From the IMG/VR virus record IMGVR_UViG_3300037010_001286, positions 1 to 64,000 of that record: a stretch of DNA of 64,000 bases; one strand, given 5' to 3'. Under the pieces are notes generated by a model that saw only the letters and a list, made by a program, of their open reading frames with translations, did no database searches and was not told the DNA's origin. Origin of the DNA: a virus. Positions within the stretch are counted from its first letter, which is position 1, and each line of letters opens with the position of its first letter. Below are positions 1 through 64,000 of the stretch, piece after piece. The position numbers and the translations under genes were made by a program.

Positions 1-127
1 TCCTTGACACGTTTACCTTGTTTCACTATACTGTCATTCAGTTAAGCGGAGGGAGTGAAAAGTTATATCATATAACTTTTTATCCTTGACACGTTTACCT
101 TGTTTCACTATACTGTCATTCAGTTAA
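1..127 (+). promoter_or_regulatory. Two tandem identical sigma70 early promoters (45-bp direct repeat, 82-bp period)
   Basis: TCCTTGACACGTTTACCTTGTTTCACTATACTGTCATTCAGTTAA at 1-45 and 83-127; each has TTGACA-17bp-TATACT (4-32, 86-114). Confidence 0.9.
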
Positions 128-203
128 AGCAATGGTGACTTTAAAAAGTCCAAACGAAAGGTTAGATAATCTAACTTTTTATAAAAATATAAAGGTGTCT
201 AAA

Positions 204-818
204 ATGAAAACAAAAACAGCTCAAACAACACAAGTAACGATGGTATTCTCTTTTTCCTCTCTTATTAAAGAGGGATACGAAATTGCTAAAGGTGTAAATA
301 ACGCCGATAACAAGCTCGCCCAGTGGGTCTTTAATGTAGTGAGTACACCTCTTACAGAGGATGAAAGAAAATTACTATCAAATGATATTAAAGGCTGGTA
401 TTCGCCTGCTTTTTCAAAGCAGGTGAACGGAGCAATAAGCGGAGCTTATAAGCTCAATGTAATTAATAATGCCGATAAACTACAAGTTCTTTCATTGAAA
501 ACGTCTTTCAATGATTTATACAAACAATTAAGAGAATGGAAAAATGAGCTTAAAACACCTTCAAATGGGGTGAAGCAAACCATCAAAACTAAGGGTGCTA
601 ACGGCTCCGCCACTGTCCCACTACCCGACTCGGAGGACGGTAGTATCCTTGCACAATGCGCCCACGCCGCCGACCACGGCTTTGATGATGTTCAAACCAC
701 GTTAAAACTATTTAACAAGCTACTAAGTGATTTGAAAGGTGAATTAACACCGGAACAAAACGCCCATATCATCCAAACGCTGGATGAATTAAGTGATTAC
801 GTGTTAAGAGGGGAGTAA
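204..818 (+). CDS. Hypothetical first early protein
   Basis: ORF 132-818; ATG at 204 follows AAAGGTG RBS; directly downstream of the tandem promoters. Confidence 0.8.
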   Translation: MKTKTAQTTQVTMVFSFSSLIKEGYEIAKGVNNADNKLAQWVFNVVSTPLTEDERKLLSNDIKGWYSPAFSKQVNGAISGAYKLNVINNADKLQVLSLKTSFNDLYKQLREWKNELKTPSNGVKQTIKTKGANGSATVPLPDSEDGSILAQCAHAADHGFDDVQTTLKLFNKLLSDLKGELTPEQNAHIIQTLDELSDYVLRGE

Positions 819-826
819 GTCCCCTC
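808..826 (+). terminator. Hairpin/putative terminator
   Basis: GAGGGGA-gtaag-TCCCCTC followed by A/T runs. Confidence 0.6.
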
Positions 827-1773
827 AAAAATTTTTTAAAAAATTTTTTTTTTATAAAAGCCGTTAAATACCCTTCCGTATTTGTGGAGGTGTATATATA
901 CCTGTAAAGTATTTTCATATACTTTCGGGATTTTTGTAGATTTCTGAAAAGTCGGGGAAGTACCTTAAGGGAATCTCTAAAAAGTTATCAAACTTCATCA
1001 AAAGTTAGATTGTCTAACTTTTTATAAAATATAAAGGTGTAAAAGATGGATGCAAAAACTTTAGAGTTATTAATAGTAGCATACGCAACCCTTCAAGGAC
1101 TGCTATTATTAACGAGTGGATTTAGACGATGAACCGTAATTTAATCTTTGAATATACCACTCAAGCGTGGTATGAGTACGATAGCGGTGTATTTTACCTT
1201 ATTACAGACGTGCCTAATTTTTTCTCGTATTTGATACGAGAAGGTTTAACGTGGGATGTAAGATATTCTCATTCAGTAAGGGAACTTGCAGGTTACCTTT
1301 AAGTTTCTGTTAAGATTTTGCAGGAATTTGACGGAATTTTGCTGAAACTTAAAGGAAACTTTGAGGAAACTTAGCTCAACCTTAAAGCAACCTAAAAGTT
1401 ACACACGGATTTTTGGATGTTTTATACGGAAAACCGTATAAAAATTTTTTCGTAAATCGTTCACAAATCGTGAATAATCGAAAATACCTTCAAACAACGT
1501 TGAAGTTACTGTTAAAATCCTCTAAAATCATTAAAGGGATTAATAAGGCTTTAAATAGCCCCTAAAATCTGAGTATGTAAGCATAGGAATTAAATTTAAA
1601 AATTCCTGTAAGGTTATGAATAGGTACTCAAAAGTTACTTAAAAATAACTCAAGAGTAGCATTCACAAATTTTGAAAAATTTGTCGGATTTTTGAAAAGT
1701 TATATCATCTAACTTCTGACGAAGTAAGATAACTTGTCGGACAACTTTTACCTAAAACAAAAAAGGAAATAAA

Positions 1774-1986
1774 ATGTATTTGGAAATTACTGAAATGAAA
1801 GTACACAGCCCTATCGGGGACTTTATAAGTTGGTCAGTTACCACTACAACACACAAAAGTAATCCGGAATTGCAATATGTCAGTGGGCAAACCCCACAAG
1901 AATTTTTACAATCAAAAGGGGCAGACTTCTATATCTATGATATACAAAATGATGTACATTATGGTAGTAGAGAAATTCTAAACTAA
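1774..1986 (+). CDS. Hypothetical early protein
   Basis: ORF with AAGGA RBS. Confidence 0.7.
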   Translation: MYLEITEMKVHSPIGDFISWSVTTTTHKSNPELQYVSGQTPQEFLQSKGADFYIYDIQNDVHYGSREILN

Positions 1987-2070
1987 GAATTTCTAAAATA
2001 ACCCAAAAATTTCAGTCTAAATATTTCAGACCCTCTAAAATTTCAAGAGGGTACTAAAAAGGATATAAAA

Positions 2071-2295
2071 ATGCCGGAAAGTTATGTATACTTCACAAAA
2101 AGGCTTCAAAAGTTAGGGTATCACTTTACAGCCAAAAGTGATAATGGTGGTGTTAAAGTACGTATAAATATCAAAGATACTTATAAGTTATCACCACAAC
2201 TACAAGGGCTAAATGAGGAGATGTGGGAACTTTTCAAATGTTCTATGTCTTATGAGGATGTGGGTATATTCAGTATCTATTGTCCAAATTTCTAA
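2071..2295 (+). CDS. Hypothetical early protein
   Basis: ORF with AAGGA RBS. Confidence 0.7.
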   Translation: MPESYVYFTKRLQKLGYHFTAKSDNGGVKVRINIKDTYKLSPQLQGLNEEMWELFKCSMSYEDVGIFSIYCPNF

Positions 2296-2339
2296 AAAGT
2301 TAGATGGTCTAACTTTTCAAAAAAAAAAAAGGAATAAAA

Positions 2340-2567
2340 ATGACAAAGTATAAAGATATGGAAAATCTGTTAAAAAACAGAAAGCCCTTTACAGGAAACA
2401 GTGTAACCGCTACGAAAACTGAGGCGGAGTATAAAGTATTTAGTTACAATACTCTAATCTACGCAGAAGGTTTTGGAAAAGTCTATTTTGATGATAGTTA
2501 TTACTCAAAAACTACATCAAAACTTCAAAATATTATTCGCAGAGTTTTTAAGGAGGAACTAAAATGA
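2340..2567 (+). CDS. Hypothetical early protein
   Basis: ORF with AAGGA RBS after palindrome copy. Confidence 0.75.
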   Translation: MTKYKDMENLLKNRKPFTGNSVTATKTEAEYKVFSYNTLIYAEGFGKVYFDDSYYSKTTSKLQNIIRRVFKEELK

Positions 2568-2691
2568 ACTCACAAGAATTTAAAATGGCTAAAGAATACT
2601 TAAAAGTATATCCAAATATTACAGTCGCTGAAATGGCTAAAATCCAAAAGTTATATCGTCTAACTTTTAAAAATTCAAAAGGGGGTTTAAA

Positions 2692-2967
2692 ATGACGTGG
2701 ACAGACCCAGTATGGACAAATACAAATCGTTTCAGTCAAACAGGGTATAGTGCTCCTACTATTTTCCCTGAACTTAAAAATTACAATGGGGATATTGAGG
2801 CTTTTGAAGAGGATTTGAAAAAAGCTCAAGAACGTGAAGAGAGCCATTTAGATTGGCTTCAAGAAGAACGTCGAGAAGCTCGTCTTGATACCCTTCGGGA
2901 ACGTGATGAATACTCGTGTCAAGGGGACTATGAGTATGGTTGTTGTGGTTGGGGAGAGGAGGACTAA
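2692..2967 (+). CDS. Hypothetical acidic protein
   Basis: ORF with AGGGGG RBS. Confidence 0.7.
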   Translation: MTWTDPVWTNTNRFSQTGYSAPTIFPELKNYNGDIEAFEEDLKKAQEREESHLDWLQEERREARLDTLRERDEYSCQGDYEYGCCGWGEED

Positions 2968-2969
2968 AA

Positions 2970-3347
2970 ATGAAAACTTCACAATTTTTACGAGAGAAAA
3001 ATCGTATCTTACGGGAAACGATAGGACTGGATTTTGATTTGGTTCCGGAGGAACAAATTGTAGATTTGCCGGAACATTTAATGAAACCACTAAGTAATGC
3101 TTCATCAAGCCAAAGTTGCCCGTATTGTGTGGGATATTTTAATTATTCAGACGAATACAATACTTGTGGGATGTGTCCTATGAATTTAGCAGGAAATAAG
3201 TGTTCCTATAACGGTTTCCATGATAATACGTGGAAAAGATATATGCAACACTGTTTATTTAACAATACTTATATGCACACTGACCAAGAGTCTCCTGCTT
3301 TCCGACGTATGAAAGCATTAATTAAAACATATAATGAGGAGCTTTAA
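2970..3347 (+). CDS. Hypothetical Cys-rich protein
   Basis: CPYC...CGMCP...C; ATG at 2970 after GAGGA. Confidence 0.7.
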   Translation: MKTSQFLREKNRILRETIGLDFDLVPEEQIVDLPEHLMKPLSNASSSQSCPYCVGYFNYSDEYNTCGMCPMNLAGNKCSYNGFHDNTWKRYMQHCLFNNTYMHTDQESPAFRRMKALIKTYNEEL

Positions 3348-3581
3348 TGGTGCCCGATTTAGACAAAATGTTTATAGTATTTGGGTTGATTTCAGCAGTT
3401 GTGGGTTGGGCATTAATACAGTCATTGATATGGCTATTTAGTCACCTACATTTTTATTAGGAATTGATTATGTTAAATATGGTAGATAGGGTAGTTATAA
3501 TACTCTTAATAATAGTCCTTATAGTTGGATATTGTTTATCCTTTTATTTCTAAAAAGTTAAAAGTATTAAAGGGATTATAA

Positions 3582-3938
3582 ATGAAAATTGACATTAACA
3601 AAAAATACACTTCTAACGGGAAGCCTATTAGAATTTTATGCACTGATAGAAATCATATAGATTATCCAGTTCTTGGTATTGGGGAGGATGGTACTGTATA
3701 TTTTTTTACAAAAGATGGGAAAAGTACCTATCAAGAAGCCTATGATCTTGTAGAAGTTTGGGAGCCACAAAAAGGAGATTGGTGTCTTTTTTGGGACACT
3801 AACGACCATGATGGTGCCGTTTTAAGTAGAATTGACAAAGTGCTTTCCGATGGAAGATTTAAATCTTTGTCAGGAACTAATTGGAAGAATTGCCAAAAAT
3901 TTGATGGTACTCTACCCGAACACTTAAAAGGATTATAA
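3582..3938 (+). CDS. Hypothetical phage protein
   Basis: ORF with AAGGGA RBS. Confidence 0.75.
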   Translation: MKIDINKKYTSNGKPIRILCTDRNHIDYPVLGIGEDGTVYFFTKDGKSTYQEAYDLVEVWEPQKGDWCLFWDTNDHDGAVLSRIDKVLSDGRFKSLSGTNWKNCQKFDGTLPEHLKGL

Positions 3939-4193
3939 ATGTCGTCAATTAAGGTAATTGTAGACACAATCGAAAAAGTCTATAAGCAACATACACGCAG
4001 TGATAGAATATCAATATCCGTAGGGGATTTGGTAGATTTACGAACGTATATACAGGAATTGGAAAAAACTAATGAGTCCCTTAAACAACAACTCAAATAT
4101 TCCGAGACCCGTAGAAAAGATAGTATAGCTTTGTATGAGTCTATGCGGGTAATTTCAAGTTTTGATAGTTTCAAGCTTGATATATCATCATAA
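3939..4193 (+). CDS. Hypothetical coiled-coil protein
   Basis: Abuts previous ORF, AAGGA RBS. Confidence 0.65.
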   Translation: MSSIKVIVDTIEKVYKQHTRSDRISISVGDLVDLRTYIQELEKTNESLKQQLKYSETRRKDSIALYESMRVISSFDSFKLDISS

Positions 4194-4230
4194 AAGTTAG
4201 ATAATCTAACTAATTATAAGGGAGTTTAAC

Positions 4231-4971
4231 ATGAAAACTATATCAAAAAAAGAACTAAAAGATGTTTTAGAGCTTCATAAAAAATGGTTTAATAATGAGC
4301 AGGATGGTATTCAAGCTAACCTTGCTTGGTTTGATTTATCAGAGGTAAATTTATCTAAGTGTAATCTTGTGGGGGTTAATTTTAAAGGAGCAAAGTTACG
4401 AAACTCAAACTTTTTAGAGGCTAATGTAGCAGAAGCGGATTTTTCAGGAGCAGACTTAGCAGGTACAAATTTTTCAGGAGCTAATTCATATCGGACAAAT
4501 TTTTCCGGAGCTAATTTATATAAAGCAGTATTTGATACATCTTATCTTCGAGACACAAATTTTGAGGGTGCAAATATGCGAGAAGTAGATGGATACAAAG
4601 CTGATTTTGAGTATGCAAACCTTAGAGATGTAGACTTATATAGGTCGTTTTTAAATAAAGCAAATTTTTCGGGAGCTATTTTAGATGGTGCAAATTTAGA
4701 AAGAACTAATTTACATGGAGTTTTGGGAAACCTAAAACATATCAAATCCATTCAATGTGAAGAGTATTTGATAACGTATACTGCTGATGTTATACAAATC
4801 GGATTACATAAATACTTTATTGAAGAGTGGAAAAGATTTAATGATAGAGAAATTGTAGACATTTTAGGAAAATGTCAAATAGACTGGTGGAAACGATGGA
4901 AGTCACTTTTATTTAAAATAATCGAGGTATCTCCTGCCGAACCTACTGGGTTTAATAATCAAAAAATATAA
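4231..4971 (+). CDS. Pentapeptide-repeat protein
   Basis: Many A(D/N)(F/L)xx repeats (ADFSGADLAGTNFSGA...). Confidence 0.92.
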   Translation: MKTISKKELKDVLELHKKWFNNEQDGIQANLAWFDLSEVNLSKCNLVGVNFKGAKLRNSNFLEANVAEADFSGADLAGTNFSGANSYRTNFSGANLYKAVFDTSYLRDTNFEGANMREVDGYKADFEYANLRDVDLYRSFLNKANFSGAILDGANLERTNLHGVLGNLKHIKSIQCEEYLITYTADVIQIGLHKYFIEEWKRFNDREIVDILGKCQIDWWKRWKSLLFKIIEVSPAEPTGFNNQKI

Positions 4972-4983
4972 AGGAGTTTAAAA

Positions 4984-5568
4984 GTGAAAAAAGATAAGTA
5001 TCTAAAAAAAGGAAACTTAAAACTTTCAAAAGGTGTGGGGGTATGGACTTTACCTGCTACAATGGAGGTGTGTGGTCGTCAATGTCCACACTGTTATGCT
5101 ATAAAATCTCAAAAACTTTATCCTAATACTTTAAAATCTCGGGAAAGAAAATTAGAGGACTCTAAAAGTCCCGATTGGGTAGATGATATGATACTCGAAA
5201 TCTTGACTTCAAAGTTTAAATTTGTGAGAGTCCATGAGAGTGGTGAGTTTTATTCACAGGAATACGTAAATAAATGGTACGAAATTGCAAAACATTGCCC
5301 AAATGTAACATTTTACGCATATACCAAACGACTTGGGGAATTTGACTTTAAAAATTTGAAGTCCCTTCAAAATTTTGTTTTACATAATTCGTTATATGAA
5401 AATGTAATTAATTATGGCAAAAATATAACCCCTACTGCCACTGCTTTAGGGGGATTTGTTTGTCCACTAACTTTGCAAAAAGACTGGCACGGAAAATGTG
5501 GTGATGAGTGTACTTGGTGTATGCAAAAATGTAATGAGGGTACGCCTATTTTCTTTGAACAACATTAA
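4984..5568 (+). CDS. GP88-like (radical-SAM-like fold) protein
   Basis: CxxxCxxC (CGRQCPHC) and RVHESGEFYSQEYVNKW...FYAYTK signature. Confidence 0.8.
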   Translation: MKKDKYLKKGNLKLSKGVGVWTLPATMEVCGRQCPHCYAIKSQKLYPNTLKSRERKLEDSKSPDWVDDMILEILTSKFKFVRVHESGEFYSQEYVNKWYEIAKHCPNVTFYAYTKRLGEFDFKNLKSLQNFVLHNSLYENVINYGKNITPTATALGGFVCPLTLQKDWHGKCGDECTWCMQKCNEGTPIFFEQH

Positions 5569-5577
5569 AGGAGTTTT

Positions 5578-5760
5578 ATGATAGTTCATTATTTTGTAGA
5601 GCTTCAAATTGATAGCTCCCAAATAATTTCAGTAGATTTTGAAGCTGAAGAAGGACTTAAAAATAAAGAAATTGAAAGGACAGCTGTGAGAAAGCTTAAA
5701 AAATTAATCGAACACGCAAGTTTATCAGAAGTTACAGTACAGGAAAAGGGGGAATTATGA
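5578..5760 (+). CDS. Hypothetical protein
   Basis: ORF with AGGAG RBS. Confidence 0.65.
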   Translation: MIVHYFVELQIDSSQIISVDFEAEEGLKNKEIERTAVRKLKKLIEHASLSEVTVQEKGEL

Positions 5761-5978
5761 CTTTATTATTAGTAGGAGAGGATAAACAGTCCTTCATAAC
5801 TCCGGAATTAGTTAAGGTATATTCAAATAAAGATTATAAAGTTTTGAAAAGTACCTTTGTTGGTCACGAATACTTAATTGTTAATCGACGAACAAAAAAA
5901 GTAGCACTTGTACCATCCTATAAAGAGGTAAATTTAACAAAATTGAAGTTTGAGTATAAAATCTTGCTAAAATATTAG
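5757..5978 (+). CDS. Hypothetical protein
   Basis: ATGA overlap with previous ORF. Confidence 0.65.
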   Translation: MTLLLVGEDKQSFITPELVKVYSNKDYKVLKSTFVGHEYLIVNRRTKKVALVPSYKEVNLTKLKFEYKILLKY

Positions 5979-5983
5979 TAAAC

Positions 5984-6013
5984 TTGACTTTTTATATAAG
6001 TCTATGTTATAAT
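5984..6013 (+). promoter_or_regulatory. sigma70 promoter
   Basis: TTGACT-18bp-TATAAT with extended -10 TG. Confidence 0.75.
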
Positions 6014-6088
6014 ACGTTTACAGTTTGAGTTATACTCTAAATTAAAAAAAGTTATATAATCTAACTTTTACTTGAGAAAGGAAATATC

Positions 6089-6343
6089 ATGGAAGCATTA
6101 GAAGCAAGACGTACTATTGAGAGTACAAACGGAAAGTTTTTTACAGTTGTCTTTAAAAAAGCTGATGGTACAAAAAGAAAACTAAATGGTCGTATGGGCG
6201 TTAGTAAATATCTACATGGGGGTGAGTCAAAACTAAACAAAGAAAAGTTTGTAATTGTATATGATGTTGTAGCAAAGGGCTATCGAGCAGTAAACGTGGA
6301 TACCGTAGAGGAAATTCACTATCAAAAACAAATTATTAAATAG
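6089..6343 (+). CDS. SH3-like beta-barrel phage protein (DUF2693/WYL-like)
   Basis: FFTVVFKKADGTKRKLNGR...VYDV...GYRAV pattern. Confidence 0.7.
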   Translation: MEALEARRTIESTNGKFFTVVFKKADGTKRKLNGRMGVSKYLHGGESKLNKEKFVIVYDVVAKGYRAVNVDTVEEIHYQKQIIK

Positions 6344-6351
6344 GGGTTAAT

Positions 6352-6696
6352 ATGATATTCAATCATGAAGCAAAAACAATTTCAGAAGCATGTGGTTTTG
6401 ATACCATAAAAAAACCTTATGGGTTGGTTATGGGACTTTTATCAAGAGTTGGGAAAGAGCAAGAAATTCCTACTAATTTAACACAAGAAGAGAAAGTTGC
6501 ATTGATATATGTGTTTCTACAAAAAGCAACTGTTATTGACTTATTAGCTATTATGTATAATACTCCTAAAGTTTCAGGAGCTATTGAAGCCCTTTCAGTC
6601 GAGTTAACTCCTCATCAAATTGAATTAATAATGGGAGATGTAATGTTAGAAATTATGAAATTTATAAAAACAACTGAAGAAACCGAGGAAAGTTAA
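6352..6696 (+). CDS. Hypothetical protein
   Basis: ORF with AGGGG RBS. Confidence 0.65.
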   Translation: MIFNHEAKTISEACGFDTIKKPYGLVMGLLSRVGKEQEIPTNLTQEEKVALIYVFLQKATVIDLLAIMYNTPKVSGAIEALSVELTPHQIELIMGDVMLEIMKFIKTTEETEES

Positions 6697-6717
6697 TACC
6701 CCTATTTTAGGGGTATT
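6695..6717 (+). terminator. Hairpin/putative terminator
   Basis: AATACCCCTA-ttt-TAGGGGTATT. Confidence 0.6.
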
Positions 6718-6819
6718 TTATGAGGTGTCCCAAGACCTATTATAGTATTATCCTTTAGGGGTTTTACTAACTATAAAAAGTTAGACTATCTAACTAATTA
6801 AATTATAAAGGTGTTTAAA

Positions 6820-8895
6820 ATGATTATCGAAAATAGTATTGTTGGTGCTGATACAAATAGCACACAAAAAGTTGCTTGTAAAATTGAAGCTAACAGTGTA
6901 ATGTTTGACTTGTTGAGTTCTCGTCTATATTCTGATAAACCTTTGGCAGTTATTCGAGAGTTATCTACTAATGCTTTGGATGCTCATATAGAGAATAATA
7001 CTCAAGATAAGCCATTTATTGTTCATCTTCCAACTCAACTTGAGCCGTTCTTTTCTATTCGAGATTTTGGAAAAGGTATGAGTAATGATACAGTAATGGA
7101 TTTATTCTCAACTATGGGAAGTTCATCAAAACGTGAGTCAAATCGATTTAATGGTGCTTTAGGTATTGGTTCAAAAAGTCCATTTGCTTATACACAAGGA
7201 GGTGCATTTACACTTACCTCAATCCACGAAGGTACTAAAACTATCTACTCTGTATATAGTGATAAAGGTGTACCAAGTATTGCAGTTCTTGGAAGTTTCT
7301 CTACGGATGAGCAAAGTGGTGTAGAAGTTACTGTACCTGTTCAAGTTGAAGATGTTGCTATATTTAGAAAAAAAGCGGAAGAAGTTTACCGTCACTTTAA
7401 AGTTAAACCTCATACAAATATTAGACTTGAAAATTTAGAGTATGGTGAGGTACTTTTCAAAGGAGATGGTTGGGCAATTTTCGATAATTCAAATCAGCCT
7501 ACTGTAGTAATGGCAAGTGTTGGATACCCCATTGATACAAACAACTTAAAGCACTTAGAAACACTCAAAGCTAACGGGTTAGTTATCTTTGCTAAAACTG
7601 GTGAAGTTCAAATGGCAGGTTCACGAGAGAGTTTGTCGTATACTAAAGAAACTATTGAAGCTTTGACAAATTTCAATAATAAAATTACCAAAGAAATTTT
7701 GGATGATATTGAAGTTAAAAAAGTGAAATATGAGAATAATCTCCTTGAGTTTGCAAAATCTATAGTACAACTACCTGGAAATATTCGTGCTGTTTTAGCA
7801 GGAATGAAACTTGCCCCGTACTTAGATATTGGTAAGTTTCATTGTAGAATTGATGGGGAGTGTGACTTTGAGTTTGTATATACAAATAACTGGGGTAAAA
7901 GATATGGTCGTTCATCTTATATAACTCCAAGTACAAATAAAGGTACAGAAGAATTTATTTTGGATGATAATGGAAGTAAAACAAATACTCTTTTATCAAA
8001 ATTTAATAATACCCGTGACACTTTAATGACTATTCGTCCTCTATTTCCAAGAGGTAAAACAAAAGAGGAAAAAGAAGAAACTGCCAAAAAATTAGAGGCT
8101 TTTGCCAAGATTTTAGGAGTTAAATATAAATTTGCTTCGGTTAAATATGATGAGATATTTGGTGCTTCTGTTAAAACTACAAAAGGAGTTTCGACAGTTG
8201 TTAGAGGTATTTACAAAGCAACTGGGCTTATCTATGAACCTAATAAACTACACCTTTATGTATCTCGTAAAACTTATGAGTTATCTGAGGAGTCAAAACA
8301 TAATACAGTATATATCCCTTTCGATAACAAAAATATGGTAGATAAAAATTGGGAAACTAATTCACAGATTTTTGATTATAGTGAGGATGGTGCATTATAT
8401 GCGGTAAAAGATATACTTACAACACTCCAGTATTCTAAAACAGTGCGTATAGTTACTATTCCTATATCTAAGAAAGCTTTTGCTAATAGAGCAATTTGTG
8501 TTTATGACTTTTTGGAGGAAATTTTAGCAGGTAAACCACTTAAAGGTGTAAGTAGAGAGGCTTATAATAAAACACGTTCTAATGTTAGATTTTCATTGCT
8601 TCGGGATAAATATAATCAACTTCCAAAAGACTTTGTAGAATTAGCAGAAGTTACTGAAGAGCTTGAAAAGAATTTTAATTTTAATTTTCAAGGTACAAAT
8701 ATCAAAATTAAGAATTTTGGAATAACTCCAAAGACTTCTGAATTAACATTGTCTGAAAAAAATATTAAAGCTTTGAATAAATATTCAGCAATATTTAGAA
8801 CTGTAACTCTAAATAATACAGATAATGTTGATAATGTAATTAGTCTTATAAACGCAGTGGATAGATGTAGTAAAACTCGTAATAAAGTAGTATAA
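6820..8895 (+). CDS. rIIA: rIIA-like protein (N-terminal GHKL ATPase)
   Basis: LYSDKPLAVIRELSTNALDAH, RDFGKGM, GALGIGSKSPFAY; adjacent to rIIB. Confidence 0.88.
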   Translation: MIIENSIVGADTNSTQKVACKIEANSVMFDLLSSRLYSDKPLAVIRELSTNALDAHIENNTQDKPFIVHLPTQLEPFFSIRDFGKGMSNDTVMDLFSTMGSSSKRESNRFNGALGIGSKSPFAYTQGGAFTLTSIHEGTKTIYSVYSDKGVPSIAVLGSFSTDEQSGVEVTVPVQVEDVAIFRKKAEEVYRHFKVKPHTNIRLENLEYGEVLFKGDGWAIFDNSNQPTVVMASVGYPIDTNNLKHLETLKANGLVIFAKTGEVQMAGSRESLSYTKETIEALTNFNNKITKEILDDIEVKKVKYENNLLEFAKSIVQLPGNIRAVLAGMKLAPYLDIGKFHCRIDGECDFEFVYTNNWGKRYGRSSYITPSTNKGTEEFILDDNGSKTNTLLSKFNNTRDTLMTIRPLFPRGKTKEEKEETAKKLEAFAKILGVKYKFASVKYDEIFGASVKTTKGVSTVVRGIYKATGLIYEPNKLHLYVSRKTYELSEESKHNTVYIPFDNKNMVDKNWETNSQIFDYSEDGALYAVKDILTTLQYSKTVRIVTIPISKKAFANRAICVYDFLEEILAGKPLKGVSREAYNKTRSNVRFSLLRDKYNQLPKDFVELAEVTEELEKNFNFNFQGTNIKIKNFGITPKTSELTLSEKNIKALNKYSAIFRTVTLNNTDNVDNVISLINAVDRCSKTRNKVV

Positions 8896-8962
8896 TACAT
8901 CCTAAGGTTGGGTACTTGATACCTTAAAAATTTTTAATTAAAATACAAAACAGGAGTTTAAA

Positions 8963-9904
8963 ATGTTACCATATACAATCACAGAAAGTTCAATTACCGT
9001 TCTACTTGGTGGAGTTCCACGAGTGGTAGATAAGTCACACCCAAATTTTAAAGCAGTAATTGAGGCTATTAAATTGGGTGATGAAGTTGTAGTTAGTAAA
9101 CTAATTGATGTTGCAAAAGCAGTTGTTACTTATAGTAACGGAAAAATTCAAATTGTTGATGGTGTTGTGTACCATAATGGTGTTGAGCTTGAAAACTATG
9201 CTGTCTCTAAATTGCTTCAGTTTATGAAGGATGGTTTTGATGTAACCCCAATTATTAACTTCCTTAACAATCTTATGGAAAATCCAAGTTATCGTGCAGT
9301 ACAAGAGCTTTACAAATTCTTGGAAGTTGGTGGTGTCCCACTCACTGAAGATGGTTGTTTTGTAGTTTATAAGAAAGTAAGAGCTGACTTTAAAGATATT
9401 TATTCAGGTACTTATAATAACTCTGTGGGTGCAACTCCTACTATGCCACGTAACGAAGTTGATGACAACTCAGAACGTACTTGTAGTGCAGGGCTTCATG
9501 TTTGTAGCTTTAATTATTTAGCTCACTTTGGGTCAAGTAAAGATAATCGTGTAGTTGCTTGTAAGGTTAATCCGATAGACGTAGTTTCCATTCCGAAAGA
9601 TTATGGAAATACTAAAATGCGAGTATGTCGTTATGAAGTAATTGCTGATGTTACTGAAAAAGCCTTAGGTGGGGACTTCCTTAGAGGTACTGTAAAATAT
9701 ATGGAAGAAGAAAAGACAGTACCAAATGTTTCTAACAATAAAAAAAGTGTTGCTAAAGTAGGAACAGTGACTAACGCTATTCTTGAAATCTTCCCTTCCG
9801 CAAAAGATGCTGAAGATAAAACAGGGGTATTTGCTACAAATATCACTAAGTGCTGTAAAGGTCTCCGAGAAACAGCAGGTGGATTTAAGTGGCAATATGT
9901 CTAA
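8963..9904 (+). CDS. rIIB: rIIB-like protein with C-terminal NUMOD1-type HTH
   Basis: FLNNLMENPS, PLTEDGCF..YK, CSAGLHVC, DVVSIPKDY..KMRVCRY; C-terminal FPSAKDA...CCKG..TAGGFKW. Confidence 0.9.
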   Translation: MLPYTITESSITVLLGGVPRVVDKSHPNFKAVIEAIKLGDEVVVSKLIDVAKAVVTYSNGKIQIVDGVVYHNGVELENYAVSKLLQFMKDGFDVTPIINFLNNLMENPSYRAVQELYKFLEVGGVPLTEDGCFVVYKKVRADFKDIYSGTYNNSVGATPTMPRNEVDDNSERTCSAGLHVCSFNYLAHFGSSKDNRVVACKVNPIDVVSIPKDYGNTKMRVCRYEVIADVTEKALGGDFLRGTVKYMEEEKTVPNVSNNKKSVAKVGTVTNAILEIFPSAKDAEDKTGVFATNITKCCKGLRETAGGFKWQYV

Positions 9905-9906
9905 TG

Positions 9907-9931
9907 AATTGAGGGTATATTTCCCTCAATT
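9907..9931 (+). terminator. Hairpin after rIIB
   Basis: AATTGAGGG...CCCTCAATT. Confidence 0.6.
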
Positions 9932-10116
9932 TACTAAAAGTTAGATAATCTAACTTTTTACTTCCTAAAATAATTAAAAAAAGGTGTTTAAAATGGGTAA
10001 AACGTATCGAGATAAAAGTATCTTTAAATCGTTTAAAAAAGAGGTAGATATGCGACCTAAAAGTCACGTTCAAAAAACTAAAAAATCAAAAAAATATCCT
10101 AAAAAAGTAGATAACG

Positions 10117-10446
10117 ATGAGTAAATTTGTAAACTTAACCGCTCACCCTATAAAGTTGCTCAATTTAGGGATTACAATCCCTCATGCAAACCGACCAGTA
10201 AAGGTCACACAAAATCAAAAGTTACTATCGGTAATTGATGGGATACCAATTTATGAAATTGAGTTTGTAGATATTGCAGGATTACCTGAGGAGGAAGAAG
10301 GTACAATTTATATTGTATCTGCTCCAGTGTTAAACTATATCAGACAAAAACTTCCACACCGGAATGATTTTGTAAGTCCCTTTAAGGCTATTAAAGACCC
10401 TATGGGTAAAACAATTGGTTGTCAATCATTTAGAGTAAATGGATAG
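10117..10446 (+). CDS. Conserved-type hypothetical phage protein
   Basis: VNLTAHPI...GLPE..EGTIYIVS pattern typical of a phage family. Confidence 0.75.
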   Translation: MSKFVNLTAHPIKLLNLGITIPHANRPVKVTQNQKLLSVIDGIPIYEIEFVDIAGLPEEEEGTIYIVSAPVLNYIRQKLPHRNDFVSPFKAIKDPMGKTIGCQSFRVNG

Positions 10447-10455
10447 GAGATTATT

Positions 10456-10680
10456 ATGAATATAAAAGAACGTATTCTTATGTATGAAAAAACAAAAGAT
10501 GAAACTTTACTACCTGCTCTTATTGAAGAAGGTGTAGAAATAGATTTAGTTTATGATGATGAAGGTGGAACAATTCGTTTTACTTTTGAGGATGAAACTG
10601 TAAAGAAAATATATTTTAGTGATTACACAAAAGAGTGGATTGATAAAATGGAAGCGTGTGGAGTAGAAATATGGGATTAG
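10456..10680 (+). CDS. Hypothetical protein
   Basis: AGGAG RBS. Confidence 0.7.
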   Translation: MNIKERILMYEKTKDETLLPALIEEGVEIDLVYDDEGGTIRFTFEDETVKKIYFSDYTKEWIDKMEACGVEIWD

Positions 10681-10795
10681 TTATTAGAGCCTCTACAAGC
10701 TCTAAAATCTTCAAGTAATGGTAAAGGTCGTCTAAAAGATTTTGAAGCCTTCTGGGTACCTTAAAATGACGTATACGCAATATAAAGGAGTTAAG

Positions 10796-11035
10796 ATGTC
10801 AAAATATGAACAACAAGTAATAAAACTTACTCAAGAACTACGGATTACACAACAAACAGTAATGCAACTTAAAAGTAAGATTAAAATTCTACAAAAACAG
10901 ATTGACTTATTAGAGTCAAAACAAGAGAGTAAATGTGAGTCTTGTATATGGTTTAAAAATGGGCTTTGTACACATTTTGGAGTTATTACAGGATATGTAA
11001 GTCACTGTAAAAAATTTCAAAGTTATAAGACATAA
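10796..11035 (+). CDS. Coiled-coil protein with Cys cluster
   Basis: ATG after AAGGAG; CESC...C...C. Confidence 0.65.
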   Translation: MSKYEQQVIKLTQELRITQQTVMQLKSKIKILQKQIDLLESKQESKCESCIWFKNGLCTHFGVITGYVSHCKKFQSYKT

Positions 11036-11064
11036 TTTTAATTAAGTTAGTAGAAACTCTCAAA

Positions 11065-11139
11065 AGGGTAATACAATAATAGGTCTTGGGACACCCCTTA
11101 GAAACCTCATAAAATAGGCTTTCAGTTTTCTTTAAGATT
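11065..11139 (+). repeat. 75-bp dispersed repeat, copy A
   Basis: Reverse complement of 34689-34763 with 3 mismatches; partial copy at 6714-6754. Confidence 0.9.
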
Positions 11140-11183
11140 TGCTGATTAATATATAAAATTTGGAAACACTAAAGGAAAATAAA

Positions 11184-11423
11184 ATGAAAAACTCAACATT
11201 AATATATATTCTTGCTGGACTTATATTAGCATTTAGTTTATTACTATTCATCATAAATACCCAGCGTGATATAATTATGGGACAACAACAAGAGTTAGAA
11301 GTATATGAAAGTGACTTAAAAGCTGTTATTAAACAGCATAATAAGTTGAACCACGAAAATTTGCAACTACATGCTTATATTACACGTATTGAAAAAGAAA
11401 TTAATGAAAATAAACACTACTAA
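11184..11423 (+). CDS. Membrane-anchored coiled-coil protein
   Basis: N-terminal hydrophobic helix then heptads. Confidence 0.7.
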   Translation: MKNSTLIYILAGLILAFSLLLFIINTQRDIIMGQQQELEVYESDLKAVIKQHNKLNHENLQLHAYITRIEKEINENKHY

Positions 11424-11473
11424 TAGCTAACATAAAAGGAAAATAATGCTATTTAATTTTAAGTGAGGCTTAT

Positions 11474-12051
11474 ATGAAAATTGAAGTAAATAACCGTACA
11501 CCGCTTATGATGGGATTAATTATTAGTTTTACTTATTTTTATACTTCTATAATGGTAGGTATAACTCAAAATAGAAGTATTCAAGAGTTACAAAGTTCTT
11601 ATGAAAAATCTCAAAAGAACTTAACCAAAACTTATAAAACTTTAGAGGTGGTTACTAAAGAACTTCAGTCTTATAAAGCTACTGAACAATCCTTGATGAG
11701 TCTTGGAGCTTCTTCAGTAGAGGCTAAACAAGTAATAATTGCATCGGAGGCGTATGGTATAAACCCAAAGCATTAGGTAGCTTAATTTATTCAGAGAGTA
11801 ATTTTAAGAAAGTTACCCATAAATTATGCTACGTTCAAGGAAAATGTGCTATTAATCTTGCAGTAAATAAAAACTTATTGTACAATCCATATTCAGAGTT
11901 TGGTAACATCTTAGATGGTGCAAAGTTACTAAGAGATTACTTAGATTTATATGGAACATACCCATTAGCTTTTAAACGCTACAAGGGGTGGTCAAAATTA
12001 GGTGAGAGACAATCTCAAGAAGTTATAAAAATATATAGGAGTTTAAAATGA
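11474..12051 (+). CDS. Membrane-anchored lytic transglycosylase (SLT), split by a -1 frameshift at 11764-11770
   Basis: Frame 0 (TM, coiled coil, AYGINPK) stops at 11776; the -1 frame continues ALGSLIYSESNF...NILDGAKLLRDYLDLYG...RYKG to TGA 12051, overlapping the next ATG. Confidence 0.8.
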
Positions 12052-12488
12052 CTAAAGAAGAATTATATGCTGAGTTATATAATTGTGAGACAGAACATGG
12101 ATTAAATCCTACAGATGTTTACAATTTATTACAGAAATTTTTTGAGTCAAATGTTTGTACCTTTAAAGAAATAAATCGTCACCCTTATGCTGATATATTA
12201 CATCACTGGGTTGAAGGTGTTGATATTCAACAGAATGTTGGAGGACACTGGTTTGCTATTGGTAACATAAATAGAATATTTACTGATGGTAAACTTAAGA
12301 TAAAATCACAAAATCCTATAAAAGAGCCTGATATATATGAGTGGAAATGGGCTATCATTTTTGATGATAAAGCTACAATTACTGATGATTATTATACAGC
12401 AGAAGAATTTTGGGATATATACTCATCTACTGACATTTCTGCTGCTTATAGAATTGACGCTACTCAAAGAATTAGAAAAGGTCAGTAA
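12048..12488 (+). CDS. Hypothetical phage protein
   Basis: AGGAG RBS. Confidence 0.75.
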   Translation: MTKEELYAELYNCETEHGLNPTDVYNLLQKFFESNVCTFKEINRHPYADILHHWVEGVDIQQNVGGHWFAIGNINRIFTDGKLKIKSQNPIKEPDIYEWKWAIIFDDKATITDDYYTAEEFWDIYSSTDISAAYRIDATQRIRKGQ

Positions 12489-12582
12489 TGCTCTATATAA
12501 AAATAAAAAAGCGAAAATACAAAATTGTAATTAAATAAGAGGAAAATAAAATGGTATTAACCAACAGAGGAAGGGAGTTATA

Positions 12583-13374
12583 ATGCAAGAAGAAAAATTA
12601 GTATTAGGAGAAACTAATAAGTTTATACCTGTTGACAAGATAGATTTATATAATGATTCTATCGGGTATGTTGAACTTTATGACGCATCTCATGCAAATG
12701 AAAGTGAAGAACAAAGAATTTGGACTGTAACAACTATTGCTTCATTGGCTTACGGTAACGAATCAGCTAAAAATCCTGAAGCTTTATACGAGCGTATGAA
12801 GTCTATCAAGCATGAAAGCTTATGGGAGTTCATCAGAGATGGGTATGACAGTTGTGGTATTGATTCTTCTATGAGAGCACAAGAATATCTATACGAGCAT
12901 AGATATAGTTGTGACATAGATTGGCATAAGCAAAACATTGCTTGCTTCCGGATCAAGGTACCTATCTTTGTTGCACGTCAGTTCATGCGACATCGTAGCT
13001 TCTCGTACTTAGAGATGAGCCGTAGATATACTAAAGGGAGCAAAGTACCATTTGAATTTTGGTTTCCTAAAAATTTTACTAAGGACTCGGCTCATCAGAA
13101 TGATTGGGTACAAGCATTTAATAGAACATATGATTCTATTATTAAACAAGGATACGAAACTCAAGTCGCTTCAAGATTTTTGCCTCAAACTACCTATACT
13201 GAATTTTATGTAATGGGTGAAATAGATGGTCTTACTAACTTCTTTAAATTAAGACTTGATTCTCATGCTCAGCAGCAGATTCGTGAATGTGCTGAAGCTA
13301 TGTTTGAATTGCTCAATAGACATCAACATAACTTGGCTCTAAGAATACAAAATAAAATTGATTATGTTAAGTAA
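12583..13374 (+). CDS. thyX: Flavin-dependent thymidylate synthase
   Basis: HESLWE, PIFVARQFMRHRSFSYLEMSRRY (RHRx7SxR), LRLDSHAQ. Confidence 0.95.
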   Translation: MQEEKLVLGETNKFIPVDKIDLYNDSIGYVELYDASHANESEEQRIWTVTTIASLAYGNESAKNPEALYERMKSIKHESLWEFIRDGYDSCGIDSSMRAQEYLYEHRYSCDIDWHKQNIACFRIKVPIFVARQFMRHRSFSYLEMSRRYTKGSKVPFEFWFPKNFTKDSAHQNDWVQAFNRTYDSIIKQGYETQVASRFLPQTTYTEFYVMGEIDGLTNFFKLRLDSHAQQQIRECAEAMFELLNRHQHNLALRIQNKIDYVK

Positions 13375-13453
13375 AGAATACAAAATAAAATTGATTATGT
13401 TAAGTAAAGAATACAAAATAAAATTGATTATGTTAAGTAAAGAATACAAAATA
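13341..13453 (+). repeat. 33-bp perfect tandem repeat x3.4
   Basis: AAGAATACAAAATAAAATTGATTATGTTAAGTA at 13341, 13374, 13407, partial at 13440. Confidence 0.95.
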
Positions 13454-13678
13454 CTATTTGGAATAGTAATTGTAGCTGTCTTATTTATTTATTCAGATTG
13501 GGTAAATAAGTAAATAAGGATTAAACATGAAATTAGTATTAGTACATTTACTTAGTATTCAGTTATTTTCTGCCACTATTACATTGCTAATAGATAAGAA
13601 ATAGTCGTATGATAAATATGAAGAAGTATTCATTATATAAGTTAATGATTATGAAGATAAAAACTAAAGGAAAATAAA

Positions 13679-14083
13679 ATGGTAACACTACATGGTATTG
13701 AAGTAAAGGTTGGAGATAAGGTTTGGGATATGTTCACTGGTTGGACAGAAGTAAAAGATCTACTTCCTAATTCCAAATATAGCATATGTACAAGGATTAC
13801 TAATTATACATCTACAGGTAGGGTTCTTAGTGAGCATAAATCACCTACTCTTTTTTGGAATGAATTTGAGATACCTAAAGAAGCCTTTATTAAGCCCCTA
13901 CCTAAACTTGCAGTAGATACAAAGGTTATTGTATGGCTTAATGATAATATAAAACATAGACGTCACTTTTCACACTTTGACGGTAATGGTAAAATATGTT
14001 GCTTTAATGAAGGTACTACATCATTTACAGCTGGTACATTTACTTCATGTTGGGATAATTGGGAACTATATGAAGAGGAATAA
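13679..14083 (+). CDS. Hypothetical phage protein
   Basis: AAGGA RBS. Confidence 0.75.
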   Translation: MVTLHGIEVKVGDKVWDMFTGWTEVKDLLPNSKYSICTRITNYTSTGRVLSEHKSPTLFWNEFEIPKEAFIKPLPKLAVDTKVIVWLNDNIKHRRHFSHFDGNGKICCFNEGTTSFTAGTFTSCWDNWELYEEE

Positions 14084-14183
14084 ATAAGTTAGATAAACAT
14101 TAATAGTATATTTTGTATACTATAATAAAGTATATAGTAATTTAAGATTATATTAAGTATTTTTCGGATACTATATAGTTTTA

Positions 14184-14490
14184 CTAAACTTCCAAGTCAT
14201 TAGATACCTACTTACGGAGAATGACAGCAGTTGGAGTGTAGGGACTCGCGAACTGTAGTTGAGGTTGAAATCTCTCGTGTACATTACTAACGGAAGATGT
14301 ATTAAAACCCCCGTGTAGGAGTTATTATGAAATGGTGGTGCTTTACTGGCATTGAATGTTAATTCTGCATATAAGACTAATCAACGCAGTCTCTAAAAAC
14401 ATTTGCAGTACTCTTAACCTATGAGGCAGTCTATACTAGGTACTAGGCTACGTCCCTGCTTGCATACGTAGCAGGTTAGGAAGTGTTTAG
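14184..14490 (+). ncRNA. Candidate ~300-nt structured ncRNA
   Basis: No ORF of 60 aa or more, richer in G+C than flanks, closing helix and several internal helices (see findings). Confidence 0.55.
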
Positions 14491-14542
14491 ACTAAGTGTT
14501 TTAAAATTTTAACTACTTAGAGTAGCTCCTAACTTATCATGT

Positions 14543-14619
14543 GGGTCAGTAGCTCAGTTGGTTAGAGCCTCCCGCTCATAACGGGAATGTCGCAGGATCA
14601 TGCCCTGTCTGACCCACCA
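14543..14619 (+). tRNA. tRNA with CAT anticodon (probably Ile2, otherwise elongator Met)
   Basis: Cloverleaf GGGTCAG/CTGACCC, anticodon loop CTCATAA, encoded CCA; G1-C72 so not initiator; atypical T-loop ATCATGC. Confidence 0.9.
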
Positions 14620-14775
14620 TAATATTTTCATTGAACTCTTATTTTAAGAATTGACTGAAGATCATTAACTTGACTTCACTTGCTGTGCTTAAGTTCACCG
14701 CATTTTAATATAAAGTATCTCAATGTCTAACTGGTATAATAATCCTGGAAAGACTTATTGAGGTACACCATATAT

Positions 14776-14846
14776 CTCTCCATAGCATAACGGATATGCA
14801 ACAGATTTCTACTCTGTCTATGTTGGTTCGATTCCAGCTGGGGAGA
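14776..14846 (+). tRNA. tRNA-Arg(TCT)
   Basis: Acceptor CTCTCCA/TGGGGAG, anticodon arm ACAGA-TTTCTAC-TCTGT, T-arm GTTGG-TTCGATT-CCAGC; no encoded CCA. Confidence 0.9.
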
Positions 14847-14915
14847 TAACCTCTACATCTTTATTTTTAGTATAAAGTATTCTATAACTCTATAAATTAT
14901 ACCAAAAGGAAACAT

Positions 14916-15488
14916 ATGCAAATAGAGGGATTTAGTAATTATTTTCTAAAAGAAAATGTTGTTATAAATAAAAAAACAAATAAAGCTGTTTCAGTGACAA
15001 TTTCAAAAAAGGGTGAACGACGTTTAAAATTATTTGATGATGTAAGGGGTTGGAGGTCTGTAAATTTATCTGAGGTACTTGCTAATGCAGGATTAAAATT
15101 ATCAATACCAACTACAGCTAGGAAAATATTAAATTCTAATGGTAAGTACTTTATCGATATAACAGGAGAAGTTTATTCGTTTACTAATAAATCTCGACAA
15201 GGAAAAATACTTAAACCTAGAGTTGGCACAGATGGGTATCTACAGGTATCAATAAACTACAAAGGAAAATTAAGAACGTGTAGTGTTCATAAACTAGTTG
15301 CAGAAACATTTTTAATGCCTGATTATGTTCAAAAAAAATTATGTTGTATGCACAAAGATAATAATAAATTAAATTGCCATATTGACAATCTTGAGATAGG
15401 TACATATAGTACCAATAACAAGAATGCCTATCGTGATAATTTGAATACAGGAAATTTAGAATGGAGAACTAAAAAAGCTTTAGGGTAA
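14916..15488 (+). CDS. HNH homing endonuclease (NUMOD4-like plus HNH)
   Basis: GKILKP...GYLQVSI...VHKLVAETF...HKDNNKLNCHIDNLE. Confidence 0.9.
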   Translation: MQIEGFSNYFLKENVVINKKTNKAVSVTISKKGERRLKLFDDVRGWRSVNLSEVLANAGLKLSIPTTARKILNSNGKYFIDITGEVYSFTNKSRQGKILKPRVGTDGYLQVSINYKGKLRTCSVHKLVAETFLMPDYVQKKLCCMHKDNNKLNCHIDNLEIGTYSTNNKNAYRDNLNTGNLEWRTKKALG

Positions 15489-15532
15489 AATCTACCTTCG
15501 TACGGGGAGACCATTTTAAATTTTTACTATAT

Positions 15533-15619
15533 GCCTCGGTGGTGAAATAGGAAGACACAAGGGACTTAAAATCCCTCGGTAGAAATACCGTACCAGTTCG
15601 AGCCTGGTTCGAGGCACCA
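15533..15619 (+). tRNA. tRNA-Leu(TAA)
   Basis: GCCTCGG/TCGAGGC acceptor, AGGGA-CTTAAAA-TCCCT, long variable arm, CCA. Confidence 0.95.
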
Positions 15620-15778
15620 CTTTTATACTTCAATACAAATATTGGTTAAACTCCCATATCACATATTAAAACTTTTTATACTCTTGTACGAAAATAATAG
15701 CCGTATTATTTTTATAGACTGATACCGAAATCATGAAGGTTTGCGGCACTCTAAGAGTATTAAGAAAAGGACTACACA

Positions 15779-16075
15779 ATGATACCTTTTATTTTAACAC
15801 TTTGTGTGCTATTATTATATCACTCAATAAAGGGTATATCTCGCCCTTCTTCTTATAATAACAAGAGAAATATTGAGCGGTGCTGGGGTAGATTAGATAA
15901 GAGTACATTTTTATGTACTCAGGATGGTAGAGTTCATCTAAACCAAGGTATACTTTATATGGATTATATACCGGTTCTTACAAACAAAGAAGGAGGTGTA
16001 GTATTCTTAACAGATATTGCAAGTGTTTTAGAAAAGACAGAAAGGAGTTTAAAAAAAGACTATGCAAAAAGATAG
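15779..16075 (+). CDS. Hypothetical membrane-anchored protein
   Basis: N-terminal hydrophobic segment, AAGGA RBS. Confidence 0.65.
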   Translation: MIPFILTLCVLLLYHSIKGISRPSSYNNKRNIERCWGRLDKSTFLCTQDGRVHLNQGILYMDYIPVLTNKEGGVVFLTDIASVLEKTERSLKKDYAKR

Positions 16076-16289
16076 AAGAACTTACAGTTTAGTTATGCCC
16101 TTTATTTTTTACTTGATGGAGTGTATAGCTATTTCTGAATTAGCTTATTGTATAATTACATTACTACAAGTAAAATCTTTAGTAATTATCTTAGGGATTG
16201 TTGGTACTATTTATATGGTATCAGCAACTTTTAGATTAATTAAAGTTTACAATAGGGGGTTATTTCATGCAAAAAGTAGAGCTGGATAG
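16062..16289 (+). CDS. Hypothetical membrane protein
   Basis: Two hydrophobic segments. Confidence 0.6.
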   Translation: MQKDRRTYSLVMPFIFYLMECIAISELAYCIITLLQVKSLVIILGIVGTIYMVSATFRLIKVYNRGLFHAKSRAG

Positions 16290-16629
16290 GCTAATAGAAA
16301 ATTTAGTCAATAATTACGGCTTTAAGACATTTACTCAACGTAATCTAACATTACACGCAATGGATTTAGCCTTGCAGTTACGAGTTAGAGATATAGCTGG
16401 TAGAACAAAGTATTTTGTAACTATCCATATATACGATTTCTCTAAATTTATCGATACTAATGTTGATTATTCATTAGAAGTATCTTTAAGTTTTTCAGAT
16501 AGGGCAGAGGAAAATCCTAAACCTACCTTATGGATTACAATGAGTTTTACAAATATTGTTGAGGTTTTAGAATTATCTGAAACTTTATGGATAGCACATG
16601 GTAGCCACTACTATGATTATGAAGATTAA
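16267..16629 (+). CDS. Hypothetical protein
   Basis: AGGGGG RBS. Confidence 0.7.
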   Translation: MQKVELDRLIENLVNNYGFKTFTQRNLTLHAMDLALQLRVRDIAGRTKYFVTIHIYDFSKFIDTNVDYSLEVSLSFSDRAEENPKPTLWITMSFTNIVEVLELSETLWIAHGSHYYDYED

Positions 16630-16638
16630 GGGGATATT

Positions 16639-17172
16639 ATGAAAACACATAAAATTGATTATATAAAATGGGAGTCAAGATTAGATTCTGATGTAAGCTT
16701 ACGGTTCTTTTCTACTTTCGATGACCATCCGGAGTATGTTGATAAATTTGTATTAAAATCACACTCAACAAAAGAGTATACAATAGTTCCTAAGGAATTT
16801 ATAGATGAAATTACCTTAGACTTATTATTTAATTCTCCTCAACATGTTGAAGGTTATTATGAAAATAATCAGTATGTTAAAATGATAGATGGTGTACAAG
16901 TTACTGAACCATCACACTCTTCTTTTAAAGAAAAGAAAGGAAAAAATATGAATAACCAAGTGGATGATATGACAAATCCCAATATAGTGTTTTGGATGGT
17001 ATATGGTAAAAATCCTCCTAAACATAAACACTATACACAAAAGAGTGCTATTATAGAGGCTAAACGACTAAGTAGTGAAAACCCTGGGGTTATTTACTAT
17101 GTATTACAAAGTGTTGACGCTTATATGATGCCTGTACCTGAACCACAAAAAGTAGAACTATATAATTCTTAA
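16639..17172 (+). CDS. Hypothetical protein
   Basis: C-terminal FWMVY...P..KH...A..EA.RL phage motif; possible internal start at MNNQV after AAGGA. Confidence 0.7.
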   Translation: MKTHKIDYIKWESRLDSDVSLRFFSTFDDHPEYVDKFVLKSHSTKEYTIVPKEFIDEITLDLLFNSPQHVEGYYENNQYVKMIDGVQVTEPSHSSFKEKKGKNMNNQVDDMTNPNIVFWMVYGKNPPKHKHYTQKSAIIEAKRLSSENPGVIYYVLQSVDAYMMPVPEPQKVELYNS

Positions 17173-17205
17173 AAAATACCTCAAAATAAACAAAAAAGGA
17201 CTATT

Positions 17206-17568
17206 ATGACAATCAAAGAATACATTGAGGATAGATATAATGCTACCTTTACTGATAACGGTAAAGGATTATTTCTAACAGGAATGCTGGGGGTAATTTA
17301 TGAACCATCTCCTGCTAGGTTGGAGGAGCGTTACCAAAATTTGATTAATATGGCAGAGTCTGCTTGGAAAAATAAGAAACTTTTAATTAACCAGGAAGAT
17401 ATGCTATTGTCTATTTCTTCCGGAGCAGAATTAGAACATATGGCTGCTCAGATTAATCTAGCAAAACGATTGAAAAGACGACCTATCCCTAGTGTTGTGG
17501 AACGGGGAAATTTTAATGGTTTAAATTATATAGTCTTTAATGATTTTTATTTTGATGCGTGTGTATAA
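17206..17568 (+). CDS. Hypothetical protein
   Basis: AAGGA RBS. Confidence 0.7.
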   Translation: MTIKEYIEDRYNATFTDNGKGLFLTGMLGVIYEPSPARLEERYQNLINMAESAWKNKKLLINQEDMLLSISSGAELEHMAAQINLAKRLKRRPIPSVVERGNFNGLNYIVFNDFYFDACV

Positions 17569-18050
17569 TGATGTTAAAATACTTTCAACTTCCAAGAAAT
17601 TATAATAACCCTATGTCCTCAGCTTCAGAGACTAAGTTAGAAGTACTTAGTCAGAGGCTAAATGTTGCGCTTACAAAAAATGTTCCGAATACTATGTTTG
17701 TAGAAGGAACAGCAGAGCCAATCTTTAATATTATTAGACAAACTAAGGATATTAAAGAATTTTGGGGAGTAAATTTTGCAGAGTATTTTAAAAGTATATT
17801 TGATAATTCTGATACCTATCAGGTTCTTCCAAAAAAATTTGTATTCATTTATAATGTTGGATTAGAGCGGGCTATAAATACTACATTTTCTTCAAAACTT
17901 TTAAAGGGTCTAATTAAAGACCTTGAAGAAAAAGGTTGTTGGATTATTATAGAGTCTGATTTGACTTATCAAAAATTTCACACACAATATGCTATTGAGA
18001 TTATAAATAAAATTGTACTACCCTTGAAGAAGCCTGAGCCTTTTCTTTAA
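17559..18050 (+). CDS. Degenerate DnaC/IstB-like AAA+ protein
   Basis: FIYNVGLE...LI..LEE...IIIESDL follows the DnaC layout, but Walker A/B are not intact. Confidence 0.5.
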   Translation: MCIMMLKYFQLPRNYNNPMSSASETKLEVLSQRLNVALTKNVPNTMFVEGTAEPIFNIIRQTKDIKEFWGVNFAEYFKSIFDNSDTYQVLPKKFVFIYNVGLERAINTTFSSKLLKGLIKDLEEKGCWIIIESDLTYQKFHTQYAIEIINKIVLPLKKPEPFL

Positions 18051-18054
18051 CCCC

Positions 18055-18076
18055 GTGCAAAGTATATACTTTGCAC
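18055..18076. repeat. Perfect 22-bp palindrome before helicase
   Basis: GTGCAAAGTATATACTTTGCAC. Confidence 0.8.
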
Positions 18077-18097
18077 AAATAATTATAGGAGAACACT

Positions 18098-19486
18098 ATG
18101 AAACTTATTAAAACTGGTGAATATGTAATAGAAACTTCAAGTGTTAATGCTACTACTTTAAAGGATTTAATGGGAACTTTTAGTTACTATAACCCTAAGA
18201 CTGAGCAAACTAAGTCTAGTATTAAAGTTACTAAAGGTTCTATTTATGTACCTAGAAATATTAATAAGCTTACTAAGATATTTGGTAATAACTTAGAGAT
18301 AATTGATAAAACTTTAGTACCCAGTATATCAGCTCCTTTTAGTCTATCTGATACCTTTGATTTAAAACCTGAACAACATGAAGCAATGATAAGTGTTTTG
18401 TCTAAATTATTAAAAGGTGATAATTCTGCTGTACTAAAAGCACCCCCTGGGTTTGGTAAATCTTATACATTACCTTACGTTGTAAATTCTTTACAAACAA
18501 ATACATTGATTATTGTAGATCGAACAAACCTAGCAGAGCAAATGATGAGTGAATTTTCAGCTAATTGTAAAGACCTATCTATTACTGTACTTGGAGGTAA
18601 AAATAAAGTACCTACAAGTGTAACTATTGTTACCTTTCAGTTCCTTATTAGAAATAAGGATTTTATGAAAACTTATAGAGATTTCTTTGGTTTTATTGTA
18701 GTAGATGAATGTCACGTTATTGGTAGTGATGTTTTTACTACTGTAGTAGGAAAATTTAATGCTAAATATCGTTTGGGTCTTTCCGCTACACCTACACGTT
18801 CAGACTTTATGACAGAACTTCTATTTGATGTAATGGGTACAAGTTTTGTAAGTGGTAAAAGTGCTGATAACTTAAATGTTAATATGGTTATGGTAGATCA
18901 CCCCGCAAAGTTTGCGTATGTATATGGTAACTATCGAAATGAATATGCTAAGTTTTTAATATACAAAGGAATAGCTTTAGATGTTAAAAGTATCTGTAAA
19001 AATTTTAAGACCCTTAATAGATTTGGGTTAATTTATATAACAGAAACTGATGCTCAACTATATTACGCATGGGTATTAAGAAAAGCTGGATTGAGGGTAG
19101 GAGTTATTAATAAAGATACCCCCAAAGAAGATAGACTACTATATATCAAAAAAATGGAAATAGAAGAGCTTGATATAATAATTTCAGGAGCTATTCTACA
19201 AAAAGGAATATCTATTAAAAGACTAGACTATATTATAAACCTATCTAATTTAACTAAGGAGGCACATGAGCAATTGGTAGGAAGATTGCGTAGACATCAT
19301 AAAACAAAAAAAGAACCACTATTTCTTGATTTTTTATTTGGAGGTCATGCCCTATCTAAATCTTGGGATAGGGAGGAGTTAGCACGTAATCTAAAAAGAG
19401 AACATTCTGATAAGTTTACTAAGATAACAATTCAAAAACTTTTAATAGAAATTAAGAAACAATCTGATAAAGTAAAAAAAACATAA
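18098..19486 (+). CDS. SF2 DNA helicase (UvsW/T5 D10-like)
   Basis: APPGFGKS, VVDECH, GLSATP, QLVGRLRR. Confidence 0.92.
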   Translation: MKLIKTGEYVIETSSVNATTLKDLMGTFSYYNPKTEQTKSSIKVTKGSIYVPRNINKLTKIFGNNLEIIDKTLVPSISAPFSLSDTFDLKPEQHEAMISVLSKLLKGDNSAVLKAPPGFGKSYTLPYVVNSLQTNTLIIVDRTNLAEQMMSEFSANCKDLSITVLGGKNKVPTSVTIVTFQFLIRNKDFMKTYRDFFGFIVVDECHVIGSDVFTTVVGKFNAKYRLGLSATPTRSDFMTELLFDVMGTSFVSGKSADNLNVNMVMVDHPAKFAYVYGNYRNEYAKFLIYKGIALDVKSICKNFKTLNRFGLIYITETDAQLYYAWVLRKAGLRVGVINKDTPKEDRLLYIKKMEIEELDIIISGAILQKGISIKRLDYIINLSNLTKEAHEQLVGRLRRHHKTKKEPLFLDFLFGGHALSKSWDREELARNLKREHSDKFTKITIQKLLIEIKKQSDKVKKT

Positions 19487-19496
19487 AAGGATACGC

Positions 19497-20051
19497 ATGG
19501 AACTTGAAATATCTAGCAATAGTAAACCACCTAAAACTGTGTACTATGATGAGAAAAATAAGACTTATAGTATTTATATCTTTGATGATATTGGATACCC
19601 GTTTCAGTATATTAAAGTATTACAAGCATTAGACAAAGCATCAGCTGATAGCACAATTAAAATCTTTATTGGCTCTAACGGAGGTCTATTAGATACTACA
19701 ATTGCTTTAGTAGAACATATAAAAAATTGTAAAGGTACTACAATTGCATACGTAAGTTTTGCAGCCAGTGCTGCTACTATATTAGCTCTTGCTTGTGATA
19801 AAGTTTATCTATATCAGAACTCATACTTTATGTGTCATAACTTCTCAACAAGAGGTTCAGGAAAAGGCGCAGAATTAAAGGCTAGAGCTGCCTTTGATGA
19901 TGCGTGGTCTAAGCTTGTCTTTGCTAGTTTGTACAAAGGATTTATGACTGAAGCTGAGATTGATGAAATGCGTAATGATAAAGACTTTTGGATGCTTCAA
20001 CCTGAAGTGGAAAATAGACTTCGAGCAATTGATAAACTTTTAGAACAATGA
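19497..20051 (+). CDS. ClpP-like serine protease
   Basis: IGSNGG, AASAATIL, FMCHN. Confidence 0.85.
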   Translation: MELEISSNSKPPKTVYYDEKNKTYSIYIFDDIGYPFQYIKVLQALDKASADSTIKIFIGSNGGLLDTTIALVEHIKNCKGTTIAYVSFAASAATILALACDKVYLYQNSYFMCHNFSTRGSGKGAELKARAAFDDAWSKLVFASLYKGFMTEAEIDEMRNDKDFWMLQPEVENRLRAIDKLLEQ

Positions 20052-20782
20052 ATGTAGCTTTAAAGTTCCTTGAATATTTAAATTCAAGGAGTCCTGAAGC
20101 TCCTAGCAAAAGTGTTGAAGAACTCTACAACTTATATAAATATTCTTCTGTGTTTATTCCCCCTAGTAGTATTACTGTAACCGAGGATACTGTAACCCCT
20201 GTTTATCGTTTTAAGGTAGATAAGTTTATAGATCTTGTAAAATATTTAGATACTATTACCATTCAACAGGAAGATATTGATAGAGTAAATGAGTTTCTTA
20301 AATCATGTTCTAAACTAGAAGTCAGGGCTTTTACAAAGATATTGACAACACCTAAAAAGATATTTACTCGTTTCTTGCCACTACCTGAGGTTGACCCAGG
20401 GCAATGTGTTATTCAAGTAGTACCAAAAAATACTACTCGGTTAATTATAAAAGTGTATAAAGGTGATATTAAAGTTTTAAAAGGTAATCCTAGTAAAGAA
20501 CAACTACTATCCTTGCAAACTAACTTTATACATTATACTGGTATTTTATACTTTTTTATTGACGAAGAGTTAATATATTGGTATGATTTTAAGAGTAACT
20601 TGCTTACAACAAAGAGAATGTTATATCTAAGTTCTCAAAGAGAGTCCAAGATTTTAAAAATCTTAACCCCTTATTTCTTTAATAGCTTTGTAGAGGCTTT
20701 GAGGTATTATTATACTTCTGAAATAATATTAAAGCCTCTTAAAGGTACTTTTAAAGACATCTATATTTTTAAAGGAATGTAA
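20048..20782 (+). CDS. Hypothetical protein, possibly degenerate ATP-dependent DNA ligase fold
   Basis: Motif order resembles ligase, no KxDG. Confidence 0.45.
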   Translation: MNVALKFLEYLNSRSPEAPSKSVEELYNLYKYSSVFIPPSSITVTEDTVTPVYRFKVDKFIDLVKYLDTITIQQEDIDRVNEFLKSCSKLEVRAFTKILTTPKKIFTRFLPLPEVDPGQCVIQVVPKNTTRLIIKVYKGDIKVLKGNPSKEQLLSLQTNFIHYTGILYFFIDEELIYWYDFKSNLLTTKRMLYLSSQRESKILKILTPYFFNSFVEALRYYYTSEIILKPLKGTFKDIYIFKGM

Positions 20783-20976
20783 TGAAAGTTTTAATAGAAA
20801 ATATCTCTATAATGGGATTGAGACTTACTCATTTTGCCCAACTTATGCAATACTTAGAGGATAGAGATAGAGAGGGCTGGTACTATGGTAATAGAAAACA
20901 GTTTGAAAAAAGACATGAAGAACTACGTCAATGGCTTACTAATACTATTGTTTTATTAGGTAATAACAATGGATAA
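20782..20976 (+). CDS. Hypothetical protein
   Basis: TAATG coupling; GWYYGN. Confidence 0.65.
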   Translation: MKVLIENISIMGLRLTHFAQLMQYLEDRDREGWYYGNRKQFEKRHEELRQWLTNTIVLLGNNNG

Positions 20977-21141
20977 GTTAGAATATCAAAGGTTAGTTAA
21001 AGAAGTTCCACTGTCCAAAACTTGTTTGGATGTTGTAGTCATCCAGGATAGATATATAAAACATCTTGAGGCTGTTAATGAAAATTATAGTAATACAATA
21101 ATAAAATTACGTACTCAAGTTAAAAAACTAAAGGAAAACAA

Positions 21142-23715
21142 ATGACAATATTTACACTTACACCAAAAGCTGAACCAAAAGCTCTAATTATTCTTCCTGA
21201 GAAAGTTTGTAATATGGGAGCAGCTAATTTCCTCCTTACTAAACTTATTCAACCTTTAGGACTTAGTGTCAATGACTTTGCATTTGCTGGTGCATATGTT
21301 CCTGAAAAAGGTAGATTAAAGAAAGATGACTTTATTTCAGAGTTCAATGAAATTTTAAGTTACTGTGAGGTTCATAATATCAAAGTACTTGGTTGTGGTA
21401 ACTCGGGTTATTATGAGTGGCTTACCGGAGATAAAAAGTTCCAATTAAACATTGGTAGAATTGTTAAAGGTATTAACATTGCAGAAGATTTTTCAGTAGC
21501 ACCTATATTAAATCCAGTTATCCTTAATATGTTTCCTGACCGTGCAAAAGAATTACATAGAGGAATATCAGCTATCAAAAATTTACTTAGTGGTACTTAT
21601 ACTGACCCAGTTGAAACTCTCGACTTAACCTTAAATGCTATATTAAAAGACCCTCAAGATATTTACATTCATCTTAAAGCGTGGATTGATGCCCCTGAAT
21701 TATTTGTGGATATTGAGACAACTGGTCTCGCTTGGTATAATGATAAAATATTGACTATAAGCTTTGGGTTAAATGAAAAAGAGGCATTTTGTGTAGCTGT
21801 ACATGAAAAGTATCATGACACTGAAACTTATATGAAAATAGTCAAGACCCTTAAAGCTTTCTTTACACAGTATAAAGGTAAACTTATTGGTCATAACTGG
21901 ATAGGGTTTGACCAAGCGTTCATTGTACATGAAATTATGAGAGGTTTTGACTTTTCAATTGACCACGCCCCTATTATCAATATGTTTAATTTAGAGGACT
22001 CTATGCTACTCGCTTACGTTGAATATAATTCAACAGAAAGACCTTCTTTAGGTCTAAAAGAACTAGCATTTTCCTTTATGGGTGAATATGACGCTGATAT
22101 AGATCAAAAGAACCTATATAATGCTGACCTATATAAGGTAGCAACTTATAATAACTATGATGTTATTGCAACGTGTCGTATATGGAAACAATTAAAAGCA
22201 GAAGTAGCTGCTGAGAGTTTACCTCTTTATGATGTATATCAAGAGATACGTGATATTGCTCATACACTTCTTAAAGTCAAGATGAATGGATTACGTGTTA
22301 ACAAAGAGGGTGTTAAAGCAGCCATTGCTGAATTAGATGAAATGATTGTAGATAGTACCCTTAAGTTCCGAGACCATCCAGTTGTTCGTACGGCTGAAGA
22401 ACTTCTTAATAAAGCAGCTTTTAAAAAGCATAATAGTACTTTGAAAAATAAAAAGACTTGGGCAGATTATAAAGCAAATTATTATGAGCCTTTTAATCCT
22501 AGTTCCCCAAAGCAAAAGCAATTCCTGTTTTTTGAGGTATTAAATTTGCCTATTGTTAAAGTAAGTAAAACTTCTAAGCTCCCTAGTACAGATGCAGAGT
22601 CTTTTGAAGAATGGATGACTATGGATTTGCCAAAAGATACTCGTGAGGTATTAGAACTTATACAAGATATTCAAACTGCTGAGAAAGTAAATAACACCTA
22701 CCTTCGTGCATTTTATGAGAGTAGTGTAGAAGTAAAACCTGGACACTGGAAAGTATTTACTAACTTTAATAGTACAGGAACAATTAGTGGTCGTTTAAGT
22801 AGTTCAGGGGGACTAAACTTCCAAAACTTACCTTCTAATAGTAAATATGGTAAACTGATTAAAAAGCTTTTAATTTCAGATGATGGGTATATTATTCTTG
22901 CTTCAGACTTTGCTGCTCTTGAAGATAGGTTAATAGCTATTGAGGCTAACGATAAAAATAAGCTACGTGTATTTACTGACGGGATTGACGGTCATAGCCT
23001 TAATGCCTACGCTTACTTTAAAGATAAGCTTGAAGAGAGAGGAATTATTATTGATATTGATAGTGCAAAATCTATTAATAGAATTAAAACTGAAGCTCCT
23101 GATTTAAGACAATTGGGTAAATCAGTAACATTTGGTCTAAACTATGGAAGTAGTCCAAAGAAAATTGCTTCACAGTTAGGTGTTAGTATCCAAGAGGCTG
23201 AGAAAATTTATCAAGGATATTGGGAGTTATATGCCCCTACTAAAGCTTATAATGACTTAGCTATTGAAGAGGCTAGAACAACAGGAGCAGTGGTATCTAC
23301 ATTTTCAGGGCTACGTGTTAAAATGGCTAGTATTAATGCTAGAGATGAGTACCTCAGAAGTAAAGAAGAAAGACGTGCAGCTAATTTTAAAATACAGTCG
23401 GGTAACTTTCTAACCCTTCGAGCATTGCACGGGTTTCAGAAGGCCATTGAAGATGCTGATATGTTGGGTAAAGTGTTTGTAACAAATACTGTACATGATA
23501 GTCTATATTTGCAATCTAAGGCGGATGAGGAGACTATTAAGTGGGTTAATGATACTCTTATAGGTTTGATGTGTAGAGATTATAAAGAAAATCAAGCTAT
23601 TAAGTTAGAGGCAGAACTTGATTTAGGTTTCTCTCAGAAAGATATGATAACTATTAAAAATAACTGCCCTATTAAAGAAATTTCTATAGTTTTAGAAGAA
23701 CTTCAAGGTCACTAA
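21142..23715 (+). CDS. polA: Family A DNA polymerase with 3'-5' exonuclease and N-terminal UDG-like domain
   Basis: DIETTGL, HNWIGFD, YNNYD; TISGRLSS..NFQN, DFAALEDR, RQLGKSVTFGLNYG, VHDS. Confidence 0.95.
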   Translation: MTIFTLTPKAEPKALIILPEKVCNMGAANFLLTKLIQPLGLSVNDFAFAGAYVPEKGRLKKDDFISEFNEILSYCEVHNIKVLGCGNSGYYEWLTGDKKFQLNIGRIVKGINIAEDFSVAPILNPVILNMFPDRAKELHRGISAIKNLLSGTYTDPVETLDLTLNAILKDPQDIYIHLKAWIDAPELFVDIETTGLAWYNDKILTISFGLNEKEAFCVAVHEKYHDTETYMKIVKTLKAFFTQYKGKLIGHNWIGFDQAFIVHEIMRGFDFSIDHAPIINMFNLEDSMLLAYVEYNSTERPSLGLKELAFSFMGEYDADIDQKNLYNADLYKVATYNNYDVIATCRIWKQLKAEVAAESLPLYDVYQEIRDIAHTLLKVKMNGLRVNKEGVKAAIAELDEMIVDSTLKFRDHPVVRTAEELLNKAAFKKHNSTLKNKKTWADYKANYYEPFNPSSPKQKQFLFFEVLNLPIVKVSKTSKLPSTDAESFEEWMTMDLPKDTREVLELIQDIQTAEKVNNTYLRAFYESSVEVKPGHWKVFTNFNSTGTISGRLSSSGGLNFQNLPSNSKYGKLIKKLLISDDGYIILASDFAALEDRLIAIEANDKNKLRVFTDGIDGHSLNAYAYFKDKLEERGIIIDIDSAKSINRIKTEAPDLRQLGKSVTFGLNYGSSPKKIASQLGVSIQEAEKIYQGYWELYAPTKAYNDLAIEEARTTGAVVSTFSGLRVKMASINARDEYLRSKEERRAANFKIQSGNFLTLRALHGFQKAIEDADMLGKVFVTNTVHDSLYLQSKADEETIKWVNDTLIGLMCRDYKENQAIKLEAELDLGFSQKDMITIKNNCPIKEISIVLEELQGH

Positions 23716-23731
23716 AAATAAAGGAAAATAA

Positions 23732-24031
23732 ATGAACGCAGTCTTAGAAGATTTATTAAATAATGGATGTGAGTTAATAGTAACTAAGAGTAATGAGGGA
23801 CAACATGCCTATATATTCAAAGGGTTTTATAAGTATGGAGAAGTTCAACTAACCCCTATTTTAGAGGGAAAATACGAGGGTAAATTATTATGCACCACTA
23901 GATATGGTATTACAAAACATATAAGTTCTTTTGAGGAATTTAAGGAATGGAACATACAAGTATGGGAAATTTATAAAGACAGCTTTAAAGGTTGGTCTGC
24001 AATTGAGTACCCATTTAATATAGGGGCTTGA
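23732..24031 (+). CDS. Hypothetical protein
   Basis: AAGGA RBS. Confidence 0.7.
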   Translation: MNAVLEDLLNNGCELIVTKSNEGQHAYIFKGFYKYGEVQLTPILEGKYEGKLLCTTRYGITKHISSFEEFKEWNIQVWEIYKDSFKGWSAIEYPFNIGA

Positions 24032-24032
24032 G

Positions 24033-24395
24033 ATGAAAGTAGCAGAATGGAAAGCCAAACGAGCAGTATCTAATACAGTAAGTACAGAGTCTTTGAAGGA
24101 AGTTATTAATGATTATGAAAATAAACTCTGTACAATGCACTCACAAATTCTTGTTCTTAACAGTGATAAAGAGAGATTAAAAGAGGAGATTAACAATCTT
24201 AAAAGTGAGATAAATCGTATTCAGGACACTGCTGATAAATATAGTAGGTGGTGGACTCAAGAACAAAATAAGGTTCGTAATGAAGTTAAAAGAACCGAAA
24301 AGTACAAAAGGTATTCTAAAAGAATAATTGAACTTATTAGAGCTAAGTGGTGGGTTCGTGGAAGGATGCTTAAATTTCTTTTGAAAGAATTTTAA
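24033..24395 (+). CDS. Coiled-coil hypothetical protein
   Basis: Heptad pattern. Confidence 0.65.
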   Translation: MKVAEWKAKRAVSNTVSTESLKEVINDYENKLCTMHSQILVLNSDKERLKEEINNLKSEINRIQDTADKYSRWWTQEQNKVRNEVKRTEKYKRYSKRIIELIRAKWWVRGRMLKFLLKEF

Positions 24396-24422
24396 CTAAT
24401 CAATAAGTTTTATTTTTATCCT

Positions 24423-24489
24423 ATAACTACTCATATATGAGTAATTAATCTATAAAAAACCGATTAATCATTCATATATGAGTAGTTAT
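24423..24489. repeat. Nested inverted repeat (cruciform) upstream of DnaB
   Basis: ATAACTACTCATATATGA...TCATATATGAGTAGTTAT, arms themselves palindromic. Confidence 0.85.
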
Positions 24490-24570
24490 TAATAAACATA
24501 CAATAGTATTGATTAAGCTTCGTTTTAGGACTTAAAACATATCATTCTATATATTATCACAGGAGCCTCC

Positions 24571-25794
24571 ATGAACTTTGAAAAGTTATCACTAATAACT
24601 ATATTACAACGAAAAGACCCTACACTACTCCAAACATTAAGTGTACACCACTTTAAAAAACCTGCTCATAAAACGCTTTTTAAAGCACTCATAAGCTATA
24701 ACAAACAATTTAGTAAAATCCCTACTGTTGATATATTATCATCTGCCATACAGACTCAAATGGACGCTGATAAAGCATCTATATACGTTTCTATGCTAGA
24801 GTCGTTCAAAGAATATGATGGAGAACTTCCATCCTCTGAAGAAATTATAAAGAACCTTGATGATGCTTATCTTATTGCTAATGTGGATGCTCATATTGAG
24901 CAATTAGTTGAAGCCGCTAAATCAAAAGATATTGAAACAGTAAAAAGTTTACTCAGTAAATTGGACAATTCCGTATCAACTAGTTCCAAAAAGCCTGAAA
25001 ATATCCTTGATGTAACTTATGAACCCTCTAAAATTCGTACAATAGACTCTTGTATGGAGTCTATGAGAGCGAATAATCTTAAAATGGGAGGATTAGTACT
25101 AATTGGAGGTACTTCGGGAGGCGGAAAAAGTATTTATACCTTGAAACAATTAATGTACTCCTTCTCAGTTGATAGAGTTCCTACTTGTTTATTAAATATG
25201 GAATTAGGACTTGATGAAACTATTGCACGAATGTATTCCCAGGCAACAGGAAAAGATTTTTCTGAGGTATATGGAAATACAAATCCATCAGTTGTAGCTA
25301 GTGTAAACTCTTGGAAACAAAAATACTTCTCAGGTGATATTGAGTTTAGAATTAAATCTATCAGATATTCTATTAGTGAAATTGAACATACTATTAGAAC
25401 TCAAGCAGCTCAAGGCATAGTGCTATTTGGTATTGATTATCTACAAATTGCAGATTTAGATGTATCTACTGAAGAGTGGAAACAATTATCTAAGTTAGTA
25501 AGACTCCTACACCAACTTACTCAAGAATTACAGATAGTAATTATAAGTCCTGTTCAAATTAACTTCAGTGACACAAAAATAAAAGATAATGAGCTTCAAG
25601 TAACTATCCGAGGCTCAAGAGAGTTAGAATTTAGCTCATCCGTTTTCTTATTTATTTATCAAACCCAAGAAGAATATAAAGAGAATGTTTGTAGAATTTT
25701 TACTGTTAAGGCACGTAATGCTAAGAAACAAATTTATCTAACTCAGACCCTTTTCTCACAGATGAATTTTATTGATACAGGGGTAGTATTATAA
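24571..25794 (+). CDS. dnaB: Replicative DNA helicase (DnaB family)
   Basis: GGTSGGGKS, LNMEL, IDYLQI, SPVQIN, RGSRELE, KARN. Confidence 0.92.
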   Translation: MNFEKLSLITILQRKDPTLLQTLSVHHFKKPAHKTLFKALISYNKQFSKIPTVDILSSAIQTQMDADKASIYVSMLESFKEYDGELPSSEEIIKNLDDAYLIANVDAHIEQLVEAAKSKDIETVKSLLSKLDNSVSTSSKKPENILDVTYEPSKIRTIDSCMESMRANNLKMGGLVLIGGTSGGGKSIYTLKQLMYSFSVDRVPTCLLNMELGLDETIARMYSQATGKDFSEVYGNTNPSVVASVNSWKQKYFSGDIEFRIKSIRYSISEIEHTIRTQAAQGIVLFGIDYLQIADLDVSTEEWKQLSKLVRLLHQLTQELQIVIISPVQINFSDTKIKDNELQVTIRGSRELEFSSSVFLFIYQTQEEYKENVCRIFTVKARNAKKQIYLTQTLFSQMNFIDTGVVL

Positions 25795-25848
25795 TAATCT
25801 ACTCCAAAAAGTCTATTATAATAGCTATATTATTTTGTTGGAGAAAAA

Positions 25849-26745
25849 ATGCTACGTGAACTAATATTAAATAAATTAGAAGTAGAGGGACGGAAGTGGA
25901 CTCCTAGCGGTAAAAACTTCATAATCACTCACTGCCTTAACCCTAATCATCATGATAAAAAGCCATCATTTGCCATTAATCTTGAGTCAGGATTTGGTAA
26001 ATGTTTTTCTTGCTCTTTCTCTGTCAATAAGAAATATTGGTTAGATGATATGCAAAATGATGAGGATGTAATTGATGAACTTATGAGAGCTTCATTATAT
26101 AATAAAATAGAGAAGTTATATGATACCAAGGACGTTAAAACTGCTCCAACTCTTTATATGCCCAGTGTTAGCAGACCAGTTGAGCCAGGTTGGAGAGGAC
26201 TTAATAAAGATACAATAGAAAAGTATCAATTATACATTTGTGAGTCAGGACACTTTCAAGATAGAGTTATATTCCCTATGTGGGATTACAAAGGTAACAC
26301 TGTTGCTTTTAATTCAAGAGCACTTAACACTCCTTTAGAAGGTATGCAAAAATATAAATATTCTAAAGGTTTATTTGTAAATGAATTGATATATCCCCCT
26401 ATTGATAAAGGTGTAAATTATGTAGTACTTGTTGAGGGAATTATGGATGCTCTTCTTATGAAGCAAGATGGCATCAATGCAATTTTTAACTTTGGGATAA
26501 ATATGACTTTCGGTAATAAGAAAATCTCCGAGTTACTTAAAAATGGTATTGAAACTATTTATATTGGGTTAGATAATGATACTGCTGGTATTGAAGGAAC
26601 TGTAAAGTACCTTACAAGTAGCCTTTCAGATTATTTTGAAATTAAACACGCTAGAATGTTTAAAGGTCTTGTACCTTACTATATGAGTGGTTGCAAAGAC
26701 TATGGTGAATTTAAAGAAAAGGAACTTAATGACTATAACAAATGA
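25849..26745 (+). CDS. DNA primase (Zn finger plus TOPRIM)
   Basis: CLNPNHHDKKPS...CFSC; VEGIMDAL; LDNDTAG. Confidence 0.92.
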   Translation: MLRELILNKLEVEGRKWTPSGKNFIITHCLNPNHHDKKPSFAINLESGFGKCFSCSFSVNKKYWLDDMQNDEDVIDELMRASLYNKIEKLYDTKDVKTAPTLYMPSVSRPVEPGWRGLNKDTIEKYQLYICESGHFQDRVIFPMWDYKGNTVAFNSRALNTPLEGMQKYKYSKGLFVNELIYPPIDKGVNYVVLVEGIMDALLMKQDGINAIFNFGINMTFGNKKISELLKNGIETIYIGLDNDTAGIEGTVKYLTSSLSDYFEIKHARMFKGLVPYYMSGCKDYGEFKEKELNDYNK

Positions 26746-27106
26746 GTTAGCTGAGGCAGTATTAGATATTAAAGACTATAAGGTATATAGTGTATCTATT
26801 TATAATACAAATATACGAATTGAAAGATTTAGAATAGTCTCCGGAGTTATAGATACCGAAGATTCCTCATATATAGATATTAACCTATATGAATTTATTT
26901 ACTTATGTACAGTATGGGTAGATAAAAAAGGATATGGTATTCTATCCTCAACATGGGAGTGTTTTTTAATTGAGTTTACAAGAGGTTTAGTAGCGGAGTG
27001 GAGACACCAACCATATATGGAAATTCAAGCTGCCCAGTGGGTTTTAGATAATAATAAAAGGAAGAACAATGGGCGTATATTTAGAAACTATGATTCACGA
27101 ATATAA
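26729..27106 (+). CDS. Hypothetical protein
   Basis: ATG after AAGGA. Confidence 0.6.
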   Translation: MTITNELAEAVLDIKDYKVYSVSIYNTNIRIERFRIVSGVIDTEDSSYIDINLYEFIYLCTVWVDKKGYGILSSTWECFLIEFTRGLVAEWRHQPYMEIQAAQWVLDNNKRKNNGRIFRNYDSRI

Positions 27107-27157
27107 TAGCATTATTTTAGATGATACTAAAAAGCTAGTATGTTTTGATTCTAGGGT

Positions 27158-28570
27158 TTAGAATGAGTCCTCGAAAGGTAGACTCATCTGCTCTCCTTTA
27201 ATTAAATCATAATTTAGTTTAAAAGATATTTCCCCATTCCCTGTAATAATTTTATACTTATGTAAAGTTATAGAAAAGTCCTCTTTTACCTCTTTAGTAA
27301 GTATGAAATCAATGTTATAATATTGTGCCTTTGCTCTAAAGTACATGTAACACGAACTACATAACCCCTTCACATTAGTCTTTGTTATAGCACCACAACA
27401 TTTACACATAAATACTCCTGCACCTGATACATCGGATATTCTACTTCTAACTATATTATCTCCTAACTTAATGTCAGTTACAGTTATAAATCGGTTATCT
27501 AAACCTTTATCAATAAAATCTTCATCAATATTACGATAGTATCTTTCTCCTGTACTAAGAACTAAACCAATAGGCATATAATCATCATCTAAAATATAGT
27601 CTGATACCTTTTCGACCCGGTTTTCAACTCTAAAAAGTACCTTTATTAGACCATTTGAGAACACTAATAGGTTATTCTCTAGGATTTTGGGAATTATTTG
27701 ACTAAACTCATTAGCGTTATTTAAAAGGATATTTTGAGTGTGTCTAATCTCGATATAGTTAAATTCACTCTCAGGAAAGTATTTTTTCATACTAAAATCA
27801 AAGTCAGATAAGTTTACATCAACATTCCCTCTATATAAGTTCAAAATACTTTTATAATCTTTTGATAAACAAATAGGAACTAATTGCTTACCGTGTCTAC
27901 GATTAGCTTTCTTACTAAATATAAATATACACCCAAAGTTATTATAGTGAAAGTTATTTATAAAGTAGTCACGTACAAGCTTATTAGATAGATTACTTTT
28001 AATGCTATTACCACGTTTAATGATATAGTATAGCTTAGACTTCTTACGACAACTTTTAGGTATATTTACCAAAACTGCTGGAAATTTAGCATTAGAAAAA
28101 TCGAAAGACCTTGAAATTCCTTCTAAATGTTCTTCCATATACTCATCTAAGTGGGTAGGGAGTTTTATATATGTACTAAATAATGTACTTAATTCATGTA
28201 AATTCTCAAGGGAATTTAATAAAAACTCAACACCAAGTTTTTCCATAATAGACTTATTGAAAATAGAAGCTATAATTTGTTGATGATTTACGGACATTCT
28301 TTTAAGTTCTACCCTAGCAGCTGCTAAGTTATCTTCTTGTAACCAATAATATACTTTTCCTATATTATCTAACAGAGGTAAATTTTCGGTATTCTTATTT
28401 GGAACAATACTTACATTAAATTTTATTGGGGAGTGGATAGTTAAGGAGATGATAACCTCAAGTAACTCTTTATTCTCAGGGGAGGATTTATAAAATTCTA
28501 TGAATTTCTTTGCCCCTAAGTTAGGCAAAGAGTTTTTAATTAATAGAATTAGATTAGCAAGTTCATCCAT
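27158..28570 (-). CDS. Hypothetical protein, degenerate ligase-like body plus C-terminal Zn finger
   Basis: N-terminus like phage ligase DNA-binding domain; no KxDG; CKCC...CSSC. Confidence 0.5.
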   Translation of the reverse strand: MDELANLILLIKNSLPNLGAKKFIEFYKSSPENKELLEVIISLTIHSPIKFNVSIVPNKNTENLPLLDNIGKVYYWLQEDNLAAARVELKRMSVNHQQIIASIFNKSIMEKLGVEFLLNSLENLHELSTLFSTYIKLPTHLDEYMEEHLEGISRSFDFSNAKFPAVLVNIPKSCRKKSKLYYIIKRGNSIKSNLSNKLVRDYFINNFHYNNFGCIFIFSKKANRRHGKQLVPICLSKDYKSILNLYRGNVDVNLSDFDFSMKKYFPESEFNYIEIRHTQNILLNNANEFSQIIPKILENNLLVFSNGLIKVLFRVENRVEKVSDYILDDDYMPIGLVLSTGERYYRNIDEDFIDKGLDNRFITVTDIKLGDNIVRSRISDVSGAGVFMCKCCGAITKTNVKGLCSSCYMYFRAKAQYYNIDFILTKEVKEDFSITLHKYKIITGNGEISFKLNYDLIKGEQMSLPFEDSF

Positions 28571-29126
28571 CTTCGACCTCAAAATAATCTTTCATGTGGA
28601 GTAGGCAGGTAGTTATAATACGTTTAACTTTAGCACGACTAAAACCAACTAACTCACTGATTTTAACTACACTATCCTGTAATATAAAATAATCGTACAG
28701 GATACGATGTTCTAATGGCGTTAAGCTTTCTAAATATGTAGAAAACTCTTCAGCACACTGTAAACGTACTATTTCATCATCTATATCACTTAAACTATGA
28801 TCTACAAACTCTTCTTCTAAGAGACCAGCAGAAGTAAATGAATGCATCTCTCTATTAGATTGAACTGACCCAGGACGCACAGTAGAGCTTCCTTTAGGAC
28901 TATTTCTACCAATATAATCTAAAATAGCACCGGAAACACGTCTATAAGCATACCCCATATAAAAATTATTCTTACTTTCCTCATATTTTTCTCGTGCTTT
29001 AACGTAGGCCAGTAAACCCTCTTGAACTAAATCATCTAGCTCTACATAGTAGTTAGAACGAAGAAAATACTTATAAGCAATCTTCTCTACAAATTCATAG
29101 TCTTTCTTTGGAATTTCTTCTATCAC
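28563..29126 (-). CDS. RNA polymerase sigma factor, FliA/WhiG-like
   Basis: DDLVQEGLLAYVKAREKY...YAYRRVSGAILDY (region 2); LTPLEHRIL...ISELVGFSRAKV (region 4). Confidence 0.88.
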   Translation of the reverse strand: MIEEIPKKDYEFVEKIAYKYFLRSNYYVELDDLVQEGLLAYVKAREKYEESKNNFYMGYAYRRVSGAILDYIGRNSPKGSSTVRPGSVQSNREMHSFTSAGLLEEEFVDHSLSDIDDEIVRLQCAEEFSTYLESLTPLEHRILYDYFILQDSVVKISELVGFSRAKVKRIITTCLLHMKDYFEVEDG

Positions 29127-30808
29127 TTTAGACCCCTTTGAGAGTTAATTGAAGTTAAGCTAGTAACCCCTTTATCTTTTGTAAAAGTAATAACTGTATC
29201 AAACATATTTATAGGCAGTTCTTCATGGTGTGTTATTACATATACAGCCTTATTCTCACGTATAATCTCTAAGAACTTAGTAACCATACTAATACCCTCA
29301 TCATCTAATACTCCAAACAGCTCGTCAATTACTAAGTAATTAGTAGAAATACCTGTTACTTGCTCTAAAGTAAACAAGGTTGTAATTAGAAGAACTAGAG
29401 AAACTCTAGTACGCTCTCCCGCAGATAAATCATTAAATCCTTTTAAGATACCTCTATCATAAAATTCATATTCTAACTTACCATTTTTAACAGATACTTT
29501 AATGTCGATTGTAAAATCAGTTTTATCTATTAGGTCTTTAAGCACAGTAACGAATACTTTTCTAAATTTATTAAGATACTCATTAGTAAGTGTTCCATTT
29601 TTTATAAAAAGTAAACACTCCTCAACTAATGCAAGTTTCTTATCTAAAGCATCCATGTCTGAAACAATATCACTTAATTCTTTTTCAATTTCATCCCGTT
29701 GTTTAACAATCTTGTCATATGCAGAGTTCTGCTCTGCAACTACCAGTAATTTTGATTTTAAAATGTTAATTTTTCCTAAAATAGCAGCCTCATCATCAGC
29801 CAAACTTTGTTTTACTCTAGTACACTCATCGTCTAAGGTAGATATAGTAGAGGTAAGATTACTAATGAAATTTTCTTTTGTACTTTTTTCCTCTATTAAT
29901 TTGGATAAATCAAGATTTAAAGTATCTTTATCAAGAGTCCCAACTGCCCCACAAGTAGGACAAATATTAGAAGAATTAATTAGCCTCTCTAACTCAACTA
30001 TCTTATAGTTTATAAGAGATAACTCAGTATTTAAAGCACTACGCTCCTCTTTGAGTCCTACTATTTTAAGTCTCGTAGCCTCTACTCCAGCATGTTTAGG
30101 GCTACGAGTGACTGCTAAAAGAGACTTAGTTAGAGTATTAATATTTTCTTCTATTACTGTAACATTTACTTTCTGAAATGAACTAAGTAAGGAGATATTT
30201 TTCTCACAATTTCTCATCTTAGTTATTAGAATAACTCTAAGATTTTTAAGTTCTTTTCGCTCCTCTTTTAATATAGCCTCAGATTGCTGAATAGAGGCTA
30301 TATTAAAAAATTGAAAAAGTATATTATCCTTATTTGTAGTATCCAAAATTGCTTGGAGGGTACTTTGACTAATATAAGTCAAAGCAGAAAATGTATCAAA
30401 GTCTAACCCAAGTATATCTTTAATTTGTTTAAGTTGATTTGGAATACCTTTTACTGAAATATCTACTCCATTTTTAAGTACGGTAATTTTATTAGTATTT
30501 CTGTCATTTGTAACTGTATAGTTATCTTTTTCATTGAGAGTAAAATCTAAGCTAATACTATATGGTTTTCCAGTAATAGAATTATTTACACTCTCAATAG
30601 TACCTTTAGGGTTTTTAATATTCTTGTTAAATAGCCCTTGGTAAATACTAGAAAAGGTAGCAGTCTTTCCTGAGCCATTAGAACTCTTAAAAGAACTTTC
30701 AATATCATTATTGATACCTATAATATAATGAAGCCCCTTCTCTACAGGTAAAGTAATACTACCAACTGAGAAGAAATTATTTACACTTATCTTTTTAATC
30801 TCTAACAT
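29123..30808 (-). CDS. sbcC: SbcC/Rad50-like recombination ATPase
   Basis: NGSGKT, CPTCG hook, LSAGE, IDE, ITH. Confidence 0.93.
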   Translation of the reverse strand: MLEIKKISVNNFFSVGSITLPVEKGLHYIIGINNDIESSFKSSNGSGKTATFSSIYQGLFNKNIKNPKGTIESVNNSITGKPYSISLDFTLNEKDNYTVTNDRNTNKITVLKNGVDISVKGIPNQLKQIKDILGLDFDTFSALTYISQSTLQAILDTTNKDNILFQFFNIASIQQSEAILKEERKELKNLRVILITKMRNCEKNISLLSSFQKVNVTVIEENINTLTKSLLAVTRSPKHAGVEATRLKIVGLKEERSALNTELSLINYKIVELERLINSSNICPTCGAVGTLDKDTLNLDLSKLIEEKSTKENFISNLTSTISTLDDECTRVKQSLADDEAAILGKINILKSKLLVVAEQNSAYDKIVKQRDEIEKELSDIVSDMDALDKKLALVEECLLFIKNGTLTNEYLNKFRKVFVTVLKDLIDKTDFTIDIKVSVKNGKLEYEFYDRGILKGFNDLSAGERTRVSLVLLITTLFTLEQVTGISTNYLVIDELFGVLDDEGISMVTKFLEIIRENKAVYVITHHEELPINMFDTVITFTKDKGVTSLTSINSQRGLK

Positions 30809-31784
30809 CTTTTAAAACTCCTCTCAAATAATCTTCTAAATCTTGTGATATTGGGTAATTGTTTGTTTTAAGTAGAAGGAGTAAAGTATCTATAACCTCA
30901 GTTTTTTTATGATTATACAAATCTAGTACTAAATCTTCAAATTCCTCAGTATTAGCAATCTCTAGAGGCTTAAACTCAAAATTATCTACTAAAGGGTTCT
31001 TCATTAACTTTGAAGCTACTTCAGTACTAGGACTACTCTGAACAATAACTTTATAAATATGTCTTGAGTCTAAAGATAACCCAGTAAGAACTTCCTCAGC
31101 AGTAGTTGTATGTAATATTTTACAAGGTAAATCTAATCTCTCCCAAGTATATGAAAGCTCTTTATCCAAGTTAATTAAGAAATATCCACAGTCTCTAGGT
31201 AAATCAAAATGTATACTATATGGACTGGATGGGTATGTTACATTTGGAAATGGAGCATAAGAGTGGTGTATATCCCCTACAAAGCAGTGGTTAAATATCT
31301 TAGAAACTTCACCAACATCAATTTCTCCCTTAATAAAAGTACCAAAATTAGCTCTAAAATGAGAGAATAATATACTTTGTCTTTGTGAGCTAATATCTTT
31401 CTTTTTACTAGCAATAGTTTTACATTTTAAATGTGATACAAAGTATAAATCATAATTAGGAATTTTTAATACAACATCCTCCAAGTATGTAAAGCCAACT
31501 GCTGGGATAAAATCAAATACTGTCTTATGGTCTGATAAATTTTCGTGGTTACCTGAAATTACCCATACAATTTTTTCAGCATCTCTTAGAATTTGTATGC
31601 CCTCATAAAATACTTTTAATTCCTCTAAGGATACCTTAGCAGTATCAAAAGTATCTCCACCTAAAATAATGTGAGATGCTGGACATTCTGATAGTAAAGT
31701 AAAAAGTTGAAGAAAGCGATTAGAAGCCCAGGTAGGGCTATGACGTAAGCTTAGGTGAATGTCACTAACAAAAGCCACCTGCAT
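30795..31784 (-). CDS. sbcD: SbcD/Mre11-like nuclease
   Basis: SDIH, GGDTFD, GNHE, GDIH. Confidence 0.93.
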   Translation of the reverse strand: MQVAFVSDIHLSLRHSPTWASNRFLQLFTLLSECPASHIILGGDTFDTAKVSLEELKVFYEGIQILRDAEKIVWVISGNHENLSDHKTVFDFIPAVGFTYLEDVVLKIPNYDLYFVSHLKCKTIASKKKDISSQRQSILFSHFRANFGTFIKGEIDVGEVSKIFNHCFVGDIHHSYAPFPNVTYPSSPYSIHFDLPRDCGYFLINLDKELSYTWERLDLPCKILHTTTAEEVLTGLSLDSRHIYKVIVQSSPSTEVASKLMKNPLVDNFEFKPLEIANTEEFEDLVLDLYNHKKTEVIDTLLLLLKTNNYPISQDLEDYLRGVLKDVRD

Positions 31785-32011
31785 TAAAGAGCCTCTAAGT
31801 AGGAAATAACGTCCTTACCACACTTTAGAGTTGGTAAAACTGAGTCAGGGATAGCAATATCATATAGCTCTTCAATACCCATAACTGCTGATAATAAGTC
31901 TAAAGAGTCTACACGATAAGAAGATAGAGGTACGTAAATGCTAAAATCTCTTGGGTGGACATGAGCCACCCTAGTTAGTTCTGCTATTACATCATCAACA
32001 TTTATTACCAT
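31784..32011 (-). CDS. acpP: Acyl carrier protein
   Basis: 75 aa, acidic, VDSLDLLSAVMGIEELYDIAIPD with phosphopantetheine Ser motif. Confidence 0.85.
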   Translation of the reverse strand: MVINVDDVIAELTRVAHVHPRDFSIYVPLSSYRVDSLDLLSAVMGIEELYDIAIPDSVLPTLKCGKDVISYLEAL

Positions 32012-32020
32012 TATAAATCC

Positions 32021-32821
32021 TTAAAATTGAATATCATCCTCATCAATATCAATCTGAGGTAGACCATCAGTAGTAGGGGTAGTACCATTACTACCTCCAG
32101 CGTTTGTAGCCTCAATCCATTTATTAAATTTCTTAATAGCATCAGAAGTTACTGCAACGTGTTTTGCAATCTCAGCAGCGTCACGAGGGACTGCCTTCTT
32201 AATATCAAAGCAGAAAGCTGGTTGGAAGTTTGTAGGAACTTTAATACTGCCAACCTCAAAATTCCACTTGAGAACTGGAGTATCTATATTAAGATTATCA
32301 CAAGCTTCTCCAAATTTATGGTAACTAGTACCATGTAGATAATGTAGGTAAGGAGCATACGAACCATCTTTTTGTTTAACCATCAATAACAAGATGTTAT
32401 TAAATGTAACTTTTTTACCTTCATCTTTAAGCTGTTTAATAGTTTTCTTTGACTTCTTATCTATCATACTTGGAGCATCATAAGGTGAGAAGTAAATGTC
32501 AGTAATAATTGTTGTACTAAATGTAGCTACATCATAGTGACTTGATTGGTACACAGAACCTGCAACAAAAAACTCAAGGGTACTACCTAAATCTTCCCCT
32601 TTCTCTTTAACAGTAAGAGTTTTTTTATCAATCACCCAACCACTAATAAAGTTACCTTTTTTAACACCAGCATCAACCAGTACATCCTCTTTATCATAAT
32701 TCATTTTAAGAATAGGGAAAGGCATACCGCCCGACGCAGCACCCCCTGATACTTTTGCCATTGTTTTTGCAGTTTCTGCATCAAACCCCATTGCGATTAG
32801 TTCTTCGTAAGTGTAATTCAT
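32021..32821 (-). CDS. Putative single-stranded DNA-binding protein
   Basis: Acidic-Phe tail LPQIDIDEDDIQF, own strong promoter, recombination cluster context. Confidence 0.6.
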   Translation of the reverse strand: MNYTYEELIAMGFDAETAKTMAKVSGGAASGGMPFPILKMNYDKEDVLVDAGVKKGNFISGWVIDKKTLTVKEKGEDLGSTLEFFVAGSVYQSSHYDVATFSTTIITDIYFSPYDAPSMIDKKSKKTIKQLKDEGKKVTFNNILLLMVKQKDGSYAPYLHYLHGTSYHKFGEACDNLNIDTPVLKWNFEVGSIKVPTNFQPAFCFDIKKAVPRDAAEIAKHVAVTSDAIKKFNKWIEATNAGGSNGTTPTTDGLPQIDIDEDDIQF

Positions 32822-32878
32822 GTTTCGGCCTTTATGTCAGTTTTTTAGAGTTACACGATTAGGTGTTCGTCTATAAGT

Positions 32879-32907
32879 ATTGTACTAGAAATAGAAAGTA
32901 ATGTCAA
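32879..32907 (-). promoter_or_regulatory. sigma70 promoter for SSB-ACP-SbcDC-sigma operon
   Basis: TTGACA-17bp-TACAAT on minus strand. Confidence 0.85.
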
Positions 32908-32959
32908 TAGATTATGAAAAGAATTTTGAAGAACTTGCAGGAAACCTGCAAGAATTTAA

Positions 32960-33559
32960 TTATGCTTCAGGGGTGGTAGTGTTAGTAGAAGGAGCTGTAG
33001 GCTCTACAGGAGGAATAGTATCTTTATCTTCCTCCCAATTAAAGAATTTTTTTATTTCCTCTGCTAAAACTTCTACTTCAGATAAAAGCTCAGATACACC
33101 TTCAGGATTTTCTAATATATAATCAAAAGACTCATAAGTATCTAAAATAGTCTCAGACGTGTGTTCATCAATACCTAAGGGAACACTTGGACGAACAATA
33201 CGAACTTTGAAAGAGCCTGGAAAAATCTCCTCAATAAATCTCCAGTCAGGGATAATTACAAAGTAGTTAGCTGGAAGATCTTCAATCTTTTTTAGAAGTA
33301 GGTCATACCATACAGTATCCCCAAAAATAGGCTTCATTGCTTCAGTACCAAGACGTTGTAACATAACTCTATATTCATTATCATTATTTTTACGAATATC
33401 TAGTTCTTCTAAAGTAATACCTAAGGTCTCTGCTAAAATTTGTTTTAGAGGCTCAGCAAAACTAAGTATAGTAGCATAAGGAAGCTTATCTTTTAATAGA
33501 CGAGCAACTGTGTCTTTTCCATGTCGTTTTTTACCTGATAATTGAATAATATGTGCCAT
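32960..33559 (-). CDS. Deoxynucleoside monophosphate kinase
   Basis: SGKKRHGKDT, SFAEPLK, LQRLGTE, PDWRF, HTSE. Confidence 0.9.
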   Translation of the reverse strand: MAHIIQLSGKKRHGKDTVARLLKDKLPYATILSFAEPLKQILAETLGITLEELDIRKNNDNEYRVMLQRLGTEAMKPIFGDTVWYDLLLKKIEDLPANYFVIIPDWRFIEEIFPGSFKVRIVRPSVPLGIDEHTSETILDTYESFDYILENPEGVSELLSEVEVLAEEIKKFFNWEEDKDTIPPVEPTAPSTNTTTPEA

Positions 33560-33736
33560 TAATAACATCCTTCTACACAACTAAGTGTATATAATTTAAT
33601 TAGAACTAAAATAAAAGCAAACATTAAAGCTAACCCAACACCATTATTAACCTCAAAGGTACCATCAAGCCAGTCAGTAATACGTGTATATTTTAGGAAA
33701 ATCTTATCTCCTAAATTCTTTAGATATTTTTTCATA

Positions 33737-34648
33737 TTAATCCTTCATTTTAAAAAATAATTTATCTACGGGAGATAAAGGACAAACCTTACTATACTCC
33801 TGTAAGAGTGTCATAGAAAACTCATCATAAGAGTTGCCTAAAGGTCTAGTAGAGAACTTTACCAAGAACTCTTTCTGTTCTTCTTCAGATAGATCAGCTA
33901 AGGTTACAGGCTTAAATAGCTTGTAGTTTAGCTCTATCATATCATCATAACTAACAGACTCATCAGGAAGGCATATACCATTAGAGTTAGAGTCAAGAAG
34001 TCCTCTAATCTTAAATTTAAGGGTATTAAAGTCAGAATACTTAGGGTAAAGTCTAATAAAACTCTTAACCCCAAACTTGTGAAGTCCTTTTACATTTTCT
34101 TTAGCAGACCCTGCAAATACCTGTAGATAAAATACCCCTAAAGGGTCTACCTCATATTCCTCTACACAATTTTTAGAAGTAATAAAACGATTACGTTTTA
34201 CATTTAGCATTCTAATATTATCAGCAAATAGAAAACTAGCCCAGTCTTTATCTGAACTCAATAGAGTTACTGTGGTATCAGTATTAGCAAATCTACTAGC
34301 AATTATTGAGCCAACGTCATCTGCCTCAATACCACTAATATCAATAACATTACCAAAATAAGAAAGCCAAGGTATAGAATTTCGATATTCTTGTTCAAAT
34401 ATACGCTTTCTTTCTTGCTCTTGGGGAGTAGCTTTCTTATCATTCTCTTTTCTATGAGATTTATATGCTGGATATATTAGGGAGCGTTTTGTTTTACCTA
34501 TATCAACTGCAAATACAATTTTAGAGGGTTTTACATTATTACTTCTACATATTCGGGAAATCTCAGAAAAAACACCTAGTAGTGGTCTATGATTGTGGTG
34601 TTGATTAAAACACATCAATTTATAGTCTATAACTAAAATTTCAGCCAC
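33737..34648 (-). CDS. 5'-3' exonuclease/flap endonuclease
   Basis: YPAYKSHR, GIEADDV, SSDKDW. Confidence 0.9.
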   Translation of the reverse strand: MAEILVIDYKLMCFNQHHNHRPLLGVFSEISRICRSNNVKPSKIVFAVDIGKTKRSLIYPAYKSHRKENDKKATPQEQERKRIFEQEYRNSIPWLSYFGNVIDISGIEADDVGSIIASRFANTDTTVTLLSSDKDWASFLFADNIRMLNVKRNRFITSKNCVEEYEVDPLGVFYLQVFAGSAKENVKGLHKFGVKSFIRLYPKYSDFNTLKFKIRGLLDSNSNGICLPDESVSYDDMIELNYKLFKPVTLADLSEEEQKEFLVKFSTRPLGNSYDEFSMTLLQEYSKVCPLSPVDKLFFKMKD

Positions 34649-34688
34649 TGTGTCCTCCTTAAAGTTGAAAAAGCATTATATAACCTAT

Positions 34689-34763
34689 AATCTTAAAGAA
34701 AACTGAAAGCCTATTTTACGAGGTTTCTTAGAGGTGTCCCAAGACCTATTATTGTATTACCCT
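34689..34763 (-). repeat. 75-bp dispersed repeat, copy B
   Basis: Inverted copy of 11065-11139, upstream of a TATAAT on minus strand. Confidence 0.9.
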
Positions 34764-34840
34764 CTAAGAACTTTAGAGAAATTTTCCTATAACTTTAAGG
34801 TTACTTTTAAGAAACTTTTTGTACAATATTACTTCTAAAT

Positions 34841-34978
34841 ACGATTATATATATGAAGATATTGTAGTGCCGTCCCAGGTACTTGTTAAACAATAGAGCC
34901 TTCTTTTGAAGGCACTACAATATGTTTATCTAGGATTGATAAGTACCTGGGAAGCCTTGTTAATCTTCTTATAATCAT
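34841..34978 (+). promoter_or_regulatory. Late-promoter motif plus structured leader of rep
   Basis: ACGATTATA at 34841; interleaved inverted repeats 34859-34871/34911-34923 and 34873-34889/34936-34952. Confidence 0.65.
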
Positions 34979-35001
34979 AATTAAATCTGAATGGATTAAC
35001 T

Positions 35002-36084
35002 ATGAATGAGAGTAAATTTCTTCTTACTTACTTAGATAAGTATCATAAAATTCAATGTTCAAATATAAAAACAGATAAATATACCTTTAAAAAAGCAGAA
35101 GAGGCACTTGAATTTAACTTTATTAGATTTGGTAACTCTTATTTTATTCCAGCTATTTCAATTGATATTGATTTTAAATCTGATATTTACCGAATAATTT
35201 ATGACAATAACCTACCTGAACCTACTTTCGTAGTTCATACAGACCGTGGAACTCATATTCACTGGTTTTTAGAAGTTCCTATTAGTACAGCTAATAAATT
35301 CCAGTTAAATTATCTTAATAATCTTATTAATTATCTTCAAGGTCTATTTGGTGGTGATAAATATGCAACTACTAGAAGTGCTGGGCGTATTTGGAGAAAT
35401 CCTATTAAGTTCCCTCATATTTTTTCAGGAAATCTTGTATCTTTTTCTGAATTTACCCTCCCAAAAAAAGAAAAAGTCCAACAAATTGACACTCAATATA
35501 CTAGCAGAAATAAGTATAAAAAAATTTTAAATATAGATTTTACTAGTGTTATAGAGGGAACTCGTCACCATACTCTTTTTGAGTATGGACGTGCCTATGC
35601 TTATACTACTGGTATAACTAACCCACATGCAGAGATTGAAGCTAAAAATGCTTTAATGCCAAATCCATTATCAACTATAGAGGTTAAATCAATAGGTAAC
35701 TCTATAGATAAATTTATGACTACAAAATATAAAAAGAGTACATACAATAGCTCTCAAAAAACAGTAGAATTTAATAGAAAGATAGCTAAAGTACAATCTG
35801 ATAAGAAACTTACTGAGATAGTTAATAAAATACTTATAAGTATTTCTCCTATAACTTTAGCAAAAAACCTAACAGCTCGTAAAGCTGCTAAGGTACTTAA
35901 TATAAGTAAAAATACTTGGACAAAATATGCAAAAGTATTGATTAGTTCTATTAAAGAGTCCTTACTAACTATAAAAGCTCCATTAAGATACTTACCAATT
36001 TCTACTAATTTATACGTAGAAAGAAGTATACCTATGTATAATACTATATATTCTAGCAGTATAGTACTAAATAATTCAACATAA
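35002..36084 (+). CDS. ColE2-type plasmid replication initiator (Replicase, PriCT-1, HTH)
   Basis: SIDID, LPEPT, GTHIHWFL, WRNP, GTRHHTLFE, NPLSTIEVKSI, C-terminal HTH TARKAAKVLNISKNT. Confidence 0.8.
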   Translation: MNESKFLLTYLDKYHKIQCSNIKTDKYTFKKAEEALEFNFIRFGNSYFIPAISIDIDFKSDIYRIIYDNNLPEPTFVVHTDRGTHIHWFLEVPISTANKFQLNYLNNLINYLQGLFGGDKYATTRSAGRIWRNPIKFPHIFSGNLVSFSEFTLPKKEKVQQIDTQYTSRNKYKKILNIDFTSVIEGTRHHTLFEYGRAYAYTTGITNPHAEIEAKNALMPNPLSTIEVKSIGNSIDKFMTTKYKKSTYNSSQKTVEFNRKIAKVQSDKKLTEIVNKILISISPITLAKNLTARKAAKVLNISKNTWTKYAKVLISSIKESLLTIKAPLRYLPISTNLYVERSIPMYNTIYSSSIVLNNST

Positions 36085-36131
36085 TCTATACTCAATTGTA
36101 TATAAAATAATTTTAAGGTGGTATCTATAAA

Positions 36132-36605
36132 GTGGTATTTATTGGAATTGACTCTTCTTCTACCAATACAGCAATTGTTGTATTAGATTATAATAGAAAT
36201 TTACTTGAGTTTACTCTTATTTCCCCTACAAATAAAGATTTAAGAGTTAGAGGTGCAGAAACTGTATCTTCAGTCCTATCATTTATTCAAAAATTTTCTA
36301 CAAAAAGCTCTCAGATTGTTATAGAAGCTCCTGCATTTATGGCTAATGGAAAAGTAGCAGATTTAAGTATGATTGTTGGTGGAATTTTTTATGGATTGAT
36401 AGATATAGGATATGATTGTTTATTAATTCCCCCATCACAACATAAAAGTCGTTTTACTGGAAGAGGAAGGATTACAAAAGGTGATACTATACTTTGCCTA
36501 CCTGAGAGTGTTTTAAATAGTTTTAAAGGTACTTATAAGAAACTTGATGATTTAGCAGATGCTTACTCTCTAGCTACATACTTATTACCAGCTACTTCTA
36601 TCTAA
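36132..36605 (+). CDS. ruvC: RuvC-like Holliday junction resolvase
   Basis: IGIDSS, VIEAP, DDLADAYSL. Confidence 0.85.
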   Translation: MVFIGIDSSSTNTAIVVLDYNRNLLEFTLISPTNKDLRVRGAETVSSVLSFIQKFSTKSSQIVIEAPAFMANGKVADLSMIVGGIFYGLIDIGYDCLLIPPSQHKSRFTGRGRITKGDTILCLPESVLNSFKGTYKKLDDLADAYSLATYLLPATSI

Positions 36606-36671
36606 TCTTTTTACTATAAATTACCTTAGAATGATTTGTAACAATTTGTTGGAATAATGGAGTATCTAACT

Positions 36672-36692
36672 TAGAGGGATAATATCCCTCTA
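36672..36692. terminator. Hairpin between convergent operons
   Basis: TAGAGGGATA-a-TATCCCTCTA. Confidence 0.7.
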
Positions 36693-36697
36693 TACTA

Positions 36698-36742
36698 TCA
36701 CTTTTTAGGTTTAGGTGTTTTACCTTTAGGTGCACAGGCCAT
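36698..36742 (-). CDS. 14-aa basic peptide MACAPKGKTPKPKK
   Basis: AGGAG RBS upstream, last ORF before terminator. Confidence 0.5.
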   Translation of the reverse strand: MACAPKGKTPKPKK

Positions 36743-36795
36743 ATACTCTCCTTTACTTTATATTTAATAAAATATATTATATAAATATTTGCTTA

Positions 36796-37263
36796 TTAAT
36801 TTATAGCAAAAAAGCTACCTCTTTTATCTTTGAACCACATTGCAAAAGCCATAAAATCAGGTGTTGTTATAGGCATTTTTGTACCATTACTAAATCTAAT
36901 TATGGTATTTATAGTGGTATCTGTCAATGTATTTGTGAGTGTTGCAGCTATATAACCTACCGTTAGTGCAGTAATAGTAGACTGTGCATCTTCATCTAGT
37001 GGTACTTGGTATGTTACTCCGTTAAGAGTATAAGGTAATCCTATAGCTTTTAACTGTGATGAGGTTAGCTCAACAGGAGGTTTAGCAACCCATTTATTTC
37101 CATCAAATATATAATCATCAGATGGTTTATCAGGAATTAAAACATAATCAGTATTGGGTCCAATAACTACTTCAGTAAGTTCTTGTGTATCCTCATCAAA
37201 TACACTCTCTATCAGATTCGGTTGAGTTAGTGCAAAGTTTCCAGTTTTTTCATTATAGTACAT
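36796..37263 (-). CDS. Tail fibre assembly/chaperone-like protein
   Basis: PDKPSDDYIFDGNKWV; follows fibre gene. Confidence 0.6.
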   Translation of the reverse strand: MYYNEKTGNFALTQPNLIESVFDEDTQELTEVVIGPNTDYVLIPDKPSDDYIFDGNKWVAKPPVELTSSQLKAIGLPYTLNGVTYQVPLDEDAQSTITALTVGYIAATLTNTLTDTTINTIIRFSNGTKMPITTPDFMAFAMWFKDKRGSFFAIN

Positions 37264-38339
37264 TATATGACCTCTACAGTATTAATTCTACACATCCAAT
37301 GGATAGTAGTTGATGCAGCACCTGTTACAGATACTGATAAAGCCCCATTTGTTGTATCTGCTGATATAGAAACAGCACTTGCTGTTATCCAACTCTCTGA
37401 ATCACCAAATGTTAAGTTAATAGTAGGAGTTCCTACTAGAGTAGTAGATGAGGCATTTGCACCACGTTTAATTAACCCAGTAGTATTCCACTGTCCTGCT
37501 TTACCTGTTCCAGTATTTATAGCAACTATTTCAATATCAAAGGAGACTGCATTATTATTTTGAAGTGTACATTGATTAGTTGCAGAAACTGCATTAGTGT
37601 CTGATTTTAATATAGTAGCTGTAGCGTCTGTTGTTATAGCACCAAGTCCGAGTTGACCAAGTTGATATGCGCCATTTATGCCACTGAAAGGTGTTCCAAT
37701 TACTGCTCTACCTGATATACCATTTGTGTGACTTCTAAACCCCATTGCTATAGAAGCAGTACCTGAGGCTACGTTTGAGTAACCCATTGCTATAGAAGAA
37801 CCCCCCGATGCAATATTATTATTCCCCATAGCTACAGATGCGAAATTAGATGATGTATTTGCGTACCCCAGCGATATAGAAGCAGTACTAGACGCAGTAT
37901 TGTTGTATCCTATTGCCACAGAGGAGTAACTAGATGATGTATTTGCATATCCCATCGATATAGAAGCACTACCGGATGAAATACTATTATATCCAGTAAC
38001 TATAGAATAAGGACCGGATGCTACTTGATTAGCACTGGTTCTATAAGTTTGCAAATCAATCGCACCAGTCCCTCTAACGTTTCCCCCTTTTGCTGTACCA
38101 TCAGGAATATTAGTGGATAGAGCACCTGAGCCTACATATACCCCATTATTATACATCATAGGCATTTGTAATATTAAATCAGTAGCAAACTGTGTACTAC
38201 CATAGTTTACTTCATCATCGTTGGTACCTATAAGTACAGCATCTCTCATCACCTGAGATGCACCTTGCCCTACTTTATAAGTTATCCTACTAGGACTTAT
38301 GACAGCCCCGTAGCTATTTCCCTCAATTCCTGAGTTCAT
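37263..38339 (-). CDS. Fibre/adhesin with YadA-head-like repeats
   Basis: 14-aa ASGxxSIAMGYxN repeats. Confidence 0.75.
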   Translation of the reverse strand: MNSGIEGNSYGAVISPSRITYKVGQGASQVMRDAVLIGTNDDEVNYGSTQFATDLILQMPMMYNNGVYVGSGALSTNIPDGTAKGGNVRGTGAIDLQTYRTSANQVASGPYSIVTGYNSISSGSASISMGYANTSSSYSSVAIGYNNTASSTASISLGYANTSSNFASVAMGNNNIASGGSSIAMGYSNVASGTASIAMGFRSHTNGISGRAVIGTPFSGINGAYQLGQLGLGAITTDATATILKSDTNAVSATNQCTLQNNNAVSFDIEIVAINTGTGKAGQWNTTGLIKRGANASSTTLVGTPTINLTFGDSESWITASAVSISADTTNGALSVSVTGAASTTIHWMCRINTVEVI

Positions 38340-38722
38340 TATAAGTTTCCTGCTCTAGTGATAATAATGTTAAATGATTCGGCATTTTGGGTTGAAAATT
38401 TCAATGACCATCCACTTTGTAGAACTATCCCTTTATTGCTTATAGGTTGAGACCAAGCTGGAACCGTTGCAGATGCTGTCACTGCTGATACAATAAGTTC
38501 TTGGATAAGATAGTTTGTAGTTCCATTAGATAAGAACATACGAACCATTCCAGCAGTTGTATTACCAGTAGCAGTGATATACATATCATCTATCCGCATA
38601 CCATTACCTGAGGCTGTGACAAGTGTTCCTAAGGTTCCTGACCCATCTCTATTAGAGTTAGCTGTTGATATATTTACTGCACCATTGATTGGTGTACTTG
38701 CATATTGTGGTGTTGTTGCCAT
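38339..38722 (-). CDS. Virion structural protein
   Basis: Beta-rich, translationally coupled in fibre operon. Confidence 0.6.
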   Translation of the reverse strand: MATTPQYASTPINGAVNISTANSNRDGSGTLGTLVTASGNGMRIDDMYITATGNTTAGMVRMFLSNGTTNYLIQELIVSAVTASATVPAWSQPISNKGIVLQSGWSLKFSTQNAESFNIIITRAGNL

Positions 38723-40941
38723 TAAATTACTCCTATAAGTTGATTAAGTTGGTGATTTACTATTACTAAATCTGTTGAACCTAATAATGTATTTCCATTA
38801 ACAGTTCTTATGTTTGTTCCGCTTACCAGTGTTGGTTGAAATGCTGTACTATCTAAACCATCTAATAGATCGGCATTAAGGTTCGTGACTTTAGTTGTAC
38901 TTGCTACTGTTAAAGGTGAAGTACCTGTTGCAACTGTCGAAATAAGTTGAGTTCCACTAATATTTGCAGGGAATGTAACGTTTTTGCTTCTATCATACGA
39001 CTCGACATTTCTTCGTCCAGCAGGATAACCACCAAACCATTCGATATTTCCAAGTGTAATTGGGTTTGAGTTAATTGACACATTTGTAGAGTTAAAGGTA
39101 ACACGTACTGCTTTTGATTTATCAGATGTTGAAGCAGAAGGATAATAAGCGAGTGTATTATGTGGAATATATACATGCCCTGGCCATACATTAACTGGAC
39201 CCGATACTACCAAGTTCCATGAAGAATCAGCAGCATCTTGTTCCTCTATCTTTATATAAATTGTATTTCCATTAGTATAAAGGTAAGCATAGAACTTATT
39301 AAGGTAAAAGTAATTATTTACTGCATTACTATCCCAAGTTATACGCCATGAATTAGTAGAATTTGCTGGAATAATTGCTGGAAGTGCTGTTGAACCTTGA
39401 CCTTCACCAATCATCATATCTGCAAGGTTATTTGCGGATACTCTAGTACTTGTAGTCCATGTTGTACCGTCTGTAGACTCTTCTTGAATAGATGGTGGTA
39501 TAAATCTAAACTTATTAGTCATTTCTCCGTGAATTAATGCCATTTCTTCAACAGATGGATTACCAAGATTATATGTTACTGTATTATTTGAAAAATTTAC
39601 ACCTGTATATGAACTTGCTGAAATTCTACCACTCCCATCTCTTATAATAATGGTGTTTGCGTTATTCGTAGTTGAAGCAGTTACACCATTTAATGAAGTA
39701 GCGTTTACATTAGTAACTCCTGAACCATTACCACTGAAGTTAGTAGCAGTTACTGTTCCAGTAAAGGTTGGTGAAACTAGTGGTGCTCTACTTGTATCAA
39801 TTGGGTGTATATGATCGGCTCTTGCTACTGTTGTACTAGTTCCTATTGTAGCTGTACCATCCATAGAAGGAAGCGTTGAACTTAGTGTTGTAATATTGTT
39901 AAAGCTTGTTCCTGTAGCTACACCTATATTTGGAGTAACTAGAGTTTTATTTGATAAAGTTTCTATACCATCTAACGTAGCTAATTCTCCGGATATTGGG
40001 AGGGTAACTGTTGTATTTCCTGTTACTGTTAAAGTAGTATCAAAGGAGCCTGAAGTAGTTAAATTTCCACCAAGTGTAATAGTTTTACCATCATTGTTTA
40101 CACCAGTTCCACCATTAGTTCCTAATACTATTCCAGTTACGTTACTAGCTGTACCTGTTGTATTTTGATTAAATATAGGAAAAGTACAATTTACTAAATT
40201 ACCTGATGATGGAGTACCAAGATCAGGAGTAATTAAAGATGGAGAAACTAATGGTGCTTTTAAATCAAGAGCTTCTTGAGTTACTATAGATATTGGTTTA
40301 TTTAAATCACTAGTATTATCTACTAATCCCAATCCTACATCAGATTTATCAAGAGTAATTTCACCAATCTTACCCGAAACACTAAGTACTTTTGGTTCTA
40401 TTGAATCAATCCACTGTGCTTCTGTTCCTACAAAACCATTCTGTACGGCAATATCATATGTAGATAACCCAATAGGTCCAGTATCACCTTTAGGTCCTGC
40501 AGGTCCTTGTGGTCCAGTATCGCCTACAGGTCCTTGTGGTCCAATAGGTCCAATTGGTCCTTGTGGTCCAGTATCACCCTGTAGTCCTTGTGGTCCAATA
40601 GGTCCAGTATCACCTTTAGGTCCTTGTGGCCCAGTATCACCTTTAGGTCCTGCAGGTCCTTGTGACCCAGTATCACCTTTAGGTCCTTGTGGCCCAGTAT
40701 CACCTTTAGGTCCTGCAGGTCCTTGTGACCCAGTATCACCTTTAGGTCCTGCAGGTCCTTGTGGTCCAGTATCACCCTGTAGTCCTTGTGGTCCAATAGG
40801 TCCAGTATCACCTTTAGGTCCAATAGGTCCAATTGGTCCTTGTGGCCCAGTATCGCCTTTAGGTCCTACAGGTCCTTGTACTCCTTGAGTACCAACAGGA
40901 GATAGTGTAATAGTATTTGTTTGTGTATTTAATGTTATCAC
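38722..40941 (-). CDS. Tail fibre with collagen-like domain
   Basis: About 47 Gly-X-Y triplets; [33 protein letters not shown] fibre motifs. Confidence 0.9.
40468..40893 (-). repeat. Collagen Gly-X-Y coding repeat
   Basis: [15 protein letters not shown] units with near-identical DNA. Confidence 0.95.
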
Positions 40942-41246
40942 GGAGTTACTCCTTTATGTATTATAAAGATACCACCAAATAAGAATTTATTATTATTTAT
41001 ATCAATCTCTAAAATAACATCATAATTAAAAATACCAACTCCTATAGAGGACATCTTATGAGCATTTATATTAATAATAAAAGTATTTTCACCTGTAATT
41101 ATACAATAAGGAGATACATCAACTGAACCAATAAACATTTTTGGAATACGTGAACCTATAGGTTCTCCTAAATCAACTGATAGACTAAAATCATCATTAG
41201 TTCTACCTGATAATGGAACATTAGTATCCTCATAATTCATTTGCAA
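40938..41246 (-). CDS. Fibre-associated structural protein
   Basis: YDVILE...GGIFI..GVT pattern preceding fibre. Confidence 0.55.
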
Positions 41247-41494
41247 ACCTCTTTAGACGCTAGTAGCTTCTCTGCGTATTCTTTAACCATTTCATAATTC
41301 AATAAAGCCTTAGCTACAATATCGTGGCTATTTGTATAACTTTTATTATCTATCATAGGTTTTTCTACATCAGGGGTTACACATTTTTGCGGTACATACA
41401 CAATTTTAGGTTCAGGCTGTTCAGCTGTGCATCCATTAAAACTGATAACTATTGAGATACTGCATAGAATCGTTACAATCGTTTGATGTTTCAT
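41237..41494 (-). CDS. o-spanin (lipoprotein)
   Basis: Signal peptide with lipobox-like SFNG-C; overlaps i-spanin. Confidence 0.75.
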   Translation of the reverse strand: MKHQTIVTILCSISIVISFNGCTAEQPEPKIVYVPQKCVTPDVEKPMIDNKSYTNSHDIVAKALLNYEMVKEYAEKLLASKEVCK

Positions 41495-41792
41495 TTTTAT
41501 CTCTCCATTTTTCTATTTCTATAGTTTTTGTTACGTACTTTGTATCTATCTTATGTAACACAGTAGGTAATTTAGCCATAGATGCGTTATAATCCGCCTT
41601 ATTTGCTAATATAATATCGTTCTGAATATGTAGATAAGCTTCACTTTCATTTAATTTTACTTGTAAAGCTGAGTTATCCTTTTTAAGAGATAGTATTTCA
41701 CTATTTAAATGTTCAATATACGAAAGTAAAACCCCAGTAATTAAAACAATTACAACCTCTAACCAATACTGTTTAATTAATCCAATCCACAT
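41436..41792 (-). CDS. i-spanin
   Basis: N-terminal TM plus coiled coil, after endolysin. Confidence 0.75.
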   Translation of the reverse strand: MWIGLIKQYWLEVVIVLITGVLLSYIEHLNSEILSLKKDNSALQVKLNESEAYLHIQNDIILANKADYNASMAKLPTVLHKIDTKYVTKTIEIEKWRDKNETSNDCNDSMQYLNSYQF

Positions 41793-41801
41793 TTTTTCTC
41801 C

Positions 41802-42377
41802 TTACCAATATTTAAATGTTTTGGATTCAACTTTTGCATATTGTGCTCCATATTTAAAAATATTTTGCGAATATTCATAGTTTATATCACAATTACTTCT
41901 ACAAGTAGTAATCCCTTTATAGGTAAAACAACTTTTACCTCTATGGCATTGCTCTTTAGCTTTACTCCATTCTGCTATCTTAGCACGACTAATCTCTTTA
42001 ATAACTAAACCACCTCCGTTATATACCTGATAGGTTACCCATAGTCCGTATTGAGGTTTATATACTGATTTCATAATTACAGCTTGTGCTTTTAGCTGGT
42101 CGGGGATTGCAATTATACTTTTAATACCATTTGATTTTAAAGTTTTTTGCCAAACTCTATAAGTAATTTGGGGTAAACCCTCAGACCCAACACCATCACG
42201 AGATATTATATTTCGACATTCACTCTCTTGTTGAAGTTGTCCAACACCATATTGGTAAGGAAAGTCTACTCCAAATTGAGAATAATGCGCTTTTCGTACT
42301 TCTTGAATATATAGCTCACATCTTTGTTGTGCATAAGAAAATGATATAACTAAGATAAGAAGTACAAAAGCTTTCAT
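41802..42377 (-). CDS. Lytic transglycosylase endolysin with signal peptide
   Basis: QQES, GLPQI, YNGG; N-terminal MKAFVLLILVISFSYA. Confidence 0.85.
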   Translation of the reverse strand: MKAFVLLILVISFSYAQQRCELYIQEVRKAHYSQFGVDFPYQYGVGQLQQESECRNIISRDGVGSEGLPQITYRVWQKTLKSNGIKSIIAIPDQLKAQAVIMKSVYKPQYGLWVTYQVYNGGGLVIKEISRAKIAEWSKAKEQCHRGKSCFTYKGITTCRSNCDINYEYSQNIFKYGAQYAKVESKTFKYW

Positions 42378-42652
42378 TACCCACCCATTGCAAAGCAGTA
42401 GATAATGATTACATAAAGTGCAATAACAACGCTTGTTAATTGCCAGTTATCATCATTACTCCAATCAACTATTGGAAATAATGATTTTCTAATTATATGA
42501 GCAGTTAATACACCTGCTGTTACTAATAAGAACTTAGATAATACAAGCTGAATTATAGCTGGTAAACTCTCATAATAACCACTAACAAATACATATATTA
42601 ATGATAAACTTACTACTAAAACAAACCCTACTCTTTTTAATTCTTTCATCAT
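42377..42652 (-). CDS. Holin (3 TM)
   Basis: Three hydrophobic segments, coupled to endolysin. Confidence 0.7.
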   Translation of the reverse strand: MMKELKRVGFVLVVSLSLIYVFVSGYYESLPAIIQLVLSKFLLVTAGVLTAHIIRKSLFPIVDWSNDDNWQLTSVVIALYVIIIYCFAMGG

Positions 42653-42963
42653 ACGCTAACCTTTAAAATAAATGTCATAGCGGAGCCAATTACAGCTGTT
42701 ATCAACATCCATACTATTTTACTTAAGTTCTTTTCTATATGTTCTATTCTTTCATTTTGTCTTTTAAAACTATCATGCTCTGTTATTACGTGTGATGTAA
42801 ACTCTTGTCTTAATAGACGAATATCTGAAGCTATTTCATTCTGCTTTTCTATAGCTGTTTCTATCTTAGATAATGTTTTATTCATCTGAGTAAGCTCCCG
42901 ACTTAGTAACAGATGCTCTCCTTCTAACTTTTGTACCCTAGGTGCTATATCAATATCAATCAT
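42649..42963 (-). CDS. Coiled-coil protein with C-terminal TM (holin/antiholin-like)
   Basis: Heptads then IVWMLITAVIG. Confidence 0.6.
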   Translation of the reverse strand: MIDIDIAPRVQKLEGEHLLLSRELTQMNKTLSKIETAIEKQNEIASDIRLLRQEFTSHVITEHDSFKRQNERIEHIEKNLSKIVWMLITAVIGSAMTFILKVSV

Positions 42964-43361
42964 TTTTTACCCTTCATTTCCACTAAATTAATCTTATCAG
43001 ATGTATCTTTATTCCAGTGTGAACTACCAAAAATTCTAACTGCATAGTATATAAGATACGTTCTAATTTTAGATACCCCATTAAATAAAAGCATCTCTTT
43101 CAACAACTTATCACAACTTTCTCTTTGTAATTGCATACAAGTATATAACCCATCATGTATTATGGAAGGTTTCAATAAGTCATCTTCAAATGGGTTACCT
43201 ATAATGTTCCAAAATAATTTAGGTATAGAAGCACCATCAGTTATAAAACCTGATTTAATAGTAACTTTAATTGAATCATTTTCATAACCAAAATTATCTT
43301 GTAACTTCCAAAAACCATTTCCCATTTCTTCAAGGGATATATCACCATTAAACTGTTTCAT
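42960..43361 (-). CDS. DUF1353 family protein
   Basis: GFITDGASIP...IIHDGLY...AVRIFG. Confidence 0.85.
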   Translation of the reverse strand: MKQFNGDISLEEMGNGFWKLQDNFGYENDSIKVTIKSGFITDGASIPKLFWNIIGNPFEDDLLKPSIIHDGLYTCMQLQRESCDKLLKEMLLFNGVSKIRTYLIYYAVRIFGSSHWNKDTSDKINLVEMKGKK

Positions 43362-43780
43362 TATGAAATTCTTATAAGTCCAGTAGTATCTGTTGGGTCA
43401 GGAAATTGTATCGTAAAATCTCCACCAGTTGTTGATATATCAGAACCAAAATCAAGAACACAAACAGCCGCATTATTTCTAGAACTATTATAAATTAATG
43501 CACCTCGTGAAGTAATAGTAACTGCCTGCCATCTAGGGTCTGTAGTAAAATCTAATATAGAAACATTATTTACAATAGAGGTACTAAAGCCTGATAAGGT
43601 AATACCTCCTGCCGTATATCCTGTTCCTGTTATTTCCCCATTAGTTGTATAACTAGTAGTACTACTATCTAAAGTAGCATCACTGCTATATAGTGCAATC
43701 ATATAGGTATCAGTTGATGTATGAATACCTGAATATAGCTCTTTTAAATATGAGTCACATACTCCTGCTTTTATTGCCAT
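43361..43780 (-). CDS. Virion structural protein
   Basis: IALY...GEITGTGYTAGG..L...RGALIYN...LDFG pattern. Confidence 0.7.
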   Translation of the reverse strand: MAIKAGVCDSYLKELYSGIHTSTDTYMIALYSSDATLDSSTTSYTTNGEITGTGYTAGGITLSGFSTSIVNNVSILDFTTDPRWQAVTITSRGALIYNSSRNNAAVCVLDFGSDISTTGGDFTIQFPDPTDTTGLIRIS

Positions 43781-43888
43781 AGATTATCCTTTAATTATGT
43801 GAGGTACTCTAACTACATAAGATATTAGTTTTGTTGTTATATAATTAATTTACTAACTATAATAGCTTAAAAAGTTAATTTACATACC

Positions 43889-43897
43889 TATAATCGT
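43889..43897 (-). promoter_or_regulatory. Putative late promoter -10 (ACGATTATA)
   Basis: Shared motif in late intergenic regions. Confidence 0.6.
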
Positions 43898-43945
43898 ATT
43901 TACTTTTAGTTAAATTACGAAGTAATATTACATAACTATATATCA

Positions 43946-44347
43946 TTAATATGAAGTTTGAAAATGAGTAACGTCAGGAGATTTAGTCCAAAAACCTCCC
44001 CATACGTTATTCTCATTTAAAGATTCCCAATACTCACCTATAGGTCTTAGTAGGTCAATATCATAAGTTAGATTAAACTCCTCAAAACCATCAGATAAAA
44101 AGAAGTTCAAGTCTATAGCAAGTCTCTTAAGGTGCTTAGAGGTTTTTGTAAATTCCTTCTTTTTACCTGGAATTAATTGTAGACCACTCTCTGTTTCTTC
44201 TAAGCTTTTTCCATGTAGATATAAAAGTTGTAACTCATAAGGTCTAAAGGTTTCCCCAAAAGATACCTTAAAACCTGTATTTTCAATATAACTTAATAAA
44301 CTAATAACATCTTTGACAAAATTACATTGAGTCTTAATTATATTCAT
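43946..44347 (-). CDS. M15-family peptidoglycan peptidase (endolysin)
   Basis: SKHLKRLAIDL, WGGFW, DVTHFQ. Confidence 0.88.
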   Translation of the reverse strand: MNIIKTQCNFVKDVISLLSYIENTGFKVSFGETFRPYELQLLYLHGKSLEETESGLQLIPGKKKEFTKTSKHLKRLAIDLNFFLSDGFEEFNLTYDIDLLRPIGEYWESLNENNVWGGFWTKSPDVTHFQTSY

Positions 44348-44356
44348 AATATAACT

Positions 44357-45121
44357 CTATGACATTGCTAATGAAGGAAACATATGTACCTCAGTTGTAC
44401 TTTTTACAAAGTATCTAAAGGTATCAACACTATTAGCAGCGGTAGATAACACAGCTTTATTTCCTCCAGGAAATTTATATGCACTTCCCCAAGTTATTGT
44501 TCTAGAACCTGTAGAATCTTGTATTAGTATAATATGCCCGGATTCTCCAACTACTAACCCAGTTGGGTTAGCAAGTGTTATAGAGTTTGTCAAAGTAATT
44601 ATATAATTATTATAAGTATTCATTGTAGGAGTATAGTTAGCTGACTTAGTAGCAGTTAGTGTAGTACCTACCCCTAAAAGAGCCTTATTAGTTACTGATG
44701 CATCAAACTGTTGCTTTGTTATTGGGTTCATTGCACTGGTAGCATCTCCATTAAGAGATAAAGATCCTGTTAAAGTACCACCACTTTGTTTAAGAAATGT
44801 ACTATTTGCATCTGTTTGTTTAAGAAATGTACTATTTGCATCTGTTTGTTTAAGAAATGTGTTAGCTGCATCTGTTTGCGTAAGAAATGTACTATTTGCA
44901 TCTGTTTGTTTAAGAAATATGTTAGCTGCATCTGTTTGCGTAAGAAATGTACTATTTGCATCTGTTTGCGTAAGAAATGTACTATTTGCATCTATTTGTT
45001 TAAGAAATATACTATCTACTTCTATTCTCGAGTAAAGCTTACTAATATTAGAGTTAATAATAAGTCTCCAGGCCGTTGCACCTACCTCTAGAGTTTCTAA
45101 TCCATTTGCTAATACTGCCAT
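44357..45121 (-). CDS. Short tail fibre with 10-aa repeats
   Basis: FLKQTDANST-type repeats; QDSTGSRTITWG..FPGG..LST C-terminus. Confidence 0.8.
   Translation of the reverse strand: MAVLANGLETLEVGATAWRLIINSNISKLYSRIEVDSIFLKQIDANSTFLTQTDANSTFLTQTDAANIFLKQTDANSTFLTQTDAANTFLKQTDANSTFLKQTDANSTFLKQSGGTLTGSLSLNGDATSAMNPITKQQFDASVTNKALLGVGTTLTATKSANYTPTMNTYNNYIITLTNSITLANPTGLVVGESGHIILIQDSTGSRTITWGSAYKFPGGNKAVLSTAANSVDTFRYFVKSTTEVHMFPSLAMS
44785..45010 (-). repeat. 30-bp coding tandem repeat, about 7.5 copies
   Basis: TTTGTTTAAGAAATGTACTATTTGCATCTG-type units. Confidence 0.9.
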
Positions 45122-45142
45122 TTAATTCTCCTTATGTTATTT

Positions 45143-45151
45143 TATAATCGT
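45143..45151 (-). promoter_or_regulatory. Putative late promoter -10 (ACGATTATA)
   Basis: Just upstream of AAGGAG RBS. Confidence 0.65.
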
Positions 45152-47286
45152 TACTGTATATCTGTTGAAGAAACTACTGCTAATACCTTATCAGACTTAA
45201 ATACCCCTAATTGAGTCTCTACATAATAATTACCACTACTAGTAACATCATAGGTTATATAAGTCTCATATGATCTAGGGGTAATTGTTCCTACTAAAGT
45301 ATCATCTTGATAGATATTAAATACTCCCTCTACTTTACCCTCATCTTCTCCAGCAGTAATAGTATCACAGTTTCTATAATTAGCTCCAGCTAATCGTACG
45401 CAAGGAGTAAATTGTAGAGTAGCTTTTCCTACACCCGGTATGACTGATATACCATTAACTTTATAAGGAGTTTCCACAGAAAAAGTATAAGTATAATCTT
45501 GACTAATCTCAGGAGATTTACTATACTGGTTTTCTGCAAAAACTTTTATTGTTGGGGTTATAGTTGTAATAGGTATCTTTGGTTGTTGATTTCCACTATA
45601 GGAGCTTACCCAAAAATCTTCCCCAATAGTATGAGTAGTAATTTTATCTTGTATTCCTCTTAGGATATTTGAGAACTTAAATACAGTACTAGAAACTTTA
45701 ACTACAGTACTAAATGATATTGCTTCATCCCCCCAGTAAGCAGTATTTACTATTCGTTGTAAGTCCGAATCATTACCTGATATAGGATACATTGTACTAT
45801 CTAAATTTTCTACAGTTATTACTAAAGTTCTATCAATAGTATCTCCTGAAAGATACTCTATATTTGTAACCGTACCATACGCCCAAGGGCTAAAAGGTAT
45901 CATTGTATTAGTTGTCTCATATCCTTTAAGATCAGTTATATAAACATCACTTTTATAAGAAGCAGCTACGTGAACAGCTCTATTAGTAGAGTTTTCTGCA
46001 GTAACTGGAAATATCTTCATTCTACTTGGAGCATGAGTAATAGTATAGTTTGGAGCTAAACTAATAGAACTTATAGATGGTAATTGCATAGCTTGGTGTA
46101 CTGAGAAAATATCTTCCATAGCTTCTATAGAAAAATATGAGTCTTTTACAGCATCACCTGTAGTTTTAATAACACGAAATACTAATGTCTTATTATCAGT
46201 TAAATATGAATCAGAAAAAGTAAATGCTGTACCAATTAAAAAGTTAGGAAAGTCAAACGGGCTTATTTTAAAAGTTAGTGTAGCTAAAGGATATGATAAC
46301 TTCTTAAAGTTAAAAGCCGCTAATTGATTTAATGCTTCATCAGTATTAACACATGATAAATCTATATCAATATTGTTTATAAATCCAGCAGCAGTAACAT
46401 TGGCATGGTTAGTTAAGGATATTGTATCAAGTTTTGGTGTTTGATTTCCAGTAATATTTGCATACTTAAAAGTAAAAGTATTTGGGAGTTCAGCTCTACT
46501 TGATCTAGTAATCTTTATATCATCAGCTATATCTACATCTATATTTTGTAGAGTATTAATATCATAGTCTAATCTTAATAACTTATAATAATATTTACCT
46601 ATTACTGTATTATAATATAGAAGTCCATTCGTATATCGTAATATCTCTTGTACCCAATCCATACCTTTTTTGCTAACATTAATAACCATACTTAAACCAA
46701 GTTTTTCATGATAAAGAGTGGCAGCTGCATCTTCAAATGAACTTGAATCAATTAAGTATGTAGGTATTTTTAAAAGCTTAACCATAATATCATAAAGTAT
46801 AAATGCTGGATTAGCATTTGTAATAGATATAGAACTACTTCCAGTAGTTGTATTAATACTTTTAGTTCCAATAATTCTATTATAGGTACTATAACCTACT
46901 AAAGATGAGCAAGATTCTATATCAGTTCTTCCTACTAAAATTCCATAATAAGGAACTGTTCGTACATTATCCCCAATGTATGCTTGAGGAAATACTATAT
47001 AGGATACATCTTTATATGTTAAAGCCTTTCCAGTCTTAGTTGTTAAATAACTATCTGCAGTTGTTTGAGATCCAGTATAAAATGTAAGAGTTGAATCACT
47101 AAAAGATGAACCATATACTTCACTAGCTATACCAGTTTTTGCTAAAAAAGTGGCTGCATTAGTAGTTATATTCCCTGACCATACTTTATTTTCTTGTAGA
47201 TAAAATCCATATAAGTTATCTATCCTTTCACTAAAAGCATATGCCATATCTAAGAAATATGAATAACCCGATATAGTCTGTCCCAT
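45151..47286 (-). CDS. Tail tip/central hub protein
   Basis: ANPAFILYD...IDSSSFEDAA.TL..E.LGLS...LLRLDY pattern. Confidence 0.8.
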   Translation of the reverse strand: MGQTISGYSYFLDMAYAFSERIDNLYGFYLQENKVWSGNITTNAATFLAKTGIASEVYGSSFSDSTLTFYTGSQTTADSYLTTKTGKALTYKDVSYIVFPQAYIGDNVRTVPYYGILVGRTDIESCSSLVGYSTYNRIIGTKSINTTTGSSSISITNANPAFILYDIMVKLLKIPTYLIDSSSFEDAAATLYHEKLGLSMVINVSKKGMDWVQEILRYTNGLLYYNTVIGKYYYKLLRLDYDINTLQNIDVDIADDIKITRSSRAELPNTFTFKYANITGNQTPKLDTISLTNHANVTAAGFINNIDIDLSCVNTDEALNQLAAFNFKKLSYPLATLTFKISPFDFPNFLIGTAFTFSDSYLTDNKTLVFRVIKTTGDAVKDSYFSIEAMEDIFSVHQAMQLPSISSISLAPNYTITHAPSRMKIFPVTAENSTNRAVHVAASYKSDVYITDLKGYETTNTMIPFSPWAYGTVTNIEYLSGDTIDRTLVITVENLDSTMYPISGNDSDLQRIVNTAYWGDEAISFSTVVKVSSTVFKFSNILRGIQDKITTHTIGEDFWVSSYSGNQQPKIPITTITPTIKVFAENQYSKSPEISQDYTYTFSVETPYKVNGISVIPGVGKATLQFTPCVRLAGANYRNCDTITAGEDEGKVEGVFNIYQDDTLVGTITPRSYETYITYDVTSSGNYYVETQLGVFKSDKVLAVVSSTDIQ

Positions 47287-47295
47287 TTTACTTCC

Positions 47296-47535
47296 TTATT
47301 TCTTATCCGGAGTATCTTGATAAATTGGTTTATTAGTTAAATTAGCATAATATATACAATTACCTTTTATATAAGTTGTTCCATATATTAAAGGAACAAC
47401 CCTGGAGGAGGAATTATCAGGTATTTGGAAGTCATCTAAACCACTTGGAGATGCGGAAGTAGGACCAGGAGGTACAGGCATAAATAAGAATACTGCTACT
47501 AGTAAAACTACTGTAATAATAAGTAACCAAGGCAT
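47296..47535 (-). CDS. Small tail assembly protein
   Basis: DFQIP...VPLIYGT. Confidence 0.75.
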   Translation of the reverse strand: MPWLLIITVVLLVAVFLFMPVPPGPTSASPSGLDDFQIPDNSSSRVVPLIYGTTYIKGNCIYYANLTNKPIYQDTPDKK

Positions 47536-48272
47536 TATATAGACTCCGTAGCTGGATTTTTTGTAGGAATAAAAGGAAATCCCCCGAAATTTGCTAAATT
47601 ATTAAATTTAGATTCACATTGTGATAATGACTTATCACAACCTTTTGAAAAACTAATTGTAGTTGGAATATCTAGTAATATAGTATCTAAAGTAACAGTA
47701 TTTCCTATATGAGAAGTAATATATGCAGTTTCTCCAAGGTCTGTATTAATAGACCCTCCCATAAAAGTTCCATTTGCTACAGTGCTTAGAGTTGTACTAG
47801 TAATACTATCTCTATTTTGAGAAACAGTAAATACATTAGTACTTATTGTATGAGCTTGTTTAGAAATTCCACACTGTCCCTCATATAATATAAATGAACA
47901 AGAAGTTCCATAAGTTCTATAAGGAACAATACTATCAAATACGGCCTCTTTACGTTTTAGGGTAGCTGTTACTTGTTTTTTATTTCTGTCAAAAACTACT
48001 TGTGTAACAATACCTGAAAATATTTCAAATCCTGAGGAGAAATCATAGATAGTTATCTCTACTTCACTTGAAGGTGAGTTTAAAACAAAATATTTAAAAG
48101 GATAAGTATCTTGAGGGAGGTCTAAACGTACTTCTGCATTAGTAAGCTCTATACTTATTTCTGTACGAGTAATAGCGGAGGGAATATACTCATTACCCAT
48201 AAAAGTAATAGTATATTCAGATGATGAGTACGTTGAAACTTTCCCTTGAAAAGTTATTTTGTATAAATCCAT
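47535..48272 (-). CDS. BR0599-family tail tip/hub protein
   Basis: C...LY...CG; GCDK...C..KFNNL.NFGGFPFIP..NP. Confidence 0.9.
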   Translation of the reverse strand: MDLYKITFQGKVSTYSSSEYTITFMGNEYIPSAITRTEISIELTNAEVRLDLPQDTYPFKYFVLNSPSSEVEITIYDFSSGFEIFSGIVTQVVFDRNKKQVTATLKRKEAVFDSIVPYRTYGTSCSFILYEGQCGISKQAHTISTNVFTVSQNRDSITSTTLSTVANGTFMGGSINTDLGETAYITSHIGNTVTLDTILLDIPTTISFSKGCDKSLSQCESKFNNLANFGGFPFIPTKNPATESI

Positions 48273-48284
48273 CTTATTTAATCC

Positions 48285-49349
48285 CTAGGTAACATATAGT
48301 GTACTATAATCGTTATATAATTCTATTAAAGATAATTTAACACTACTAAAATTTATATCATCTAAATCAAACGTTAGAGTATCTGTATTTAGTCTACAAT
48401 AATATAAAAAGTTTACTTCAGGACATGAACTTGTAAAACTAGTAGGAATAATATCAACCAAATTAAGTTTCTCACAAGACTCATTATTACTATTTATATA
48501 CTCTTCAACAGATAATACTTGACTAGCAAAACCAATCTCAGGAAAGTATAAAATCTTATTAACAAATGTATATGTAGTAGCTGTATATGATTTCTTTATT
48601 AAAATATAATTTGTTCCACTAACAGGAATATCATCAAATGTAAACGCATTATTTCTAGCATTAAATAAAAAGGTACGATATTTTCCTTGTACCGAAGTAA
48701 ACCAATTAAGTACTAATACTCTATCTTGTACTGTATTTTGTTTTAGAATAACTTCAAAGGATTTTGCAGGATTTGCGTTAGTAACTATTTGTTGTTTTTG
48801 ATATATTTGACCATTTATATCATAATAAGCATTAATAGTTTCATTTACACTATCATAAATATCAAAAGGGAATAAAGTATTTCCATACATAGGTTTACTT
48901 GTTGTTGGTATAGTACTATAACTATCCTGCCCTGGTGCTTTCCAAGTTACTGAATAATTTCCTGCTGTAGCCCCTATAAATCTAACCTTAATAGAGCATA
49001 TTCCATTCGGTAAAGTTATTGTACCTACTCCAATTCCTAACCCTAAGTCTATATAAGTAGCAGCTACTAAAGTACCATTTATAATAATTTCTACCGTAGT
49101 ATTAGTAGCTGTAATCTTAAACGTATATAACCCATAAGAAGGTAGGAGTAAATCTCCTGTTAGTAATATTAAAGAAGATGCTGGAGTAGTATAATAAATA
49201 CTAGGACTTTCTGATAAGTCATCTTCATAATGTATACGAATTAACTTATTAGATATACCATAAACAGTTTCTACATTATTTGCAGCTATAAATGTAGAAG
49301 GAGTTATATACCCTGTACAATCATAGTGTTTAACTAGAAATCTTTTCAT
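48285..49349 (-). CDS. Distal-tail-like protein with PA14-like domain
   Basis: GLYTF...IING...L.NG...V.F...TWKAPG...IP; C-terminal GKYRTF...RLNTD. Confidence 0.6.
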   Translation of the reverse strand: MKRFLVKHYDCTGYITPSTFIAANNVETVYGISNKLIRIHYEDDLSESPSIYYTTPASSLILLTGDLLLPSYGLYTFKITATNTTVEIIINGTLVAATYIDLGLGIGVGTITLPNGICSIKVRFIGATAGNYSVTWKAPGQDSYSTIPTTSKPMYGNTLFPFDIYDSVNETINAYYDINGQIYQKQQIVTNANPAKSFEVILKQNTVQDRVLVLNWFTSVQGKYRTFLFNARNNAFTFDDIPVSGTNYILIKKSYTATTYTFVNKILYFPEIGFASQVLSVEEYINSNNESCEKLNLVDIIPTSFTSSCPEVNFLYYCRLNTDTLTFDLDDINFSSVKLSLIELYNDYSTLYVT

Positions 49350-50560
49350 GAGTACTCCAGTAGAGATATATTGTGCTTTTGTCCCATAGAACTCTCGTAG
49401 GATGATGCAGATGACTTAGAAGGAATCATTAAACGAACTGGTATTATCCAATCCCCTAATTTACAAGATATAGGTTTTAAAACTGTTATTGAGGTAGCTG
49501 TAACATTAGTAATTTTTAATAATATCGCAGCTTGTTCTGTATTATAGATTACACAGTAATCCCCAATATGAAATACACCATTATAAGTATCACATGGTAT
49601 TATATTTACTGAGGATAAAGTAGCAGTTGATTTAGTAGCAAAAGCCCATAAAGGTTGATACATTTTATCATATAATCCACTATATATTGTATTCTCAACA
49701 AAACTAGATAAACTTGCAGTATTTGTAGTTATAGAATAGTTTATATTAACTTTTGATGTATCCATAATTGCTATTCTTCTCTCCTTACCACTGGTACTTG
49801 TAAAAATATTAGTCTTATAAGCATAACTCTCACTATAAGAGTGTCTATCAGGATAAATAGAATAAATAACTATTGGTTGACGTGTAATAGCTAGGTAAAT
49901 ATATATTGTAACTTTATCAAAATATATTGGTAAAAAATCAGCTACATCTGAATCTCCTGAAAGTAATTTTGCAGTAATTTTAAGAGTAGCTTGTCCTAAA
50001 GGAGCTATTACTTGTCCTATATCTATACCCGATAATATACAACCAAAGTTTACTGGTATATCATGGGAAATTAAAGTTATTGGGTCAGTTCTTTTATTAT
50101 AAATAGTTAAAGTTAGGTCTTTATCAGCTGTTATTACTCCAAATATAAGCTCTCTATTAGATGGGTAAGTTAATACCTCTGTGCTTGATAGAGATATTAA
50201 TGATTCATTGGTTATTAACCCTGGATTAATATTAGTAGTACCCAAAGTATTAAATACTGGTGGTAAAATATTATTTATAACATAAGAGCCTGGTGAAGTT
50301 GATATATAACTTGCATAGTAACTAATAATACCTATTAAGCCTGATAATATATTATTATTTATCTTAATATTACTATATATTAAATCAGGAGTAAATAGTA
50401 TATTACCTTTTTTTGTTTCAAAAGTAGTTACATTACCAACGTAAGAAGTAGTTGCTATAGATACTGAGGTAATTATTATAGAACCACTAATAACAGTAAT
50501 AGAACCTATGTTACTACTTCGTGAAACACCATTAACAGATTCTATAGTTGGTGATGCCAT
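49346..50560 (-). CDS. Minor tail protein
   Basis: SESYAYKTNIFTSTSGKERRIA. Confidence 0.7.
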   Translation of the reverse strand: MASPTIESVNGVSRSSNIGSITVISGSIIITSVSIATTSYVGNVTTFETKKGNILFTPDLIYSNIKINNNILSGLIGIISYYASYISTSPGSYVINNILPPVFNTLGTTNINPGLITNESLISLSSTEVLTYPSNRELIFGVITADKDLTLTIYNKRTDPITLISHDIPVNFGCILSGIDIGQVIAPLGQATLKITAKLLSGDSDVADFLPIYFDKVTIYIYLAITRQPIVIYSIYPDRHSYSESYAYKTNIFTSTSGKERRIAIMDTSKVNINYSITTNTASLSSFVENTIYSGLYDKMYQPLWAFATKSTATLSSVNIIPCDTYNGVFHIGDYCVIYNTEQAAILLKITNVTATSITVLKPISCKLGDWIIPVRLMIPSKSSASSYESSMGQKHNISLLEYS

Positions 50561-50566
50561 ATTTTA

Positions 50567-51901
50567 CTACTCGATAGCTAAAGCATGTTTATTATTTATA
50601 TCTAATGGAAAGCTCATATACTGTTTTGTACCAACTTGTATATTCATAATAAAATTAGGAAGTACGCCATAATGTTTAAATAGATTATGAACTTGTCCTA
50701 TTGGTTTATATTCTGTATTATCAGTAAATGTAGTATTTATTCCTGCTATAATTGGTGCTAAATAAATCTCCCCTGTTAATGAATTATATCCAGCAGTAGT
50801 AAATGGAGAAGGTGTTATCATATCTATATAACCCTGACTAGAATTAATAGAGGATGTAACTCCTGAACCATACCACACACCCTCATAACTAATATAATAA
50901 AGGGAACCTGTAGTGTAAGAAGCAGATTGTACTAATTCTCTTTCTGAAAAGTTACCATAACATACTTCTCCTCCATTAAAATTGAATAATTTATCAACCA
51001 TACCACCATAAAAGTATTGGAAACCTAACTTTTGGCTTACTAAAAAGTCAGAAGAAAGTCCAAGATAAAAGTGGTTTGAATCTGCAATAAAATTAAAGAA
51101 TACTGAGTTATGTGGATGATTCATATCCGGAGTTTTTAAATAAAAATAATCATAAATTAAAGAATCATCTGTACTTAATAGACCAGGTTGTCTATTTACT
51201 GGTTTAGTATTATCAAAACCACTATTTCTAAAAATATATAATTTAGCATTAATATAATCATATTTAAAAGAATAATATATAGTATTACCATAAGTAGTTA
51301 CTGAGCTTACGTATAACTCTGATGATTTATACCCATAAGAAAATTTACGAGTACCACACATAGCAGTAACACTCATTATTGATGTAATAATAGATCCACT
51401 ATCATAATATGTGTATTGATTACCTAAAGTATATTCAACATTATTATAATATACATCAAAATCTACAGTTGAATAACCATCTAAAATTGTAGATGAAATT
51501 TGTACCTTATTAGCTGGGTAAACTGAGTAATTATATAGGTAAAAATACTCAGGATTTGTACCTCCATTATTATAAGATATATTATGCCGTAAGAAGTAAT
51601 CATAATTAGTATTAAACATCCTTGGGGCTAACCATAAACCATATGTCTCACAATATTCTAAATTAGTATTTCTTGTATACCCATATAGTGCAACATCTGT
51701 AGTATTAATAGTTGATACAGGAGTTTTAGTGATATTTAGAACATTATATACAGGACCATACCCTTGGTCAAACATCTCAGTAGTTACCTTTTTATTTACT
51801 GTCCACCCTGCAGCTGTAAACTGACGTTCTAGAAAGTCAATAACATTAGTTGGGCTTCCTTGATAAAACATATAAGAGTCTTTCTCATTATGATAGTACA
51901 T
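50567..51901 (-). CDS. Virion structural protein
   Basis: AAGWTV N-terminus; position after tape measure. Confidence 0.65.
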   Translation of the reverse strand: MYYHNEKDSYMFYQGSPTNVIDFLERQFTAAGWTVNKKVTTEMFDQGYGPVYNVLNITKTPVSTINTTDVALYGYTRNTNLEYCETYGLWLAPRMFNTNYDYFLRHNISYNNGGTNPEYFYLYNYSVYPANKVQISSTILDGYSTVDFDVYYNNVEYTLGNQYTYYDSGSIITSIMSVTAMCGTRKFSYGYKSSELYVSSVTTYGNTIYYSFKYDYINAKLYIFRNSGFDNTKPVNRQPGLLSTDDSLIYDYFYLKTPDMNHPHNSVFFNFIADSNHFYLGLSSDFLVSQKLGFQYFYGGMVDKLFNFNGGEVCYGNFSERELVQSASYTTGSLYYISYEGVWYGSGVTSSINSSQGYIDMITPSPFTTAGYNSLTGEIYLAPIIAGINTTFTDNTEYKPIGQVHNLFKHYGVLPNFIMNIQVGTKQYMSFPLDINNKHALAIE

Positions 51902-51913
51902 ACTATTTTCCTT

Positions 51914-53416
51914 TTATAATTCTAGTGCATAATAATGATTACCAATAGGTACATCGGCATCAGGTAATACTATATAATCTTTAGAGTTAATTGTTATAAT
52001 ACTTTCCGGAGTTGCTTGAGAACTAGATATAGCATAAACTCCATCTACTATACCTAAATAAGAAGTTCCATACCAAACACTTATAGCAGTCATAAATACA
52101 GAGTTAGAAATAGATAAGAAAGAACTAATATCCCCCGTAATATGTCCAACGGATGCACTAATATAACCATTATATCCTAATCTATAACTATTATTAGTAC
52201 TATATAATATACCACTTCTAAAATCGGTGTTATCTACCATAGTCCATAATCTATCAGCAGTAGTAGTAGTACCAGCAGTAAACACATTATTACCATCAGA
52301 ACCTAGTGTTTTAATTTTACCAACATACCCAATTTGATACAATGGAGTACTTCTAGTTGCAGTTATGTCTAATAGCTTATATGCAATAATAACTCTATCA
52401 GTTGTTACAGATAACCAATATTTTACTATTTCTGTTGAAAAAGGAGGTACACTACATAGGTATTTAGTTACAGCCTCTGTCCCTACCTGGATAGTATCTG
52501 CAGGAGAGTGTCCTGATACATTTACATCAGCGGTAAATAGACTAGTCTTTAAATAAATATTATTACTACTATTTACCCCAATAACAACCTCTATATCATG
52601 TCCGTTAGAGCAAGTATTCCTATAAGTCCCTCCCTCTAATACTCCAACACCATTAGTTATTAAATCAGTAACATAAGCATCAGTACTAAGTACTGGAGTA
52701 GTTTTATTAACTAATGCTAATATATCAGCAGCTGTTAGTACTTTTGACCAAGTTACTAATTGGTCAAAAGTAAACAAAGTATAAGTTCCACCTATAGAAT
52801 AAAGAATAGGATAGTATAGATTTGTATTTGCTATAGAGTCTATGACTATTTGCTGTACCAAAGTAGAATTTACATATAATGTTAATGTTCTTGTAGTAGT
52901 TGAGAAAGTAAATGTAAGTAATTCCCAGCTTTTGCCTGTATAATCACTAAAGTAGTTTTCCATTAAGTATAATAACGGAGGAAAACCTTTATATATACAT
53001 GCATCTTTATCAAAGTCTAAATCTATTCCATATCTATTAGTACTAGAATTATAACATCCACGTAAAAATGCAGTACTAATCTGTGAATCTGCCCTTAATA
53101 CTGAGTTTGCCATATTTACCCAAACAGTAATAGAAAACTCTGTAGGGTAATTAGAAAATACAGTAGCATCTAAATTAGTTTGGACATATGGACCAGTAAG
53201 CGTTGCTCCAGGATACATCATAATCCCTGTAGTTGTTGAATATCTACCAGGAGCAGCTAAAATAGTTCCTGAAGGAGTATATTTTAAAGATTTAGAAGAG
53301 GTTACAGTTGAAATAGTGCTATAATCAAGCCTCTTCCATCCTGCATCACTCATTAGTTGTTTTAAATCAGTAAATAAACTATTCATATTCTTATTAATAC
53401 CTATTTTAGATGCCAT
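51914..53416 (-). CDS. Virion structural protein with LamG/ConA-like domain
   Basis: FSITVWV...WELLTFTF...LTLYVN...FDQLVTWSKVLT. Confidence 0.7.
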   Translation of the reverse strand: MASKIGINKNMNSLFTDLKQLMSDAGWKRLDYSTISTVTSSKSLKYTPSGTILAAPGRYSTTTGIMMYPGATLTGPYVQTNLDATVFSNYPTEFSITVWVNMANSVLRADSQISTAFLRGCYNSSTNRYGIDLDFDKDACIYKGFPPLLYLMENYFSDYTGKSWELLTFTFSTTTRTLTLYVNSTLVQQIVIDSIANTNLYYPILYSIGGTYTLFTFDQLVTWSKVLTAADILALVNKTTPVLSTDAYVTDLITNGVGVLEGGTYRNTCSNGHDIEVVIGVNSSNNIYLKTSLFTADVNVSGHSPADTIQVGTEAVTKYLCSVPPFSTEIVKYWLSVTTDRVIIAYKLLDITATRSTPLYQIGYVGKIKTLGSDGNNVFTAGTTTTADRLWTMVDNTDFRSGILYSTNNSYRLGYNGYISASVGHITGDISSFLSISNSVFMTAISVWYGTSYLGIVDGVYAISSSQATPESIITINSKDYIVLPDADVPIGNHYYALEL

Positions 53417-53425
53417 GTTTACTCC

Positions 53426-56400
53426 CTAGTGCTTGACTACGTTATTTATAATTTGTCTACCAGCTCTTGAAGTTAAGTAAGACTCTATAACTGAAGGATC
53501 AATAGAATTTACAATAACAACCTCAGATTGAGTAGAAGAAGACTGTTGAGGGGCTTTAGAATTTCCTGCCTCTTTAATTGCTGCCATGTCTTTTCTACTA
53601 AGAACATACTCACCAGTTTGTAGAGTTGCAGGAACCTCATCACTTCGTAATCCTGTTCTATTATCGTTATAGACATAACCCCCTGTGTGGAAAGTTTGTG
53701 CTTTAATTTGTGCAACTTGTTGCATACCAACCGCAATAGCTCCTGCAGCAGCTATTGGAGCTAAAAAAGTGCCGCCAGGTAATAATCCAGCATCTCTATA
53801 AGCATTTGATGCTGCCATGTAGGTATTAACTATTGCAGAAGCAACTTGTAGAGCTTGTGAAGCTCTCAAAGCTGCCTTTGATCTCTTCCCTGATAGTAGA
53901 AAAGCTGTTTGAGCAATCTCATTTAATCCTTGGAAACCAACTTGAGCAGATTTAAGCTGCATACCCATTTGAGCCTCTTGTGCATCTGCAGCTGCTTTAT
54001 TTTGAGCAATAATAGTATCGTTTGTAATTCTATTACGTTCTATTTTTATTCTATCGATTTCATCTTGAATAGCTTGTAGAGCTGCTGCATCAGATTGCAT
54101 TTTTGCTGCTTGATTTAATGTATCTTCTTGGTTATTTAAAGTATCAATTTGAGTATTAGCATTAGCTGCATATTTGTCAAAGTTAGCTTGTGTTCTTTCT
54201 GCATACTCTTTATAAGTAACTTTATTTAATCCAAAACCAGTAGATAGGGCACTAGGGCCTGATGCGTCAGCTCTATTAGCTAATTCATTTTCCCTAGCAG
54301 CTCTAGTTGCTAGAATTTGTTTAGCTCTATCCTCCCCTACTGAGGAACCTAAAGAACTTAACTGTGCTTGTCTTTCTAATTCATCTGTGTATTTTTTAGT
54401 AGTTTCTAGAAGGTCTTGATATTCAGCATTGATTCTACGACTAGCAATAATTTCTTGAGCAGTAGCTGCTGTGGCTTTTGCTCTATTTTCAGCTATCTTT
54501 TCAGTAGTTTGAACTATGTCCTTATCAGTAGCTAAAATTTCCTGATTAGCTTCTTCTAATTTTTTAACTAGCTCATTATGTTTCTCAAGATTACCTGAAC
54601 CATTCTGATTAAATTCTTCTATTTCCTTAGTTATATCTTCTCGTTTTTTTAGTAATTGTGTTAATAATTCTGATTTCTCTGCCTGCATACGCATAGTACT
54701 AGCAATTCTTTCTTCATATATCTCACTTTGTTTTCTAGCTTCTAAAGAAGTATCATTTGCTCTATCTAATGCGTCATTTGCCTCTTTTTGTTCTTGTGTA
54801 GTTCGTTCTAAGGCATCACTAAGATTAGTATATAAAGCTACTCTTTTCTCATCTAAAGCAATACCATCTTGTTTTAGATTATTTATTTCTCCTAATGTTA
54901 ATAATTGTTCTTTTACAGAGTTTAGTTTATCAATATTCTCTTGTGGGCCAGTATAATTCTGAACCATATCAGTAACCATACCTGCTGCTACTGTTCTTTT
55001 TGTTTGATCTTCCTCTGATAACCCTTTTTTATTAGTACTCAAAGTAGCTTTAAAATTTTCAATAGCTAATAGTTTATCAGATGTAGTACCTTTAAAATTT
55101 GCTAGGAATGTTTTTATTTCATCTGCAACAGGTTTACCAGCCCCATCCATAACCTTAACCAATTGGTTTGTTAGGTTTTTTTCATCACCAAATAAAGCAT
55201 TTATATTCTTGTCAATAATTTCAAGAGTTGCTCTTATTCTATCATTAACATCATCACTAGCATTATAAGCCTTATTAATTTCTTCAACTTGAGCAGTAAG
55301 GGCTTTAATAGTACTTTCCGGAACTGATTGATGAACCTGGGTTGGAGTATCAGCAGGTATAGTACTACTACCAGTAACCAAAGGTATAGAAGTTGGGATA
55401 TTAAAACGCCCATTCGCTCCAGTTGTTGTATATAACTGTGCTGATGGAGAAGTATCTGTATGATACTTTCCATTATCATCTTGTATTAATATTCGATTTC
55501 CACCTTGTCTATACGGGTTTTTATCTGTTGCTAAGGATACATGGACTGTATCCTTCTCTAAAATTAGCTGAGCAATATTAGCCATTAATTTAGCATTAGA
55601 TTTAATAAGCTCAAATACCTCTACAGGAGTCTTATTAGGTATATTTATATCTGCTCCTAACCCTTTTGTATGGTCAGAATTTGGTACTCCTCCTACCTTT
55701 TGATTTACAACTGGGTCTCTAACTCCACTAGATACATGAACATTTAGTCCATTATCTCTCATATATAATATAAGGTTAGTAAGTCTCTCGAAGTTATTCT
55801 TTATAGGATCACTAATAGCATACATTAGATTATTAATCTCTTCACCTTTTACATTTGTATGAACTAATTCTCCTCGTACTTCATCAGCTGATTTCCCTAC
55901 TGTTTGTTGTGCATTAACTGTAGGAGTATTTGCTATAATATTTTGTTGTCCTGAAGCTACTCTAGCTTTATTATATGATTCTATTAGAACATTTAGCAAC
56001 GTAGTTAATTTTGATACATTATCTTTATTATTAAAATCAGCAGCTGTTAAATCTTTTTGGATACCTCCAACTGTATTTTGAAATTGAGTAAGCTTATTAA
56101 GTAAAGCAGTATCAGATTGTGGAACTGTTTTTATTATTTGAGCTATAGAAGCAGATATGGAACTAGCAAAGTTAATCATAGCTGTTTTAGTATTATCTCC
56201 AGCAGCACTAAGAGTAGTACTTGAGAAGTCATTAGGGTGTTTATTCATATCTTGATATGCTAATACATTAGTTTTAGCGATAGTAAGATTAGAGTGAGCA
56301 TCAGCTAGTGTAGCAAGTACCTTCGTTTGTTCTCTAAGTGTTTTAACAAGTTCCTGTTCTTTATATAATTGTTCTGTAAGGGCTGCTCTTTGATTAACAT

Positions 56401-59400
56401 CTGTTGTAGCTCTAATTTGGTCAAGAGTATTTCTTACTTTTTGTTCGGCTACTGCTAATTGAGTAACTCTACTAGTCTCTGAGCCTACATCTTTAATAGA
56501 AGCATAAGCAGCAGCAGCCGCAGCAGCTACTAACGTAAATAATACTACTAATGGGTGTCTTTCTACAACCCCAAGGGCTGCAGCCAATCTCTCTTTTAAT
56601 ACAGTAGATAATCCTACAACAGCTGTTGTAGTAGCTTCAACACCATTAACCATTTCAGTAGTAGTTCGTACAAATGTACCTGAAACCATTAAACTTTGTA
56701 CTGCTATCCAAGAAGATTTTAATAATTCAAGATTTGCAATAGCTTTACTTACAACAAAAGCAGATGCAAAGACAGCTCCAAGTATTTTTAGATTTTCAAT
56801 TGTACCACTAGTAAATTCACCCATATGTCTATTTAAAACATCTAAAACCTGAACAGTTCCATCTACAGCATTCTTAGCTGTTGGTAGTAATGTACCAGCA
56901 GTCTTATTAAATGCAATTCCTAAAGAGTTTCCTAATTTTTCCCAAGTAATTGCATAACTTTCAGTAACATAGGCAGCTTTATCAACTTCACCTTTAACCC
57001 CTGCATTAAGGGTTTGAAGGTGTCTAAAAAACTCGTCAGCATTATTACGAAGTAATGTAACAGACTGTAAAGCTTGTACATCCATACCTTTTGTAATTCT
57101 TGCGAAATCTGAGTCAGAAATATTCTTTAATTTAGAAACAAACTCTGTCATTGCTGCGTTAGACTCATTTACACCCATTTTTAGTCTAGCAGAAAATTCA
57201 GCTTGACTTACACCCATAGATGTAAAGAAATTAACTGCCTCTTTACTAGTATCCCCAATAAATGAAGATAATCTACGAACCTGAGTTCCAATAGTAGATG
57301 CATTAACCCCTGCATTAGAGAAGGCAATTGCCATAGCATCAACAGCATTACGAGTAAATCCTACTGATTTAGCAGCAGCTAAAGCATAGTTTGCAAGTGT
57401 ACCAATATCTTGAGTAGATAGGCGTGATTGGTTAGCTACATATGCTAATGAATCACCCATAGCCTCTATATTTGGTACAGAGTCTCCATAAACTTCCATA
57501 TAAGATATTAAAGCACTTGCTGATGATTGAAAAGTATCCCCAGTTAATCTAGCCATCTTAATAATAATTTCAGTCGCACTAACTACTTCCGATTTATCAA
57601 AACCAGCACGTCCTAATGCTAAGGCAGTTTCATTAATATCTTTTAAAGAACCTCCAAATTGTGTACCAAGGTCTGCAAGTCTACCCTCTAATTTTGTTGC
57701 AGAGTCTGAGGACATATCAAGTACTGCAGATAGAGTATGAATAGCTTGGTCATACTCTAACATATAGGAAATACCTTCTGAAAGTGCTTGAGTAACCTGC
57801 GATATTCCAGCATATAAAGAAGTATAGGCTAAAACTCTTCCTCCAATATTCTGTAACCACTTAGTAAAACTTAAGTCATTAAGTTGTGCATTAAGATGTT
57901 TAGTAATTTCTGAGCTTTCAGCTAACTTTTTATTAATGTTTTGTAATTGAGCACTACCTTCTTTAATTGTAGTTGAAAAGTTAGTACTAGTTGTAAAACT
58001 TTCATCAAATTGCTGCTTCGCTCTTCGTACACGTTCAAGTTGTTGGCCTAGTAATTCAATCTGATGTTGAGCTTGGTCAAGACTAGAATCTTTAGCCCAA
58101 TTAGTTTTAGCATTTTTTAGTCTCTCTAACTCCCCAATTTGTGATATATATTTCTTAATAGTATTATCAAACCCAACATCGATAGTAGACTTACTATCGA
58201 AACTTTGTTTTAATGAGCTAAACTTATCTTTTAAGATATTTATGTCACTACCTGTAGCAATTAATTCACCACGTAGTGCCTCTAAACTATGTAAACCTAA
58301 ATCTTTATTACCAGGATTTAAATTTGCATTTGCTTCTATCTTATTTTCATACTCATTTATCTGTCTTAATAGTCCTAACTTCTTATTTAAGTCTGATAAC
58401 TCTGAACTTGCTACTTTAGGAGACGCCTCTCCTCCCTTTGTTTTACTAGAAAGATTAGTATTAATAGACTCTATCTGTCTTTTAAGAGCCTCAAGAGTAC
58501 TTGTAGAAGTAGTACGAAGAGACTGTCCAATTCTATCTACTTCTGCTAATAAACTTTTTGCTGCTTCTTTAGCATTAATAAAGTTTTTAGAAAGATTTAC
58601 ATCTTCTTTTGTACTAAGAGCTAAATCTGCTAAATTTCCAGTATTACCTGTTGCAGTATTTATCTTCTTAGTATAATTATTAACATCTTTAGTACTTAAA
58701 GAAGTAGGGGTTAATGTAAGTAATTTTTTTCTTTTCTCTATTTCAGCATCTAATAGCTTAAGTACCTTTTGTCCAGTTTTTAAGTCCTCAATTGATGCAC
58801 TATACTTCTGAGATTCTAAACTCTTATTTAGTAACTCACGTCTCTTTTCTAATAGTGCTATATCACTTACTAATACTGATTTTGACTCTTTTTGTTGTTT
58901 TAATAGTGTATTTTGAGTTTCTAAAAGAGACTTATATGTTAAATCCATAGATTTTAATAGTGTATCAGTTTGTTGATTATTTAGTTTTCCACTAACTATT
59001 TTATCTTTAGAATTATCTAAAGTAGTTATAGCTTTATTCTTTTCAGGACTTTTCAAATCAAGAGATTTAAATTTTCTAGAAGCTTCCTCAACTTTTAAAA
59101 TAGTAGCATAATATTTTTCCATATCTCGATTAAGCTTACCGAGTTGAGTACCTCTACCAGTAGTTATTAAGATATTATTAACAGCAGATAATTTATCTTT
59201 GAGAGAAGTTAAAATTGTATCAGAAACTCCTAAACCTTTTAAAGCTGTTAAGAGATTTTGGATATTTATATTTGCACCTTTAGCTGTACCACTTAATTGG
59301 TCATTAAATCCCTTAAAAGTACCAGTAACTGCTGCTAATTTTGTATTTAAACCTGCTAAAACTTGGGTAAATGCTTCCCAAGCAGGGTGGTCTTTATCAT

Positions 59401-59662
59401 CGGCGGCTTTAGAGCGTTTGAATTTATCAAAGCGGTCTGTAGTAATCTTAACCTTTTCACTAAGACTCTGAATATCCTCAGAAAGGTCTTGATACCCTCT
59501 TTGTGCTTTTGATAATGCAGTATCATTACCTTTAAAAACAACGGAAGCCGCTTGTTCTAACTCCCCTACACGTTTAAACGTATTTACCAAGTCTCTATCA
59601 ATCTTGTCGAGACCCTTTGATATAAATTCAACCCCAAAACTAAGTGTTTTATCAGTAGCCAT
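53426..59662 (-). CDS. Tape measure protein with embedded M15 peptidase domain
   Basis: 2078 aa, TP901-like core; SSGVRDP..N.KVGG..NSDHTKG.GADI...HVS; FHTGG...DEVPATLQTGEYVL. Confidence 0.93.
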   Translation of the reverse strand: MATDKTLSFGVEFISKGLDKIDRDLVNTFKRVGELEQAASVVFKGNDTALSKAQRGYQDLSEDIQSLSEKVKITTDRFDKFKRSKAADDKDHPAWEAFTQVLAGLNTKLAAVTGTFKGFNDQLSGTAKGANINIQNLLTALKGLGVSDTILTSLKDKLSAVNNILITTGRGTQLGKLNRDMEKYYATILKVEEASRKFKSLDLKSPEKNKAITTLDNSKDKIVSGKLNNQQTDTLLKSMDLTYKSLLETQNTLLKQQKESKSVLVSDIALLEKRRELLNKSLESQKYSASIEDLKTGQKVLKLLDAEIEKRKKLLTLTPTSLSTKDVNNYTKKINTATGNTGNLADLALSTKEDVNLSKNFINAKEAAKSLLAEVDRIGQSLRTTSTSTLEALKRQIESINTNLSSKTKGGEASPKVASSELSDLNKKLGLLRQINEYENKIEANANLNPGNKDLGLHSLEALRGELIATGSDINILKDKFSSLKQSFDSKSTIDVGFDNTIKKYISQIGELERLKNAKTNWAKDSSLDQAQHQIELLGQQLERVRRAKQQFDESFTTSTNFSTTIKEGSAQLQNINKKLAESSEITKHLNAQLNDLSFTKWLQNIGGRVLAYTSLYAGISQVTQALSEGISYMLEYDQAIHTLSAVLDMSSDSATKLEGRLADLGTQFGGSLKDINETALALGRAGFDKSEVVSATEIIIKMARLTGDTFQSSASALISYMEVYGDSVPNIEAMGDSLAYVANQSRLSTQDIGTLANYALAAAKSVGFTRNAVDAMAIAFSNAGVNASTIGTQVRRLSSFIGDTSKEAVNFFTSMGVSQAEFSARLKMGVNESNAAMTEFVSKLKNISDSDFARITKGMDVQALQSVTLLRNNADEFFRHLQTLNAGVKGEVDKAAYVTESYAITWEKLGNSLGIAFNKTAGTLLPTAKNAVDGTVQVLDVLNRHMGEFTSGTIENLKILGAVFASAFVVSKAIANLELLKSSWIAVQSLMVSGTFVRTTTEMVNGVEATTTAVVGLSTVLKERLAAALGVVERHPLVVLFTLVAAAAAAAYASIKDVGSETSRVTQLAVAEQKVRNTLDQIRATTDVNQRAALTEQLYKEQELVKTLREQTKVLATLADAHSNLTIAKTNVLAYQDMNKHPNDFSSTTLSAAGDNTKTAMINFASSISASIAQIIKTVPQSDTALLNKLTQFQNTVGGIQKDLTAADFNNKDNVSKLTTLLNVLIESYNKARVASGQQNIIANTPTVNAQQTVGKSADEVRGELVHTNVKGEEINNLMYAISDPIKNNFERLTNLILYMRDNGLNVHVSSGVRDPVVNQKVGGVPNSDHTKGLGADINIPNKTPVEVFELIKSNAKLMANIAQLILEKDTVHVSLATDKNPYRQGGNRILIQDDNGKYHTDTSPSAQLYTTTGANGRFNIPTSIPLVTGSSTIPADTPTQVHQSVPESTIKALTAQVEEINKAYNASDDVNDRIRATLEIIDKNINALFGDEKNLTNQLVKVMDGAGKPVADEIKTFLANFKGTTSDKLLAIENFKATLSTNKKGLSEEDQTKRTVAAGMVTDMVQNYTGPQENIDKLNSVKEQLLTLGEINNLKQDGIALDEKRVALYTNLSDALERTTQEQKEANDALDRANDTSLEARKQSEIYEERIASTMRMQAEKSELLTQLLKKREDITKEIEEFNQNGSGNLEKHNELVKKLEEANQEILATDKDIVQTTEKIAENRAKATAATAQEIIASRRINAEYQDLLETTKKYTDELERQAQLSSLGSSVGEDRAKQILATRAARENELANRADASGPSALSTGFGLNKVTYKEYAERTQANFDKYAANANTQIDTLNNQEDTLNQAAKMQSDAAALQAIQDEIDRIKIERNRITNDTIIAQNKAAADAQEAQMGMQLKSAQVGFQGLNEIAQTAFLLSGKRSKAALRASQALQVASAIVNTYMAASNAYRDAGLLPGGTFLAPIAAAGAIAVGMQQVAQIKAQTFHTGGYVYNDNRTGLRSDEVPATLQTGEYVLSRKDMAAIKEAGNSKAPQQSSSTQSEVVIVNSIDPSVIESYLTSRAGRQIINNVVKH

Positions 59663-59691
59663 TATTAGCCTTTACTCGTAAGTTACTCTTA

Positions 59692-59720
59692 TATAATCGT
59701 TATCGCTTACCCTTGTTTTA
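59692..59720 (-). promoter_or_regulatory. Putative sigma28-like late promoter
   Basis: TAAA-N15-AACGATTA(TA) upstream of tape measure. Confidence 0.65.
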
Positions 59721-60390
59721 CTTTAGCTAACTCTAACTCCATTTGATTTTTCTTCTTAGTTTCTATACTATTATTTATTAATACAGAAAATGTACAAAAA
59801 GTTTGTGTTTGGTCAAACCACCCGCCTGGGTCAGGTAAGAAGCCAGCCTTAAATATATTATAAGCCTCAATACCTACAGATAAAATATTAAAGTCCATAT
59901 CATAAACTGGACAGTGTGTATATAGATTATTATTTATAATCAATTTAAAATCCGGGGATTTATCCTGCTCCCCCAAAAATCCACAGTTTCTACTACTTTG
60001 TAATCTTTTTCTCTTACATACTTCACAATTCCAATTTTCTGATGATAAAACATCAGAAAAATATAAGTCTGAAGTTGTAATAAGACTTTGATAGTCTTTT
60101 TGGCTTAAACTGGATACTTTTATAATATAGGCTGCAATCTCTTTCATAATGGAACTTGAAAATGCAGAAAAGTGTAATACACTATCTTCTACTGTTTCTA
60201 TCCTTACAATAGCTATCTCACATACCCTATAAACATATTCTTCAGTTTTCCCTGAGTTATATATAGCAGTAACAGTATTAAGTTCACGTAGGGATAATGT
60301 ATTAAATATAACAGTAACCTCCGGTATAGAGGCTTCCTGATATACTATAGGAGTATAATAGTGAAGTTGTTTATGCAGTAGCACTTGCAA
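59707..60390 (-). CDS. Tail assembly chaperone 2 with Cys motif
   Basis: CEVC...C...CP; GFLPDPGGWFDQ; precedes tape measure; start uncertain. Confidence 0.7.
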   Translation of the reverse strand: MQVLLHKQLHYYTPIVYQEASIPEVTVIFNTLSLRELNTVTAIYNSGKTEEYVYRVCEIAIVRIETVEDSVLHFSAFSSSIMKEIAAYIIKVSSLSQKDYQSLITTSDLYFSDVLSSENWNCEVCKRKRLQSSRNCGFLGEQDKSPDFKLIINNNLYTHCPVYDMDFNILSVGIEAYNIFKAGFLPDPGGWFDQTQTFCTFSVLINNSIETKKKNQMELELAKVKQG

Positions 60391-60802
60391 CAGTCTCTGT
60401 GCTAAACGTACCTAAAAATAGGTCTGTATGCTCAGGTTTACGAGTAATATTAGCAATTACATTTGCAATTTCAGTAATAATGTCAAAAGGGAGAGCCTCA
60501 ATAGAGCTATCGTCCATAAATCCATTTGCGTCTTTTACAAATTTCAATTGAGCTGAGTTTTTATCAGTGATATTTTCCCAACCAACTACACCACGTTTAA
60601 CTAAACCCCAGTTAAATGAACCTGATGCAAAACTAATTGTAGCATCATCTTGACTTACTTTTGTAAGACCGTCCTCAAGTTTAGTGAAACTTTTCTTATC
60701 AAGTCGTTTAATTGTTACAGAAAATGGACTTTCATCGCCTCTACAAGATACAGGAATGTATTTAAAAGTTTCAGAATTATTTGAATTTGTAATTAATGCC
60801 AT
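60371..60802 (-). CDS. Tail assembly chaperone
   Basis: GVVGWENI; follows tail tube gene. Confidence 0.75.
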   Translation of the reverse strand: MALITNSNNSETFKYIPVSCRGDESPFSVTIKRLDKKSFTKLEDGLTKVSQDDATISFASGSFNWGLVKRGVVGWENITDKNSAQLKFVKDANGFMDDSSIEALPFDIITEIANVIANITRKPEHTDLFLGTFSTETVASATA

Positions 60803-60822
60803 AATTTCTCCTTAATTTAATC

Positions 60823-60846
60823 AAAAGTAGAGGGTATAGAACCCTC
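60823..60846 (-). terminator. Terminator after tail tube gene
   Basis: GAGGGT/ACCCTC stem with T-run on minus strand. Confidence 0.6.
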
Positions 60847-60853
60847 AATTAGT

Positions 60854-61882
60854 TTACATATGTGCTATATAAACAGCCTCACCTAGAGTTGCATCTTCAT
60901 AAGCTTCAAATTCAATTTTGTTTTCAAGAATACCATCAGCATTTTCAATAGAAACAGAGGTATATCGAACACGAGGGAACCAAATAGCAAACTTATGTGA
61001 GCCTGATGTCATCTCTAGATAAACAGAGGCGTCTGTATTATTTTTAAACTTATTAAGCTCAGAGTAATCAGAGAAAACAACTGATAAGGAACCTTTAATT
61101 TGTTTCTTAGTAATAGCTTTTGCAGTAATACCAGCAGAAGTAATAGCTTCACGGTCTACAACAGTATTATCAATTGAGAAAGAAAGGTCTTTTGCCTCGT
61201 AATTTACCCCACTAATTGTAAATGTAGCGTTTTTACCAACATAAGGGTTTTCAACAAGAGCAGTACCTGAAATAATTGGCTCCCCTGAAGCAGTTGTATA
61301 ACCCGAAGCACCTAAATCAAAAGAAATAGAAGCAACATTCGCAACTGGAAAGTCAAACTTGACACTTGAAGGAACAACCCCAGTATAAGTAATAGTTTGA
61401 CTATCACTAGCATCACACCCAAGGAATTGTTTAATAGCTAAGGAAGGTTGACTTCCACAAGGTTTAGCAAGTTTGTATAAAGTTGCTACACCAGTATCAG
61501 AAGCTCCAGCTTCATAAATCTGTTTAGCAGGAGTATGACCAGCATCAGAATATCCAATAAATGCACCTGCTGCAAGACCCGGAGCTTCTACAATACCAAG
61601 AGCAACTTCTAAAAGGGCAGAACCATTTAGAGCTGTACTTCCGGTACCAAGAGGGATAAGCTCAACGCCACATTTTCCACTTCCAAAGATTTTTCCAGCC
61701 ATTTTAGGTTGGGATACGAAAGAGTTCTTAATAGCTTTACGCTCAATAGAGTCTCCTTCAGGTTTGAGTGCGGTATCAGATGTTACTTCAACAACGTCAG
61801 ATGAATGGAATGTACCACCAGCATTAAATGTTGATTCTTTAATGATTGCATAAACCGCACTATTAGAACGATAAAGAGCCAT
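60854..61882 (-). CDS. Major tail tube protein
   Basis: KESTF N-terminus, LSFSIDN, IKGSL, FPRVRY; position. Confidence 0.85.
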   Translation of the reverse strand: MALYRSNSAVYAIIKESTFNAGGTFHSSDVVEVTSDTALKPEGDSIERKAIKNSFVSQPKMAGKIFGSGKCGVELIPLGTGSTALNGSALLEVALGIVEAPGLAAGAFIGYSDAGHTPAKQIYEAGASDTGVATLYKLAKPCGSQPSLAIKQFLGCDASDSQTITYTGVVPSSVKFDFPVANVASISFDLGASGYTTASGEPIISGTALVENPYVGKNATFTISGVNYEAKDLSFSIDNTVVDREAITSAGITAKAITKKQIKGSLSVVFSDYSELNKFKNNTDASVYLEMTSGSHKFAIWFPRVRYTSVSIENADGILENKIEFEAYEDATLGEAVYIAHM

Positions 61883-61913
61883 GTAATGTCCTTTGAGATT
61901 AGTATGTCATTCT

Positions 61914-61922
61914 TATTATCGT
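61914..61922 (-). promoter_or_regulatory. Putative late promoter -10 (ACGATAATA)
   Basis: Intergenic, upstream of tail tube RBS. Confidence 0.6.
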
Positions 61923-61940
61923 AGAGTATCTAAAATAGTG

Positions 61941-62351
61941 TTAAACAAGCCGTTTTATGTATCTAATTTGTAATTGTAATTGAGCAATTGAATATGGCAT
62001 TAGAAGGCCTCCGTCTCTTTTAAAAGAAGTTATCATTCCCTCAACACAATTAGTCTTAATATATGTATTAGCTTCAATAACTCCTTGAGTTACTTCAACT
62101 AAATCTGACAAGTTATCTTCTGTATTAGACCCACGTTGTTTATTATATATATAAATAGGAATATTTGCAGAAATAAATGCTTTACTATTAGTAAGATTTT
62201 CTCTATTTACAGTGTCACTTTCATAAACAATAGCTATAGCAGGAAACTCTTTAATATCAGTCCATACTGGGATAATATTTTTATATACTTTTTTGAACTG
62301 TCTAGTATTTTCTAAATCCACACAAATCGCATCTATAACTTCTGTTCTCAT
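61941..62351 (-). CDS. Tail terminator/completion protein
   Basis: FPAIAIV...E...DGGLL.PY; position. Confidence 0.7.
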   Translation of the reverse strand: MRTEVIDAICVDLENTRQFKKVYKNIIPVWTDIKEFPAIAIVYESDTVNRENLTNSKAFISANIPIYIYNKQRGSNTEDNLSDLVEVTQGVIEANTYIKTNCVEGMITSFKRDGGLLMPYSIAQLQLQIRYIKRLV

Positions 62352-62884
62352 AGTTGACCTCTCATTAAAATTAAATCATCTAATATATCATGCATCGATG
62401 GTATTTCCTTACCACTCTCATCTAAAAACCTCTCAATATCTGTTCGTTTTAACATAGCTTTATCCATCCAATTCTCCCAGCTAGGAGTAGTTCCATCTTT
62501 TCTTTTTGGAGAACCATTATTAGTATATTCAGCATAGTCTAATTTTTGTCCATTAGCAATACCAACACTAGCAACAATACTAATAATACGTTTTGTTTCT
62601 GAAGTATTAAATCTTGATGTAACATCCGCTCTAATAGTATCTCTAAGGCTTGGTTTATTACCGCCATTAAAGTGAGGAGCATCAGAGTCATCAGGGCGTT
62701 GTTTATGTTGTTTTATAATATTTTCAGCAGCAGGAACAGATAGTTTCTTATAAAGTTCTTTCTTCCATTTTGTTACCTCTTCATTTGCAATAATTCCAAA
62801 ATTTTTTGCAATATCATCTGTTATCTTATTTAAGCTAAGAATAAAATGTTTAGCTAATTTATAAGAAGTACCAGGGGTAAACAT
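62348..62884 (-). CDS. Neck protein (HK97 gp10-like)
   Basis: LRDTI...YAEYTNNG; position. Confidence 0.6.
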   Translation of the reverse strand: MFTPGTSYKLAKHFILSLNKITDDIAKNFGIIANEEVTKWKKELYKKLSVPAAENIIKQHKQRPDDSDAPHFNGGNKPSLRDTIRADVTSRFNTSETKRIISIVASVGIANGQKLDYAEYTNNGSPKRKDGTTPSWENWMDKAMLKRTDIERFLDESGKEIPSMHDILDDLILMRGQL

Positions 62885-62886
62885 AA

Positions 62887-63432
62887 TTAAAGCTTAAATA
62901 TTTTAAATGCTTGAAGGGTTGTATCAGTTAAGTAAGAAATTTTATCTACTGGTCTAACTGATTGTTTAATATCTGAAGATACCATAGAGAAATTTTCTAA
63001 GTTCTTAGTAATATCTGTATACATTTTTTTACCAATAGAAAACATAGCATTTAATAAACTAGGAGGAATATCAGTATAATTTGTAAAACCTACACTGTAA
63101 GTAATAATAATATTATCTACACCAGTAGGAAAAGTATTATCAGGAATATAAATACTGTTTCCAGTTGTTATAATACTTGATATATCTAAAGCTACACCAC
63201 CTACTATAATAGAGTTTACACTTGTAATTCTACCTTTTGTAGTATAAAGTTTTTTAGAATTTTTGCCATCATGATATTCTACAAGAGTACGTGGGTTTAT
63301 AGAAATATCGTAGGTATTATAGATATAGTCTTCAACTTGAGCAAGTAGTTGAGAAGCAAAAGAAATAATTTCAACATCTTCCCCGGAAATATCTAAATAC
63401 TGAATGAAATAGGCAATTAACTCCGGGGTCAT
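62887..63432 (-). CDS. Head-tail adaptor
   Basis: EYHDG...FPTG..NI.ITY..GF....IP..L. Confidence 0.75.
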   Translation of the reverse strand: MTPELIAYFIQYLDISGEDVEIISFASQLLAQVEDYIYNTYDISINPRTLVEYHDGKNSKKLYTTKGRITSVNSIIVGGVALDISSIITTGNSIYIPDNTFPTGVDNIIITYSVGFTNYTDIPPSLLNAMFSIGKKMYTDITKNLENFSMVSSDIKQSVRPVDKISYLTDTTLQAFKIFKL

Positions 63433-63444
63433 ATATAATCCTTA

Positions 63445-63645
63445 TTACTTTTTAGTAAATTTATCTTCTTCTGTTACATCTTCCACTTTATCTTTAGTAG
63501 CTTTTACTGTTTTAACTTCAGAAAAAACCTCAGGAAATGTATTTAAAAGATACTTAGCATCTTTGTCAGCAACTGTGTATTGACAACCAGTAACAAAATC
63601 AATATCAACAGCTGTAATACCTTTACCAGTAAATAATAATTCCAT
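63445..63645 (-). CDS. Small head-associated protein
   Basis: Follows capsid, AAGGA RBS. Confidence 0.6.
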   Translation of the reverse strand: MELLFTGKGITAVDIDFVTGCQYTVADKDAKYLLNTFPEVFSEVKTVKATKDKVEDVTEEDKFTKK

Positions 63646-63696
63646 TTATATTCCTTAAATCTTAACTCAGACATGATGCACATGCCTCGGCTAAAA

Positions 63697-63724
63697 TAAA
63701 AAGAAAGAGTGGGAATACCCACTC
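63697..63724 (-). terminator. Terminator after capsid gene
   Basis: GAGTGGG/CCCACTC stem with T-run on minus strand. Confidence 0.75.
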
Positions 63725-63729
63725 AGTTC

Positions 63730-64000
63730 TTAAAGATTTACAACTGCAACTACAGGAGTAGCAACAACTGAAAGTTTTTTGAAGTCAAGATCACGGTAAC
63801 CAACATAAAGAGTTGAACTTGAAACAGCTTTACGCTCTTCTTCAAGACCAACTGCTCCACGGTCAGCAATACCGAAGAAACGTTTATTAACAACAAGTAC
63901 CGCAGTTTTAGTTCCAGGAGTAGTAGTATCAACTACACCAAGAGCAGTCAAGTTACTAGGGATATAAGCAGAAGCAACGATTGGCATACCATATAGTTTA
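63730..64000 (-). CDS. Major capsid protein, C-terminal fragment
   Basis: KLYGMPIVAS...ADR...R.DF HK97-type ending; truncated by window edge. Confidence 0.8.
   Translation of the reverse strand, partial: KLYGMPIVASAYIPSNLTALGVVDTTTPGTKTAVLVVNKRFFGIADRGAVGLEEERKAVSSSTLYVGYRDLDFKKLSVVATPVVAVVNL

Follow-up and report, generated by a model that had tools for sequence, protein, structure and literature searches.

The 5' leaders of bacterial and phage tRNA operons are removed by RNase P, acting with RNase E or RNase III. Besides the tRNAs themselves, other stable RNAs have been associated with such regions: the tRNA cluster of phage T4 reportedly includes two stable RNAs whose function is not known, and the tRNA spacer 3'ETS-leuZ of E. 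coli is said to serve as a sponge for sRNAs. To our knowledge, the leaders of the tRNA regions of uncultured phages are almost unstudied. The non-coding RNAs GOLLD (RF01998) and ROOL (RF03087) are described as often lying near tRNAs and in prophages, ROOL with an average length of 581 nt and many junctions (PMC5737381), which agrees with the remark of the initial annotation of the present locus that both occur beside tRNAs and are typically longer than the element discussed here. SegB, a homing endonuclease of the T4 tRNA cluster, is described as driving the preferred inheritance of that region (PMC2330249).

The present analysis concerns a phage DNA from IMG/VR, of which the first 64 kb (64,000 nucleotides, hereafter the window) were examined out of a record of 82,148 bp with direct terminal repeats. 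The initial annotation had placed at 14184-14490, at the head of a tRNA cluster, a single structured RNA of about 300 nt belonging to a new or diverged class. The interval is read here, with about an even chance of being right, as the central part of a mosaic untranslated 5' leader of about 400 nt that precedes a unit of tRNA-Met, tRNA-Arg, an HNH gene and tRNA-Leu. It would thus be an ordinary leader with a modest structural signal, located at coordinates other than those first proposed.

Genomic context and coding capacity

Near-identical DNA is carried by two microbial-mat metagenome runs. The genes of the phage follow code 11 and are densely packed, and an ORF of 2078 aa was identified as a tape-measure protein, which indicates a tailed phage. 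An N4-like affiliation, considered on the basis of DNA polymerase matches of ~30%, was dropped once the 2078-aa ORF turned out to be the tape-measure protein; the DNA polymerase shares at most about 30% identity with that of any GenBank phage. No non-coding gap of the window is larger than 14084-14915, in which the interval 14184-14490 lies, and the leader shares its strand (+) with all neighbouring genes. The gene directly upstream of the gap has P0002 as its closest homologue (66% identity), and the ORF lying among the tRNA genes matches the Pfam families NUMOD4 (3.5e-06) and HNH_3 (9.4e-05, just short of the cut-off). The features of the region are listed in Table 1.

Table 1. Features of the proposed leader and the adjoining genes, in window coordinates
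Feature	Position	Strand	Basis or remark
134-aa ORF, function not assigned	13679-14083	+	Directly before the gap
Promoter-like stretch: TAAACA, 16 nt, TATACT, then overlapping TATAAT (14121-14126)	14094-14126	+	Consensus scan
Conserved block P, copy of a motif recurring in G004 promoter modules	14134-14153	+	18/20 identical to G004
Non-conserved 5' segment, with the 5' strand of the initially proposed closing helix and the 14196/14220 hairpin	14184-14233	+	Comparison with G004
Mini-ORF, TTG start, 19 aa	14231-14290	+	Overlaps the conserved hairpin block
Hairpin 0: 4-bp stem, 6-nt loop	14234-14247	+	Comparison with G004
Hairpin a: 5-bp stem, tetraloop UGWA, in a 24/25-identical core	14261-14274	+	Comparison with G004
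Hairpin b: 7-bp stem 14279-14285/14296-14302; loop ACUAA...GGAA	14279-14302	+	Comparison with G004
Phage-specific insert, 163 nt, with the initially proposed long helix, the 14447/14466 hairpin and the 11-aa mini-ORF	14303-14465	+	Comparison with G004
Mini-ORF, ATG start, 11 aa, AGGAG 5 nt upstream	14327-14362	+	Inside the phage-specific insert
Hairpin c: long imperfect hairpin, 21 consensus pairs, end 5 nt before tRNA-Met	14471-14537	+	Comparison with G004
Mini-ORF, GTG start, 9 aa, with AGA and TTA codons that correspond to tRNA-Arg and tRNA-Leu	14483-14512	+	Inside hairpin c
tRNA-Met (CAU), first gene of the cluster	14543-14619	+	ARAGORN; Rfam tRNA model, 60.7 bits
tRNA-Arg (UCU)	14775-14847	+	ARAGORN; Rfam
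NUMOD4/HNH homing-endonuclease-like ORF, between tRNA genes	14916-15488	+	Pfam
tRNA-Leu (UAA), last gene of the cluster	15533-15619	+	ARAGORN; Rfam

The location of the interval behind a promoter-like stretch on the tRNA strand, as initially described, holds, the promoter being a consensus match only: the site at 14094-14121 scores 9/12 in a scan that is overall at chance level (23 sites against 16.7±3.7). The first terminator-like site on the plus strand in 13300-16300 lies at 15830, beyond tRNA-Leu. As is usual for the 5' leader of a tRNA operon, the stretch is thus found on the tRNA strand, upstream of the tRNAs, with a predicted promoter before it and no terminator-like site between.

A base-by-base check recovered all the coordinates and strings of the initial annotation, and its description of the interval as ORF-free and relatively rich in G+C proved accurate. 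The sole ORF of at least 25 aa with an ATG, GTG or TTG start that touches 14184-14490 is a minus-strand frame of 37 aa (14171-14284), and the longest stop-free frames inside the interval extend over 33 codons on the plus strand and 69 codons on the minus strand, no homologue being found for the latter frame. The G+C content is 0.41, as against 0.15 for 14084-14183, 0.32 for the whole genome and 0.32 for coding DNA.

Infernal searches covered any family of Rfam 15, including GOLLD, ROOL, tmRNA, RNase P, SRP, group I/II introns, HEARO and Y RNA, and tRNAs were the only matches in the window at the gathering thresholds, in accord with the initial statement that signatures of tmRNA, RNase P, SRP and introns are lacking. 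At E-values up to 10, no Rfam match was obtained within 14184-14443, and 14180-14345 searched alone gave 0 matches; a SNORA43 match at 14444-14542, with 14.2 bits against a cut-off of 80, is noise. A decayed tRNA was also considered and rejected: ARAGORN identified no tRNA or tmRNA in the interval at thresholds of 100%, 90% and 80%, the Rfam tRNA model yielded nothing there at E-values up to 10, and a 'tRNA-Pro' call appeared at the 70% threshold only, where 285 of 500 shuffles also yield one. Origin as a pseudogene was likewise discarded, as tblastn of 2,268 ORF fragments from the collected loci against the element gave noise only. A bump in contig depth at 14212-14312 is not interpretable, because contig depths sum over organisms.

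The related phage G004 and the mosaic layout of the proposed leader

Homologues were sought in IMG/VR with short sequence patterns, of which a 19-mer from 14478-14496 was the sole one to reach a relative. It is present in two contigs, and since one of these, G005, corresponds to a piece of the other, G004 (38,090 bp, G+C 0.32), at 99.99% identity, they amount to only one independent and distant relative (n = 2 sequences with the window). The best match between the genomes of this phage and G004 is found at 14466-14560 (87% over 95 nt), with 91% identity over 75 nt in 14466-14542; the DNA matches at E-values up to 1e-5 are otherwise to early genes (70-80%) and part of tRNA-Leu. A further conserved stretch, 14236-14290, shows 78% identity around the nearly invariant core. 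The motif of block P, TTTAAGATTAWTAT, occurs in five copies on one strand of G004, and the version carried by the window has 1 exact copy in the window.

The intervening parts of the leader differ between the two phages. The stretch 14164-14233 could not be aligned with G004 (4-8 of 20 positions identical per sliding window), and in place of 14303-14465 G004 has about 25-35 unrelated nucleotides; no other copy of the 14184-14233 segment or of the 163-nt insert was found in any DNA compared. The G+C contents of the window-specific segments (0.40 for 14184-14235 and 0.39 for 14297-14465) make up much of the G+C excess of the interval, the leader of G004 having a G+C content of 0.296. Behind the shared block the two phages also diverge, with tRNA-Met in this phage as against an armless tRNA-like sequence in G004. 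The G004 homologue, too, matched no Rfam family.

Variation of the same kind is seen in the metagenome contigs. In both runs there are contigs with the G004 layout, in which 14276 is joined to 14475 and A>G at 14512 and C>A at 14526 are found, and in run X2 a second joint, 14301->14395, is the more abundant form. The joints have short sides (20-23 nt) that were placed at 80% likeness and are for that reason weak when taken alone, the joint 14276->14475 being corroborated by the sequence of G004. Co-occurring strains thus appear to differ in the 163-nt middle of the leader.

Other searches were negative. No match was found among GenBank phages by blastn with 14100-14540, 10000-20000 or the G004 leader, or by tblastn with the 134-aa neighbour. 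The IMG/VR loci reached through neighbouring proteins (1, 2 and 0 loci) held nothing similar to the element. Sixty metagenome loci with relatives of the 134-aa gene gave no match to it either, their synteny with this phage was poor, and no G+C-rich gap was seen behind the relative of that gene in the 19 closest of them that were examined. Three other 18-22-mers gave 0 matches in IMG/VR, whereas the matches of an 18-mer in IMG/VR and of a 20-mer in Roseivirga spongicola, with no flanking similarity, are attributed to chance. An analogous ORF-free gap of 430 nt in the relative G003 (L004 2511-2940) was set aside, having no similarity to the element and a G+C content barely above that of its genome. 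No description of such a leader element was found in the literature, the supplementary motif lists of PMC5737381 lying outside the scope of that survey.

Folding of the interval and conserved hairpins

The RNA envisaged by the initial annotation would be a globular molecule occupying 14184-14490, in which a closing helix encloses three further helices and a pseudoknot is formed. Its strings do pair, and the interval is indeed G+C-rich, ORF-free and without an Rfam match, but the folding statistics do not set it apart from random sequence. The MFE z-score is -0.66, with 26 of 100 shuffles equally stable; the whole leader (14129-14542) gave -0.39, the reverse strand -0.88 and five pieces of the plus strand -0.98 to +0.49, as against -2.16, -3.04 and -2.21 for the three tRNAs used as positive controls. 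Perfect Watson-Crick stems of at least 6 bp number 9, compared with 10.5±3.1 in 200 dinucleotide shuffles, and the longest is 7 bp, compared with a shuffle mean of 7.6. The closing helix (14184/14479) is predicted only if the sequence ends at 14490; when 14491-14542 is added, its 3' strand folds into a local hairpin instead.

Comparison with G004 leads to the same result. Gaps on one or both sides affect 26 of the 42 proposed pairs, including all 13 of the long helix (14344-14360/14398-14410), all 7 of the hairpin 14447/14466 and all 6 of the pseudoknot between the loop of that hairpin and 14238; by our own arithmetic, about one 6-bp pseudoknot with one G·U pair is expected by chance per 300 nt. 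In the hairpin 14196/14220 and the closing helix, 6 of the 16 remaining pairs form a standard pair in G004, which is no more than chance would give in an A+T-rich stretch that cannot be aligned, and there are strain variants apparently without the middle part. None of the initially drawn helices is supported, and the hairpins that are conserved are different ones. The interval 14184-14490 is not one folded RNA domain, and the model of a single globular RNA is considered extremely improbable.

The conserved hairpins fall into two groups. Three small ones occupy the block 14234-14302, whose 16 pairs are formed in both phages (32/32 cells paired, as against 31-58% and 0-1 double-sided changes in slid controls); with two sequences only, 60 of 500 shuffles equal the observed value, and 60/500 is the floor of that control. 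Hairpin b carries the covariation: all 7 pairs are present in both phages, with three double-sided changes (U-A -> G-C, C-G -> U-A and U-A -> C-G), and its loop, of 10 nt here and 11 nt in G004, starts and ends alike in both. It also appears within the MFE structure of 14255-14306 and within the folds of G004. In hairpin a, the sole substitution falls in the loop and the stem is invariant, so that it offers no covariation evidence. Hairpin 0 keeps 4 of 4 pairs in both phages with a single one-sided change (A-U -> G·U) and is weak alone; in neither of these two hairpins is the variation ever of a kind that tests pairing. The energies of hairpins a and b are at chance level (z 0.05 and -0.46).

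The second group consists of hairpin c, which extends beyond the 3' boundary initially set at 14490. No consensus pair of this hairpin is broken (42/42 cells paired, as against 17-55% and 0 compensatory changes in slid controls), and one of its 21 pairs is compensatory (14499-14512, U-A -> C-G); with two sequences only, 260 of 500 shuffles equal the observed value, and 260/500 is the floor of the control. In G004 its z-score is -4.76, and none of 200 shuffles reached that stability; the window version is weaker, with a z-score of -1.89 and 9 of 200 shuffles as stable. The fold of the G004 sequence by itself has 25 pairs, of which 14472×14536, 14486×14526 and 14501×14510, outside the 21-pair consensus, are mismatched in the window. 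A covariance model of hairpin c found no further copy in the 526,056 bases searched. Of the initial proposal of a structured RNA there remains that hairpins conserved and covarying with G004 are present in the stretch; the single fold of about 300 nt does not survive. A fold drawn by eye over a G+C-rich gap can be pure chance, though real conserved hairpins lie elsewhere in the same stretch.

Possible roles, alternative explanations and comparison with known systems

The leader may be viewed as a mosaic of five parts, namely a promoter-proximal block, an unconserved 5' segment, the block of three hairpins, the 163-nt insert and the long hairpin. From this arrangement we infer that it would be transcribed together with the tRNAs and cleaved from them, and that its hairpins could have a role in the precursor. 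Established tRNA biology leads one to expect a cut by RNase P at the 5' end of tRNA-Met (14542/14543), by which the leader would be removed. The conserved hairpin modules probably work in cis on the precursor, in its processing, folding or stability. Hairpin c may be a processing site for a double-strand-specific (RNase III-type) enzyme, for which its 21 consensus pairs, or 25 in G004, provide in silico the length of about two helical turns expected of an RNase III stem, or else a 3' cap that would shield the released leader, and the small hairpins may aid the folding of the precursor or bind a factor. The evidence for this leader reading comes from two independent sequences, and part of the conservation of the blocks could stem from module exchange between co-occurring phages, the promoter motif being present 5 times in G004 and once here.

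The main rival is a neutral mosaic spacer without function, in which a tRNA cassette and its flanks are swapped between co-infecting phages, perhaps with help from the HNH endonuclease, so that the conserved blocks would be recent co-conversion tracts and the remainder debris of insertions and deletions. The indel variants among co-occurring strains (14276->14475 in both runs and 14301->14395 in X2), the first of them sharing the layout and both substitutions of G004, would follow naturally from such exchange, as would the single copy of a G004-type promoter motif, the different gene behind the shared block and the HNH gene within the cluster, for which T4 SegB offers a precedent in the inheritance of a tRNA region (PMC2330249). 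In hairpin b, in contrast, the six stem substitutions make up three complementary pairs with none broken and argue against pure neutrality; every consensus pair of hairpin c is retained, and instead of the uniform identity of a single recent tract there are stretches of 91% and 78% beside unalignable ones. A purely neutral origin is regarded as unlikely. The same conservation and covariation that suggest a leader with processing stems would equally be expected if 14234-14302 and 14466-14542 together formed a small RNA that RNase P would release from the tRNA precursor, that its 3' hairpin would keep stable and that would bind a protein or RNA partner in trans, with the 163-nt insert as a tolerated variable domain. 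The core of such an RNA is contiguous in G004 but for ~30 nt, the compact G004 version has z-scores of -3.49 (148 nt) and -2.62 (243-nt leader), and a hairpin at its end, 5 nt short of the RNase P site, would have the shape of a protected 3' end. These favourable z-scores, however, derive almost wholly from hairpin c, and the candidate RNA occurs in two phages only among everything searched; we hold this explanation to be quite unlikely. A broader proposal, tentative and rather doubtful, is that the same two segments constitute the core of a new phage RNA module with a variable insert between its halves, which would stand before genes for tRNAs or tRNA-like sequences in microbial-mat phages unrelated to one another, either as a stable RNA derived from the leader or through action in cis on RNA polymerase or processing enzymes.

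Hairpin c could also be important as DNA, the inverted repeat 14471-14537 serving as an operator, a recombination site or a homing site in the double strand. It is an imperfect palindrome adjoining a cluster with a homing-endonuclease-like gene, and compensatory changes would keep a DNA palindrome and an RNA hairpin alike. Hairpins a, b and c, however, all have stems with G·U pairs, whose G·T counterparts in DNA correspond to C×A mismatches on the opposite strand, and the covariance model of hairpin c scores 105.8 bits on the plus strand against 23.4 bits on the minus strand; the G·U pairs and this strand bias speak for an RNA of the same strand as the tRNAs rather than for a palindrome in the DNA, and a DNA-level element is accordingly judged very unlikely. 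The constraint might, lastly, lie in peptides, the three mini-ORFs being small peptide genes or parts of a leader-peptide attenuator. The frame and stop codon of 14231-14290 are kept in G004 (MNSLIVVEVVISHGYY vs ..DSRTVVEVEISRVHY), and so is the frame of 14483-14512, with a change of its stop from TAA to TAG. Yet 7 of the 8 changed codons in 14231-14290 are non-synonymous, with 3, 5 and 3 substitutions at codon positions 1, 2 and 3, a pattern which indicates constraint at the nucleotide level; the 11-aa ORF 14327-14362 is confined to the phage-specific insert, the AGGA of the 9-aa ORF stands only 1 nt from its GTG and leaves no usable ribosome-binding spacing, and no terminator-like site exists on the plus strand between 14084 and 15830. 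With such a substitution pattern and no terminator-like site, an attenuator was rejected, and there is hardly any likelihood of a peptide function.

If the conserved blocks are functional, the preferred reading of the locus as a tRNA leader would add a small new example of the control or processing by a phage of its own tRNA precursors. The region records, in addition, very local mosaicism around a homing-endonuclease gene, in the form of indels, swapped tRNA genes and a shared promoter module.

Among the known systems, leader-peptide attenuators resemble the locus in the tiny ORFs of its phage tRNA leader, one of them with AGA and TTA codons, and differ from it in that the locus has no terminator-like site, poor or absent ribosome-binding sites and a non-coding pattern of substitution. 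GOLLD and ROOL share with it a non-coding nature and a position near phage tRNA genes; membership of either family was rejected, as their models gave no match, a multi-domain fold is lacking and the conservation is limited to short hairpins. The stable RNAs of T4 (species 1 and 2) are likewise non-tRNA, non-coding and located beside phage tRNA genes, while the present element stands at the head of its cluster. Hairpin c, a predicted imperfect duplex of 21-25 bp just upstream of a stable RNA, would resemble the RNase III stems of the rRNA operon and of the early region of phage T7; its duplex, in difference, is interrupted by internal loops into runs of 9, 3 and 9 bp.

The closest resemblance is to the 5' leaders, or external transcribed spacers, of tRNA operons, with which the element shares its non-coding nature, its strand, which is that of the tRNAs, its place after a promoter-like site and ahead of the first tRNA, and the presence of hairpins, one of them ending 5 nt from the 5' end of the tRNA. 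Compared with such leaders it is unusually long (~400 nt) and G+C-rich for its genome, and two of its blocks surpass in conservation all the coding DNA in common with G004. On these comparisons, the system that the element would most resemble in its working is the leader of a tRNA operon equipped with processing stems.

Hairpins preceding the tRNAs

The spacer between tRNA-Met and tRNA-Arg was found to fold significantly better than expected from shuffled sequences (z -2.11), with 7 of the 200 shuffles folding equally well. The source of this signal is a long hairpin that ends just before tRNA-Arg, and a long hairpin thus precedes two of the three tRNAs. The coordinates of the features are listed in the table.

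Features of the tRNA region of the window and of its relatives G004 and G003
Feature	Location	Strand	Remarks
Tandem repeat, 33-bp unit x 3.5	window 13341-13458		gap behind the ThyX gene
tRNA-Met	window 14543-14619	plus	
tRNA-Met/tRNA-Arg spacer	window 14625-14774		
Long hairpin	window ~14715-14770		
HNH/NUMOD4 gene	window 14860-15430 (region of the variant)		
tRNA-like sequence, 58 nt	L082 (G004) 4852-4795	minus	at the place of the window's tRNA-Met
Cluster of weak/degenerate tRNA-like sequences	L004 (G003) 3340-3610		upstream of the ThyX gene; Rfam tRNA model
Promoter module, ~50-120 nt, 5 copies	L093 (G004) 4657-9246	minus	G004 early region

tRNA-Met and the tRNA-like sequences of the relatives

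In the ARAGORN drawing, tRNA-Met has AUCAUGC as its T loop, as against the usual UUCRANY, with an apparent swap of positions 54 and 58 (A54 and U58). The Rfam search of the whole window at the gathering threshold listed two of the three tRNAs, tRNA-Met being absent from the list, and the 60.7 bits of this tRNA were obtained only in a smaller run with an E-value cut-off. Its absence at the gathering threshold looks like an effect of the tool's filter and not biology.

The tRNA-like sequence of G004, the relative sharing the conserved leader blocks, has no anticodon arm, but its acceptor stem and D arm are present and its T arm is canonical; its first 18 nt are similar to the start of the window's tRNA-Met. 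It was detected neither by ARAGORN nor by the Rfam tRNA model with E-values up to 10. Loose contig ends hint that the mats contain additional hybrid forms of tRNA. In G003, a more distant relative, the Rfam tRNA model gave 30.5 and 18.6 bits in the cluster of tRNA-like sequences, and one of these carries a CAU anticodon arm, as does the window's tRNA-Met; ARAGORN reported no tRNA in this cluster.

Neighbouring repeat, HNH/NUMOD4 gene and promoters

The copies of the 33-bp repeat are 96-100% identical and iteron-like. A variant of the HNH/NUMOD4 gene, ~84% identical to the window's form (72 differences in 458 nt), is present in both microbial mat metagenomes and outnumbers the window's own form in one of them (run X2). 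The promoter modules of G004 contain TTTAAGATTAWTAT together with an extended -10 element (TGATATAAT), whereas the promoters at the left end of the window are of another type, TTGACA-17-TATACT.

What the first reader, a model, noticed from the sequence alone, without database searches (positions are those of the whole stretch)
35002..36605. Plasmid-type (ColE2) Rep primase-initiator plus RuvC in a phage with a full replisome
Seen: a two-gene + strand island between minus-strand blocks, behind a late-type motif. The phage already encodes PolA, DnaB and primase, and no integrase, Par or repressor is visible in the window. Established: ColE2 Rep binds its origin and makes a primer for DNA polymerase I. 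Inference: a second, late replication mode using the phage PolA, a plasmid-like carrier state, or a domesticated plasmid gene. Together with the switch-like leader this is the strongest candidate for an undescribed system.
Basis: partly seen in the sequence, partly recalled or inferred. Interest (0 to 1): 0.7.

Follow-up and report, generated by a model that had tools for sequence, protein, structure and literature searches.

The report
Plasmid-type initiator primase in phage
An uncultured virulent phage from a microbial mat carries, besides its normal primase, helicase and polymerase, an intact and long-inherited gene for a small-plasmid-style (ColE2-type) replication starter protein next to a DNA-junction-cutting enzyme; it is most likely the phage's own origin starter, an unusual but not unprecedented arrangement.

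Summary
ORF 35002-36084 (+, 360 aa) and ORF 36132-36605 (+, 157 aa) form a two-gene + strand island between minus-strand blocks in a complete 82,148-bp phage genome with terminal repeats. The first protein is a very divergent but catalytically intact ColE2-Rep-type initiator primase (AEP domain + PriCT-1 + HTH). It misses Pfam's Replicase threshold itself (16.7 bits against 26), but its family, a profile comparison with a ColE2-type plasmid Rep (97.3%, E 2e-11), PDB 3vw4 and an AlphaFold model all agree. The second protein is a RuvC-like resolvase.

The gene is not a recent or decaying plasmid capture. It is intact and sits in the same place in every related phage locus with enough context. 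These phage Reps form their own clade apart from plasmid Reps. Three of four related phage records also carry DnaG-type primase and PolA. No integrase, serine recombinase, ParA, ParB or HTH_3 repressor was found in the whole genome, so a carrier state is unsupported.

Best reading (about 0.55): this is the phage's own origin-specific starter, feeding its PolA. A late second replication mode remains possible. The origin was not found: the conserved 29-mer upstream recurs four times and behaves like a promoter.

This scan has noted ColE2-type Reps in phages on other DNA (at least 17 genomes), including a probable relative.

The parts
35002..36084 (+). Rep-like gene, 360 aa: ColE2-Rep-type initiator primase (AEP + PriCT-1 + HTH)
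   Evidence: ORF. Family hits to PF03090 and PF08708. hhalign against the pIGJC156 Rep 97.3%, E 2e-11. AF2 model pLDDT 86.4. Foldseek hits to AEP primases and 3vw4.
35002..35451 (+). AEP primase domain (about residues 1-150) with D55-x-D57, H85-x-H87, D119 and R132-N133-P134
   Evidence: Invariant or nearly invariant columns. The same motifs line up with five plasmid Reps. Foldseek 6zp9_A E 1.1e-5, RepB' 3h25_A.
35539..35736 (+). PriCT-1 domain (about residues 180-245; G186, R188, N216, S234 conserved)
   Evidence: Profile A1 against PDB 3vw4 (ColE2-P9 Rep DNA-binding domain) E 1.4e-4. PF08708 in 36 of 60 relatives. Foldseek 3vw4_B prob 1.00, 28% identity over 90 columns.
35848..35988 (+). C-terminal helix-turn-helix region (about residues 283-329; R293, K303, K308 invariant in A1)
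   Evidence: Helices in the model. Aligned to the C-terminal HTH of the plasmid Rep. Weak HTH_17 hit, E 0.22. HTH families at E up to 0.001 in at most 6 of 60 relatives.
36132..36605 (+). RuvC-like Holliday junction resolvase, 157 aa
   Evidence: phrog_159 E 1.6e-17. D7, E65, D139, D140 and D143 invariant in 6 of 6.
34691..34771 (+). Conserved cassette: hairpin plus invariant 29-mer (34733-34761). One of four copies in the genome; probably a promoter or other expression signal
   Evidence: Copies at 6724+, 11067-, 34733+ and 67679+. Multi-copy in relatives G001 (5) and G002 (4). Always intergenic and mostly pointing at downstream genes.
34838..34849 (+). Late-type motif AATACGATTATA, 153 nt before the rep start codon
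   Evidence: The same core lies before virion genes at 43897-, 45151-, 48313- and 59700-.
34855..34968 (+). Structured rep leader with two mutually exclusive long helices
   Evidence: RNA fold of 34840-35010: -51.9 kcal/mol, z -5.5, 0 of 200 shuffles as stable. Interleaved inverted repeats read. Studied by another report (e1-6114112).
36673..36691 (.). Palindromic hairpin between the convergent RuvC gene and the minus-strand virion block
   Evidence: Read from the sequence. Not called by the terminator scan.

Best explanation
The 360-aa protein is a divergent, catalytically intact member of the ColE2-Rep type of initiator primases: an archaeo-eukaryotic primase domain, then a PriCT-1 domain, then a helix-turn-helix. 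It is a vertically inherited core gene of a lineage of virulent, roughly 70-90 kb tailed phages from microbial mats and similar samples. It most likely acts as the phage's own origin-specific initiator. By analogy with ColE2 Rep (inferred), one protein binds a specific origin, opens it with PriCT-1 and HTH, and lays down a very short RNA primer. The phage's family-A polymerase extends that primer. The phage DnaB-like helicase and DnaG-type primase then take over fork progression and lagging-strand priming. The gene heads a small rightward operon with a RuvC-like resolvase, which cuts branched replication and recombination intermediates before packaging. In front of the operon lie two conserved promoter-like motifs, one shared with rIIA and one shared with virion genes, and a bistable leader, so the initiator's dose is probably tightly set. 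Shown here: family, domains, conserved catalytic residues, synteny, a clade separate from plasmid Reps, and co-occurrence with DnaG and PolA. Inferred: origin binding, primer hand-over to PolA, and timing.
For: Family and architecture. The catalytic D-x-D, H-x-H and D motifs and the GRN/PL..E..SI.K PriCT-1 motifs are conserved across 60 relatives and line up with five ColE2-type plasmid Reps. Core-gene status: the rep ORF is intact in 7 of 7 related loci that hold the whole gene (L002-L006, L014, L015), and two more are cut by contig ends (L017, L018). FEN(-)|Rep(+) adjacency is kept in 6 of 7 loci with upstream context, L006 being the exception. Rep and RuvC are co-oriented in 5 of 6 loci with downstream context. 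Rep identity to relatives (36-51%) resembles that of its neighbours (FEN 33-50%). All 8 phage-context Reps sit in one 34-row clade (SH-aLRT 96), with 5 proteobacterial plasmid Reps on the other side of the tree. No other initiator was recognised among the 26 other window ORFs scanned against PHROGs. PolA, DnaB and DnaG are present here and in 3 of 4 related records. ColE2 Rep makes a primer for DNA polymerase I and unwinds DNA through PriCT-1 and HTH (passages read in PMC4538821 and PMC5862659).
Against: No origin was identified. There is no conserved DNA block at the 3' end of rep, where ColE2-type origins lie, and no paired CAGATAA repeats anywhere in the genome. The only conserved non-coding element near rep is multi-copy and looks like a promoter. 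The window protein fails Pfam's own Replicase threshold. The late-type motif and the pairing with RuvC would fit a late or recombination-linked role as well. GC skew shows no sign change at the rep locus. No expression data exist: no RNA holder was listed. Many early ORFs have no family hit, so another initiator could be hidden among them.
Confidence: 0.55

Rival explanations
1. One reading: a second, late replication mode. The phage starts replication another way early on (for example transcription-primed or recombination-primed). It makes Rep late, together with RuvC, to re-initiate or to switch to a mode that produces concatemers using the phage PolA.
For: A late-type motif (AATACGATTATA) lies 153 nt before rep, and the same core sits 31-43 nt before three virion genes. 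Rep shares an operon with RuvC, typically a late-needed function. The island lies at the border of the virion block.
Against: The motif is not enriched overall (8 seen, about 6.5 expected), and its promoter function is untested. A second conserved motif shared with the rIIA upstream region lies further upstream, so expression need not be late only. No alternative early initiator was found.
Confidence: 0.2
2. A repair or repriming primase of the recombination module. On this reading the AEP restarts stalled or broken forks alongside FEN, SbcCD and RuvC, and does not fire an origin.
For: Neighbours are FEN, dNMP kinase, SbcCD and RuvC. AEP PrimPols do act in repriming (PMC8136793, search listing and abstract only).
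Against: The PriCT-1 plus C-terminal HTH architecture, and the specific match to the ColE2 Rep origin-binding domain 3vw4, point to sequence-specific duplex binding. The closest characterised relatives are initiators, not repair enzymes.
Confidence: 0.12
3. The four copies of the 29-mer are Rep-binding sites, that is multiple origins, and not promoters. This can be combined with the best explanation.
For: The 29-mer is about the size of a ColE2-type origin. It is nearly invariant within the genome (0-2 mismatches in 4 copies). A version of it lies upstream of rep in all 6 phage loci compared. Two copies lie at the only two divergent junctions, one of them at the local minimum of cumulative GC skew near 68 kb.
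Against: Copies sit before rIIA and other genes and point at downstream ORFs. They often follow terminator-like hairpins, and in G001 they form a divergent pair. All of this is promoter-like behaviour. GC skew is confounded with gene orientation.
Confidence: 0.15
4. Plasmid-like carrier state (phage-plasmid): Rep maintains the genome as an episome.
For: The Rep family is typical of small plasmids.
Against: No ParA, ParB, integrase, serine recombinase or HTH_3 repressor in the whole genome. The genome has rIIA/B and a full lytic-type replisome. There were 0 relatives in bacterial species genomes by the pattern scan.
Confidence: 0.04
5. A recently captured or decaying plasmid gene without function.
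For: The window protein scores below Pfam's threshold. The rep gene's GC skew (-0.083) is unlike other + strand genes (+0.146, sd 0.094).
Against: The gene is intact, syntenic and catalytic-motif-conserved across relatives down to 36% identity. It belongs to its own clade. The best plasmid matches are only 22-24% identical.
Confidence: 0.02

Closest known systems
ColE2-P9 / ColE3 Rep and ColE2-type plasmid Reps (Pfam Replicase PF03090 + PriCT_1 PF08708 + HTH; PDB 3vw4); compared here with the Rep of E. coli plasmid pIGJC156
   Same: Same three-domain order. Shared D-x-D, H-x-H and G-x-D primase motifs, (R/K)NP, GRN..LF and PL..E..SI.K PriCT-1 motifs, and the C-terminal HTH. Stand-alone protein without a helicase domain. 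Partnered with a family-A polymerase, the host's Pol I for ColE2 and the phage's own PolA here.
   Different: About 22-24% identity only, and a separate clade. Encoded by an 82-kb virulent phage that also has DnaB and DnaG. No ColE2-type origin at the 3' end of the gene. The control region is a bistable leader with two promoter-like motifs, and the antisense RNA known for ColE2 (recalled) has not been shown here.
RepE/RepS and PrimHYQ families of the PrimPol-PV1 supergroup (Kazlauskas et al. 2018, PMC5862659), e.g. the primase of Bacillus phage IEBH
   Same: AEP + PriCT-1 + HTH architecture on mobile elements and phages, predicted to unwind the origin without a helicase domain (passages read).
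   Different: Those elements lack a replicative helicase gene, whereas this phage has DnaB, DnaG and PolA. Sequence hits here go to Replicase (ColE2-type). I did not compare directly with those families.
Rhodothermus phage RM378, named in PMC4889955 as the only dsDNA virus of that 2016 survey with both AEP and DnaG primases
   Same: Both primase types in one phage genome (passage read).
   Different: No sequence comparison was made here. In the present lineage the pairing is lineage-wide (3 of 4 related records).
RSF1010 RepB' primase (PDB 3h20/3h25) and cyanophage S-2L PrimPol (PDB 6zp9)
   Same: Best structural matches of the N-terminal AEP domain.
   Different: RepB' needs separate RepC initiator and RepA helicase proteins. 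S-2L PrimPol has another architecture. Identity is only 13-17%.

Membership tests
ColE2-Rep-type initiator primase (Pfam Replicase PF03090 family) | Score over Pfam's gathering threshold for PF03090 | tested here: not met
   The window protein scores 16.7 bits, E 0.0083, against a cut-off of 26. However, 39 of 60 relatives match at E up to 0.001, best 1.1e-17. Profile against the pIGJC156 Rep: 97.3%, E 2e-11 over 213 columns.
ColE2-Rep-type initiator primase | AEP catalytic motifs (D-x-D, s-x-H, h-D) present | tested here: met
   D55, D57 and D119 are invariant in 60 of 60 sequences. H85 and H87 are invariant in 12 of 12 close relatives. All are aligned with the same motifs of five plasmid Reps. 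AEP fold by Foldseek.
ColE2-Rep-type initiator primase | PriCT-1 domain following the primase domain | tested here: met
   PF08708 in 9 of 12 and 36 of 60 relatives. Profile hit to 3vw4 at E 1.4e-4. Foldseek 3vw4_B prob 1.00. The window protein alone gives no PF08708 hit.
ColE2-Rep-type initiator primase | C-terminal helix-turn-helix for origin binding | tested here: met
   Helices 283-329 in the model. Aligned to the plasmid Rep HTH. The Pfam HTH_17 hit is only weak, E 0.22.
ColE2-type replicon | Cognate ~30-bp origin next to the 3' end of rep with CAGATAA-type repeats (as described in PMC3632715) | tested here: not met
   No conserved block 3' of rep in 6 loci. There are 0 pairs of CAGATAA within 30 nt in the genome. 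Caveat: the control plasmid pIGJC156 also shows only one exact copy, so the test is strict.
ColE2-type replicon | Site-specific synthesis of a very short primer RNA extended by a family-A polymerase | not testable with these tools
   A biochemical property. Only the presence of a phage PolA is shown.
ColE2-type replicon | Antisense RNA control of rep translation (recalled feature) | tested here: inconclusive
   A structured leader is present. A terminator-like hairpin reads only on the minus strand at 34913-34898, and minus-strand promoter-like sites lie at 35091-35042, but promoter-like sites occur at chance level in this region (14 found, 15.5 expected). There are no RNA data.
RuvC-like Holliday junction resolvase | RNase-H-like fold family hit and the acidic catalytic tetrad | tested here: met
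   phrog_159 E 1.6e-17. D7, E65, D139/D140 and D143 invariant in 6 of 6. Pfam gives only weak hits, DUF3882 E 0.0053 and Pox_A22 E 0.11.
Phage-plasmid / carrier-state element | Partition genes, or lysogeny control genes, together with Rep | tested here: not met
   PF02195, PF01656, PF00589, PF00239 and PF01381: 0 matches each in the 82,148-bp genome. The controls rang in 10-14 of 14 genomes.

The most novel reading that the evidence does not exclude
A whole lineage of virulent phages has replaced the usual phage initiation strategies with a single-protein, plasmid-style (ColE2-type) initiator primase that fires the phage origin for the phage's own PolA, while DnaB and DnaG run the forks. The near-invariant 29-mers (four per genome, two at the divergent junctions, one at the GC-skew minimum) would be its multiple origins, and the bistable leader would be the dose control. 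This would be a Pol I-type theta replicon scaled up to an 82-kb lytic virus.
Probability: 0.15. Interest if true: 0.65.

Novelty: new member of a known kind. Interest (0 to 1): 0.4.

Why it matters
For most uncultured phages it is unknown how replication starts. Here a recognisable, probably active origin-specific primase is a stable core gene of a virulent phage lineage that also has a DnaG-type primase. A 2016 survey of dsDNA viruses found that combination in a single phage (PMC4889955, passage read). If this protein is the initiator, it gives a direct handle for finding the origin (bind-and-prime assays with one protein). It would also be an example of plasmid-style, family-A-polymerase-dependent initiation in a lytic virus. 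The family is barely represented in PHROGs: only 6 of 60 relatives hit any primase PHROG, and the window protein hits none. Annotation pipelines therefore leave it as hypothetical.

Tried and rejected
DNA and protein BLAST of the island against 50,697 phage records gave no match.

Rfam on 34000-37500 gave 0 matches at E up to 1.

The pattern scan of bacterial species genomes found 26 pattern matches but 0 confirmed relatives.

The metagenome scan added only L014, L015, L017 and L018. L013 and L016 duplicate L003 and L006.

A search for a conserved origin 3' of rep found none. ColE2-type CAGATAA repeat pairs: none.

I noticed a short resemblance (a TATCAG-like core) between the relatives' 29-mer and the ColE2-type origin of pIGJC156 seen. 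I rejected it as too short to mean anything, and the window's own copy lacks it.

Sequencing runs: two DNA contig sets from microbial-mat metagenomes hold the stretch, one of which may be the source. No RNA holder was listed. Laying them showed strain diversity but only fragmentary contigs. I did not compute dN/dS from the 40 of 327 differences that were listed.

GC skew as an origin marker was rejected as decisive, because it is confounded with gene orientation.

The N4-like idea, suggested by the best PolA matches, was dropped: the 2078-aa ORF is a tape measure protein.

Papers PMC394617 and PMC1347323 (primary ColE2 work) are not held. ColE2 facts therefore rest on passages in reviews and on recall where marked.

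None of the listed titles or abstracts describes one in a virulent phage, but I read only listings for most of them.
Full report
WHAT IS THERE

The window is bases 1-64000 of a complete 82,148-bp virus record with direct terminal repeats (116 bp). It comes from microbial-mat metagenomes.

Genes run on the + strand up to 27106 and on the - strand from 27158 to 34648. They return to the + strand for exactly two ORFs, 35002-36084 (360 aa) and 36132-36605 (157 aa), and then run on the - strand from 36796 into the virion block.

The phage encodes:
- rIIA and rIIB, an SF2 helicase and a family-A DNA polymerase (21142-23715)
- a DnaB-like helicase (24571-25794) and a DnaG-type primase (25849-26745)
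- SbcCD and a sigma factor
- a FEN-type 5'-3' exonuclease and a dNMP kinase just left of the island
- a tape measure protein and tail proteins

WHAT THE FIRST GENE IS

Taken alone, the 360-aa protein is a borderline case. Pfam Replicase gives E 0.0083 and 16.7 bits against a cut-off of 26. It has no PriCT_1 hit and no primase or replication PHROG; its only PHROG match is phrog_31627 (unknown function, E 0.0032). It has no BLAST match among 50,697 phage records.

Its family settles the matter.
- Twelve close homologues and 106 cluster representatives out of 1.84 billion proteins were found.
- 9 of 12 and 39 of 60 match Replicase PF03090 (best 1.1e-17). 9 of 12 and 36 of 60 match PriCT_1 PF08708 (best 1.9e-12).
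- A profile of the 12 hits the DNA-binding domain of ColE2-P9 Rep, PDB 3vw4, at E 1.4e-4.
- The same profile aligns with the Rep of the ColE2-type E. coli plasmid pIGJC156 at 97.3% probability, E 2e-11, over 213 columns.
- An AlphaFold2 model built on 60 sequences is confident (mean pLDDT 86.4).
- Foldseek matches its N-terminal half to AEP primases: cyanophage S-2L PrimPol 6zp9 at E 1.1e-5, RSF1010 RepB', CAPP, NrS-1 and pRN1. It matches residues after about 180 to 3vw4_B (prob 1.00, 28% identity over 90 columns).

The catalytic residues are intact.
- D55, D57 and D119 are invariant in 60 of 60 sequences.
- H85 and H87 are invariant in the 12 close relatives.
- R132-N133-P134, G186 and R188 are invariant or nearly invariant.
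- All of these columns line up with the corresponding motifs of five plasmid Reps.

The protein is thus a divergent but apparently active ColE2-Rep-type initiator primase with the domain order AEP, PriCT-1, HTH.

WHAT THE SECOND GENE IS

The second gene is a RuvC-like Holliday junction resolvase (phrog_159, E 1.6e-17). Its acidic residues D7, E65, D139/D140 and D143 are invariant in 6 of 6 aligned sequences.

IS IT A STRAY PLASMID GENE?

No. Scans of viral and metagenome contigs returned nine distinct related loci.
- The rep ORF is intact in all seven loci that hold the whole gene (L002-L006, L014, L015). Two more are cut by contig ends (L017, L018).
- The arrangement FEN(-) | Rep(+) is kept in L002, L003, L004, L005, L015 and L017.
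- Rep and RuvC are co-oriented in L002, L003, L004, L005 and L015. Only L006 has them apart and on opposite strands.
- Rep is 36-51% identical to these relatives, much like its neighbours (FEN 33-50%), so it has diverged with the genome.
- Between Rep and RuvC, some relatives carry a PIN-PhoH gene (L002, L003), a GIY-YIG endonuclease (L003) or an unknown ORF (L005, L015).

A 122-row tree was built with the quick IQ-TREE method, LG+G4 and SH-aLRT only. Rows outside 250-600 residues and exact duplicates were left out. It puts all 8 phage-context Reps in one 34-row clade (support 96), with five proteobacterial plasmid Reps in a 20-row group on the other side.

The best plasmid matches by tblastn are only 22-24% identical, at E 2e-3 or worse. 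No relative was confirmed in 185,579 bacterial and archaeal species genomes by the pattern scan.

DnaG-type primase and PolA are present in 3 of 4 related records. The fourth is a 57.6-kb fragment.

CARRIER STATE?

The whole genome gives 0 matches each for tyrosine integrase, serine recombinase, ParB_N, CbiA/ParA and HTH_3, while the controls rang in 10-14 of 14 genomes. Together with rIIA/B and a full replisome, this argues for a virulent phage. I give the phage-plasmid reading about 0.04.

THE SURROUNDINGS

The 353-nt gap before rep holds three elements.

(i) At 34733-34761 lies a 29-mer that occurs four times in the genome with 0-2 mismatches (0 expected by chance). The copies are at 6724+ (59 nt before rIIA), 11067-, 34733+ and 67679+.
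- Three copies share about 75 nt including an upstream hairpin. In the fourth copy the hairpin is replaced by another, perfect one.
- A version of it lies upstream of rep in all six phage loci compared.
- It is multi-copy in relatives: 5 copies in G001, including a divergent pair, and 4 in G002. G003 and G004 gave 0 with that pattern.
- Every copy examined is intergenic. Most point at a same-strand ORF within 600 nt, although three (L008 +, L010, L011) have none of 50 aa or more.
- This behaviour fits a phage-specific expression signal better than a Rep-specific origin. I keep the multi-origin idea at 0.15.

(ii) At 34838-34849 lies AATACGATTATA.
- The core ACGATTAT is not enriched in the genome (8 seen, about 6.5 expected).
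- However, 5 of the 8 copies are intergenic and point at a nearby gene.
- TAACGATTATA sits 31-43 nt before three virion genes, including the tape measure gene.

(iii) From about 34855 to 34968 lies a leader with two mutually exclusive long helices. The fold of 34840-35010 gives -51.9 kcal/mol, z -5.5, and 0 of 200 shuffles are as stable. Another report of this scan deals with it.

No conserved DNA block follows rep, where ColE2-type origins lie, and there are no paired CAGATAA repeats. The origin remains unidentified.

HOW IT MOST LIKELY WORKS

Established for ColE2 (passages read in PMC4538821 and PMC5862659):
- Rep binds its origin.
- It makes a short RNA primer for DNA polymerase I.
- It can unwind duplex DNA through PriCT-1 and HTH without an NTPase.

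This phage supplies its own family-A polymerase. No other initiator was recognised among the 26 other window ORFs scanned against PHROGs. I therefore infer that the protein is the phage's origin-specific initiator: it opens the origin and primes the leading strand for PolA. DnaB and DnaG then run the forks, and RuvC from the same operon resolves branches before packaging. Two upstream signals plus a bistable leader suggest tight dose control. T4 gene 49 is, by recall only, a precedent for a resolvase gene with early and late transcripts and a translational hairpin.

Confidence in the family assignment is about 0.9. Confidence in the initiator role is about 0.55.

The rivals are a late second mode (0.2), a repair or repriming primase (0.12), a carrier state (0.04) and a functionless capture (0.02).

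AGAINST MY READING
- No origin was found.
- Pfam's own threshold is not met by the window protein.
- The skew profile shows no switch at rep. The rep gene itself has GC skew -0.083 although + strand genes average +0.146 (sd 0.094, n 43) and - strand genes -0.101 (n 36). The cumulative skew peaks at 27,181 and has a local minimum near 68,000.
- There are no expression data.
- Many early ORFs are unannotated.

COMPARISON AND NOVELTY

The protein works like, and by most tested features belongs to, the ColE2-Rep type. AEP-PriCT-1-HTH initiators of mobile elements, including one phage (IEBH), are in print (PMC5862659, passages read).

What is less usual is the setting:
- A virulent phage lineage carries both an AEP initiator and a DnaG primase. 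The 2016 survey of dsDNA viruses reports 'either AEP or DnaG', with RM378 as the only exception (PMC4889955, passage read). I could not see its supplements.
- PHROGs hardly covers the family: 6 of 60 relatives hit phrog_695, and the window protein hits no primase family.
- BFVD holds many phage AEP-PriCT proteins, mostly fused to helicases, but no close full-length match (best TM on the query 0.43).

My literature searches listed no description of a ColE2-type Rep in a virulent phage, though I read only listings for most hits.

Within this scan the theme recurs. Nineteen notes in at least 17 genomes mention ColE2-type Reps in phages. One first-reader note on a probable relative has the same 29-mer, and a follow-up elsewhere concluded that such repeats follow transcription.

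I class the finding as a new member of a known kind and score interest at 0.4.

Noticed in passing
window 6724-6752 (+), 11067-11095 (-), 34733-34761 (+); genome 67679-67707 (+): A near-invariant 29-mer with a hairpin just upstream, four copies per genome and multi-copy in relatives G001 (5) and G002 (4). It is probably a phage-specific promoter class shared by rIIA, rep and the rightmost + strand block. The minus-strand copy at 11067 points antisense into the early + strand block, where only a 54-aa ORF lies downstream.
   Followed up: partly
window 43897, 45151, 48313, 59700 (all -) and 34841 (+): (T/A)AACGATTATA lies 31-43 nt before three virion genes and further upstream of a fourth gene and of rep. 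It is a candidate late promoter element, perhaps read with the phage sigma factor (28563-29126).
   Followed up: partly
window 35002-36084: The rep gene has GC skew -0.083, typical of minus-strand genes (-0.101), although it is on the + strand (+ genes average +0.146, sd 0.094). RuvC is at +0.075. This could mean position-dependent (replication) skew or an old inversion.
   Followed up: no
window 34898-34913 (- strand): The small GC hairpin inside the rep leader is followed by a T-rich tail only on the minus strand (terminator-like). Weak minus-strand promoter-like sites lie at 35091-35042. An antisense RNA across the rep start, as in ColE2 control (recalled), is conceivable but untested and not obviously conserved in L002 or L003.
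   Followed up: no
window 32021-32821 (-): A 266-aa protein without any Pfam or PHROG hit is the best conserved gene of the neighbourhood: 53-55% identity even in the distant relatives L005, L015 and L017, where FEN is 33%. It ends in an acidic tail (..DIDEDDIQF) of the kind seen in single-strand DNA-binding proteins (recalled), so it may be the phage SSB.
   Followed up: no
L002 9137-10438; L003 3661-4920 and 4920-5519: Relatives carry a PIN-PhoH fusion gene (and in L003 a GIY-YIG endonuclease) between rep and ruvC. The window's phage has no PhoH homologue by blastp.
   Followed up: partly
G001 C1 64751-69327 (-): The PolA gene of relative G001 matches in three separate pieces (query 1-620, 618-667, 663-856), with about 1 kb between neighbouring pieces and one TAA inside the first match. 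This suggests inserted elements such as introns, inteins or homing endonucleases.
   Followed up: no
window 36626-36928: Summed contig depth in both mat metagenomes rises 3- to 10-fold here, with loose ends at 36686-36722. A short element around the hairpin after ruvC seems shared with other, more abundant genomes or repeated.
   Followed up: no
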